A stretch of 64,000 nucleotides of DNA from Lingula anatina (GCA_051362555.1 CM120648.1:1961721-2025720); one strand, 5' to 3'. Counted from the first letter of the stretch, positions 1 through 64,000 are shown. Notes: a model not told the origin generated them from the sequence alone. A program made the numbers and translations.

Positions 1-5
1 CTTAC

Positions 6-365
6 TTTCCAGCCATTGCCAGCTTCTCTGTAGTAAGGAAAATTATCACAAATCCACTGATAGATCTCACTGAGAGTCATTTTCTTCTTGTTCGAGCTGT
101 TGATTGCAAAAGTAATTAAGTTGGCATAACTATAGGGGGGTTTCCCATCTTTTACTTGCTGGGCTTCGTTCTGGTCCAACGTAGCTGACGTATCTAATGG
201 CGAATTTGGCGCTTTGCGCATCGCAGTCATTCCGCCGGGCGCCTTTGCACCCGTGTCCACCATCCCCCCTCCTCCGCGTTCGCCTGTCATTGCTCCCCGG
301 ACATTTAGCCGCGGGAGCCAGTCCATAGTCGTCAGAGAGCTGTCCAGTCGATCCAACTCCGCCAT
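6..365 (-). CDS. FOXJ3: Forkhead box J2/J3 transcription factor, first coding exon (gene continues off the left edge)
   Basis: Hand translation from ATG at 365: [20 protein letters not shown]...[49 protein letters not shown], then donor gtaag at 5..1. The N-terminal 'SSLT.MDWLP.L' motif and this forkhead N-half match FoxJ2/J3. Absent from the ORF track because there is no stop in the window. Confidence 0.93.
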
Positions 366-599
366 TTTGATTTACCCTAGGATCTATTTTTCAAATGAGC
401 AGGTGATTGAAATTACTGCGCTAATTTGAGCTCCAGCAAATTTTGTCACTGAATGTAGTCGAATCACTTCAAAATGACATTTAACATAATCTATATTACA
501 CAAAGCATTGAATGGTGCTAAAACTGTGAGTGTATCGAGCAAACTGATGAGATCAAATATTATAGTATTTTTTATATCGCAATCACACGCCTTTGCACT

Positions 600-880
600 C
601 CATCGATAGCATAGTGACCCCCAGCAGCGTTGCGTAGCAATGGCTTGTGAATTAGGTCACTCTTACACTAAAATCATCCCCTTTAGAGTAGCACCCCTTT
701 CCTCGCTCTTCAGATAGCAAATGCAATCAACAGTTATTCTGAAATAAACCCCGTTGGGCTGACTTCCAGATTTGAATCTAGTCGAGCGGAAAGAAAAGCC
801 GCATTGATGTGTTTTATATGGGTTAAACGGTATTTATTCACCGCGAGAACTACGTGCGATGACGTCAAAGCGAATGCACC
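600..880. promoter_or_regulatory. Putative FoxJ2/3 proximal promoter with X-box-like and CRE motifs
   Basis: CpG-containing stretch upstream of the ATG, with an RFX X-box-like GTTGCGTAGCAAT at 629-641 and a perfect TGACGTCA at 860-867. Motif matches only. Confidence 0.4.
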
Positions 881-1516
881 GTTTTAAGTCGTGTTTTGAT
901 GTTTGGTTAGAGACGCTAGGGTCGCTCTGTTCTTTAACCAAAAGTAAAAAAAGCTCCAGTCAAAAAATATATACCTGAAACATACTTTAGACCCATAATA
1001 CGGACTTTCATGTGTGGGAGTTTGGGCGGGAAAGGGATTATGTATTGCTTGGGGGGGGATATGAGGTGGGGAGAGAGTTGGGAGCGTTGTTGAAATTTTC
1101 GACACTTGTAAATTTCTTCGGTCTTTAAGTCACGATATCTATTCTTTTAGAAGACAGCTGCATAATTTGAACTGTGTCTACAAAGATTTTCTTTCACCTT
1201 GCTTTTACCCAATTTAATCTTTAGGCCTATATATAGCCTATTTTTATTAATTTATTTTTAATGGGATCGCCCCCCAGACTAAAGCTAGACATGTATAAAT
1301 TTACGAGTCCCAAAGGGAAGCAACTGCAGGTTCTGCATTTTATCGGATCTGAATTTATTCAGGTTGCATGATGGGCGTTTTAACACGGTCAATATCCCCA
1401 ATTTTATTAAATATTTAAAACTATAGGGCCTTTTTTAAATAATGCCTTTCACCGTACACGTATTCAGAATTAAATTCATTTTCTATTCAATACTGTTCAA
1501 TTTCTTTATTTCACGT

Positions 1517-1539
1517 TTTATTTATTTATTTTTTTAAAT

Positions 1540-1618
<79 letters not shown>

Positions 1619-1620
1619 TT
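1517..1620. repeat. (TTTA)n microsatellite
   Basis: Directly visible tandem run. Confidence 0.95.
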
Positions 1621-3285
1621 CGCAGTATATAGGCCTATGTTTTCATATGACAATTTCAAGGTTTAGGCGAACGAGGGCGCATAATATTCGAAGCGTGGTT
1701 TTGTGAAAAATACAATTTCCAAACAGTGACGTTAATGATGTCTAGTGGCACAATCGCAATGTTTTTCAGTCAAATTACTTGAAAGCACTATTGAGGACAC
1801 TTTTATGAATTTTTAAAGGAAAATAATGGTCACCTGAGTTCCAGGCGTCTCTAGAAACTCACATTCTGTCTACAATTAGAGGCATGCGTATAAAAGATGT
1901 GGGTTTTCAATGTGCTCTTTTACTCAGGGTGGCCGAGGTTGTCGCCTCTACACACTTAAGCGTATTTTACGCATTTTTCAGTGACACGTCTCATTGTTTT
2001 CACGTGCTGATTAAGTTGCTGAAAGCACGGTAAACACGATTTACGCAAATACCCAGCTTGTAGTTTTCAGTAATAAGTTTCATATCAGCTGAAGTATTTT
2101 CATAATTAATATGATGGCTTCTTTGAAATATGTTTTTAATGGTCGTAATGCGTCACAGTTTGAAAGAGAAAAGACTGTTATCAGAGTAAATGTCTTTTTG
2201 CCTGCAACTTTAACGTTTGACGGATTTATTCTTGAAGAATATTACCGCTATGATTTCATTTTCTTAATCTCACAAAATGTACCCAGACAGTAGAATTGAA
2301 GTGCACGTGGATATCTGTCTTTCTGTTGGCATTTTTGCCCTTTCATCCATCCATAATTCCTTCCCTCCCTCCCTCCCTATTTTCTTTCTTCCTTTTCTTC
2401 CTTTCTTTCATTCATTCATTCATTTCTTCTTTCCTCATCCATCCATCCATCCGACCGTCTATCATTTAATTAATTTACCCATTCATACGATTTATCTATT
2501 TCGAATGCGCAGTCCGGGAGCACTTTTCCTCAAGTGGCACGTGTATATCAGATGTCCCCAAAATACGAGGAGCATTATATCCAATAATCCAGTTATCTTA
2601 TAATACAGTAATCTATTGTCGTCTAGGAAGTAAGGTACCTAGACTAGACATTGTACTTGTGTCGCCACACATAAGCCTATACCTGTAACATCAAAACAAT
2701 GCGTGATTTTAGGGAGCGGGTTACACGTTGGAAATATTTACAAACTGTCGATCAAAATACTGTTAGCTTTCCACTGAGGAGTGGACTCGTTATCTAGCCA
2801 GTGGCAATGTTATTCGATCCATCGTGATAGAAACTGTAATATATGTCAGATGACGTCATATGTTAAGTGAAAGTCATTCAAATCGATCCATTTTAGCCAA
2901 GTGTAAACACGTCCTTCGCTAGAACTGGGACGCGTGCCCTGTCACAACGCGATAAAAAAGCGACAACTGTCAAAGGGTCAAAACAAAAAAGTTACGAAGA
3001 GGCGACCAAATTTAAAGCTGTTGGATACCGAGGAACACGTTATAAAACTAATAGAACCCATGAGCGAACTTGGAGGAAAAGGGATTAAAAAGACAGCAAC
3101 TACACCATTTATTGGTTTTTTTCAAGACTTGAACCGAGTTGCTAAAATACATTGTTGCTAAAATATTGACAACAGCAGGCATTTGACGAATTCAGTTCTA
3201 GTTTCTCGGAGGAGAAAATTAAACGCACGCGGACAGTGGCTCTCATTGATCTGCAAGGAATTTGTTTGATTGATTTACTCTCAGG

Positions 3286-3496
3286 ATGCCAGCGTGTTGT
3301 GGGTGCATCCCGAGACGTTACGTGGTGGCTGTGCTGGGGTTTCTGGGGTTGTGTATATCGTTTGGACTGCGTAGTGTGCTGGCTGTGACTGTGACGAGTA
3401 TAGTAGCAAAAAATACAACAAGACCTGAGGAAAGCGTTAAGGTGAACTATTTTCTTTCTATCTCGAATTTTCTCCGCCTGTGTGTCTTTCTGTCAA

Positions 3497-3532
<36 letters not shown>

Positions 3533-3576
3533 ACGTAACAACGCGAAGATAAAGAAATTATATATACATATTCGCA

Positions 3577-3666
<90 letters not shown>

Positions 3667-6391
3667 CAAAAAAATGAGTGTTCTTATGCTATTTACTAAG
3701 TGCTTTTTTCTTTCTTATCTAAAACACACAATCTTTCCCAATGAAAAGCTCGAAATACGTGCACTCTTGCAGGCAGGCAACGGCTGATGCAATGACGGAT
3801 CTAGGGTAGGGCGTAGAGGTTACGTCATCCCCCCCCCCCCCCCCCCCGCACTCATCGCGTTAGGAGGTACCCCATCGTCATTTCTCCCTCTCAAAAATAA
3901 TGCATCAAACGAGAAAAGACCAAGCTTTCTTCTATCCTTACGTTATGGGCTTACATATCACAATAAGTGTTATAGGCTATTTACCAAGTCTTATACATTA
4001 CCGTAACGAGGAAACCCAATCCCCCTCTCCCTTTTTAAGCAAAAGAACCGCCTGAGTACATAACTTAATGAAGTTATTAATTATAATTATTCGTTTATTT
4101 TCAAATCTTGTTCTCAGTGCATCTCCCACCAGCGGCTGGCTTGGACCACGGAGGATGTTGGGTGGGTATTCAGTGCATACGGCTATGGCTACATTATTAC
4201 ACAGATACCAGGGGGAATACTTGCTGCCGCATTTCCCGCTCACAGGTGACTTGATAAAGCGACATAATGCCTTTGTTTTATGAAAATCTGTGATTAAGGG
4301 CTCTTAACTCCATAACAAAATGACCGCACGGGATTGTAGTCCATACACTTGTGGTCAACGTAGCCAATTTTCGTGATAAAATCTTGTTCAGTGATGAAGT
4401 TACGCCCCATACCGATTGCTATTTCACCTAAAATAGAACTTTTATTTGCATATGCTTATACATTGCAACAAGAAATATAAACGCAGATACTTTTTATATT
4501 CTTTTAAATCAGCACAAAGATAGATGCAATATTGAATAATTAGATGCAGGAAAACTCATTTTCGGTACCTAGATGTTAATAAAGGCTTACAATACCCTTA
4601 ATTTTGAATACCAGCACTTTCAAAAGGAACCAACGTATGCGGTGCACGTGCTAATGAAACGCCTCTCTCTTCAGAGTAATTGCCGATGCCAATTTGGCAA
4701 CGTTTGTGCAAGATTTCTAAAAGTGTCAGTTAAAATTCCATCAATTCCAAGTATCGGAATTATAACTTTACTGAACATTTGCTTACCGATATGTTATTAG
4801 CAAGTTTTACAGATTGACACCAACGTGTGTGATACATGTGCTAATGAAACACCTCTCTCTTCAGAGTATTTGCCGGTGCCCACTTGGTAACATTTGCACT
4901 GTTTGCCCTTATACCGACTCTTATGCCTTTGCATTTTGGTTACGTGGTAGCCATACGAGTGTTACAGGGCTTAGCTGAGGTAAGTGACGTCAGATGTGAC
5001 ACGTCATTTGGGTGAAGTGTATGTGACGTAACACACAGAAATTTTGTGGCGTTACGTTCAGTTCGATAGTTGCAAAGCTACTAGTAATAATTGAAAAGAT
5101 GCGTTTTGTGACGTGTAACTCAGTGATTTCTTGAGGGGACAATACTAATATTTAAATGATCTGACATATTGTGAAGAACAGAGTTGATAACTTAAAAATA
5201 ATGTTGCAGTCTATGATAAACGCAACACTCACATTCATACCATAGAAAAACTGTATTTCCAGGGGGTAATTGTTCCATCCATGCAAGGAATATGGAGCGT
5301 CTGGGCCCCAGAGAACGAGAAAAACCGACTGGCTTTATTTTCATTATCAGGTAACCAAACCCCTGAATTCAAGCATCAACCGAACCATAAAACACCCAAG
5401 ACAGTTATAATAAGCAGCGTACCTGCCCATTGTCTAATCATTCGCTTCCATCTCGAACAATGGGAGAGAAAAAATTTAATATCTTCCTCTTCACACTCAA
5501 GAATATCATCCTAAACATGTATAACAAAATTCCGGGCTCCTCAGTCAATAACATCGTGGATTTGGCATGAATGGACATTTCATTTAGTTCTTTATGTATT
5601 GTTCAGACGAAGACTAATGTTGTGCTTTTTTTATCACCATTTTTCCATTGTTTGTTCACAAAGGTTATCTCGTAATACAGTGTCAGCCTATCCATTTCAA
5701 CGCAAAGATAGCAAACTGTTGAATGACTAATTAAATATTCCATATTTTACGACACTGCTCATAATGAATGATTTGTTTCCACATGATAAGCATTCTAATA
5801 CAGATCACAATCTATTGTTATTTGAATATACTTTGGACCCATTATATATTAGTATAGGTGTATGATGGGCCCTAGCAAACACCTTACGGTATAACATAAT
5901 TAAGATATCGAGGTACTGTTTATTCCAAGTTCCGTGTCACTTATCAAGGCATATGGGACTGAGTCAATAAGTGTGCCCAATTAAATAAAATTATCGAAAA
6001 TATAATCGGAAAGAGTGGCTCTATCTGCATAATTTCTGATAACCTTTCGACATTTATGGTGCCCCCGACACAAGGAGGGGGGGGGGGTGCTCTTAGTCAC
6101 GAATTAAATTCAAACCGGTTTGGGTATGTGGTGCGTCACCAAGGTTAAGGAATGGGAGAATTAAAAATACTGTCCGTTCAAGAAATGAATTACCTGGACC
6201 GGTTCTGATGTAAATCGCTTCACAAGACACAAATTAGATAAGCCTTTCAGTGAAATATATTTTCCACCTTTCAATCAATCAATAAATTAATTACTTAAAC
6301 TTTTTGGCAGGGGGTAGGGTAGGGTGAGGCGAATGATTGCCGGGGATCATTTATGAATCACAATGTGACTGACTCACTCTCTTTCTCTCTT

Positions 6392-6426
<35 letters not shown>

Positions 6427-9303
6427 ATGTGTGTAAAGAAAGTGTCTACTCGTATATTTTCAGGTGCTTACTGCGGGCCGGCAGTGGCAATGCTGTTGAC
6501 GGGCATAGTAAATTGTCACGTTGGATGGGAGTATATATTTTACATGTACAGTGAGTAGACAAACAGAGATTATGTGTAGCAGAGAAACTTGCCGTAAAAC
6601 CGATGGAAGCTCCTCTCCTGTGCTTTTGTATTAAATAAAAAAATATAAATAAATAAGTAGATAAATGAATAAATATGTGTAAGCATCGATAAGTATGCCA
6701 ATGGATATCAAATATCAAATGTCATAATATTTGTTAATGGACGTGATAGGACGTACACATTAAGAAACAGGTGCTTAAATATACATAGATTAAGTGAAAG
6801 ATAATTAAGATAATTTTTCTTTACAATAGGTGGCGCTGGAGGTCTTTGGGTTATTGTGTGGTTCGTATTTGTGTTTGAGTCTCCGCACAAGTCTCCAGAT
6901 AGACTTGGCGAAAAAGAAAGAATGTTGTTCGAAAAGGAAAACGTCGGAGCAACGTCGGGGAGTTCAAAGGACAAAGTAAAATTCCATCTCAAACTTAGAA
7001 TCTGTTAAAAGATGAAACATAAAATCATTTAGCTATTTATTATTTTTGTATTGATTTTCATATTTCTATAACATCCAACAACCACTTCAGATTTATCATT
7101 ATGAAATGTCCTTTTGCGAGAGAAAGTAAAGATTTTTGTTGAGTAATCGACTCCGACTGCTGCAGAATTTTCACTAGAATAGAATAGCAGTGACTTAAAT
7201 GCTGTACTGTATTGTGTTGTATTGTATTGTATTTTATTGCATTGCATTACGTTACATTACATTATAATAATAGTTATCACAAGGCATTTTAATAACGTCG
7301 TATATAGGTGAAAAGTATACCTTGGAAGGACATATTGACGTCGCCTGCGGTGTGGGCGGTGTTCGTTGCCGGGACAACGAGAAGTTGGGTCCTGTTACTT
7401 GTCACAAATTACCTGCCCGAGTATTTAGACAATACGTTTGGAAGGAGTATAGACTTGGTAAGTGCAATGACAAAATAAGAATAAATAAATAAATGAATAA
7501 ATAAATATTTGGAGAAACGAAAAATCGACGGAAGACCATATAATTTGTTATATATAGGTCTGACGCGCATTGCATGTCTTTAAAAATCGAGTTAAATCGA
7601 GGGAAAATTATTTTATTTGCAGATCGGCCTGTATTCCGCCCTTCCGTTCTTCGTGACCACTGTAACCGTCTCCGTAGGGGGACTTCTTGTAGACACAATA
7701 CTGAAGAAGAAACTGATACCCAGGACACTGGCCAGGAAACTGTTTAATTGCTGCGGTGTGTATGGCGCTGTCTGTAACTGTATATTTATCTTCATGGCAT
7801 GGCATGGCATGATGAAATAGTTGATATAACCGTGGATGAATCAGAGGCAATATATGAAGTGTTATCAAGTGCCATTAAATATAAGCATTGCGTTATATCA
7901 TGTCAGTTTTTTAGCTATCGTCCGTGACACACTTTAGTGTATTTACTTTGGCAGTGAAATGGTGTGAAGGCTGTGTAATTTAACTGATAACGTAGACATA
8001 CATAAAAAGATGCATGTATTTACTTTCATTTTTCCTTCCTTTCTTTTTGCATTTAAAGCACCGTCCTTATATACAAAGTCGTCTACAGTTTAGTTTCAAT
8101 TTACTTGAAAAAAGTAATCTTTCCTTTAGATATTCTCACTTCTTCAACGAGCCCTCATGTCAATGTTGATCTTGATTATTCCAGGGTTTACCGCAGAGGC
8201 CAGTATTCTCATAGCCATGGGTTTTGTAAAAAGTGAAGTGCTGGCCGTCATATTGTTTTGCTTATCTTGCGGTTTCAGCGGAATAGCTGCATCAGGTATG
8301 GTGCCGACACCTATAGTCAAACGAACAAACGTAATAGACTTTCTTGACCATCATATTTGTTATGCATACATGTATATGTTTGGGGTGAGGGGGTGGGTTT
8401 ACGCGCCCCTCCCCCCACCTTTTGAAAAATAAAACATGGCGTATCCATGGCGTATCCTGACGTAAAGTAATCATAATCATGGTATACTTTTTTTATCAAA
8501 CTATCCCACCCTGCAGACTTTTTACGTTATTCAAAAATTATTCTCGCAAAAAATGGCGTTGCATGATTTCATATATTTTTATACCCTGTAGGGTACCAAG
8601 CGAACCCCCTTGATCTGGCTAGGGACTACGCCAGTATATTGATGGGGATATCCAAGATGGGGGGTGTGGGAGGCATGGTGATGCCCACAGCGGTGGCCAG
8701 GTTGACCAAGTCACGGGTAACGTGTCTGGAACACAACACTTCGAATGATATAAACCCACCTACACAAACAAACATACCATACCATTGATAATTACAATCA
8801 TCATACGTATATGTGGTTAATATTGATTTAAATTTTAACCATGGATTGCGTTTTAAGACTTTTTTAAGTGGGTTTTCTATGGTATCTTAAATTATTTCTC
8901 TCACTAACACTAACGGCCTTCAGAACAATGGACTAACTAGTCCGAGGGTCAAATATTGCCGACCCACTTGAATACTTCCCCGCGGGGAATCTATTCAGTA
9001 TCTGTTAGCGGATTAGACGACAAGCTTTTTAGTGGGTCGCCATATTTGACCCACGGACTAGTTAGTCCACTGTTCTGAATGCGGCCATATATATATCTCC
9101 AGGCGCCTGACGATTGGGCTCACGTGTTCTGGGTGACAGCGACACTGGAGCTGGCGGGAGTGGTCATCTACGCCATGTATGCTTCAGGAAAGCAACAAAA
9201 GTGGTCCAAACTTGGCGTCAAAGAGAAAGAAATGGAAAATCGAAATCCGGAAGTGACGTCAGACAGCAGCCCACAAGTCCCCGATCCGAAGGCATCGACT
9301 TAA
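3286..9303 (+). CDS. SLC17-family MFS anion transporter (sialin / vesicular glutamate transporter-like), 11 coding exons
   Basis: Approximate exons 3286-3441, 4118-4245, 4865-4979, 5263-5350, 6464-6551, 6830-6975, 7308-7457, 7623-7755, 8185-8295, 8592-8716, 9103-9303, all GT/AG flanked. SLC17 motifs: PRRYVVAVLGFLG, YGYIITQIPGG, RVLQGLAEGV, WSVWAPENEK, GWEYIFY, IPWRHILTSPAVWA, YSALPF, ARKLFN, NPLDLA, YASGKQQKW. Confidence 0.92.
3498..3665. repeat. Compound (CA)n/(CT)n/(GA)n microsatellite in SLC17 intron 1
   Basis: Directly visible dinucleotide runs. Confidence 0.95.
4295..4610 (+). repeat. Dispersed ~310-bp repeat, copy 1 (probable non-autonomous transposon fragment)
   Basis: Shares 'caaaatgaccgcacgggattgtag', 'gccaattttcgt.ataaaatcttgttcag', 'tatgcttatacattgcaac' and 'aaactcattttcggta' colinearly with 24808-25110. 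Confidence 0.75.
8915..9086. mobile_element. Palindromic MITE in the last SLC17 intron (possibly PIF/Harbinger-derived)
   Basis: ~55-bp imperfect inverted arms: ttcagaacaatggactaactagtccgagggtcaaatattgccgacccact / agtgggtcgccatatttgacccacggactagttagtccactgttctgaa, with GGCC at both ends. The superfamily is an inference. Confidence 0.75.
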
Positions 9304-9744
9304 GAAGTGTCTGAAGGACCTTGTGATTACAGTGATCAAGACAGCTTTTTTATACAGAAGGTAATTTGCGCGCACCCACGAGAGCCACTGTTCGTTTTCG
9401 CGTCCTCCGGGGCCAGCGCGTTCATGTGGTGAACTGACATGTCGTTTGAAAGGCACGAAGTGAAGAACATGGTCAGGATATCCCCATGTACAGTATGCTA
9501 AAGCGAGCAGTAAAAAAATGTCTTATAACTTTCATTGTCAGTTTATTTCACTATTCTATTTTACAACGCCTAAGAACTGATGAGAAATCGATGTGCTTTG
9601 CTTTAACATTTAACAAATGTCATCATCAAGTAGTTCAATGTAGTAACAGCAGATGTAGGCTTTCATCTCTTCAGGGTAGCAGTTTGAGTGAACTTTCCTT
9701 CACGATTTCACTATCCGTATGGCGTCGAGCTAGGGAAATGGAAA

Positions 9745-9747
<3 letters not shown>

Positions 9748-9798
<51 letters not shown>
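9748..9798. repeat. (AAT)n microsatellite
   Basis: Directly visible run; similar (ATT)n runs at ~15154-15198, ~54783-54811 and ~62780-62820. Confidence 0.95.
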
Positions 9799-9799
<1 letters not shown>

Positions 9800-12700
9800 G
9801 CATATAGATATGACAGATGAAAAAAAGAATACAAGAAAAGTATATACTAATGTTATATTAGATTAATAACACTGAGGTATTAGAAAAACAAATGATTGGA
9901 TAAATGAATGAAATGTTGAATTAAGAAGATTAAGGGCCCAAAGGTATGATAAACATAAAGGTTTATAAGCCTACTTAACATCCATTGTGTTTGAAGTTAG
10001 AAAGCGTCCCCAACATCGGCAGGGTCGGAGCAGCAACCCAGGAAGGCCGACTTGCAGGGTTCAGAGAGAGTAGCGGCCCTGTCCGCGCAGCTCTTGTTGG
10101 AGGCGCGTGTTCCCATTTTACAGCACGCGACTCTGACGTCAACGAGCATAGGGCCATCCTGGAGGCTGGGGCCACCGCTTCTCACTAGAAATCAAAGAGA
10201 ACATTCATATGGAACTTGCCAGATCAGAAAGGGCACCATTTTTTCCCATTTGACCACTATGGATGCATTTCCGTTGGTAAAAATGATATATCATGGAAAC
10301 GTGAATGTAGTGTTCTATTTTACCTCCAATTAAGCAGACGACTCTGTTAACTTAAGGATGAGTAAAGATAACTTTTAAGTCGACTGTCTTGAAGAAATAG
10401 GAACAGAAGATAACAAAATGAGATTAAGGTGATAGTCTGTTTCTATGTTTTTTTCTCTGGCTATTCCATTTTGTGCAAACAGTGTATTTGATGTATAATT
10501 CCACACATAATTATTGACAAAAAAAAAAAAAAAAAAAAAAAAATCAATTGTCCAACAGAGAAGTCCCATAGCCAGCCAGGAACAGCAAACATCTCTAGTT
10601 TTGTCACAACAAAAACTTCCATTTTTTTTCAAAATGAGAAAGTAATCTTGACAAAAAGAAAACAATCGTGAGAATTCGTTTTCCATGCCCATTATTTTCT
10701 CATTTATTACATGCGTTATACTTTTTCTTTGGACTTTCAGTATATCTTTGTTTTTTAATGTATTTCGCGCCAGCGTCATTCTTTTGCTAGCGTCTGTCAT
10801 TTGATCAAATTATGCCTATCTTTATAGCAAATTATCTTTTTTTTTTATTTTCCTTTCATTTCATCTTTAAAACTGTGATTTGAAATAAAACATAACTGAT
10901 AATGCATTGGTCTATAGACCTCGAACTTTTACTTGCAGTTGACACAAACATAGTAAAATAAACCATGCTAAAGCATTTTCAACAGAGAGTGTTAATTCCC
11001 CTTTGATGAAACTGATACAAGTAGAAGGCTATTTAAGTTTTTTATTAAAATATTTCATCAAATGAGCACAGAATTAATGGGAATAATGTACATTCCCTTC
11101 GACCAAAAAATGCTGGAACACGTAGTTGTTGAGTGAAGTAACTGTACGAACATGTGAGATGAAAACAGAAAAAGTAATCCAAAACACGATCTCAAAAGTT
11201 AAATAAGCGATAAAAAACTTGTCAAAAACTTACGAGCGAAAGCGCTAGCAACAGTCAAGCAGAGACAAAATATCAACGCAACCTTCATGGCGTCTGGCAG
11301 TGAATTCCTCTGTGGAGAAACTTTGACAATTTGTTTCCTGCGTGGAAAGAATCAAAATCAGAGGTTTTCTGCGTCAGCAATTTATATACCTTCAATCTGA
11401 CAAGGCCGTGTCCATTTTCACCGCAAAAACACCAAAATCAACCAAGGCTGACAAAAATAAGTGAGATAAGCTATAACCGTGCTCGGTCTGTTTTAACCAA
11501 AACCGTTTCAACTCAGGAAGTAGTTGATGTGAACTCATTGTTCGCTTTGTAGATAAAAAATAAAATAATAAGAAGAAAACATCTTGCTCGCCGCTGCTGC
11601 TCCAGGAATTATAAAGGCAAAGACATGACAGAGCATAAAATAAAATTTAAAGTTTACTCCCGGAAGTTCGGGCTAAAACGGTTTTTGTCACAACCGTCTT
11701 GAGCGCGGCCTCGGTCACTGTGACACAACACGGAAGTTGTGCCATATCGCCCAGTGTCCATCAACCACTTTAATTGCTGGAAAATAATATCTTTCTTTGA
11801 AATCAGTAATGATGGAGTGCAGCGGGTACGGATATATCTCTCTTTGGAATCACTCGCACTGTCCCAAATAATAGTACAAACAAACATGCGATGAAAAGAA
11901 TTAGGCTTAAGGGTAGTAACAAAGTTGGACCTTTACTAATATTCCATTGGTAATAGTAACAAACTAAAAGCTGAGCAAGGTAACACCTGGAAGGACTATC
12001 GAGCGAACGATTGGTCACGCTGAGAACGGAAATGCAACCTATAACTACTTTATGATCAATTTAACAGTGATTAACTAGTTTCAACAACAATCCATTTCAT
12101 CTGTTTTCATAGCCTTGTGAGGTTGTGCATTTTTGTCACTTTGACATTACAATGCCATCTAAATGGCCCTGCTTATACGTTCACTGTTAGACGAACGCTT
12201 CAGAATCGGCGTTCTGGACCAGTTGTGAATAGTTCTATTGTTTATAAAAGCATCCCTTTTTATTCGTAAAATCTGTCTTTTTACAAGTGCAGAGAGAGAG
12301 AGAGAGAGAGAGAGAGCGCAAAAGATTGAGACTAAGATATATATGTGTAAACACAGTTACGGGTCTTTTGTGGTTTTTCCACTTGGACTATTGTCTACAA
12401 GAAAGCCACAGATGTCTCTCTGATAATTCTGTGCACATCTCTGAACTGTGCGAGAAATTTTGCAAATAAAAGAGTGATGTAATAAAATAAAATATTAAAA
12501 AAAAAAAATGAAATAAAATTTAAATGACAGAGGGTAAACAGTGCTTTAAGATATCAGACAGATAGAAAGCAGGCGTAGAGAAAATAGTACTTTGATAAGG
12601 AAAATGGAGAAAAATGTGCCATGCAAAAGATTGCAAAATGATAAGAGACAAGGAGTATGTTTTTTTTAATGAAACTGGAACTGTTCATTACCGGTAAGAT

Positions 12701-12842
12701 AAGGTAAATGATATATTTCCACAGCGAAGACGGGTATTTAGTGCAGTCTAGTAATACAGATAAAAATCATCCCTTCCTTCATAAAGCAACCTATGCATTT
12801 ATACTTTCATTCTTTTATCATTACATTACATACAACGATTTC

Positions 12843-12874
<32 letters not shown>

Positions 12875-14025
12875 AAAACACTAGCAAGAAATGCATTATC
12901 AACTATTCTATTGCCAGCGAGATTAGTCTTATTCAAGTTAAATAGTATATGGTACCTATGCGTGTCTGTTATAATTGTGGAGAAACAGGGTCTGGTAAAT
13001 ATGAGAAGTGCATTTTATGAGGAAAAGAAGGTCAACTTCAAGGTCACATTAAGATGCCCAGAATATGATTTCCTTTTCAAGTTCAATAGTAGCTGTATTC
13101 CGCATCTAACGGCAGCTTCTCCTGTGAAACTGCACCAGTTGAACCCAAACTCACGAAGGGGCTGATAAAAGGATCATGTGCAAATTATGAGATCTTTTCT
13201 ACTCAAGTTTGCCATGTTGCAAAACTCCGACTTCGATACAATTTCAAAATTTTAACGATATGTATAAAATATACTGTGAAGAAAATGCTTTTTAGGGACA
13301 AAAATAAAAGTTAATGTGATATTCTGTAGGTGCTTATAGACTAGACCTATAAATGTAGATTATTTAATAAGGAGTTCTTCGGAAAAAGATACTGAATGTA
13401 AACTTTTGTAATGAAGGGAAAACAAGCAAACAAAATACATTAATTCCGTAAAATGGTATTTATTTTAAAGAAAATATTCTATTATCTTAGTCTGTTGTCA
13501 TGCCACTTTTGAAAAGCAAAGGGATTTCTGTTCAGATCAAACATTAATTGCCTCAGTGACGTCACTGGACACCCAAACTGCTTCCTATGTGATCTAACAT
13601 TCCAAAGCACGATAGGAACTCTGTTTGCCACGTGACCTTTATTCTAATAACGGCAGAGGTTTCTGGTTTAAAAGTCACATCACTTATTTTATTGCCAGGC
13701 ACGGTGTATGTATCAGCTATCATATCTTAATAGCAGGCTGGTCCCTTGTATTGTGTTAGGCTGCTGCATGTACATGCACGGTAAGTGACGTATGAGCCAC
13801 TGTGTGATAACTCTGTGTCAGACACACTGTCCTCCTGAGCCACGAGATCTCTGCAGATACAGTCGTGATTTGCAGCCAGTCAGTCTGTCATCAGATTACC
13901 AGATCACTGCACAGGCTGCCCTTTTCATGAAATAATTAGACTGCTGCAACATTCTTCCCCTGTTTTTCAAAACAAGGTCAACTAAAGCAGCAGTGTGTTA
14001 AATAAGTTTTCTTTCCAGTTTCTGG

Positions 14026-15152
14026 CTACCTCTTTGGCCAGCTAAGTTTTGATCCTCCTTGTTTGTGTCCCTTGTTACTATGTGTGTATGTCATACTCTT
14101 CTTCCCAGATCTAGGATTCAGACTAGGCTTGGAGCCACCCTGAAAGGGTCAAGGTCATAAGGTCAAGGTCATTCAAATATGAATACCAAGTCTTATACCA
14201 GAGACTAAGGTCAAGGTCATTCAATTATAAATATAAATTCTAATGCCTTTATAAACCAAGTCTTTTATTACATAAATAACACATTGTTTAACTTGAAAAT
14301 TCTCTACAATATTCAGTAACAGCCGACAACAAAAAGACCAACTGCAATTTAGCAACTCAGGGACTATATCAAACCAGTAATTTCAATGTCATACCTTAAA
14401 CTTCCCAGAATGGTGCTTATTTGGATCATAATGTTTTTTATGACTCTTTCCTTCTTTCTCTGAAAAATAAAAAATTACAATACAGTGATAATATATAAAT
14501 GTATGTGAAATAATGTCTATATATTGGTCTAAAAGCACATTCAAAATAAAAAGGCATTTCATGCAAAATGAATTCTATTTTTAGCATTATCAGCTCTCAT
14601 GACAGTCAATTTATATTATTATCTGAAATAATTTTTATTTTACACCTTGGGTCCCCCAAATGACACTTATGCCACATTCCTGAATTATCAAAACCCTCTA
14701 CAAAAAATTAAAAATCCAAATGAAACATGACCCAACAACCGCTGAGTTGATTGAAAAAATTAGTTTTTCTTTTTACACATTTCCATACACACATTTCTCC
14801 CTTGAAAAGTTACCTTCAAATATTTTATAATCCATCTTACTATAGTCAAAAGGCTGTATAGGTTCTGATGTTGTTGGCATCTTTGGATCTTTCCTGTGCT
14901 TTTGTTTTCCTTTCTCTTTCCTTCCTTCCAGTTGACTACTGTCCAAGCTGGTGTCTACGTCCGAGTGTTTCCTCTTTTTACTAGGCATCTAAAGCACAAA
15001 CAGGTATTTTTGTTTCATAATTCTAAAGAGAGCTAATGACCCTTTCGAATATAGTCTCAAAATGAGTTTTAAGAAACCAAGACCTGTCAAAGTCCAGGGC
15101 CACTTCCATCAGAATTTGTTTCCAGGACAAGTTCCCTATCTGTACCTTTATC

Positions 15153-15199
<47 letters not shown>

Positions 15200-18132
15200 G
15201 TTAACCAGTGAAAAAACATTAAAGAACCCATTACCTGGAATATAATAGGGGCTGTGATGTCCTGTTCTTCAACCTGGATCACCTGTGTGTCCACTGCTGA
15301 AAATTTATAATTTTAATAATAGTCATAATAATAATAATACTTTAACTGGTCATGCAGAACCCATTTTATTATATGTATTCCAGTTATGAAAAAAAAAAAA
15401 AAAACAAACACTTAATAAGTTTGTTTTTAAATTATATAATATCAGGGCATTAACATGTAGTTTAGCGTCTCACTGTGTTTTTTCAATTCATTATAAATAA
15501 TTGATTTTCATTTGATTTTTTAAAAGTATTTCATTTCAACTACTGGCACAATTGAAAGCAATTTAAATTTGCATACAAGCAAACACAAGCATTTTATTTT
15601 TATTTTATTTTATTTTATTTTATTTTTTTGTATGGCAGTGAGTGTGAACCAAGCCCCATGAGAATCAAAATGTGTTTGTAATTTACCTGTATTCTCCTGA
15701 ACAGCTGTTCTTTTTGGAGTATTTTTCATCAGTCGCCATCTTGGACTAGAGAGGAGACACTGAGAAAGAAATATTTCTTTGATTTAAACCAATCCGCATG
15801 AAGTCCAACAATTCCGTGAGCCTTCATGGGTTTATCAAAATATTCACTGTGAAAACACAGCATAAAAGCAAACTCATCAAAATTCAGATTTCAAAGAAAA
15901 ATTAGTTTTGTTTACAGAAAATAATAACAGCATCACTACTGAATGAAAGCTTGGTGCCTCTTTCCCAGAAAAAAAGAGCACACACTTTCTCTGGAGATCA
16001 TCATTGCCATATACTCCATACCTCAGTACTTCCTGCTTGGTTTTCTTCCTCCACTGCAAAAGAGTCTCCCATTTTCACCAAATCAGCAGGCAGATACTGG
16101 AAAAAGACAAGACCAGGAATAAAGCAGTTTGTGACCTCAACACAGGTCTATTGCCAAATGCCAGTAATACTGTAGACTGACCAGTGAAATTTGGTAAATT
16201 AAATGTTTCATGAGAAATATGAAAGAAATATTCTGAATGATTTGTGGCAAGTTTTGAAATATAGTAATGTGCATATTGTGGCCTTGATTTGCAAGGTAAT
16301 TTAAGACACTTACTTTATGAAATGGACTTGAAAAACTTTTCTGTATGCTAGCTGCTGTATGGCAAGCTTTTGTGGCACCTTTTAAAATCTCCTCCTGAAA
16401 ATGAAATGCATCTTTAAACAAATAAACTTCACCTAGAAAATCTATTCTAACAATGCTATAAGTTACAAATTACATAAATGAGCAATTGCAATATCCACCA
16501 TAGATCATATGGCTAACAAAGGCTTTTCACCTAAACTATCATGAGTGCCCATAATCTCTTTTTTTTTGTTTTCTCACATATGTTCATTAACTTCACTCAG
16601 TCCAATAGTTTTCCATTTGATTGTTATTACTTATCAAGCTTTTGACTAAAAAAATAATCTTTACATAAACACACACATGCACAAACAAACACTCATTAAC
16701 GTAAAGTAAAACATATCCTACCTTTGGGTCCCAAGCTAGGGCAGAAATTAAAGGAACTTTTTTAACTACAATAACGGATTTGGCATCATCCCCAAACATT
16801 GAAGGCTTGGTAGATACCAACGAAGGATCTAAAATGAATATAGAAATAAACAAATACATAAATAAATGAATTAATGAATACAACATAAATAAAGACAAAA
16901 AATATCCCATAATTACATTGAGCAAGAAAATGTTGAATTTTATCCAAACAATTTTTAAGAGAAAGAAAAAAGATTTCTGTTTGATACAGAGTATTATCTT
17001 CAGTAAAAATATTGTTTTATTATCGTTTTGAGGGTATTTCTGATAGATCAATAAATGTCTGATGAAAAAGTTTTACATACATGCTGTATCAATCAACCTT
17101 TGCCCTGTGTCAGAGCTACTTTTAAGGTCATACAATTCTTGATTTTGAAGGAGAAAAAATACTTCCGTATCAAAATGGAAAAGACTGCAAAGTCATCATT
17201 TGAAAACTAACCAAGAACTCTGCTCTCCCCAACTGTCGTCTGCCGCTTTTCCTGCCACGACCAATCATGGCAGCACCTAAGAATGTGTTCTGCCCTATAC
17301 TTGGGATGCTGGGATACATTTGGTTTTAACTCTTTCTTGGAAACTTCAGTCTGAAAGTAATGATTTGTGTTGAATACAATGATTTAAACATAAACCAAAA
17401 TAATTTAATCTCTCTCTCTCTCTCTCTAACTTATTGATTGAGAGATCTTTAAATTCAAGGCACAGACAGTAATTATAAGATCATTGTGATTTAATCTCTA
17501 TCCCCACCTTGGTCAATGGCCTGTCTCTGGCAGCCAGTATAAACTGGTGGATTTCATTCACATATTGCTTCAGTAAAGGCGGGACAGGATTACAGCAGGC
17601 TATAACACCTTGGCTCTCCCTAAAATAATACACAGTATAAACTGGTGGATTTCATTCACATATTGCTTCAGTAAAGGCGGGACAGGATTACAGCACGCTA
17701 TAACACCTTGACTCTCCCTAAAATTAAATACACAAATCTCATCTTTCAAATATGTAAACTAATTGGTTGTTTTTATTCATGTACAGAGCTTTTTATTGTG
17801 AAGTCGTAACTTAAAGATTAAATGGTCTGTTAGTTTAAGTAGCTAAATATTATGCTATGTTCAGACAGGAATTTTTTTAGATCTGCAATAAATGTAACTG
17901 GTATCATAACTATAGATTCTCTAGATTACACTTCCAAAGTAACCTTGTCTGAATGCGGCTGTACTCACCTGGGTAACACTTCAGCTATCTGTAGCAACAT
18001 GTGGTTGGGTAACACATAACTAAAACCAAGGAACAAATATTATTATCATTATTATTATATAACTTAACTAGTATGAGAGCTCATATCGTGTATGAGCTCA
18101 CTGTATCCAATCTCTCTCTTTCTCTCTCTCTG

Positions 18133-18165
<33 letters not shown>

Positions 18166-21100
18166 GACACACACCAAATTCACTACTCACAAATCTTATA
18201 TAAACAAACAAACAACAAATACAGCAAAATTGTCCTTTTTCCTTAGAAGGAAAAATCCTTATCCTGTACTCTAATCTTCCAGCTGACAACAACCTACTTC
18301 ATACGTCCCTCTCTCTCTCTCTCTCTCTCCCCCCTTACCCCCCACTGTCATTCAAGCCTTACCCTGTGCTCTCGTCTTCCAGTCTGGCTATTCCGTCTCT
18401 CCAAGCAAACAGGTCTCTGAGAGCTGATAATTGCTGAGAGTTGAAGACCTTTTTACTCTTCCTGTACAACTCTAGGTGGCTGTCCTGGGTAAACATTGGC
18501 TTCTGGTAGGTCTAATGGTAAAGTTTAAAGTCCATTTTTAATTTTAAAGTGAAATCGTTTTTATTTTGGTGTACTTCGGACCATGTCTTATTTGTGTAAA
18601 TTCAATTTTAAAAATGAGGTTAAAAATGATTCGCATACATTCAGTGGAGTTTAAAAGACTAAGGGAAAATTATTAACATGTACAGGACATATGTAAGATA
18701 AAATGGTGGACCATTATCAGCCATTTCCTGTCAGTGAAACAACCAATACAAATTATGACTGCAATCTGAATCAAAACTAAAAACTTTAAGTTTATCTTAA
18801 CTTGGAAATCTAAAATTTTTAGCTCAAGGATGACCCAATACGTATAAAGAAGAAGTAGGCCACAGTTCTGAAATACTGTACATTTTACTAAAAAAAGTTT
18901 ATGCCTTAGGGCAACAGTTAGTGTTACTTCGTTTTGTGGCCATCCTTAATTTAAGTTGAGAAAGTGAGACGAAACCAAGACCAATTACTAGACATGAATT
19001 ACTTGTGAAACCATTCCTATTACCTTCTGACATATATGCTTGCTCCTCTCAATCACAGACAGAAGCAGGTTGTTCAGGTTGTTCCCTCTCTCAATCAGCT
19101 CCTTCTTCATGCGTTCATAGATGTATAACAAGTAGTGGGTATCCTCACGGGCGTACTTTATGAGCTCATCTGGGAGAGGTCTGAAAAACGGAGGAATATG
19201 GAGTCAAAAATCTTTTTTTTTAATCTGCAGGATATGGCAACTTCTTACTAAACTGCAATGAAATAGAAATACTGATCACAATTTACTTTATATGACCTGC
19301 TTAGTTTCAATATTATTCCTTTTTCTGTGCAATACATTATGCTGCTAACTTGAGTTCATTTTAAGGTTAGAGTTAGGATGATCCATGCACCCAGGCTGAA
19401 CCAAGTACCTAACTATAGGCTGCATATAGAACCTAGAACGGTTGTGAACCCAGCTCAGCCAGTAGCTGGGCCACAGAGCACCTAATTCGATTCAGTTCAG
19501 AACCAAACAGGGTTGACAAGCTATCACATTCTCTATCGTAGTTGTCAACATATACTGTATGTCTGCCCTTACTAGACTGTTCTGCTGTAGTAGGTACATC
19601 AAGGAGTATCTAGCTAGGTTCAGTGTAGAGCCTAGATAGGTTGAGAACCTACCTCATTCTCCAGTCTGCCAGCTGATACTGTTTGTCTGGCTCCACCTGG
19701 CAGTACTGCTGGAGTAGGTACACAAGGGAGTACCTAGCTAGGTTCAATCTATAACCTAGCTAGGTTGAGAACCTACCTCATTCTCCAGTCTGCCAGCTGA
19801 TACTGTTTGTCTGCCTCTACCTGGCAGTACTGCTGTAGTAGGTACGCCAGGGAATACCTAGCTAGGTTCAACACTCTGGAGGCCTGCCCCGTATCAAACA
19901 TGTTCACCACGTAAAGACCCAGGTCACGTTGGAGCCATTCTATGTCCATATCAGCTCCATGGAAAACCTTGGATATCAATGTATAAATGTAAATAACTCG
20001 GACTCTAGTGGCATGAGAACTATTTGAAAAATTTTAAAATATGGCTTATTCTGGCTGAAGATAACAACAATTTGTTGTAAAATTACGATGCTTCATTAGC
20101 CCTAACTCGGTCCTTAGCTCAAGTAGAAAATATCTTCTTGCTTATTGATAAAATTTTTCTTTAAATGACCTATGTAAGTATTCTCCCATAATTCACATTT
20201 TTCCTTACCTTGACAATCCCAGGATCAGTGAAGACCTCATTCAGCAAGTACAGATCCCCCCTCAAGGTTAGTGTGTCTATCACATAGTCATGGTCTCCAG
20301 TAGATATCTGCATCAGGCACGTAATGCCTTGGTAGGTTCTGTAAGAATGGTGCTGTAAAAGAGAGAGTATTCTGGATAATATTTTCACCAAATTTAACGG
20401 TGGAGGCTACATTCCAATTGGCGTTTATCTGAGGACAAGATGCCTCAAAAAGATCTTTACAAATCTGAATGAAGTTTCCATTTCATGACAGAAAGTTATT
20501 CAAGAGGAAAACAGTGCTTAAAATTTCAACTAAATTCCAAGTCTCCTAATATTACATTTGATCACTGTTGTTGAAGTTTCCAAGACAGACATCTATTCAA
20601 AAGGGGAGAACTGATAACAATTTTGACTGAATTGGGATCTCCTAGTATAATCTATTATCATTATATTCATATTTTGCCTTGATAGAAGTCTGAAATCTTG
20701 GAGTATGGTCTATTATTGCATTTGAAACACCTCACTTGGACTTATGTCCCATTTAAATTTTAATTGATTTGAAATCCTGCATAAATTTACCTATAAAAAA
20801 TTTTTATATTATTATATGAACCAAACCCTCTTTCAGAGCATTATGGCCATCTCTTTTTAAGATTTACAACTACCAAAAACTTTGTGTTAGGACTTGGGAC
20901 ATGTCAAATAGTATTCAATACATTTCTCCTCCAATTCGATGAGACAACTTTATTATTGTATAAAAAAGTGTTAGACCAGACGTACCTCCAAATCCACAGC
21001 AATTAATTTCTCCTCCTTCAGTCTGTCTATCATCTCTACGAGGGTCGGAGTGGTGTCAACATAGGTAAGGGGAGTGTCTTCCAGAGACTTTGGAGGCTAA

Positions 21101-24100
21101 AAATAATAATACGCGTGCATTTCAGTTAGATGTCATTAGGGACTTTCAAACCTTTAATTTGCATTAATTCATTATACTTTTTATTTATTCCAAAGCCATT
21201 TATTATCTCAATCTTATCTTATTTCAATCATTTTTACTATTATTATAATTATTGTTATTATAAATTACAGACATGCATGCATGCAAAGGTACATGTGCAT
21301 ACTGAACATAGTCATCCTAACTGATCTGTAAGGAGAAAGTTACTGTTTTCAAAACAAGGACAAAACCCTTCCTATTCTGAAATGATTATTTCCTTTTATC
21401 ACCTTACACGTACAACAGACTCACCGCAGGTTCCTTGGCTAAGAGTTGTTCTTCCTTTGGAGTGAACTGGTTCAGTTCATACTGATATGGGTGAGGGTAC
21501 CTGAAAATGTAGTGTAATCAAGGAATTAACACTTGAAAAATATTTCTTAACATGGATAACCTCAAAAATTGAGCTGTATATTCATTACATACAATGTATG
21601 AGGACATTGATTGGATAATTATGTTCTTCTTGATACCACTGCCTTTTGTGGATAATCAAATATATGAGAGAAAAAGATGATTTACTTTGAGTGTCACTTG
21701 TCACAGACATGTTTCTTTGGTATCTTAAGCAAGAATTGGAAAAGACGCCACAGGTGTAGGGGAGAACAGGAAGCAAGTGCCCCTCTCCCTACCCCTAACT
21801 TAAAACTCCTGTATTCAGACGAGATGAGTCAAGAAAGAAATGAAAAGCATTTGTCCCCCCCCCTCTTAATTCAATATCAGAATCTTTAATTGATAAATCA
21901 GCAGGTATTTTCACACAATTTCATTTTATCTACAACTTACTCCAGCCATTCAAACTGGTCTCCATATTCATCTGTTTTGTCAATTATTTTTGGCACAAGA
22001 CTCTCTGAAAAAAATCCAAACATTTATTATGACAAATAAAATTGCTTCAGTGTTCAATTTTCAAAAAAAAAAAAAAAAAAAAAAAAAAAACTTATATCAT
22101 ACTTAAAAAAACAACAACTTAATTTTGGGTGGCATATTGCATATATTTTATAATTTTGAATATTATTCAATACCTACCCTCAAGAGATCTCAGAGCATTT
22201 GGTTTGTGTTTAATTTTGGGCACAAACGATGTGTTGGGCGAGTTGTCCACTTTGTCCTGAAACTTGAGCTGGGGTCTCTGGACAAACCTTGCAGCTAACA
22301 GTCTGTAGCTGGTGGCCTTCTGGGCTGGGCTTTCAGACGACTGGAATAACACAAACAGAGACATGATTAGAGTGGTTCCCCTCTTGAGGCGTGTTTCCAC
22401 TGAAATTGGGTCAACCCAACTTGACAGTCATAATCTATCTCAGCAGGTCTGCTGATTACAAACAGAAATCTGAACTAAAAGAACAAGGCTTACATCAAAT
22501 ATAACAGTAGTGGGTGGGGTAACAGAGGGATTAGATTGGCTCTCTATAGTGAGCTAAACATAACCTGGAGACAGACCCATCCAACTTCATCTTAAATACC
22601 GTGTTGGTGGACGGGACACAACTAGGATTAGATGGGTTTCTTGTGGTGAACTTAACACAATAGGTCCATCATTTGTGTATGATCTTATTTTTTACCTTTT
22701 TATTCCAGCTGGTATTGATGTGTTGTTTCTGTGTTACACTGGCCACAACTAAAGTGCTGTCCTGTTTCTTAATACCAGATGCCTCATCCAGAAAGGAACT
22801 CTAAAAGAAAAGAAAAAAGAAATGCCAAGTCATTGTAATGCTTAGCCATTATAAATCAAATGGTTAGAAATGTGTTAACTGATGTGTTTATAGATATTTT
22901 TCAGTTAAATGAACTGAAAAAAAAAAGGAACAAAAAATCAAAAATAAGTGTTATGAAAAAACATTTAAATACAAAACGAGTGAAAAATTTGCATTTTTTA
23001 TAGAATTTTCTATTTTACATACAGATAAAAAAAGAACTACTTTAAAAACACACTATTCCTTTTTTATAAACTTAACATACCACTCTCTCTAACATCTGAT
23101 CATTAGCGTCAACCAGTACATCAAATTTATCCTCTACTTCAACAGACTGACTTCCACCAGACAGGTTGCCTTTTACATTCTGGTGTTTTAGTAAATCTTG
23201 CATTCTGAAAAAAAAAAACAGAAGGTTGCTTTTTCAAGTCTGGAGTTTGAGCAAGTTTAATTTGAAATGTATGTTGTGCAGGTTGCATTGTGGTGCTTTA
23301 GCAAGTCTTGAAATTTATAATTTAAACAAATCTGATACAATGTGGTACAAAAATAAATTTTCTTTCCTGTTTTAAAAGTTCAAGCCTGTTTAGAATTCTA
23401 GACATTAAATGCATTAACAAAAACCATGATTCCTTTATTGATTATGATGATGGCAATGACGGTAAATTTAAAACAAAAAGTTCCACAGTTAACATTTATT
23501 AACCAATAACCACAACAACGACAACAACAACAATAATAATAATAATGAAATTTACTCACAACTGCAAAACCCTCCTTCCTTCTACATTCATCAGTTCCCT
23601 AAATCCCCCAAAGCTGGAGTAGAAGTCGTAGTCATTGCCTGCAGCCGGCAGCTCGTTGGATGCCCTGATTGCTCCCATTACCGACTGCAGGGCTTGCTGA
23701 AAGACAGAGAAGTAATACTAGCATATAGGCTTCCTAAATATACAGTGTATTATCAGAAATACTAGTTTGCCTAAATAGGTTGCTCTCTCTCTCTCTCAAA
23801 CACACACACACACGATCTCTCTCCCACTCTCTCTCCCTACTCATTACATCTCTGACTGCCCTGAAGCTACTACAGTGCGAATGCAAAATATAAAAGTTTA
23901 CACATCATTTACTACACTATGGGACTGACAGCAGACGTAATTTCTTTCTGCTACTGTCCAGAGAGAATATCAAAATAATTAAAACACATAAACGTCACTT
24001 GTGGGGCTTAAAGCAAGACATAATCATACTTACTTGAGAGAATAATGAAACATCGCTGTGGCCAGGTATAAACTCTGCCGACGTATTACCTATTTCCTTC

Positions 24101-24108
24101 GAGTCCAT
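14026..24108 (-). CDS. EXOSC10: Exosome component 10 (Rrp6 / PM-Scl100) 3'-5' exoribonuclease, multi-exon, complete
   Basis: ATG at 24108 (exon 24034-24108). PMC2NT-like exon (ASNELPAAGNDYDFYSSF); RPQLKFQDKVDNS; DEDD exonuclease motifs [64 protein letters not shown]; HRDC domain (LFAWRDGIARLEDESTGYVLPNHMLLQIAE); FDYSK motif; C-terminus GKKSMTY...LSWPKR* with stop at 14026-14028. Confidence 0.96.
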
Positions 24109-24739
24109 GCTGTATTAACTTACGAAGCTTACCGTAATTTATGCTTTAGTTTCGATTTATGAAGCTAGCACATTACCTCTTTTTTTTACCAAAGAGACCC
24201 ATAATAAGATAAAACCCTTTCATATTTAGATACATAAAGATTAAATCTAAACATTATTTTGCAAGAAAAACAATAAAACTTATTAAACGAATTCGAAAAA
24301 AAAAAAAAATATTACTGATCAACTCTAGGTATGCATTGCGTTAGTTGGGACAGCATAGAGCAATAGGAAACATCCAGACTGCTGTTCATAAAAAAAGTTT
24401 GCCCCAACTTAACGAGTCGGCTGATGAGTGGATCAAAGTTCTAAGTTTTCTTTGAATCAAGACAAATCTGTAGTATTATATAAAATATTATAACATATTT
24501 TAGAGAAAATTAAATGATGGTTGCTTAGCCTACAAGTTTACTTTACCGATAGACTTAATAATTGAGCACCCAAGAACACCGTTTTAACGCCAATTTATTG
24601 ACACCATTCAGTAATCCAAAACACTGCCAGTGATTTTTCTTAAAAGCTTAAATTTAGTTCAGATTTTATCGGTCTTATTATGTGATTTTCCTATGTGAAT
24701 TATGTGTGTGATTTTATATATGGACTCTTTTCTTTCATA

Positions 24740-24774
<35 letters not shown>

Positions 24775-24807
24775 GAATTATACTTTTGTTTGTTGCAAAT
24801 TTGTAAT

Positions 24808-25110
24808 GAGGGGCCATAATTTCATGACAAAAAAAATTTAACCAAAATGACCGCACGGGATTGTAGCCATGCACATCAACTTTGCCAATTTTCGTAATAA
24901 AATCTTGTTCAGGAATGAGGTTACACGTACCACTGCGATTGCTATCTCACCTCGAAATAGAAAGGTGTTAAATTTACGATAAAAGCCTTGAGTTGCCTAT
25001 GCTTATACATTGCAACGAAAAGAAATAAACGCTGATACTTTACATTTTTGAAGGGATTTTATTGTTTAAATCAGCTCAAAGATAGATGCATTATTGTAGA
25101 GTTACATGCA
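24808..25110 (+). repeat. Dispersed ~310-bp repeat, copy 2
   Basis: Colinear similarity with 4295-4610. Confidence 0.75.
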
Positions 25111-26019
25111 GGAAAAAAACTCATTTTCGGTATCTGGGTGATAATAAAGGCTTACAGATTCCTTAACTTGTACTTTATTACAGACATCAAAGAAAAGCAC
25201 TCCGTGATATTTCAACTCAATTTTACTATGTACTCACTGGAAATGGTCATAAAATCACAAAACAAAATCTTGCGTTTGAAATGCAGTCGTTTGTACCGGC
25301 CCCTTCAAAAGCATTATTTACAATAAAACATAGCGGGGCATCTCCACTGGTCTATATACAAACCTGTTGCTATTTACAATTAAAACTCGTTAGAAATATG
25401 AATAAAATTGACTTCTCATAATAGACAAAGCTCGAAAGATCAAATAATCATTTCATACAGGTAAGCAGATAGCATACTCCGTGCTTTGATTTGAAAAAAA
25501 AAAAAAAAATGGCGTGTGTGTTTGTCAACCAAGATTTTAAATCTTCTGATCTCCACCTATCATATTTCGCTGTCGTCTGCTCGCGGGTGTCACTAGCGCG
25601 CAGCTGTATTCATGGTGCGATCCAGTGGGAGGCAATGCGCACCCGACGACTGAAAGTTTTGCCGAGTGCCCAAGATTTTTGCATTACAACAGTGACAGCC
25701 ACTAGAAGTTGGTGCAATTACTAGTAGAGCTGTCACCAGTGCCATTACACGTGCTTCGGTTCTTATAAAAGAAGTTGAAAAAGACCGCCAAACCTTCCCG
25801 TTCGTTTCTTACCCCTCCACCCCAAATAAATAGATGAATAAAACTTCATCAATTTACATCTAACTTATATAGACCAAAAATGCACTGAATGACAGAAAAA
25901 GAAAAGAAAAGGAAAAAACACATAATCTACAACCAAAAAGGTTAAAACAGTGATTCTAAATCAAGAAAATCAAGAATTAAAATTATTTTATCTCAAAATC
26001 AAGAAAATCAAAAATTATT

Positions 26020-27793
26020 CTATTCCTTCTCTCCAGATTTCCTGCTTTTGGTTTCCTTGATTCCGAGACCAACTACGGGAGGTAGACGCTGATTCTGCTC
26101 TATGTTGCTCCTGACATTGGCGGTGCTGTAGAGGTGTTTTATATGATGTTTGCCTGTAAGGAAAGTGCGTATGATTGATACGAGAGAGAGAGAGAGAGAG
26201 AGAGATGAAGGTCGAAAAAGAAGTTAGGGGGTGTCAAATGGAAAAGAAGACCTTTATTCAAGAACTGAATGAAACATTTAATGTGCACAACTGAAAATTT
26301 GAATTCTTTGAGTCAAAAAGTCCTTACTATTTTTTGTTAGATTAATCTGGCCACGTGGCGCAGCCTTTGGCAAAAGGGGCAGCGAAGGCAAGGTGTCCAC
26401 AGTTATACGGTTGTTGGCAGGAGCCACGCCCTCTAAGCTGGTTATTTTCATCAGGGGTGTGTGGGGAGGATGTCCCCTGTCAGCCCCCGGGCATGTGGGG
26501 TCAGTCTGATGGTGGTTGTTGATGGCTGGTAACTTTATACTATCCACTGAAAACAAGAAAGATGTTACTTTTTCAGATAGGTGCACTCTCTGCGAATATT
26601 GTGAACATATCTTTACATCTTTTTTCAAAATGACCGTGCATAGTTCTTATTCAAGATCAAAGAAAAAAATGATAACACACACACACGTATGCTGTGTGCA
26701 TTATAAATAAATCTTGTTATAAAAAAATTCAAGAATAAACTTCCCCGAAATATTTACCTTGATCTAGTTCAAATATTTCTAAACTAAACTAATTAGAAAT
26801 AAAATGAGATTTAAAAGAGTAAACGACTCTTACCTAGAGTTTCAACCCAAGCGGAGGCAAACTCGTGCACGTGCTCTCTCTTTTGCAGGGTTAGCGATTT
26901 TCTCTAAAATTGTGACAAATCGTCTAGAATATACACCCGTTTTGAATTTCAATTTACAGGGTAAAACAAAATATGCAGTGAATGATTTTGACGCTCATAA
27001 TAAGAATTACTAAGATTTGTTACTAAGGGGAAGATTTTTTTTTTTTTTGAGGAAGGGAAATATATGTCGTCAAAGAAAGCTTAATCACAATGCATGTAAA
27101 ATCATAAAATGGAGAGCAAATATAAGAAGAATTCAGAGGGATTTGAAACTAAAGGAAAAGATGGCTATCGGAGTAATGATGTTGTTGAAATCAGTTCTTG
27201 TTGCTCACAGTTTTGATGCCGGGCAATTGGGGCAGGATCGTCTGCAGTTTCGTCTGCTGATCCCACATGGCACTGCTCTTCGCAAGTGACGATAGGGGCG
27301 TAATGGTCCCGTATGTGGCTTCTCTAACATTTGTGGCGGGAAAGTGCTGTTGCTCAGTGGTGCACGTGCCCCTTCCTCGCAGCTCTGGGAGGAAATTGGA
27401 GACCAGGGGTTTTCTCATGCTTTCCATGGAGAGTTTCCCTTGTACTAAGAGCCGTTGATGGCTTGAACTGGAAACTGCCGCTTTTAGGCGAGGGTTTATA
27501 TCTGAAAAAGGGGACAGAAATAGACAGAAACAGTATATACGGAGCTGCTAAACGTTACCAATTGTCAGCCAAGATGTAACATGGAATTACAAAGTGTGAG
27601 GCAGGGCACAAAAAATATCACATACATACAAAGATAGTCCTCTTCACTCACGTGACGTTACTGTTTCATATCGGCCCGCCAGCTCTTCGGAATATTCTGG
27701 TATTTTTAATAAGTCCTTCGTTGACTTACCATACACTGACATTCCTCCAAACAATCCATTTTTATCTCTTTGATCAACTTTTCTGTATGCCAT
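26020..27793 (-). CDS. Uncharacterised ~285-aa, probably disordered protein, 5 coding exons
   Basis: Exons 27652-27793, 27209-27501, 26834-26903, 26328-26546 and 26020-26153 all have canonical splice sites and join in one open frame (phases 1,0,1,1) from gcaATGg (MAYRKVDQRD...) to ...SRKSGEKE*. A probable 5' UTR exon donor lies near 28138. No family recognised. Confidence 0.7.
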
Positions 27794-30230
27794 TGCAAAA
27801 GCAAGAAAAATGCTCTGACGGTATTCTAAAATTGAAATAATTGAACTTGAATTACACTATAAATCATTATATATGCTTGTATACATTTGGGGTTCTTGAT
27901 TTATAAATATATTGTCATGTTTCTATCAAATCGTCGGTAACTCGATAAAGTCATGGATAGACTGTTACCAAGAATTGGTGAGCAACTGACAAAAATCCAC
28001 TGTTCCTTCACTTATATATACAAGTCTGCGCTTGTAAAGAATTTCGCTTCAATATTTGATACTATCGAGTGTTATTTAAATATATTTGTTAGTTTCTTGC
28101 TTTAAAATCGTTATACAAAAACTAAATAAAATACTCACCAAAATTTCAATGTCTTGCTTGCTGCTGATCAACAAATTTGCAGGGGTGTCTATGACGTCAG
28201 TGTTTGGTAACGTTACGTCATCAACGCTGAATACTTGCGGAGTAACACTGCCCGTACTATTGTTGTATGGCTATTTGGCGCGACTAGGTTTATATGACGT
28301 CACAGAAGCATGATTGAAGAACAGTTTACATATAGACTTTTTTCTGAATCCTGTACATCATGGCAGCATTACGGCATGAAAAATCACGTCGAACAAATAA
28401 ACCAATCAATCAATAATTAATTTAATATTTTAAATATAAAAGTAAATGTGAAAGTTAATTTAGTCGCGCTTCTCGAATTTATAAAGTTTCAGTTCCTCAG
28501 GTACAGTAAGATGACCTGAAATGTCATTATTTTTTCTTCTTTTTCAATGGGAAACATCTCCTGGTCCTTATTCCTTTTTTATCCATCTGTTCATTTATTC
28601 GTCATCGAAACGAACGCACCGAATTTGGAAATATTTATACCTTTGGCAGATGTGTACACAAAAAAATCCCAAAGTCATAGGACTCATTCCTACTCACGTA
28701 GGTCGATTCAACTCCTCGGAGTCTTTATGAATACAATCAGATAAACATAATTAACACGTTTCTCCTTAGCGTTAAGTAGAATGCAAACAAAAAAGAAAAA
28801 AAAAGAAAGAAAGCTGGTGATTATACGTTGGAAACAAGAATAGGGGTGGTAATCTCCTAATTCCCTGCAGAGTTGGATCTATCTACGTAGAACCATAGTA
28901 TTATTGGGAATGAGCCCTATGATTTTGGGGATTTTTTTTAACGCGTACAATAAACAGTTAATTTCAAAACTTCTTTGCTCTACCACGTATGAAATCAAAT
29001 TGATATTTGATCGCTACTTTTATTTCAAAAGGAAGGTGTGCAAAAGTTTATTTACGTTTCCTCTTGTCAAATCAACAACCCAACTGTCAACTTTTCCAAT
29101 CAATACATTTTATTTCTCTGAATAACACCTGAGTAAACACAAAATGTAACTAAATTTAAACCCACGCAGATTGCAGTAAATAAAAGAATCAAATTACCAG
29201 CTGCAGAATGATAATTGGAAGATGTTAACATCTTTGTTCCAGACCTAGAAATAACAGGAAATACTATGGTGCGCCGATATCATCAGCAATTCAAAATGAG
29301 ATATGTGATGAATTATTTCATAAACTGAATAAAACATCTGGATATGTGTTTAAATCATAAAAGACTAATAACACCAATAGCACCAAGGCATAGAAAATGA
29401 AAAAAATTGATGAAACATTTTATCGGTCTGAATAAAATACCTAAAATTAAATATTTAAAATCACCAGATGTTATGTAAATGACTTTCATACATGTATTGA
29501 CATAATAAAGGAGACCCGGAAACCGTCAGATAGCTCATTAGAAAGTATTTTAATAACCATATTTTGATCAATGTATTTTACTTGACAGAAGGCATAGAGG
29601 TTAGGTTCTAATCCTCCGTCTTGTTATATGAGCAGTCCTCCAATTGATAACTCCAGTGTAAATACAGACTACAATGGAATACAAACTATGAACTTTTGTT
29701 CAACATAGATAAAAGAATCAAATTAGCAGTAATGCTGTAAATTCAAGATGTAAACAACTGTGTTATTTTCTCATCTTTTCTGCACTATTCATCCATAATA
29801 TTTGGGCAATCTCTAAAATAATGAACAAAATATTCAGTTAGTCTAAATAAAAACACAAAACCACCAAATTAGGTTTCTCTATTCTAAGGAGCTGCATAAT
29901 TCAAATAACATAGACATAAGATGACCATAAGACGTATGTTAAGATTTATCTTAAGGAAACTTTCAAATTCTACATTATATATATATATATATATATATTC
30001 CGTTTGGGGTATATGTGTAGAGAGAGCAAAATAACCACATAATAGTACTGATGGTCAAAACAAGGATAGTGGTGGTGCCAGAAGGTTCATGTCCATATTT
30101 CCCCCACACTATTCTCCTCTTTAAATACTTCCTATCTCAGATATAGAAAGAGACACATGAAGTAGAAAAAGAAGAAGAAGGAATTATAACAACCATCTGT
30201 TATTTTTTTCTGGAATGGTCAATTTTACAT

Positions 30231-31468
30231 TCACTTTTCGCAGATAAAATGAAGCGCCAGGTGACACTGATTGTCGTTCCATTGGAGTTTTTGAACAAAA
30301 AACATTTCCATGCAGTCTTCGTTATCCTTATTATTGGGTTCATTTGGAGCCCAGTTAAAATAGGAAACCCGTCTGTTGTCCTCCACCCAAACCCACGTGC
30401 CCTCTTTCGCCCCATCGTTACCACCAATCCACCAAGAAAAGTCAACTAGAAAATATGGCGTAAGATTTGTTATTTTAATGAAAAGGTTAAATTCCTTTTC
30501 TCTAAAATAGCAATGCAATTAGACATTTCTTAAACAATAAATTGAAACAACAAATGCATAGATACAAAATGTGCCTACATTGTAAATTATTTTTCACGTA
30601 GGAGACAACCATATTGTTCTCACTCTGGGAAGATATTGATGCCAAATTTGAAGATTTGTTTCGGCAATAGGCTTGTGCATCTGACCACGATTTCTTCACA
30701 TAGGAGAAGAGGTAGCATCGGTCACCAAGCAGGACAAACGGGGACTGACATCCTACAGATGCAATATTAAACACAAATGGACATTATGTCTTGTTGAACC
30801 TCTTCTTTACACAGCTGATATTGTAAAAACTGGTTTCATTTAACACATTACAAAAATTGGAGACTTTCGATCTATTATCAAATGATTTGAACAACAGTAA
30901 CATACGTGTCAAATGATTAATTTTCAGCTGCATTTGTTGCATATTTCGAATTAATATCCCCAGCTCTATTGCCATTATCTCCAGGGTGCTTTTGATGTTA
31001 TCAGAACGTTTAGGCTTATCATTAAGGGGGCTAACGCCTCGCCTCTCCAAAGAAAAGACCTGAAAAAACAAACAAACAAATAAACAAACAAACAAACGTA
31101 CGAGCTATGTGTAGATTGTTTAAAGTTGAAAACTTGAATGGAGATACACGAAATACTTTTTTGTATAAACTGCGACGTGATATATGATAAATACGCATAA
31201 TGAATAATGGTGCTGAGAACATATATTTAAATGAAATACCTTGCCACTAAAACGTTCTCAGATATAGGCCTACCATGCACCCAGGTATCCAGTGTGCATT
31301 ATATACATATAGATTGTTCAGTTATTAAATAAAACCTTCAACAAAACACTCAAACACGGGCATAAATACCTTTTCATTAGTAGAGGTGCCATTCCCATGG
31401 GCTTCGTGTTGAAACGCCAAGAAAGCCACAAAAAGTCCAAAGCAGAGGACAGAACTTTGCACTGGCAT
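30231..31468 (-). CDS. CTL1: secreted perlucin-like C-type lectin; signal peptide + coiled-coil neck + CRD (EPN...WND), 4 exons
   Basis: Exons 31370-31468, 30906-31059, 30579-30752 and 30231-30445 are phase-consistent. Motifs CYLFS, SWSDAQAYC, WIGG, W.W, EPN, EDC, WND, FICEK. Confidence 0.9.
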
Positions 31469-32940
31469 TATGATAGAGTATGAGATGAGGACCTGTGTGA
31501 ACTGGGTGTATTAACGTCCAACCGACTGCTGTGAATATGATTGAATTCAAGGGTTGAATAAACCGCACTCCGCTTTATGATTTATAATTCTATCCCGTTG
31601 GCTTTTGTTTGTTATCTATAAAATGGCTCCGATTTCTGTCTTCATAAGAATATGACGGTCTTGCGGAGAATCGGGTGCTGGATGGTTTCATCAACGCATC
31701 AGTTTTTTACAGTGTTAAATCTGTGTTTAATTGGAATGAATTGTACATAAACAACTACATAGTCGCATTGGATATAAATGAGTCATCCAGACCTGTATTA
31801 CTATACGTGTAAACAATGTTTTTAAACATGTTGCTGGTCTTACAGATTAGTTGATGACGTTGCGTATACACGACACGTAGTCTAAAATATCAAACATTAT
31901 AACATCAGTGGTGCCAATTTTATGATTGTTCTATTTTCAGATAAATGAAGTACATTTAGTCGACTTTTTAAAAGATATGATTTACGGTTGTGTTGTGTTT
32001 ATTTATCTATTATGAGAGAAACCTTTTTTACACCCCGTCACACTTATTTCGAATCAGCACTTTTGAAACTATAAAGTATTTGTGAATATACTTGATTTAG
32101 GAACTGCGAGATGTCGTAGAAATTTAATACTGTAACATGTGGGAAATATTAAGTTATCCCTCTTGAAAGAAATCAATTATATGGACAGCACGAGAAGCAA
32201 AAATTGTAAGATTCATGTACTTCCTTAAAGAATTCTACTGTTACATTGTGCTCATTAAAACGTAGGTATTGTAAAAGACCCCCCTCCCCGCCAAAATGAA
32301 ACCATTCATTGAAGAACTAACAAATTAAAGTGATAACCAATGCAGTGCAACAATGCATAGCAATTTGTTACTTTGTAGTTTTAAGAAGTCTGATTACAAA
32401 TTCACAGAGAGAACGAACAGGTGCAACAGAAGAATGCATTATAATCACTGTAATTGCTTATAATTTCAGGGGGTAATGCGATACCTTTTAGTAGGCAATC
32501 AGGAAATAAAAGGGAAATCACCCAAACCAAGAGATGTTTCAAATATGCCAAAAAGCCAAAAAGAATTCACCAGTTTTTCTTCTTTTCCAATGGCTATCAT
32601 TAATAAATGTCCCTATTTCCCTTATTTGATGCCTTTCTTCAATTTCAGAGCTATTTTATTTCGTTGGCACACATTCTTAATATATTATCTTGAACTGAAC
32701 ATAAATATGTTACTGTGCCATTTATTTTTCTCGTATCATCAAGGCAACAACTAACGTTGTGGTAGATTTTATTTGCCTGAACAACTCAATTATAGTAAAC
32801 ACCAGCTATGCCGACACTTTCTGCAAAAAATTATCCGGCGCCAATAAATACATTAAGAAACCAATCAGATAATTGTTATTGAAGATTCATCACTGCAAAT
32901 CATGGTTCAGTTCTTATGTCTCGTATAAGCAGTCCCTTTG

Positions 32941-35593
32941 CTACTTTTCACATATGAAATTCATTGCAATGCTGCATGAATTGTCATTCCATTTGTGATT
33001 CAAATCATAATACATATGTAAGCAGTCTTCTCCTCCATTGTAGTTGTCAGGTTGAGTGGGTATCCAGTTGGTATACCACATAACTTTGTTGGTATCCACC
33101 CACACCCACCTGCCCTCCTGTGCCATGTCATTGCCACCCAGCCACCAGTTGAAGTTGGCTGAAAGAAGAAAAAACTAATTTAAGGGGTTCCATCATTGCA
33201 ACATATGACCTTTCCCCAATACACTTTGCAAAGCAATAGTTAGTTGTACTATTAGATTCAGATTCCATTATTGTTCACAATCACTCTTTTTATTATATCT
33301 ACATATTTGCTTCAAGTTATACAGTTTTAAAGAGCTGAAACAGATACCGGTTACTGGTGGTTCAGTCGATGTCCAGAAATCAAGCTAACGGTTAAATAGA
33401 TGAATAGGTGTATAATTTGATAAATAAATAAATGGGCGAATGAAAAAATATACGATTGCGATAAACGTTGCTTGTGGAACGTAGGCCTAGGCCGTTGATT
33501 TTCTTTGATAATTATTGGTCCTCATTATATCCTGCAAGCAATTTCCAAATTTCTGACGGTCTGACAACCACGTAAGAAAACATACCTACCAGGAAAATAA
33601 TTTCGTACGTAGGAGACAATAATGTCATTTTCACGCCGGGAAGATACTGTTGCCAAATGTGAAGATTTGCTCCTGCAGTAGGCTTGTGCATATGACCAAG
33701 ATTTCTTCATGTAGGAGAACAGGTAGCAGCGACCTCCCAACAGTGCAAACGGAGCATGACATCCTAAAGAAATTCAACGCAAAGTGACATTTTTTCCCGA
33801 TAAGACAACATCTTAATACAGGCAATTGGACAAAGCTTAACAAGTTAATTTAATTAAAGAGTCAACTTACTTAACCTACTAGTACATGCTTAACATTGTA
33901 TGATATTACAAAAGTTAAATGCAACTTCATATGGTAACGCGTTAAATGCATTTTACGTAGTTTACGAATTACACACACTGGACAAAAGAAGTGTCACCCC
34001 CTAACTCAGAGTAATAAAAGTAGGCAGACCTTGGGTACTTATAATGCCTGGTCTACTTATAATGTGACTAATGAGTATAAAACCGCTACACCATGGAATT
34101 GTATTGTTGGTCTTGTACATGTACAGCAAATGTTATTACTGTCTTCCTCCAATATGGCAAGATACAGGCTATTATCTAACGGTTATAGGTGCAAGTTATT
34201 AACCCGAAGAGGCGGAATATAAACAATGTCAGAATATCGATACAATCGAACTGTTCAGTCAGAACCGTGCAGAGGGTCTGGTCTCGGTATAGAAACACTG
34301 GATCAAGAGACAAATTGCCTCTGATGAGTCGTCCAAGAAAAAATACTGGCCGTGAAGACCGACGACTGATTTTGATGTCCAGGTTGTCAAAGTTCGACAC
34401 TGCTTGTCAGTTGACAAAACACTGGAACAATTTCACACATAAGAATGTGTCTGTGAAAATTGCTAGGCGTCGGTTACATGCTCAGAGAGTGTACAGCAGG
34501 GTAGCAAGACTGAAACCTCTTATATTGTTACAAAACAGGCAACGTAGAGTAAACTAGGGTCAACAGGATCTGGAACTGGACAGTTCATGACAATTGGTCC
34601 TATATATTTTCTCTGATGAGTGTCGCTTTGGTCCGACCTCTGATGACAGACGGGTACTATGCTGGCAAATTGCTGGTAAAGCATTTGAACCACATGCACT
34701 AAATTTTCGAACCCGGAGCAGCATATTCATCACGGTGTGGGGCTGCATCAGCATCCATGGCTTGGGCGAATTGATAGTGGTTAATGGAAACATGAATCAC
34801 TAGAAATATATCGATGTTTTGGAGTCAGGCTTGCTCCCATCTATTACTAACATGTTTGGTGACAGGAATTATCCATTTGTTCACCAGGATGACAATGCTC
34901 CTTGTCACAGGCCCAGAGCAGCTGATGATTGGTTTGACCAACAGGACATTCGCAGGGTGATGTGGCCTGCCCAGAGTCCAGATGCAAACATAATAGAAAA
35001 TGTGTGGAATGATATGTCAAAACTTTTTACAAATGCCCGTCTAACCAGCAGAGAAACTCTGTTATATTCAGTGTTTCATGCTTGGGCCAGCATAAGCCCT
35101 GAACGCATTAGACAATTATATGAAACCTTCCTTCGTAGACTGGCACCTATTATTAGGTCACGTGGCTATGCCACTAAGTATAATTTTGGACTTGAAACTG
35201 CATATTTTGGTAGAATGTATATTTTGCTCTCATTTTGTGATTTTTTGTGAAATTTGATGTTAATAAAATGATACCAGCAGCATATCATTCCACAGTCATT
35301 TATCTCCACCATAGTATTGGTTCAGTAGGGGTGACACTTCTTTTGTCCAGTGTGTGTATTTGATTGCTCAGCTTTGATATGTAATTACAATTGTCAATTG
35401 ATTTATTTTCTGCAACATTTGCTGCAAACCCCAGTCAACTCTCTCCAGTCTCTTCGCAAGCTTACATTGTCTCAAGTGCATTACGGAGATAAGATTGCTC
35501 ACCTGCGGTGGTTCTGTGTCCAAAAATGCCACGTTGCAGCACGAAGAAGACCACAAATAATGCAAAACAGAGGACAGACCTTGTCACTGCCAT
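32941..35593 (-). CDS. CTL2: neckless secreted C-type lectin (QPD...WND), 3 exons, Tc1 element in intron 1
   Basis: Exons 35503-35593 (signal peptide), 33590-33763 and 32941-33158; all junctions phase 1. Confidence 0.87.
33972..35356 (+). mobile_element. Tc1/mariner DNA transposon (DD34E), full length with disrupted transposase, copy A
   Basis: 29-bp terminal inverted repeats CACACACTGGACAAAAGAAGTGTCACCCC, flanked by TA on both sides. Transposase fragments: SVRTVQR, RPRK, FSDE, VWGCIS, QDDNAPCH, WPAQSPDANIIENVW (34 residues between D and E), GYATKY. Several stops and frameshifts. Confidence 0.96.
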
Positions 35594-35639
35594 AATTACC
35601 TGGAGTGAGGAGTGGATCTAGCCGCCACTATTTACTTCC

Positions 35640-35780
35640 AAGCCAGAGTTGTGAATGCGAGTGAATAAGACGCACTCCGCTTTATAATTTAAAACAATAA
35701 CATCGCGCTAGGTGATGCTTGTATCTGATTTCTTTTTCATAATAAATGTCACGGTCTCATGTTGAATCGCTAGGTGGATG
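35640..35780 (-). promoter_or_regulatory. Conserved lectin upstream block with TATA-like element (representative copy)
   Basis: On the - strand TATAAAGCGGAGTGCGTCTTATTCACTCGCATTC lies ~90 bp upstream of the CTL2 ATG. The block recurs upstream of all seven lectins, most copies also carrying AGATAACAA (GATA-like). Confidence 0.5.
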
Positions 35781-37869
35781 TTTTTCTTCATACGGTATAC
35801 GCCTTATATTAAAACTTAATAATGCTTAATCCTGTTTGTTTTGTTTTTAATTGAAAAGTCATGAAAAAAAAACGATGCCGTAATTGATAGAGAAAATAAG
35901 AAATAACCAAATAAAACGGACCGTCGGAGACAGATTGTTTTATTAAAAGAATATTTATTTAGAGTCTAAAATCGATAAAAGATCTGTTTTGTAGACTTAA
36001 CAATTAAATGGGTAGAATGATGATGCATTCATATGCGCAACTCCCATCGCTGCATGGTTTTGGACTCTAAAAAAATATATTATTAAGTTTTAATTAATAT
36101 TTTTTTAAATTAAAATCGGATCTCTTACAAACATCTATAGCGCTGAATATATATTTCGGTAGAGAAAGTTTTATCAAAATAAAAACCGGTTGCAGAAACT
36201 GGTTTATGTCGATGTTGTATAGTTGTCGAAATGTCTTTCCTTTCACGAGGTGGTCTTCTTTCCCTTTTGGCAATTTTAAAGCTTTACATAGATTGAATTT
36301 ATTTATTATCATTTTTTTTTTTGGGGGGGGGGGGGGATTGGCTGGATCGCTTCGTGTGTTCATTTACTTTTCAGAACCACCTCACTTTGTTTATTGTAAT
36401 ATTAAATGGCACATCAATATCATATATGTATTATCTTGAACTGTGAGGAGAAATGCTTCTCTTTATCTCGTTAAGTCAACAACTCAACTATTTTAACTAT
36501 TTGCGGTAGCTTTTTATTTGTCTGAATAACTCACGTGTAAACAAGAGCTATTGTATAATTGTATCGGCAAATTTAATTATTATATAGAAGAATTAAGCTA
36601 GCAGCGACTGTCACCAAGTTTTGAGGACCAATCACTTTTGAGAGAAAGCATGTTAATAATTCCTGTGTATATGCGAAACAGGGCAGGATAATAATTTGAT
36701 TATTTCAAAAAACTATTGAACACCACAATTCCAGAAATATGTAGAACAAATAATCAAAATGTTCATATAATCTGAATAAAATACCTGAAACACCACCAAA
36801 TTAGTTTCCTAATTAATGATTTGATGCTCCAAATAAAATAGATATTTGAACATCGAAAGACGAACCCTGCACATACGCCTAATCCTCTATAATTATATAT
36901 TTCAGCTTAGATTTAATGCAGCATAAGTTATAACAGAAAAAGCACCATGCATCCTAACTATTAACTGAATGTGTGGGCTTTTCTTTTTCTGAATGACTCA
37001 CGTGTATTCTATACGGAACTGATGAATAAAAAATGCAGGATATTTGCAATCGAATTTTGGTAACTGAATATAATTTGACAGAAATCAAATGAAGGCTCTG
37101 TTCTTATGGTTCAGCTTCTTATACACCTGTATCACTAGCTCTACTATAATTAACTCCTGTGCAAACACAAAATACCATGAAATATATCTTGCATTTTTTT
37201 CCAACATAGATAAATAAAAAAATAAGCGCACCACTGTTGTTGAAAAAAGTAAATAACTATATAATCAAAATAAAGAGAGGAAGCATTACTTGCCTAAAAT
37301 TTAAAGTACAATTCACCCATACAAAAAACAAAACCAAAAAAAAAAAAAAAATTAAAAAAAAATAAAAACGAGAAATGAAATAAGATATAAAAAGTTTTAA
37401 AAGTCTCAAAATAATAATAAAGGAAACAATCTAATGATCTTGTACAGTATATATGGACTATACGTTTCAAACATTAACGAGATTAGAATTTAGACAGATG
37501 CACCCTAAAATCTAGAAAACCTCCAGTTATCCGTTTAAACAAATTTCACCATGGGTAGGGGGCCTATAATGCTAGTATGATAATGATAAGAAAAAAAATT
37601 AAGTGGGCCTAACGACCAATTACAGACCAATATCACGAAGTTGGGTTTCTGTAGAAGGCTATTCATACAAACTTAGCATTCTTTGATTATTATGAGTCTG
37701 TGATGTTAAGTGTAACATTGCCAAGAAGATCCTTGATCATCTCTCCGTAAAAAGTCTAATTTTATTCTTAAAATAAATAAATAAATAAATAAATTAATAA
37801 ATAAATAGACACTTAGTTTATGAGAACCATCATGAATTTCCAGTTTGTTCAAAGATTCAGCTGTTTTCA

Positions 37870-38973
37870 TTACTGTTCACAAATGAAATTCTTTGCAAAA
37901 CCACACCATTCATCATTCCATCTGTGTGCGTAATTCTGCCACAAATGCAAGCAGTCTTCCCTTCCACCGGAGTCATCAGGTTGTCTTGGATACCAGTTAG
38001 TATACGTCTTAACGCTTTTAGTGCCCACCCACACCCACCTGCCCTCCTGTGCCATGTCATTAACACCCACCCACCAACTGAAACTGACTGAAAGAAGAGA
38101 AAAGGAAAATTTTATTTTGTTGATTATACCAACTTGCAAACAATTCTCAAAACCAAGTTTTAACATCAAAATTAATCACTGCCTGGGCATATTGACGAGA
38201 ACAGTATTATATAAGGCAGTAACGTCTGAAAATTATACCTACCAGGAAATTTACTCCGTACGTACGAGACAATCATATTGTTCTCATGCTGGGATGTTAT
38301 TGTTGCCAAATTGGCATATTTGCTCCTGCAGTAGGCTTGTGCATCTGACCACGATTTAGTAAAATTGGAGAAGAGGTAGCATCCGTGATCAAGCCTGACA
38401 AATGGAGCCTGACATCCCTAAAAAGTTCAAAGCAAATGTTTTCTCCTTTAAACCCATCTTAATACAAATAACGTAGTATTAATACAGGACGTACATGTAG
38501 CTAGTTTTGCTTTACTTGGTAGATGACCAAACAGTGTACATTTTTAAAAATTATCTAGGTCAAGTTAAAAGCAACTTAATCAGAAATTAAATAAATCTTA
38601 AGCCATGTGAAAAACATTTTTGTATCACGGTAAATGCATTTCACAAAACCTCATCAATGATTTGAATGTGAACCTTTGACTAACAATTAAACACCATGAA
38701 TATAAGAAACATACCTGTACTTCTCAATTCATTCATTCTCTGCTGCACTTGTTGCAAACCCTGTTTGACTGTCTCTAGCTTGCTGTCCATCTTCTCAAGT
38801 TTGTCGCCAACCTTCTCCAACTTGAGTTCCATGGACCCCAGCTTCAATTTTACAATATCAAGGGTGTTTTGGAGAATATCAGTCGAGGTGGTCCCGTGTC
38901 CAAAAACGCCACGCTGCAGGTCGAAGAAGACTAAAATTAATCCAAAACCGAGGACAGACCTTGTCACTGCCAT
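37870..38973 (-). CDS. CTL3: necked C-type lectin (QPD...WND); exon-2 acceptor shifted by 1 nt, possible pseudogene
   Basis: Exons 38715-38973 (signal + heptad neck), 38243-38417 and 37870-38087. Exon 2 is 175 nt versus 174 nt in the six paralogues. Confidence 0.75.
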
Positions 38974-41200
38974 TATGGTAGGGTATAAGGCGTAGACCTG
39001 TGTGAACTGGATGTATTCACTTCTAAGCTACAGCTGGGAATGCGAGTGAATCACACGCACTCCGCTCATTCATTTTCAATTGCTTTATGCTAGTTGATGT
39101 TTGTTATCTATAAAGGGTGTCTGATTTCTTTTCATAAAAATGATTCAGTCTCATGTTGAATCGTGATGTGGATGTTCTTCATGCAGTATACACCTCAAAT
39201 TTCAACTTTATAAAGCTTAATTCTGTTTGTTTTTAATTGAAAAGTCCTCAAAAACAATCAACTCCTATTGAATAGAGAAAATAAGAGGTTATAAAAAAAA
39301 CAGACAGTCGAGGACATACTGCTTTAGTTATTACATATTGTTTTTTCAGATATCTGATTATAATTTTACAGAAAATAAACCTTCATGAAGCGATGATAGT
39401 GGAGTATATGAATGCACAGTCATTTTAACCATTGCATCAAAAGACGAATTTTGTCACAGAAACAGTCACAAAAAAGAAAATATGTCACAGAAACGTGTTT
39501 TATAGCCATATTTCATACTTGTCAAATTGTTTTTCATTTTAGAAATTTGTCTTTTTTTTTTTGCAATCTTCGAAATGTTATCTTGGCCTATACATAGAAA
39601 TACCTATGTTCTAACGTTTTATCTCATTATGTCTGCAACGCAACAACTAATCGTGGCAAAAGCTTTTATTTCTCTGAATACCGCGTAAACATAAAAAGAC
39701 AGATTAAAGCTACTGTAATTTTATCTGACATCGGTAAATAAAAGATTCAAATTAGCAATTTTGATCACTCATTTCATTTGAAAGAAAGCGTCGTTCTACG
39801 CTTATGTTTCATCTGGTTATATCAACAGTCTTTCAATTAATAACTCCTATGTAAATATGAAATAAGTTCAGATAAAGCGTATGGAATTTTATACTACACA
39901 GATAACTATAGAATCAAATTACATGTATCACCGATATTTTTGAGCGGAAGAAGTGAACAGCTGTGTTATTGACTTAAAGAATCCCAAGATTATTACCTTA
40001 AAAAATGACACTAAATAAAATAACAGCCAAATTACCCCAGAAATCTATATTGAAACTGAATAAAACACACATATACATGTATTCTGAATAAAATACCCAA
40101 AATAAGACTAAATTACAGACTTGACATATAATTGATTTTTGTTTTTCAACATCATTTTTCTTCGATTTTTTCCCATTTTTCTGACTAATAAATAAAAACA
40201 ACCTAACAAACGAGTTATCCATGCAAAAAAGCTTCCACACCAAGTTACTTGATGCATCGTCATTGTCATGAACCAGAGTCCCCTTTTTTTCTAATCGTCT
40301 GCCGAAAGAAATTGTTTTTCCCCCTGCAGTTGTAAAACTGGTTTCTCAGGATGCTTCAAAACTGTGAAAATGCTTAAATGATCACTTTTTTTGTTTTGTC
40401 TCTTTTCCATTGGCAAGTTTCAATATATTTACTTTTTTCCTTTTTTATGTTTGGAAGATGACTTTTTGACTTTTTAATCACATTTGTTGATTTTCAGTGG
40501 TACACATTCATATTATCTTGAATTGAAAGTAAATTAGTTTCTGTGCCACCGACTTTATCTTGTTGAATCATTAAAACAACAATTGGCTTTATGTGGTAGC
40601 TTCAACTTGCCCGAATAACTCACGTGTAAACACAAGTCGTGAGGAAAATCTCTGCAAAGATTCAATAAATACAAATATGAAACCAATAAGAGAATTGTAA
40701 TTGAACTTCTATCACTGCAAAGCATGGTTGTTTTCTTTTGTCTCGTTTAGTTCTTTTAGCAGTTTCTCTATGAACTACTCCTGTATAGGTACACAATACG
40801 TTGAAACAAAACTTATGAAATCTTATCTGACACTGAAAAATTAAAGAATCAAATTAGCAACAGCACTATTTCTAAATGATGTTAACAACTATATAATTGA
40901 ATAAAAGACATGAAATATTTTTCTTGAATACACAAAATAGCATTCACTCATGCAGCCAGTACTAACACAACGAGAAATTACAGAAAATATCAAATAAGTC
41001 CAAATAATAATTATAATAATAAAGGAAACAATCAGATGACATTTTGCAGTAAGGAGAAGCTTATATATTGGATGTGCTAGACGACAATGCAACCAGGTGT
41101 ACCCCAATAAAACCTCCAGTTATCTGTTTAATGATACATTTCAATTTTACGAAATCGATATCTTCAACAATTTGGTAGTTCAGGGAAATGACCACCTTTG

Positions 41201-42334
41201 CTACTTTTCACATATGAAATTGATTGCGTGGCCACACGGTCCATCATTCCATCTATGCTGAATGTGTGCCCACAAATCCAAGCAGTGCTCCCCTCCGTCG
41301 TTGTTAGGTTCTCCTGGACCCCAGTTAGTATACCTCATAACGCTGTTGGTATCCACCCACACCCACCTGCCCTCCTGTGCCATGTCATTACCACCCACCC
41401 ACCAGCTGAGGTGGGCTGAAAGAAGGAAAAGATAATCTGAAGGATCCCATCATTTCATCCCTTTTCTTAAAACACTTCGCAATGATAAATTGTACTACCA
41501 ATTTTCACTCCATTTTACAATCAAAGTCACTCTTTTTAGATCTGTATATTTGCTTCTAAATTATACTGTTTTTTAGTGTTAAACAGATACCGGGTAATTA
41601 TATGATTGATATAAACGTTGCTATTGATTTATAGGCACACGCCTTTTCTCCTTGATCATTATTGGTCCTAATTACATCTTACGAACAATTTGTGAATCCC
41701 TGACAGCCTGACAACCACGTAAGTAAACATATACCTACCAGGAAAATAAGTTCGTACGTAGGAGACAATCATGTAATTCTCATGCTGGGAAGTTATTCTT
41801 GCCAAATGTGAAGATTTGCTCCTGCAATAGGCTTGTGCGTGTGACCATGATTTCTGCATATAGGAGAAGAAGTAGCATCGACCACCAAGCTGCACAAAAG
41901 GTGCCTGACATCCTAAAGAAATTCAGCGCAAAGTGACATATTTTCCTATTAGGCTTCATCTTTTTTAAAAGTTGGAAAACAGAACTTTATGAAACAAAAT
42001 TAAAGTTAAAAACAACTTCGCATGGTAACGCATTAAAGGCATTTCACATAAATTACCGTGCAAATTATTTGAATACTAAGCTTTGATATGTAATTTTAAT
42101 TTAAAAATAACAAAATATAAGCTATAGTGGCAATCTTTTAAATTCATTTATTTTCCGCTGCATTTGTTAAAAACCCCGGTCGGTTTGATTTCCATCCTTA
42201 GAAGTTTACATTATCTCTGAAAGTGCATTACGAAGATAAGCATGCTCACCTGGACAGTGTCCAAAAACGCCACGCTGCAGCACGAAGATGGCAAAAATCA
42301 GTCCAAAACAGAGGACAGATCTTGTCATTGCCAT
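41201..42334 (-). CDS. CTL4: neckless secreted C-type lectin (EPN...WND), 3 exons
   Basis: Exons 42250-42334, 41739-41912 and 41201-41415; phase-consistent. Confidence 0.89.
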
Positions 42335-44083
42335 AATTACACGGTGTGAAGTGTGGATCCGTGCGAGCTGCGTCTATTAACTTCCAAGCTACAGTTGTGA
42401 ATGCGAGTGAATAAGACACACTCCACACAATAATTTATAGTCGTATCACGGTAGTTGTTGTTTGTTATCTAATAAGGGTGTCTGATTTCTTTTTCATAAA
42501 AATGTAATGGTCTTAGGTTGAATGTGTGGTGTAAGTTTTTTTTTCTTCATGCGGTATAAACTTCAAATTATAATTTCAACTTTATAATGCTTAACCCTGT
42601 TTATTTTTAATTAATGCCGTAATTAAAGAGAAAATAAGAAATTATCAAACAAAACAGACCGTCAGGGGCATACTGCTTTAGTTATAACATATTTATTAAG
42701 AGTCTTATAGCCATAAATAATTTTTGTAGACTTAACAATTAAAATACAAAAAGAAAAGGATTATTTTATATCGAAAAGTAATGACTTTAAAAGTAAAGCG
42801 AAAAATGTCCAATATATTATGTTCTGTAAAGTAAAAAATATTCAAGCATTTTTTAAATTAAAGCTTAATTTACCTGAACTATATGAAGTATGTATAAAAA
42901 ATTACCAGATGTTGTATGAAATAAAATACTGAAATGCACAAAAACATTAATTCGTCTGTCTTCGAAGTAATTAATAATCTAATATGAACACCATATGGCT
43001 AACAAAGAGCAATTAAAATAGTCCCATACAAGAAGCATACCGAATTTAAATTGTACTTATAAAAATAAAGGCCATGTATTACACATTTTCACTCGCCGCC
43101 GCCCTAACTGTTCTATGGAAAATAAATAATAAAAAAGACGTTTCAAGAAGGAACGACAAAGTGTATGCACATGAGCGATGATATTACCAGTACAATGCAA
43201 CCTTATATACCTGTACAGCGTTTACCTTGTTTTTTTTTTTTCAAACATCTGATTACAATTTTACAGAAAATAAACATTCGTGAAACGATGATAGTGGAGC
43301 ATATGAATGCACAGTCATTTTAATCGTTAACTGATCCATAAAAATAAGACTTTTGTCACAGAAACAGTCACAAAAAAGAAAAGAAAACATGTCACAGAAA
43401 CTTGTTTTATAGCGATGTTTCATACTTGTCAAACTGTCTTTCATTTTAGAATTTTGCCCTTTTTGCAATCTTCGAAATGTTATCATGGCCTATACATAGA
43501 AATGCCTATGTTCTAACGTTTTATTTCGTTATGTCAGCAACGCAACAAGTAATCATGCGCAAAAGCTTTATTTCTCTGAATAACGTGTAAGCATGAACAA
43601 AGACAGATTAAAGCTACTGTAATTTTATCTGACATCGGTAAATAAAAGTTTTAAATTAGCAAGAGGATTGTGACCGAATTCTGATCACTCATTTCATTTG
43701 AAAGAAAGCGTTGTTCTACGCTTATGTTTCATCTGGCTATATCAACAGTCTCTCTATTAATAGCTCCTAGGTAAATATGAAATAAGTTCAAATAAAACGT
43801 ATGGAATTTTATACTACACAGATAAATAAAGAATCAAATTATCACTGATATTTTTGAGCGGAAGAAGTGAGAAATTGCAGAAATATCAAATAAGTCCAAA
43901 TAATAATAAAGGCAACAATCAGATGACCTTTTGCAGTATTGAGAAGTTCCACACATAAGCGAGATGAGAATGCAACTAGATGTACTCCAATAAAACCTCC
44001 AGTTAGCTGTTTAATGATATATTTAAGTTTCACCAAATCGATATCTTCAACAACTTGGTAGGTCAGGGAAATGACCACCTCTG

Positions 44084-45558
44084 CTACTTTTCACATATGA
44101 TGTTCAATGTGTAGCTACACGGTGCATCATTCCATTTATGTGTAAAGTCTGACCATAAACACAAGCAGTGCTCCCTTCCACTAGGTTGTCCTGGACCCCA
44201 GTTAGTGTAACTCATAACCTTGTTGGTACCCACCCACACCCACTTGCCCTCCTGTGCCATGTCATTGCCACCCACCCACCAGTTGCCGCGGGCTGAAAGA
44301 AGAAAAAACTAATTTGAGGGTTGGATCACTTTCATTGATTATACATGTATGCAGCGCTTGCCAGTTTTTTAAAGTCACTTCACAAAGCAATATCTTTTGA
44401 AAGTTAGTCATACTATCAAATTTCAGATTGATTTATTGCATACAACTGATCCTGATACCCTGTATGCACTGTATATGTTTCTTCATTATGTTATACATTT
44501 CAGTATGTTGAAAGGTGCAACGCAAACTGTGAAATAAACTTACGGTAAAGTGAACGGATAAACGAGTTAATTAATAAATAATGGAAAAGATGAAGAAATA
44601 GGTGAATAACAATCTATTACCATTAACGTTACTATACTATGGATATATGGTTCTTACTCATTCTTGTGTATCATTTTTAAGCTGAAGGCATTTTTAAACC
44701 ATATTAATTAGTCATTGTCTATTAGTTGATGGGTAGATTCACGTAGACATAAATGACAGACAGAGAACCATGTAAGAAAATATACCTACTAGAAAAATGA
44801 TTTCGAACGTAGGAAACAATTATGTCGTTCTCAAACCGGGACGTTATCGTCGCTAAATTGGCATATTTGCTTATGCAATAAGCCTGTGCATCTGACCACG
44901 ATTTCTTCGTCTGGGAGAAGAGGTAGCATCGGCCATCAAGCGGGACAAACGGAGCCTGGCATCCTGAAGAAGTTCAAAGCTAACTGATGTTTTCTCCTCT
45001 TAAACCCATCTAAATACATATATTTTAAAAGAGGGCGTAGCTAGTTTTGCTTTACGTACTAGATGGCCAAACAGTGTACATTTTTAAAATTATTTACATG
45101 TAGATCAAGTTAAAAGCAACTTCATCCGATCATTAAATAAATCATAAGGCATGTGAAAATTATTCTTTTATGACGATAAATGCATTTCACAAGACCTCAT
45201 CAAAGATTTGTATGTGAACCTTTGCCTTACAATTTAACACCATGGATATAAGAAACATACCTCTCGATTCATTCATTCTCTGCTGCATTTGTTGCAAACC
45301 CTGTTTAACTGTCTCCAGTTTGCTGTCGATCTTCTCAAGTTTGTCGCCAACCTTCTTCAACAGTTTGTTGTCGTTCCTCTCAAGTTTGTCGCCAACCTTC
45401 TCCAACTTGAGTTCCATGGACCCCAGCTTTAATTTCATTATATCAAGGGTGTTTTGGAGAATATCATTCGAGGTGGTCCCATGTCCAAAAACGCCACGCT
45501 GCAGCACGAAGAATACCAAAATTAATCCAAAACAGAGGACAGACCTTGTCACTGCCAT
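44084..45558 (-). CDS. CTL5: necked C-type lectin with expanded coiled coil (QPS...WND), 3 exons
   Basis: Exons 45261-45558, 44790-44963 and 44084-44292; phase-consistent. Confidence 0.89.
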
Positions 45559-47818
45559 TAGAGTATGGTATGAGGCGTATACCTATGTGGACTGGGGTGT
45601 ATTTACTTCTAAGCCACAGCTGTGAATGCGAGTGAATTAGACGCACTCCGCTCATTAATTTTCAATTGCTTTATGCTAGTTGATGTTTGTTATCTATAAA
45701 GGGTGTCTGATTTCTTTTCATAGAAATGTCACAGTCTCATGTTGAATCGTGATTTGGATGTTCTTCATGCAGTATACACCTCAAATTTCAACTTTATAAT
45801 GCTTAATTCTGTTTGTTTTTAATTGAAAAATCCTCCAAAACAATCAACTCCTATTGAATAAAGAAAATAAGAGGTAATAAAACAAAACGGACAGTGGAGG
45901 ACATACTGCTTTAGTTATTACATATTGTTCTCCAGTTATCTGATTATAATTTTACATAAAACAAACATTCATGAAGCGATGATAGTGGAGTATATGAAAA
46001 CACAGTCATTTTAACCATTGCATCAAAAGACGAATTTTGTCACAGAAACAGTCACAAAAAAGAAAATATGTCACAGAAACGTGTTTTATAGCCATATTTC
46101 ATACTTGTTAAATTGTTTTTCATTTTAGAAATTTGTCTTTTTTGCAATCTTCGAAATGTTATCATGGCCTATACGTAGAAATGCCTATGTTTCAAACGTT
46201 TTATTTCGTTATGTCAGCAACGCAACAAGTAATCATGCGCCAAAGCTTTATTTTTCTGAATAACGTGTAAACATAAACAAATACAGATTACTGTAATTTT
46301 ATCTGACAGCAGTGAATAAAAGATTTAAATTAGCAACAGGGTTGTGACTGAATTCTGATCACTCATTTCATTTGAAAGAAAGCGTTGTTCTACGCTTATG
46401 TTTCATCTGGTTATATCAACAGTCTTTCTATTAATAACTCCTATGTAAATATGAAATAAGTTCAGATAAAGCGTATGGAATTTTATACTACACAGATAAA
46501 TATAGAATCAAATTATCACCGATATTTTTGAGCGGAAGAAGTGAACAGCTGTGTTATTGACTTAAAGAATCCCAAGATTATTACATTAAAAAATGACACT
46601 AAATAAAATAACAGCCAAATAACCCCAGATATCTATATGGAAACTGAATAAAACACACATATACATTTATTCTGAATAAAATACCCAAATTACGACTAAA
46701 TTACAGACTTGACATATGATTGATTTTTTTTTCAACATCATTTTTCTTCAATTTTTTCCTATTTTTCTGACTAATAAATAAAAACAACCTAGCAAACGAG
46801 TTATCCATGCAAAAAGCTTCAACGTCAAGTTACTTGATGCCTCGTCATGAACCAAAGTCTTTTGCAGAGTCCCCTAACATTTTTTCTGATCGTCTGCTGA
46901 AAAAAATTGTATTTTCCCCTGCAATTGTGAGACTCTGGATTCTGATAATGCTTCAGAAATGTGTTAATGCCGAAACGATCTCTTTTTTGTTTCGTTTCTT
47001 TTCCTTTGCCAAGTTTCAATATATTTACTTGTTTCTTTTTTATGTTTCGAATAAAAGAATGGTTTGATCACTTGATGACTTTTTACGCTTATCAGCATTA
47101 ATTCATTTGTTGATTTTCAGTGGTACACATTACTATTATCTTGAAATGAACGTAAATTTTTCTGTGCCAGCGATTTTTTTCTTGTTCAAACATCAAAACA
47201 ACAATTGGCTTTATATGGTAGCTTCAACTTGCCCGAATAATTCATGGGCAAACACAAGTTGTGAGGAAAATCTCCACAAAAATTCAATAAATACAAATAT
47301 GAAACCAATAAGATAATTGTAATTGTAGTTTTATCACTGCAAAGCATGATTATTTGCTTTTGTCTCATCTAGTTATTTTAGCAGTTCCTCTATAAACTAC
47401 TCCTGTGTATATACCCAATACGTTGAAATAAAACTTATGAAATCCTATCTGACACTTAAAAATAAAAGAATCAAATTAGCATCAGCACTGTTTCTGAATG
47501 ATGTTAACAACTATATAATTGAATAAAAGACATGATATTTTTCTTAAATACACAAATTAGTGTTCACTAATGCTGCCAATACTAAAAAAACGAGAAATTA
47601 CAGGAGATATCAAATAAGTCCAAATAATAAGAAGAAGGGAAACAATCAGATGACCTTTTGCAGTATAGAGAAGTTGCACACACACCACATATAAGAGAGA
47701 TGAGAATGAACTAGATGCACTCCAAGAAAACCGACAGTTATCTGTTTAATGATATATTTCAATTTCACCATATCGATATCTTCAACAACTTGGTAGGTCA
47801 GGGAAATGACCATCTGTG

Positions 47819-49294
47819 CTACTTTTCACATATGAAATTCTTTGCGTGGCCACACGGTGCATCATTCCATCTATGTGTGATGACTGACCGCAATTCCAAG
47901 CAGTGCTCTATTCCTTCGTTGTTGCTAGGTTCTCCTGGGTACCAGTTCGTGTAACTCATAACGCTGTTGGTATCCACCCACACCCACCTGCCCTCCTGTG
48001 CCATGTCATTACCACCCACCCACCAGCTGAAGTTGACTGAAAGAAGGAAAAACTTACCTATCATTTCAATATATGACCTTTCCTTAATACACTTCGCAGT
48101 GATAAATTGTACTATCAATTTTCATTCCATTTTACTATCACAATCACTCTTTTTATACCTGCATATTTGCTTCTAAATTATACTCTTTTTAAATGTTAAG
48201 CAGATACCGGGTAATTATAAAATCAACGTTGCTATTGATGTATGGGCGTATGGTTTTTCTCTTTGATCATAATTGTTCCTTTTTAAATTTTGCGGACAAT
48301 GTTTGAATTCCTGACAGCCTGACAACCACGTAAGAAAACATATACCTACCAGAAAAATAATTCCGTACGTAGGAGACAATCATATTGTTCTCACTCTGAG
48401 AAGTTATTCTTGCCAAATGTGAAGATATGCTCCTGCAATAGGCTTGTGCATGTGACCACGATTTCTGCATACAGGAGAAGAAGTAGCATCGACCACTTAG
48501 CTGGACAAAAGGAGCCTGACATCCTAAAAAAATTCAGCGCAAACTTACATTTTTCCTTTTAGGCTGCATCTTTTTAAAAAAGTGGGAAAACAGAACTTAA
48601 TGAACCAAAATTCATGTTAAAAGCAACTTCGAATGGTAACGCGTTAAAGGCGTTTCACAAATATTACTGTACAAATTATTTGATTGCTCAGCTTCGATAT
48701 GTAATTAAAGGATTTGCTTCATACCGTCAGAATGGCCTCAACGGAACATATTCTTCAGAAAACATGCCCAACTAACGATATCTTTATCCAAATACACAAA
48801 TTAAAAGCTCATTTTGTAAATTTTTGGCTTTAAAAAACGTCCTATTTGCTCGGCCTGGGAGTTAATGAGCTACGTGGTCACGTGGTCCGATGACGACAAT
48901 CGAGCCACTGGAGAACAGAGCGTGCTTAAACACCCTTTACACTGGACGGCGTCCTTTCTGCGTCCTTTGTGCGACCATGAAACTGGCCAGGACGCCGTCG
49001 GACGCTCAAAGAACGCACAGTGATCGCCAAGGTCGCACAAAGAACGTTCAAGCATCGCAACACAATATTAGTTTTGGCGGCAATTGTCGATTCATTTATT
49101 TTCTGCTACATTTGTTGCAAACCAGTTTCACTCTCACTAGTTTGCTGTCCATCTGCTCAAGCTTTCCTAATCTGAAGTGTATTTCGAAAATATGCATGCT
49201 CACCTGGGAAGATTACGAGTCCAAAAACGCCACGCTGCAACACGAAGAAGACCAAAATTAGTCCAAAACAGAGGACAGACCTTGTCACTGCCAT
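47819..49294 (-). CDS. CTL6: neckless secreted C-type lectin (EPS...WND), 3 exons
   Basis: Exons 49204-49294, 48350-48523 and 47819-48036; phase-consistent. Confidence 0.89.
48708..49080. mobile_element. ~370-bp insertion in CTL6 intron 1, probably a truncated DNA-transposon end
   Basis: Absent at the homologous position in CTL2 ('gtaatta|caattgtc', ~35381-35396) and in CTL4. It begins ttaa-agg, reminiscent of TTAA-targeting elements such as Kolobok; no matching right end is seen. Confidence 0.55.
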
Positions 49295-50973
49295 TATTAC
49301 ACGATGTGAAGTGTGGATCTGTGCGACCTGCGTCTATTAACTTCCAAGCTACAGCTGTGAATGCGAGTGAATAAGACGCACTCCGCACATTTATTTATAG
49401 GCGCATCACGGTAGTTGTTGTTTGTTATCTAATAAAGGTGTCTGATTTCTTTTTCATAAAAATGTAGTGGTCTTAGGTTGAATCGTGTGGTGTAAGTTTT
49501 TTTTTCTTCGTGCGGTATAAACATCAAATTATAATTTCAACTTTATAATGCTTAACCCTGTTTATTTTTAATTGATGCCGTAATCAAAGAGAAAATAAGA
49601 AATAATCAAACAAAACAGACCGTCAGGGGCATACTGCTTTAGTTATAACATATTTATTTAGAGTCTAATAGCCATAAATAATTTTTGTAGACTTAACAAT
49701 TAAATACAAAATAAAAATGATTATTTTATACCGAAAGGTAATGACTTTAAAAGTAAAGAGAAAAAGGTTCAATATATTATGTTCTGTAAAGTAAAAAATA
49801 TTCAAGCATTTTTTAAGTTCAAGCTAATTTTACCTGAACTATATAAAGTATGCATAAGAAATTACCAGATGTTGTATCAAATAAAATACTGAAATACTTC
49901 ACAAGGACCCTAATTCGCCTGTCTTCGAAAACATTAATAATCTTATATGAACTCCATATGGCACACAAGGAGCTAAATAGTCCCATACAAGAAGCATGCC
50001 GAATTTAAATTGTACTTAAAAAAATACAGGCCATGTATAACATATTTTCACTTGCCGCCGCCCTAACTGTTTTATAAAAAATTAATAATAAAAAAGACGT
50101 TTCAAGAAGGAACGACGAAGTGCATGCACAGGAACAATGATATCAACAGTACAATGCAACCTTATATACCTGTACAGCATTTACCTTGTTTTTTTCAAAC
50201 ATCTGATTACAATTTTACAGAAAATAAACATTCGTGAAGCTATGATAGTGGAGTATATGAATGCACAGTCATTTTAATCGTTAACTGATCCATAAAAAAG
50301 ACTTTTGTCACAGACACGGTCACAAAAAAAAAAAAAAAAAAAAAAAATGTCACAGAAACTTGTTTTATAGCGATGTTTCATACTTGTCAAATTGTCTTTC
50401 ATTTTAGAATTTTGCCTTTTTTGCAATCTTCGAAATGTTATCTTGGTCTATACATAGAAATGCCTATGTTCTAACGTTTTATCTCATTAAGTCAGCAACG
50501 CAACAAGTAATCATGCGCAAAAGCTTTATTTTTCTGAATAACGTGTAAACATGAACAAATACAGATTACTGTAATTTTATCTGACATCAGTGAATAAAAG
50601 ATTTAAATTAGCGAGAGGATTGTGACTGAATTCTGATCACTCATTTCATTTGAAAGAAAGCGTTGTTCTACGCTTATGCTTCATCTGGTTATATCAACAG
50701 TCTCTCTATTTATAGCTCCTAGGTAAATATGGAATAAGTTCAAATAAAGCGTATGGAATTTTATACTACACAGATAAATAAAGACTCAAATTATCACTGA
50801 TATTTTTGAGCGGAAGAAGTGAGAAATTACAGAAATATCAAATAAGTCCAAATAATAATAAAGGCAACAATCAGATGACCTTTTGCAGTATTGAGAAGTT
50901 CCACATATACGCGAGATGAGAATGCAACTAGATGTACTCCAATAAAACATCCAGTTATCTGTTTAATGATATA

Positions 50974-52357
50974 CACACACTGGACAAAAGAAGTGTCACC
51001 CCTACTGAGCCAATACTATGGGGGAGATAAATGACTGTGGAATGATATGCTCCTGGTTTCATTTTATCAACATCAAATTTCACAAAAAATCACAAAATGA
51101 GAACAAAATATACATTCTACCAAAATATGCAGTTTCAAGTCCAAAATTAGTACTTAGTGGCATAGCCATGTGACCTAATAATAGGTGCCAGTCTACGAAG
51201 CAAGGTTTCATATAATTGTCTGCTGCGTTCAGGGCTTATGCTGGCCCAAGCATGAAACACTGAATATAACAGAGTTTCTCTGCTGGTTAGACGGGCATTT
51301 GTAAAAGGTTTTGACATATCATTCCACACATTTTCTATTATGTTTGCATCCGGACTCTGGGCAGACCACATCACCCTGCGAATGTCCTGTTGGTCAAACC
51401 AATCATCATCTGCTCTGGACCTGTGACAAGGAGCATTCTCATCCTGGTGAACAAACGGATAATTCCTGTCACCAAACATGTTAGTTATAGATTGTAGCAA
51501 GCCTGACTCCAAAACATCGATATATTTCAAGTGATTCACGTTTCCATTAACCACTATCAATTCGCCCAAGCCATGGATGCTGATGCAGCCCCACACCATG
51601 ATGAATATGCTACTCCGGGTTCGAAAATTCAGTGCATGTGGTTCAAATGCTTTACCAGCAGTTTGCCAGCATAGTACCCGTCTGTCATCAGATGTCAGAC
51701 CAAAGCGACACTCATCAGAAAAAAATATATAGGACCAATTGTCATGAACTGTCCAGTTCCAGATCCTGTTGACCCTAGTTTACTCTACGTTGCCTGTTTT
51801 GTAACAATATAAGAGGTTTCAGTCTTGCTACCCTGCTGTACACTCTCTGAGCATGTAACCGACGCCTAGTAATTTTTACAGACACATTCTTATGTGTAAA
51901 ATTGTTCCACTGTGTTGTCAACTGACAAGCAGTGTCGAACTTTGACAACCTGGACATCAAAATCAGTCGTCGGTCTTCACGGCCAGTATTTTTTCTTGGA
52001 CGACCCATCAGAGGCAATTTGTCTCTTGATCCAGTGTTTCCATACCGAGATCAGACCCTCTGCACGGTTCTGACTGAACAATTCAATTGTATCGATATTC
52101 TGACATTGCTTATATTCCGCCTCTTCAGGTTAATAACTTGCACCTATAACCGTTAGATAATTGCCTGTATCTTGCCATATTGGAGGAAGACAGGAATAAC
52201 ATTTGCTGTACATGTACAAGACCAACAATACAATTCCATGGTATAGCGGTTTTATACTCATTAGTCACATTATAAGTAGACCAGGCATTATAAGTACCCA
52301 AGATCTGCCTACTATTACTCTGAGTTAGGGGGTGACACTTCTTTTGTCCAGTGTGTG
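50974..52357 (-). mobile_element. Tc1/mariner DNA transposon (DD34E), full length with disrupted transposase, copy B
   Basis: Same 29-bp TIRs and TA flanks as copy A, opposite orientation. ORF fragments 51775-52017 and 51147-51599 match copy A. Inserted 65 bp downstream of the CTL7 stop; the empty site 'aatgataTAtttaagtttcacc' is visible at ~44013-44034. Confidence 0.96.
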
Positions 52358-52422
52358 TATTTCAGTTTCACCAAATCGATATCTTCAACAACTTGGTAGG
52401 CCAGGAGAAATGACCATCTTTG

Positions 52423-53922
52423 CTACTTTTCACATATGATTCTCAGTGCATTGCCACACGGTGCATCATTCCATCTATGTGTGATGTGTTGCCACATACT
52501 CAAGCAGTGCTCCCCTCCATTGTTATCAGGTTGTCCTGGACCCCAGTTAGTATACCTCACAGCGCTGTTGGTACCCACCCAGACCCACCTGCCCTCCTGT
52601 GCCATGTCATTACCACCCACCCACCAGTCAAATTTGACTGAAATAAGAGAAAACTTATTGGAGGGGTTGCATCACTTTCATTGATTATACATGTATGCAG
52701 CGCTTGCCAATTTTTTAAGTCACTTCACAAAGTAGTATCTTTCGAAAGTTAGTCAAACTATCAAATTTCAGATTGAATTATTGTTTACAACCGACCCTGA
52801 TACCCTATATACATGGTATACACTGTATATGTTTCTTCGTTATGTTATACATTTCAGTATGTTTAAAGGCGCAGTGCAAACTGCGGTAAAGTGAATGGAT
52901 AACGAGTTGATAAATAAAGAAAATGGTGAAGAAATAAGTGAATAAACGTGCCATAAATGTTACTATTTATTTATGGATATATGGTTCTTGCTGATTCTTG
53001 GGTATCATTTTTATGTTGAAGGTATTTTAAAACCATATTAATTAGTCATTGTCTTTTAGTTGATGGGTAGATTCACGTAGGCATAAATGACAGACATAAA
53101 GCCATGTAAGTGTATCATTTTTATGTTGAGGGTATTTTAAAACAATATTAATTAGTCATTGTATATTATTTGATAGGCAGATTCACGTATACGAATGGCA
53201 GAAAGAGAACCATGTTAGAAAATATACCTACTAGGAAAATGATTTCGAACGTAGGAAACAATTATGTCGTTCTCACACCGTGACGTTATCGTCGCTAAAT
53301 TGGCATATTTGCTTCTGCAATAGGCTTGTGCATCTGACCACGATTTCTTTGTCTGGGAGAAGAGGTAGCATCGGCCATCAAGCATGACAAACGGGGACTG
53401 GCAAACTAAAGAAGTCGAAAACAAATTGACATTTTTTTCTTATAAGACTCCAGCGCTTTACAGGTCAGTTTTTTATTTTACTAACTAACCAATTGCAAAC
53501 AGTGTATAATATTGACATACATAATAAAGAAATAAAAAAATAAATTAAAAGCACTCTCATGGCACTGAAATATATTTTGAGCCATTTAGAAATTCATTTT
53601 TTGTTTATATATGCATTATCTCTGATTTAAATATAAAAAAATGTTGGACGTGAAACTTAAATCGACGAATTTCGTCAAGTGCCATTCAAAATAATATCAA
53701 TATTTGTAACATACTTGTAAGTTGATTCACTTTCCGTTGCACCTCTTCAAAACCCTTTTCCAGTTTGCTGTCCATCTTTTCGAGCTTTATTTTCATTGCC
53801 TCAAGTGTGCTGCGGAGATAAGCACTCTCACTTGAGGTGGTCTTGTCTCCAAAACCACCAAGATGCAACATGAAGAAGACCAAAATTAATCCAAAACAGA
53901 GGACAGACCTTGTCACTGCCAT
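52423..53922 (-). CDS. CTL7: necked C-type lectin with short coiled coil (QPD...WND), 3 exons
   Basis: Exons 53715-53922, 53232-53405 and 52423-52637; phase-consistent. Confidence 0.89.
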
Positions 53923-54780
53923 CAGGGTGTGGTATAAGGCGTATAGGCCTACCTGTGCGGACTGGGTGTATTCACTTCTAAGCTACAGCTGGGAATGCGA
54001 GTGAATAAGACGCACTCCGCTGAATTATTTACAATCATTTCGCGCTAGTTTATGCTTGTTATCTAAAAAGGGTATCTTGTTACTTTTTTCATAAAAATAA
54101 CACAGTCCCATGTTAAATCTTAAGGTGTTTTTTTCTGTCATGCGGTTTACACAAAAAATTGAAAAAAATCATGGTTTTAAATCCTTTTTGAGAAATCCTA
54201 AAACTAATTGATAGAAAAATGAGCAAACGTATTTTTAACTTAAATGTGTGAAATATATATAAGTAGACTGTATAGAAACCGAGAGATGCTGTATGAAATG
54301 AAAAACTATATTGTGACACATTTATTCATGTAGGCCTACATTGATAAAGATAATCTAACACGAACAACACGTAAATCAAGGTGCAAAGTAGATCCCAATA
54401 TAAAGAATTCAACATTGAATTGCACCCATGTAGGTACTGGTACCGTAGGCCTACATGTATATTCACCCCCCCTCCCCCCCTTACTAAAAGAAGCAGTCGT
54501 TTATCGGAGGAACAAAATAATCACTAGCGCACCACCACTGTAGCCTACATGTATGTCCAGCGTTCAATTTATTAATTAAGACCCATGTGATAAAAAATCG
54601 CAGAAGCACCACAACCGTGCGTTGATGAGAGCCGTGTACGTGGATGCATCATCATCCAAATCGATAAAAATTGCATGAGGTGCGTTGTTATTGTTTATCT
54701 TCAGTTTGTTGTTTTCGTAGGCCGCCTACTTGTTTTTTATGTTAATTCCACTGAACATTTGGATTTTAGACTGAAAATAG

Positions 54781-54811
<31 letters not shown>

Positions 54812-54903
54812 TCCTAACACTCAACTACCTCCTGTCTGCTTCAAGTGATTGCTTTCCTAAGGAGATTAAGAGACCATTCCCAGACTCTATCGTACTAACT
54901 GTG

Positions 54904-55093
54904 GATCGATATATCTTGGAGGGGATTCTCGCTAAACTGCAAACAAGTTAAGCGGCTTGGATGTTTGTTACGCCTAGTGAAGCTGCTAGTTGGCAATTAA
55001 TTATCGTTTATCAGCTTCAGTAGGCGTGCCAAACATCTAAGCCGCTTAAGCTAAAAGCACTTAAGCGAGAAACCCCTCGGAGATGGATTGATC
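54904..55093. mobile_element. Fold-back palindromic element (MITE-like), possibly extending ~54820-55220
   Basis: Arm ttaagcggcttggatgtttgttacgcctagtgaagctg pairs with cagcttcagtaggcgtgccaaacatctaagccgcttaa; outer arm gaggggattctcgct pairs with agcgagaaacccctc. Confidence 0.65.
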
Positions 55094-56220
55094 CTGTAAG
55101 ATCGATCTATAGTATATGAGAACCCAGTCTAAGATGGGACCAGTTTTAACCGCCAGGGCAAGTATACTAATCAGAACTGGGTTACTCCCGAGCTCACCTC
55201 TAACAGTGGGGCAGTTCAGAAGGCTGTCTATCACACATTTTTGGGTTATCTAAAATTGTACCTTTTGCGTGAAAGTGTGTATATCAATATTTAAAATCTG
55301 AATGTTTCTTTCACACAAAACGTTGAATTGCTCCTGTCTTGCATAAAAATCCAACCAATCAGAGCCATAAATAAACTGGTATCACATGACCTACTTTCTA
55401 CCTAAACAGGAGGAAATTAATGGAAGTAGTAATAGGGAAGAGATATTTGGGCATGTCAGTAGTTAATAAAGTCAGGGTGAGTACGAAAATAGACGCTGAT
55501 GTTCTTCATCTTCAATCAGTAGTTTATACAGATCCTGCTCCTGAACTATCTCTGTACCTTAGTGCAACAGGGGGTGAAAGGAAAACCTGACACGAAAATG
55601 TACGAGCTAAATCATGATAAGAGCCCTACTGCATAATGTCAACACGTTGACGCTTGGCTATGCACAGAGACTACAGGTATAAATATTATATATCACCGGA
55701 GATAAGGCATTGTTTAGCCGTGGTCCAGACCTAAAGGTCGGCATGCGGAGTGAGGGATCAGATTGGTGACGGAGGTCGTATTTTTAATGTTGTCTCACCC
55801 AAAATCATATGTAACTAACAATTGCAGTGATTATAAATTGTAATATAATTATAATTGGCGAGACATATATGTGAAAGATCAGACAAGAGTAGAAGTATTT
55901 GTTTCTTGGCCAGATTACTGCTGGATTAATACTAGTTTCTTCACTGTTCAGCCCCAGTATGTATTATAGCACAGTGCTTGGCAGAGTGACAAGGATAAAC
56001 AATAAAGGGAAGCTACTGTATAATTGAAAGAAGTGTAGGGTAGTCACGACCCAAAGTTAAGCTTTGACGGGTGAAACATGTAGATGTGGTTGTTCTGATG
56101 AAATCATCATCCTGTTTTGCCTACCAGCTGTACATGTGTGAGCTTATCCTCATAAAACTGAAAAATGAACAGTCTTCCCTGCGACTTTGGTGACTATACA
56201 CACACACACACACACAGATA

Positions 56221-56577
56221 TCCCATTCACACTAGCACTTTTAACTGCGGTCAAAGCCTGACCTCGGTCCTATCGCGGTTAACTTTTCTAATGTGAATGG
56301 ACGATGTAGCCCTGGCCGCGGTCGAAATAACCCAGATCGGGAGGTGGGTATAATCGGAGTAAACTCCTGCCTGCGGTCAAGACCGGATGTCTACATATGA
56401 ACCGCACAAGTATATCGTCATTTGAGCTCCCGTCACGTTTCACAGATTCTAGTAAAGAGCGCATGCTGAGATTCTACCGCTACTGATCGCTGCCGGTGTC
56501 ATTGTGAACGCGGTTTGGTTGACCGCGGTTTAATCGGAGTAAACTCAACCGCGGTTAATGTTCTGATGTGAATGGCC
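56221..56577. mobile_element. MITE with CCATTCACA termini (PIF/Harbinger-like)
   Basis: Left cccattcacactagcacttttaactgcggt, right accgcggttaatgttctgatgtgaatggcc followed by TAA; internal repeats of gcggt and taatcggagtaaactc. Confidence 0.65.
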
Positions 56578-59500
56578 TAAGAGAGAGAGAGGAAGCAGAA
56601 AACCATGTTAACAGCTTAAGTCACTTTGAGCAATATCTTACAGGTCCCGGGAGTGACAACATCTTGCGGAGGTGCATGCAAAACCCCCAAGTACTATGTG
56701 ACCAGGTGACCCCAAATTAAGTTGGTCATTTCATACTTATTTAGCCTACAGCCTTTAATTTTTGACAGTTAAGAAAGGTACTGTATTCTGCTATATGTAG
56801 AAAAACAAAGACTACATCTCAAAAATCACCAAGGGCTCATTCCCATTGACACCATCAGTCTATGTATAATGATCTAACTACATCAGGACTCTCGCTGAGT
56901 GCAGTCAGCAAAACTGAATGACTTGGCATTGAGTAGAATACAGCTAAGCTGGTGATTGTCTGAGTACATTGCAAACAAGAGGAAGTGTTTCATTCAGTTA
57001 AGGTGATTGCACTCAGCGAGAGTCTCCACAGAGTTGAATTGATCAGGTAGACCATTGATGTAAAAGGGAATGAGCTCAAAGTGAAAAAAGTGATATCTAT
57101 TGCCTTGAAATGGCTTCTTTGCTTTAGAAGACTTACTGTTAGTGTTAAAGAACAATTTCCCCAAGTTTCCCCTAGTAAGGTTTCAGTATAGTGCATTCGT
57201 ATCCTGTCAGGATTTTCACACCGACTCTTAATTTCCCTAAGAAAAAAAGTCCTCTTCAGTCTTCTTTCTCTTGCTTTAGCTCCTTTTACAATTACTAGCA
57301 TGTTACATTCTGTTTGGTGCATTAGAATGGATTCTTGGAATGGTTTTCTGCTGGGGTGTAAACTGGTTAAGATTCAGTATGATGATGTCATGTGATCTTA
57401 AACAAGTTGATGTCCAATTGTCATTGTCTGAACACAGCCACAAAGCATGTTCTCAAGAACTTTCCTTCCAAAGTTGATCTTAGTTTTAAGACTAAATGTT
57501 TAGTCTTCTTTGACCTTACTGAATGAGAGTAGTACAGACAGTGTGATGAAATATTTGTTGATTGGTTAATTTTTCCTTGCAAACCTTGCTTTAGTGTCAA
57601 TTACCCTCCTTATTTTTTAAAAAAGCCTGTTGGAATGTCTCTTTTCCAATCTCTTGTCATTCTTTAGGTTTCTTTGGGAGTGTCTATGTTTTTTTCTTCA
57701 TCTCTCTTAGTATCACATTTATCAGATGTTTCCAATGTCTCCATTTTGGCGCCTAAAACAAACATCTGAATCTTAGTCCTAGTAGTATATATCATACATG
57801 AGTCACTTTGGAAACTTATTAATAATCAAAAATTGTATGTTTTGCAGGATATACCTAGATATGGAAGATGGCTTATTTAGAGGAGATCATTTAACGTCTC
57901 TTTTGTACAGTTATAGAATTGGAAAATAGCTCATTGGAGTTTCATTTGCTCAACAGTTTTAGATAGGATATATCTTGGCCAATATGGAATATTAATGAAG
58001 TTTTTAGGAAATTTCTTTTTTTGTTTAATTTGCTATATGAATGTGCGATCTGCCTTTAATATTCACAATTTTTCCCATTAATAGATTGAGTAATAAGGAT
58101 ATGTTATCTTGGCGTGATACATTTACTTGTGCTTTATTACTATTACAGTATTATTTTTTCTCACAGTCAGTAAATGTCTTCTGCATCATGTTCCACACGT
58201 ATATGATCCTTATTAAAATCAGCTGCCATAATGCCTGTTATGCATGACTTCTACTGATATCTTATAATAGAAACCACAAGTATACATCATGGTATAAGGA
58301 TATACTTTTCAATTTACACTAAATTGATGCTGTACCTTACATAGCTTTCAGTCACTCCCTCAGCGTGTTTTACTATGATACTAAGCACTATTTACGTGTC
58401 TTAGTAATAGTGTTGTACTATGTGTGTAACAATTGCCCCCTCTCCCTCTCCCCCCCCAGCCCCCTTCTCCCCATCTTGGTTCAGACTTGAGTTTTGTGCA
58501 GAAGGATGATCAACAGACTGAATTTCCATCAGAATTCAATTCAAGTAAACATGTCTGTATTACCAGTGTACTAAGTGTAGATATCTTCAAGTGAACTTTA
58601 TCACCACCAGAGGGCTTCATTTTCTTCTGTAATATTAAAAAAATAAAAAATGAGCTTGGTTTAAGAGTGTGGCAGATTGTCAACTTGATAAAGGCATCTC
58701 TGCCTCCTTTAAGTTGTTAGATACACAATGAGGTCGCCCACGTGAGTTGTTCCCACTGAATACATTGACCTATATAACTGTAATATTATTCAACATTATG
58801 ATCATTGGAAATCCGTGAAGCACATCGTGTGGACCAGCCCAGACCCCTGCCAGTGTGAGAAACTGCCTTGTTCTACAGACATGAACTTTTTCTGCGGAAA
58901 CGTGGAATTCCTTTTTTTCTAATTCAATTCTGATGGTTCCTAAGATTTGTCTTGTTAGAAATTCAATAAATGTTCCGAGTTTTTTTTAAACTTAGGCTTA
59001 TGTCTGGTTCTATTTGCTGAGAGAAAAAGAGTTGACTCTGGCTGATTTTAGGAAAACATTTTTTCATGTTTTGTCAAGTCGTTATTTTTGTGGAGGTGGA
59101 AATCACTTGTTTGGCTGAAACAAAGAAAAAAAATGTCTAAAGTGTAGCATTCCATGCAGTGAAACTGCCACATTACTAAAGTGCTAAGTACTACTACTTC
59201 TTTTCTACTACTACTTCTACTGCTCAGACTGCTGCTATAGATCTATAATATATACAGGTAGACATGAGCACAATGAGGTCATTGTCTGCTTGTTTGGGGT
59301 CATTGCTCTAGGGGGTGGGGTATTCAATCCTAGCTGACCTGGAGCCACAGGTACTGCTCAGTGCCAACCTTCGTTTTATTCTGATTTTCTCTTTGTTTAT
59401 CCTCAGCAATCATTTAGTATCATTTAGTAGAAAGAAATCCCTGATTTAGTTTGCTGTTTCACATTGGTTATGATATCTCATCTTCCTGAAGGAAAAGTTG

Positions 59501-60777
59501 GCTGGTCTGATATGTATATTTTCAAATTCAGTGTGTTTGAGACTGGTGTTAGCCTCTTAAATTAATACATAAAATGGAATGCTGTTTAAATACCTTCTTC
59601 CTAAGATAATTAACATGTTCAGATGTTATTAATGATTATGTTCGTTATGATTTGAATAAAAATTTCAATACATTCTCTCATTAAATTGGAGCAAAGTAAA
59701 TTTCGTGTTTTGTCTCCTTAAATGATACCTGTTTTCAGTATCTGAAAAAGAGTTAAATATTTTGTGAAGGGAGGCTTGTTATTGAGAATGATTTCTTTTT
59801 CAAGTTCACAACTTGTCTACCAAACATTTGATATAGTAATAAAAGAACTGTTTCAACATTGTTTACACTAAATGTGTGACATAAGCTTCTAAACATGAGT
59901 AAAATAACAAAGTGATAATGATATATATTCTGATCCAGTGGTTGAGAAGTATCATAAAGTGAGACTAGATAATCCTTTTTATCTCTGTCACATTGCACTC
60001 ATTCATGTACTAACAGTGCTTTTTCCACAACTCAACAGGTTAACTTTTACCTTGACACTCACACACTTCATGGGATGAATGCTAAACATTTTCTTGACGT
60101 GGATGGATATCCTTAAAAAAGAAAAAAAATACTGTAGACTATAGTAACTGTTTCAGCAGACCAGTGTCTGATTTGTGATGTGAGAGATGTTATGGGCTAT
60201 CATGGAAGATTCCTATTACGACGTAATCACTGTAGACTTGTGCTAAGTTACAAATGTACTAGTAGGTCACTATAACTTGTGTGCAAACATGGCTGATAAA
60301 TAACTAGTGATCAGAAGTAAAAATTCAGGAAGTCACCATTACGCAATGTTAACAAAACCAAAATAGACATGTTATAAACTAACATGACTTTAAAATTTTG
60401 CTAATTTTAATGACACCAGTTTAAAAACATCTGCATTAAACTTAGTCAGAAAAATATTTATAAGGGAGACCATGCATGTAATTATTCATAATGTTGAATA
60501 ATTGGAATAATTTTAGTGGGTTGGTATCAGGCCATGAAGAATTAGAATACAAGATGCAAAATTATAATCAGTGAATGTTAAAGATGTGTCCCCCCCCCCA
60601 TCCCTTTAAAAAGCCATTTCCACCTTTAAAGGAATTCAAAGGTCATGGAACATTAGTTCTATCAGCTTGTGATAAACCAATAATTACAATAATGTATCTT
60701 TTCAGGCCTCACTTAACTAGAGAGCTTATCAAGAACATGTTGAAGACACCAGTTGTGCATCTTGGGTCGTTATAAAA

Positions 60778-62682
60778 ATGTCAGAGAAAGATGACAAAAG
60801 TAACTCCACCTTGCCTGCACCTGGACACTGGCGACAGTCCAGCTACAAACAGGCCACAGACAGAGACTTCGAGGAAGGCATGGACTTTGACCGAGGTCAA
60901 ACAAGGCCAAGGTCAAAGTTAACCGAGAGTGGGGATTTTGAAGGAGTTCTTGAACGAGCTCTAGAGACTGGTATTAATCGGACAAATTCAGGTCAAAATT
61001 TTGAGGATTCTGCAGAAAGTTGTGGTGATAACAGCACTTTGGCTGCGACAGGATCTTACAACCTTGATGACATCGATGAAGGGCTTGTTGGAGAGGGAAC
61101 AACAGCAGGAGATGATGATTTGGAAGGAACTTTAGAAAACAGTCCAGCTTTTCCTGCCTCTGCTGTAGAAGACTATGAAATGGCCCATCCTGTTAATTTA
61201 TCGGTTGTAATGGAACAAGATTCAGCCAGTCTTTCATCTCAAGAACAAAACTTAGCAGAAGGAAAAGGAACTGATTTCAATTCAAAGAAGGAAAGCCATG
61301 TGCATTTTGAAAGTGCAATAGAAGAATCTGGAGCATATGATGACACGGTGTCTGTGCCACCACCAGGTGTCTCTAAGGTCCAAGAAATGACAAAAATTTT
61401 CAGTGAAACTCCCAACATTCCTATGCCTCAGACACCTGTTATATATTCTACAGGGTAAGTGGAAATAAAGTTTTTACTGAAGCATAACATTTTCTGCATT
61501 TTGACAATTTTCTTAGTTGACTTTGTAAAAATAATGGTAAATCTGTTATCGCGTATTGTGTAGTGAAGTGTCAAAAATGGAAATTAATTCATATCTTTAC
61601 AGTTTTTCAGATTCAGTCATTCACTATGTTCAGAATCTCAGAATGGAGCAAATTGGACACTTAAAATTGTTCTTTTGATATTTTTCCCAAATCAACAATT
61701 TTGTTATTTGATCATATAAAAAATTATAGCAAATTGCTTATTTGATATGATGTAAAAAAAGTTTTGAAAATGGACATTTTTTATGCTTTATGACTGTACA
61801 TTTGCTGGCTTTGCTGCCTTGTTTATTGATATTATATACTTGCTAGCATGAATGTTTTTTGCCTTTAAGTCTGCTTTCATCAGAAAACAAAATTACCGCA
61901 GAAGAAAAAGAAGTGCCAGGGGCAATATATATGGAGCAGGTGATAGAAGAGACCTCCAGTGGAACAACAGCTGTTACAACAGCTGTTTCACCCCCACCAC
62001 TTCTACCGAGGGATGAGATCACTCCTGTGGCCAAGAAACTAACAAATGGTCAATATAACCATTATGTGAACGATGCAATTTATGATGACATTCCAGAAGA
62101 AGTGTCACCTGCCCAGGAAAGGTCAAAGGTCAAGGAAGAAGTAAGTTACTGGTCAAAATGGTAATAAAAACAAGACTGACATTAAAACAAAAGAAGGAAA
62201 GGTTATTTCTTATTTTATTACTTCATAGGATCCAATGCAGTCATTAGACTTAAAAAAAATTGAATGCTTGTAACAACTTAAAGAAATCCCCAAATATGAA
62301 TTACATTTTCCTTAGAGCTTTTTATGGTGGGTGCAGGGGAGGGGGGTTAGAATAACACATATTTTGGTTTGTATTGTTAGTGCAAACTATCGAAGCTTTT
62401 TAAAAACAACATTTGGCTTCAAACAAAGTCACATTATTTTCATTATATTTGTTACTAAGCTGTATGAAGATGTCCCTGAAGAACAAAATGGAGATGCAAC
62501 AAGCCCACAAAGCCAAAAGACAGAACAAACCAATCAGGACTCAGATAACAAAGCATCAGCCAATCATGACCAAGATAACAAAGTGGATGTTCAGTCAAAG
62601 ATGCCATATGACGATGTTCCGGTGGAAAGCTTAGCAGTTTCTGATCAAACTGTTGTGAACAGTAGACCGCAGAAGCCAGATG
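60778..62682 (+). CDS. 5' part of an unidentified gene; acidic low-complexity N-terminus with repeated Y-[DE]-D-[VI]-P motifs (continues past the window)
   Basis: Coding exons 60778-61454, 61870-62140 and 62460-62682 join in frame (phases 2,0,1) with canonical splice sites. An acceptor at 60704-60705 implies an upstream 5' UTR exon. Confidence 0.8.
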
Positions 62683-62778
62683 GTGAGAAAAGTAGATGAT
62701 TGTTGTCTTTGAATAGTTTTCGTTTTTAGAGAAAACTTTTCATGTGATTGTGCATTTGGTGCAATAAGAGATTGACTG

Positions 62779-62820
<42 letters not shown>

Positions 62821-63311
62821 GGACAAACAAACTAAACTTGGTTGCTTTCAAGTATTCCAAAAATGTTTTTTTTTGGATTTATTTTGGGGTATAAAGGGGC
62901 TTATTTATATTTGATTTGCCTTGGTGTTGTTACCCCCTTGGCCTGGTGCTGTTCCCCGTCCTGCATGTGTATGCAAGTGCTGCAACTGTGCACGTTTATG
63001 TTTCGTAGTATTTTAATGTTAATATCCTAGATTACTGCTGTGATTGTTGGGATTTGCTTGATCATAATAATACCTAATATGGTGATGTGGCACTTTGCCT
63101 TTGAGCCCTGCTGAGAAGAAGGAGTTTTATTTATTATTTTATTTAATTTCAAAATATCAGTCTGCCATCTATATATATATATATCCTAACCCAATTTGGC
63201 CTTGCAGCACTGGATGTCATTTCTTCCTACGACGTGTTGTGGCGTGCAGCTAAGAAGAAAAATAAAAAACCTGCACTGGGTCATTATGGCTATTTGATTA
63301 GTCCAGCCCCA

Positions 63312-63615
63312 GGGGGAGAAGGTATTATACCTCTCTGGGTGCTTTGTTTTCCCATCTTTTTCTCCCATTTTTTCTCCCATTTCACATAGTGGGAGAAGGT
63401 ATTATACCTCTCTGGGTGCTTTGTTTTCCCATCTTTTTCTCCCATGTTTTCTCCCATTTCACATAGTGGGAAAAGGTATACCTCTCCGTTTTTGGGTCTT
63501 GTTTCCCATCTTTCCTCCCATTTTTCCCACAAAAACTATTAACAGAGAGGGAAAATTATACCCCTCCAGGGGTCTTGTTTTCCCATCTTTTCTCCAATTT
63601 TTACCCCCAAAACTT
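63312..63615. repeat. ~78-bp unit minisatellite (2 near-identical + ~2 degenerate copies), intronic
   Basis: gggagaaggtattatacctctctgggtgctttgttttcccatctttttctcccat at ~63313 and ~63391, with degraded copies following. Confidence 0.85.
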
Positions 63616-64000
63616 TAAAACAGCCCAGGTTTCTTTTTCCCACAGAATTAGCATGCTGGTTTGTAACTGCTTATTTATTAGTTTCTGATATCTTAGAGTT
63701 GGGATATAAAGAGGTTTAGACCCATCTTTGTGTGTCTTTGTTATGTTTTGTGCTCTTATAACATGGCTTGGCTTATAACATTGGTGTAGTTTATATTTTA
63801 TTTAAGAACATACATTCTTTTCACTATTTTATGGTTTCTGTGTCTATGAATAATCTATAAAAAACTGAAACTTACTTGAAGATTAAACCATAAAACCATA
63901 AAATGGATTATTGAACTGAATTGCTCTATAGTAGATTGTATTTAAAGCAGAGTCAGAATATAATAACTGTTTTAAATTTTAAAGAACATCACAATAAAAC

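What the first reader, a model, noticed from the sequence alone, without database searches (positions are those of the whole stretch)
35390..49294. Intronisation of the coiled-coil neck creates alternating necked and neckless lectins
Seen: CTL3/5/7 encode signal peptide and heptad neck in one exon. In CTL2, 4 and 6 a strong phase-1 donor (CAG|GTGAGC at 35501-2, 42248-9, 49202-3) sits just after the signal peptide. The sequence downstream is still recognisable neck DNA but decayed: CTL6 reads KLEQMDSKL...GLQQM*QKINEST with frameshifts, CTL2 reads SYLRNALETM*, and the old donor is lost. The array therefore alternates neck+ (1,3,5,7) and neck- (2,4,6). Known: coiled-coil necks oligomerise C-type lectins (collectins, tetranectin, DC-SIGN) and raise avidity. 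Inference: a domain was deleted by a splice-site shift rather than DNA loss, giving paired multimeric and monomeric lectins.
Basis: partly seen in the sequence, partly recalled or inferred. Interest (0 to 1): 0.85.

Follow-up and report, generated by a model that had tools for sequence, protein, structure and literature searches.

The report
Splice-site shift removed a lectin neck
In a tandem array of seven secreted C-type lectin genes, most likely from the brachiopod Lingula, three genes keep the decayed DNA of a coiled-coil neck inside an intron, likely because one ancestral copy gained an earlier splice site; this is a clear example of a known way for duplicated genes to lose a domain.

Summary
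The core observation holds. CTL2, CTL4 and CTL6 have a phase-1 CAG|GTGAGC donor just after the signal peptide. It joins in frame to intact lectin exons, and the intron start aligns to neck DNA (12 of 12 pairs beat all 500 shuffles). All three share one 5-nt frameshift and a dead old donor, and they group in trees (91/91, 85/95). This is likely one event; the alternation is mostly a by-product of duplicating a two-gene block. Their lectin exons show dN/dS 0.40-0.45, and three Lingula RefSeq models are also neckless at this point. No read across an early donor was seen: coverage was only trace.

Corrections: CTL1's neck lies in its own exon; CTL3 is frameshifted at its acceptor as assembled; intron number is unchanged, so this is pseudoexonization by donor shift; 'monomeric' is untested, and CTL4 and CTL6 carry a seventh cysteine.

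New points: necked CTL7 has a weak GT at the same site, a candidate precursor, and neck state appears to recombine with lectin type (CTL5 is chimeric). The mechanism is a known kind (snake SVMP PI genes, MADS-box and RLR paralogs). Interest is modest.

The parts
30231..31468 (-). CTL1: 4 exons (31468-31370, 31059-30906 neck exon, 30752-30579, 30445-30231); 213 aa; EPN/WND; most divergent copy
   Evidence: reads of a diverged CTL1-like transcript give joints matching intron lengths 153 and 133
32941..35593 (-). CTL2, neckless: exons 35593-35503, 33763-33590, 33158-32941; 160 aa; QPD/WND; 6 Cys
35392..35502 (-). CTL2 early donor (GT 35502-1) and decayed neck DNA; read-through stop at 35464-62; dead old donor near 35392
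33966..35360 (+). Tc1/mariner-type element in CTL2 intron 1, with terminal inverted repeats and TA flanks
   Evidence: the sister copy has a DDE_3 hit
37870..38973 (-). CTL3: necked exon 1 (38973-38715); exon-2 acceptor AG one base out of phase (exon starts at 38417), so frameshifted as assembled; QPD/WND
41201..42334 (-). CTL4, neckless: exons 42334-42250, 41912-41739, 41415-41201; 157 aa; EPN/WND; extra Cys27
42135..42249 (-). CTL4 early donor (GT 42249-8) and decayed neck DNA; stop at 42208-06
44084..45558 (-). CTL5, necked (74-aa neck region): exons 45558-45261, 44963-44790, 44292-44084; 226 aa; QPS/WND; 5' part CTL3-like, 3' part CTL7-like
47819..49294 (-). CTL6, neckless: exons 49294-49204, 48523-48350, 48036-47819; 160 aa; EPS/WND; extra Cys48; near-identical to XP_013402517.1
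49085..49203 (-). CTL6 early donor (GT 49203-2) and decayed neck DNA; stop at 49159-57
48715..49059 (.). About 345-bp dispersed repeat in CTL6 intron 1, absent from the CTL4 intron
   Evidence: heavy partial read cover with loose ends
50965..52363 (-). Second Tc1/mariner-type copy (96% to the first), about 60 nt past the CTL7 stop
52423..53922 (-). CTL7, necked: exons 53922-53715, 53405-53232, 52637-52423; 198 aa; QPD/WND
53826..53834 (-). CTL7 CAA|GTGAGA: phase-1 donor-like site homologous to the early donor; its use would give a 159-aa neckless form (predicted)

Best explanation
Three of seven tandem C-type lectin genes carry a consensus 5' splice site just after the signal peptide, with decayed neck DNA behind it in intron 1, likely because one ancestral necked copy switched to that earlier donor and was then duplicated. 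Shown: donor, phase, open spliced frames, neck homology, shared lesions, purifying selection on the lectin exons. Inferred: (1) The ancestral coding sequence already held a phase-1 A|GTGAG, as CTL7 does, and an A>G change at -1 made CAG|GTGAG. (2) Both donors are phase 1, so the frame was kept and the about 40-aa neck dropped out. (3) The neck then took a 5-nt deletion, lost its old donor and decayed; the order of donor gain and frameshift is not resolved. (4) The neckless gene gave rise to CTL2 and a CTL4/6 ancestor; duplication of a necked+neckless block produced the alternation, and unequal crossing-over or conversion has since mixed 5' and 3' halves. (5) The products are likely short secreted single-domain lectins of lower valency than necked paralogs (untested).
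For: In-frame GT-AG models for all three genes. Neck homology in 12 of 12 pairs, 0 of 500 shuffles. The donor-to-AAGCT/AAACT distance is 39, 42 and 39 nt versus 44 in CTL7, the same frameshift in all three, and all three have TTG at the old donor. The three form one side of a branch in 2 of 2 treekit trees (91/91, 85/95; not starred) and in 5 of 8 partition trees, with weak support in several. Lectin-exon dN/dS is 0.40 (CI 0.25-0.66), 0.40 (0.25-0.69) and 0.45 (0.27-0.84). In a neutral simulation all three stayed open in 2 of 20000 runs. Three of five close RefSeq relatives are neckless at the same point, and XP_013402517.1 has the CTL6 junction VIFP|GCQAPF. The most divergent copy, CTL1, and two RefSeq paralogs have a neck, so the neck is probably ancestral. 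CTL7 has the homologous GT in phase 1. The two-gene block is 85% identical over 3995 nt.
Against: No read crosses an early donor. Seven of the 9 listed runs were laid, each read at about 6-30%; CTL2-6 had only trace depth, and 8 joints were not displayed. The RefSeq models are predictions whose RNA support I could not check. The CTL4 and CTL6 neck remnants are only 74% identical (83 of 112), against 88-94% for their flanks and 90% for exon 2, and CTL6's remnant scores best against necked CTL5 and CTL3. That suggests conversion, which weakens dating by shared lesions. Clade supports are below the starred level. In the exon-3, signal-peptide and downstream partitions the three do not group.
Confidence: 0.72

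Rival explanations
1. CTL2/4/6 are pseudogenes killed by neck frameshifts, and the early GT is incidental.
For: Exon-1 read-through stops at 42-45 aa. Only trace reads fell on these genes while a CTL1-like transcript was well covered.
Against: Lectin exons are open with dN/dS below 1. Neutral survival was 2 of 20000 for all three and 332 of 20000 for CTL4+6 alone. The consensus donor is kept in all three, at -11.1 kcal/mol in a crude U1 duplex score. Necked CTL3 and CTL5 were also at trace depth.
Confidence: 0.08
2. The neckless exon-1 cassette arose once but was pasted later, by gene conversion or unequal crossing-over, onto lectin exons that had evolved as necked genes. The selection signal would then predate neck loss.
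For: RefSeq XP_013416324.1 joins a neckless exon 1 to a CTL3-type domain (98/94% by exon), and XP_013402520.1 joins an intact neck to a CTL6-type exon 2 (96%). CTL5 is chimeric: CTL3+CTL5 group upstream (92/95) but are rejected around exon 2 (p-AU 0.011). Signal-peptide DNA is 83-96% alike among CTL2-7.
Against: In this window the neckless three group in upstream DNA, remnant, intron 1, exon 2 and intron 2 alike. The remnants have diverged to 74-80% from each other, so the state is not very recent.
Confidence: 0.13
3. The neck was lost several times independently, and neck+/neck- neighbours are kept as selected functional pairs.
For: Perfect alternation has a 1 in 35 chance under random order. 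In the 3/4 and 5/6 pairs the necked gene has a QP-type motif and the neckless gene an EP-type motif.
Against: The shared frameshift and dead donor, the two-gene block duplication, the frameshift in CTL3, and CTL2 being neckless with QPD.
Confidence: 0.05
4. About function only: the neck is an effector or receptor-binding arm rather than only an oligomerisation domain, so neckless forms would act as binders without signalling, or as decoys.
For: In the shrimp lectin MjCC-CL the coiled-coil domain binds Domeless and activates JAK/STAT (PMC5645147, abstract). Neck length varies from 44 to 74 aa here.
Against: No evidence here for any partner. The necks are plain heptads (CTL3: 15 of 17 a/d positions hydrophobic, 0 of 2000 shuffles).
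Confidence: 0.15

Closest known systems
Lingula anatina RefSeq perlucin / perlucin-like models (XP_013402517.1, XP_013402508.1, XP_013416324.1, XP_013402520.1, XP_013416323.1)
   Same: Same family. XP_013402517.1 is 100/96% identical to CTL6 exons 2/3 and has the same neckless junction; both necked (203, 188 aa) and neckless (160-162 aa) forms are already annotated.
   Different: The names carry no account of the neck remnant. Neck state and lectin type are combined differently from this window. 'Perlucin' is a source label; no shell function was tested.
Snake venom metalloproteinase PII-to-PI conversion, Echis ocellatus (PMC4963849; passages read)
   Same: Splice-site mutations left domain-coding DNA inside an intron and removed a domain in a duplicated secreted gene family.
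   Different: There a whole exon was absorbed after loss of both its sites; here a new internal donor trims the 3' part of exon 1.
Exonization/pseudoexonization in duplicate genes (PMC4852290, MADS-box; PMC8998645, lophotrochozoan RLRs including L. anatina; passages read)
   Same: Defined as exonic DNA of one paralog aligning to intronic DNA of another; found in five of nine RLR cases of N-terminal domain change.
   Different: Different gene families. Here the precursor-like site, the lesions and the block duplication all lie within 24 kb.
Origin of alternative 5' splice sites (PMC1876488; abstract read)
   Same: A mutation inside an exon creates a competing donor, and the trimmed part is frame-preserving.
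   Different: Here the new site appears to have become constitutive in one paralog lineage and the old site was lost.
Necked C-type lectins (langerin, PDB 3kqg/5g6u) and Dectin-1 isoforms A/B with and without stalk (PMC3322459; passages)
   Same: A helical neck precedes a C-type lectin domain, and forms with and without a linker coexist.
   Different: Those are membrane proteins, and Dectin-1 makes its two forms from one gene by alternative splicing; here they are separate secreted paralogs.

Membership tests
C-type lectin domain (PF00059) | Profile match above the curated cut-off | tested here: met
   CTL6 exon 3: 47.4 bits vs 22.6; exon 2: 27.1 bits. Only CTL6's lectin exons were scanned; the other six align at 54-80% in exon 3.
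C-type lectin domain (PF00059) | Six conserved cysteines, EPN/QPD-type motif and WND (motif meanings recalled) | tested here: met
   7 of 7 have at least 6 Cys and WND; EPN x2, QPD x3, and the variants EPS and QPS
C-type lectin domain (PF00059) | Calcium-dependent sugar binding | not testable with these tools
   needs a binding assay
Collectins | Gly-X-Y collagen region before the neck (recalled definition) | tested here: not met
   none in the 7 models
Necked (langerin/tetranectin-like) C-type lectins | Heptad-repeat neck directly before the lectin domain | tested here: met
   CTL3 0, CTL7 7 and CTL1 14 of 2000 shuffles reach the heptad score. CTL5 fails a single-register test (1027 of 2000), likely because a 15-residue insert shifts the register.
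Necked (langerin/tetranectin-like) C-type lectins | Neck-driven oligomer in solution | not testable with these tools
   needs SEC-MALS or cross-linking
Pseudoexonization by donor shift | Intronic DNA of one paralog aligns to exonic DNA of another | tested here: met
   12 of 12 pairs, 0 of 500 shuffles
Pseudoexonization by donor shift | The new donor is used in transcripts | tested here: inconclusive
   trace depth only and no joint listed; RefSeq models agree
Intronization in the strict sense (new intron made from exon; recalled definition) | Intron number rises | tested here: not met
   CTL2/4/6 have two introns like CTL3/5/7; only the 5' boundary moved
Perlucin (shell-matrix lectin) | Presence in shell matrix or effect on mineral | not testable with these tools
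   source name only; PMC4595640 mentions perlucin once as shell-associated (passage), not these genes

The most novel reading that the evidence does not exclude
Exon 1 is a two-state valency cassette (neck on or off by one splice-site base) that recombination swaps between different sugar-binding domains, so individuals carry different neck-by-specificity combinations; CTL7 would be the living intermediate that makes both isoforms from two phase-1 donors.
Probability: 0.2. Interest if true: 0.62.

Novelty: new member of a known kind. Interest (0 to 1): 0.36.

Why it matters
It is an unusually complete record of domain loss by splice-site shift. A candidate precursor site (CTL7), the fixed state (CTL2/4/6), the shared lesions and the duplication that spread it all lie in 24 kb, so each step can be tested with a minigene. 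If neck state also recombines with lectin type across haplotypes, it would be a simple germline route to diversify avidity separately from specificity in an invertebrate lectin family. The mechanism itself is known.

Tried and rejected
No whole genome is held for this window, so paralogs elsewhere and their DNA could not be examined. The run search had no RNA holder listed. Runs X1, X4, X5 and X7 on 37820-54200 at 94% gave almost only repeat reads. Runs X2, X7, X8 and X9 on 30100-50000 at 88% gave CTL1-like joints only.

A three-copy complex prediction of P0038 residues 26-203 returned no verdict: score 0.61, but one control scored 0.50. An AlphaFold2 model from a 5-sequence alignment was unusable (mean pLDDT 41.5; helix 30-71 at about 60-67), so no fold search was run. 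A homolog search with CTL7 exon 1 alone found nothing. The representatives search returned mostly multi-domain receptors and added no close relative. The family search returned the same five Lingula proteins plus one distant hit.

Earlier-findings look-ups returned 0. Gerdol et al. 2018 on Lingula immunity (doi 10.1016/j.dci.2017.12.021) is not held and may describe these lectins. Literature searches (listings only, apart from the papers cited as read) showed no paper on this array. PMC10140915 and PMC8878817 (passages) do not treat it. No supplements were read.

Rejected: three independent losses; strict intronization; CTL3 as an intact necked gene; CTL1 neck skipping as a route to a neckless form (its flanking introns are phase 0 and 1). 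The U1 duplex score is crude: donors of CTL1 introns supported by CTL1-like reads score only -2.1 and -4.0.

Full report
Setting. The window (36% GC) holds seven minus-strand C-type lectin genes between 30231 and 53922, spaced 3.2-4.6 kb apart. The closest proteins found are five Lingula anatina RefSeq perlucin-like models; XP_013402517.1 is 100% and 96% identical to CTL6 exons 2 and 3. The window is therefore most likely from Lingula (inference). No whole genome was held.

Observation. CTL2, 4 and 6 have CAG|GTGAGC in phase 1 after codon 30, 28 and 30. Splicing to the next AG gives open frames of 160, 157 and 160 aa, while read-through stops at 43, 42 and 45 aa. Their intron starts align to neck DNA of the four necked genes; in 12 of 12 pairs none of 500 shuffles reached the score. 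A necked RefSeq paralog also finds the remnants by tblastn in pieces (E 4e-5 to 0.2). The old donor is gone in all three.

Two corrections. CTL1's neck sits in its own exon behind a phase-0 intron. Reads of a CTL1-like transcript with many fixed differences support its next two introns: the 30751-30920 joint (168 skipped minus 15 unplaced letters = 153) has 11, 71 and 10 reads in X8, X9 and X7, and the 133-nt joint has 13, 56 and 5. CTL3's acceptor is one base out of phase with its strong donor, so the canonical product stops at 95 aa. My first CTL3 model hid this.

One origin. The distance from the donor GT to the next conserved motif is 39, 42 and 39 nt in CTL2, 4 and 6 against 44 in CTL7, the same frameshift (CTL4 has an extra codon). 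All three also read TTG where the old donor stood. They form one side of a branch around exon 2 (91/91) and upstream (85/95), neither at the starred level. They group in 5 of 8 partitions, but not in the signal peptide, exon 3 or downstream DNA. Block 38230-42095 matches 44777-48706 at 85%, and 42109-44021 matches 49059-50973 at 90%. A necked+neckless unit was therefore duplicated, which explains most of the alternation without selection for pairing (inference).

Functional or dead. Lectin-exon dN/dS among the neckless genes is 0.40, 0.40 and 0.45, with bootstrap intervals below 1 (simple codon counting). A substitution-only neutral simulation at those dS values left all three open in 2 of 20000 runs, and CTL4+6 in 332 of 20000. 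Three of five RefSeq relatives are neckless at the same point, but these are predictions and I could not check their RNA support. Seven of 9 listed runs were laid, each read at about 6-30%. CTL2-6 had trace depth and no early-donor joint was listed, with 8 joints not displayed. Use of the donor is thus strongly inferred, not shown.

Mechanism. Necked CTL7 has CAA|GTGAGA at the homologous site, in phase 1 like its normal donor. A crude U1 duplex score rates the two alike (-4.6 and -4.0) and the CAG version at -11.1. The simplest path is a cryptic donor strengthened by A>G at -1, as in the competing-site model (PMC1876488, abstract), followed by decay. The reverse order, frameshift first and rescue by the cryptic donor, is not excluded. 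CTL7 is predicted to be able to make a 159-aa neckless isoform.

Reassortment. CTL5 is CTL3-like upstream and in exon 1 (93%) but CTL7-like in exon 2 and intron 2 (93%, 87%); holding CTL3+CTL5 together around exon 2 is rejected (p-AU 0.011). RefSeq has a neckless model with a CTL3-type domain (98/94%) and a necked model with a CTL6-type exon 2 (96%). Neck state may therefore move between domains, though a chimeric annotation cannot be excluded without that DNA. Unexplained: the CTL4 and CTL6 remnants are only 74% alike against 88-94% in their flanks, possibly from conversion.

Protein consequence. The necks of CTL1, 3 and 7 show heptad periodicity (14, 0 and 7 of 2000 shuffles), while CTL5 fails a one-register test. 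Langerin is the closest necked solved relative. That such necks oligomerise is established for other lectins (PMC2857130, start of abstract in listing), but it is untested here. CTL4 and CTL6 have an odd cysteine, as do CTL5 and CTL7, so 'monomeric' is not safe. An effector role for the neck has a precedent in shrimp (PMC5645147, abstract).

Known kinds. Domain loss by splice-site change in a duplicated secreted family is described for snake PI metalloproteinases (PMC4963849, passages). Pseudoexonization is common among paralogs, including lophotrochozoan RLRs (PMC4852290 and PMC8998645, passages). Intron number is unchanged here, so strict intronization is not met. Searches listed no paper on this array; the main Lingula immunity paper was not available.

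Verdict: real, well supported, a new member of a known kind; interest 0.36.

Noticed in passing
window 31369-31003 (-): CTL1 has about 370 extra bases between signal peptide and neck: a 310-nt phase-0 intron plus about 19 codons with dibasic sites (ERR, KPKR), possibly a propeptide. It sits almost where the early donor arose in CTL2/4/6. Intron gain versus loss is unresolved.
   Followed up: partly
window 38416-38419 (-): The CTL3 exon-2 acceptor is one base out of phase: a frameshifted allele or an assembly error. CTL3 also has an Asp in its signal-peptide region (residue 18).
   Followed up: partly
window 33966-35360 and 50965-52363: Two 96%-identical Tc1/mariner-type copies in opposite orientation, both with broken transposase frames. 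RNA reads show recurrent internal deletions of about 975 and 1130 nt in copies elsewhere.
   Followed up: partly
window 48715-49059: An abundant dispersed repeat with short internal inverted arms in CTL6 intron 1; its core 48925-48987 is heavily covered by partial RNA reads.
   Followed up: no
window 30696-30920: A minor alternative joint (9 reads in X9) of the CTL1-like transcript into exon 3; it appears to be out of frame.
   Followed up: no
window 30230-31470: CTL1-like reads differ from the window at many near-fixed sites, so the RNA animals carry a diverged allele or paralog; the array may differ strongly between populations.
   Followed up: no
window about 130-9000 (+): ORF fragments with transmembrane-like sequence that recall an SLC17/MFS transporter gene (label recalled; Pfam gave no significant hit on two fragments).
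   Followed up: no
window 60721-62700 (+): Acidic low-complexity ORFs (245, 105 and 127 aa), probably exons of one gene; no Pfam hit for the 245-aa ORF.
   Followed up: no
window 45440-45320 (-): The CTL5 neck has a 15-residue internal duplication relative to CTL3; neck length varies among paralogs.
   Followed up: partly
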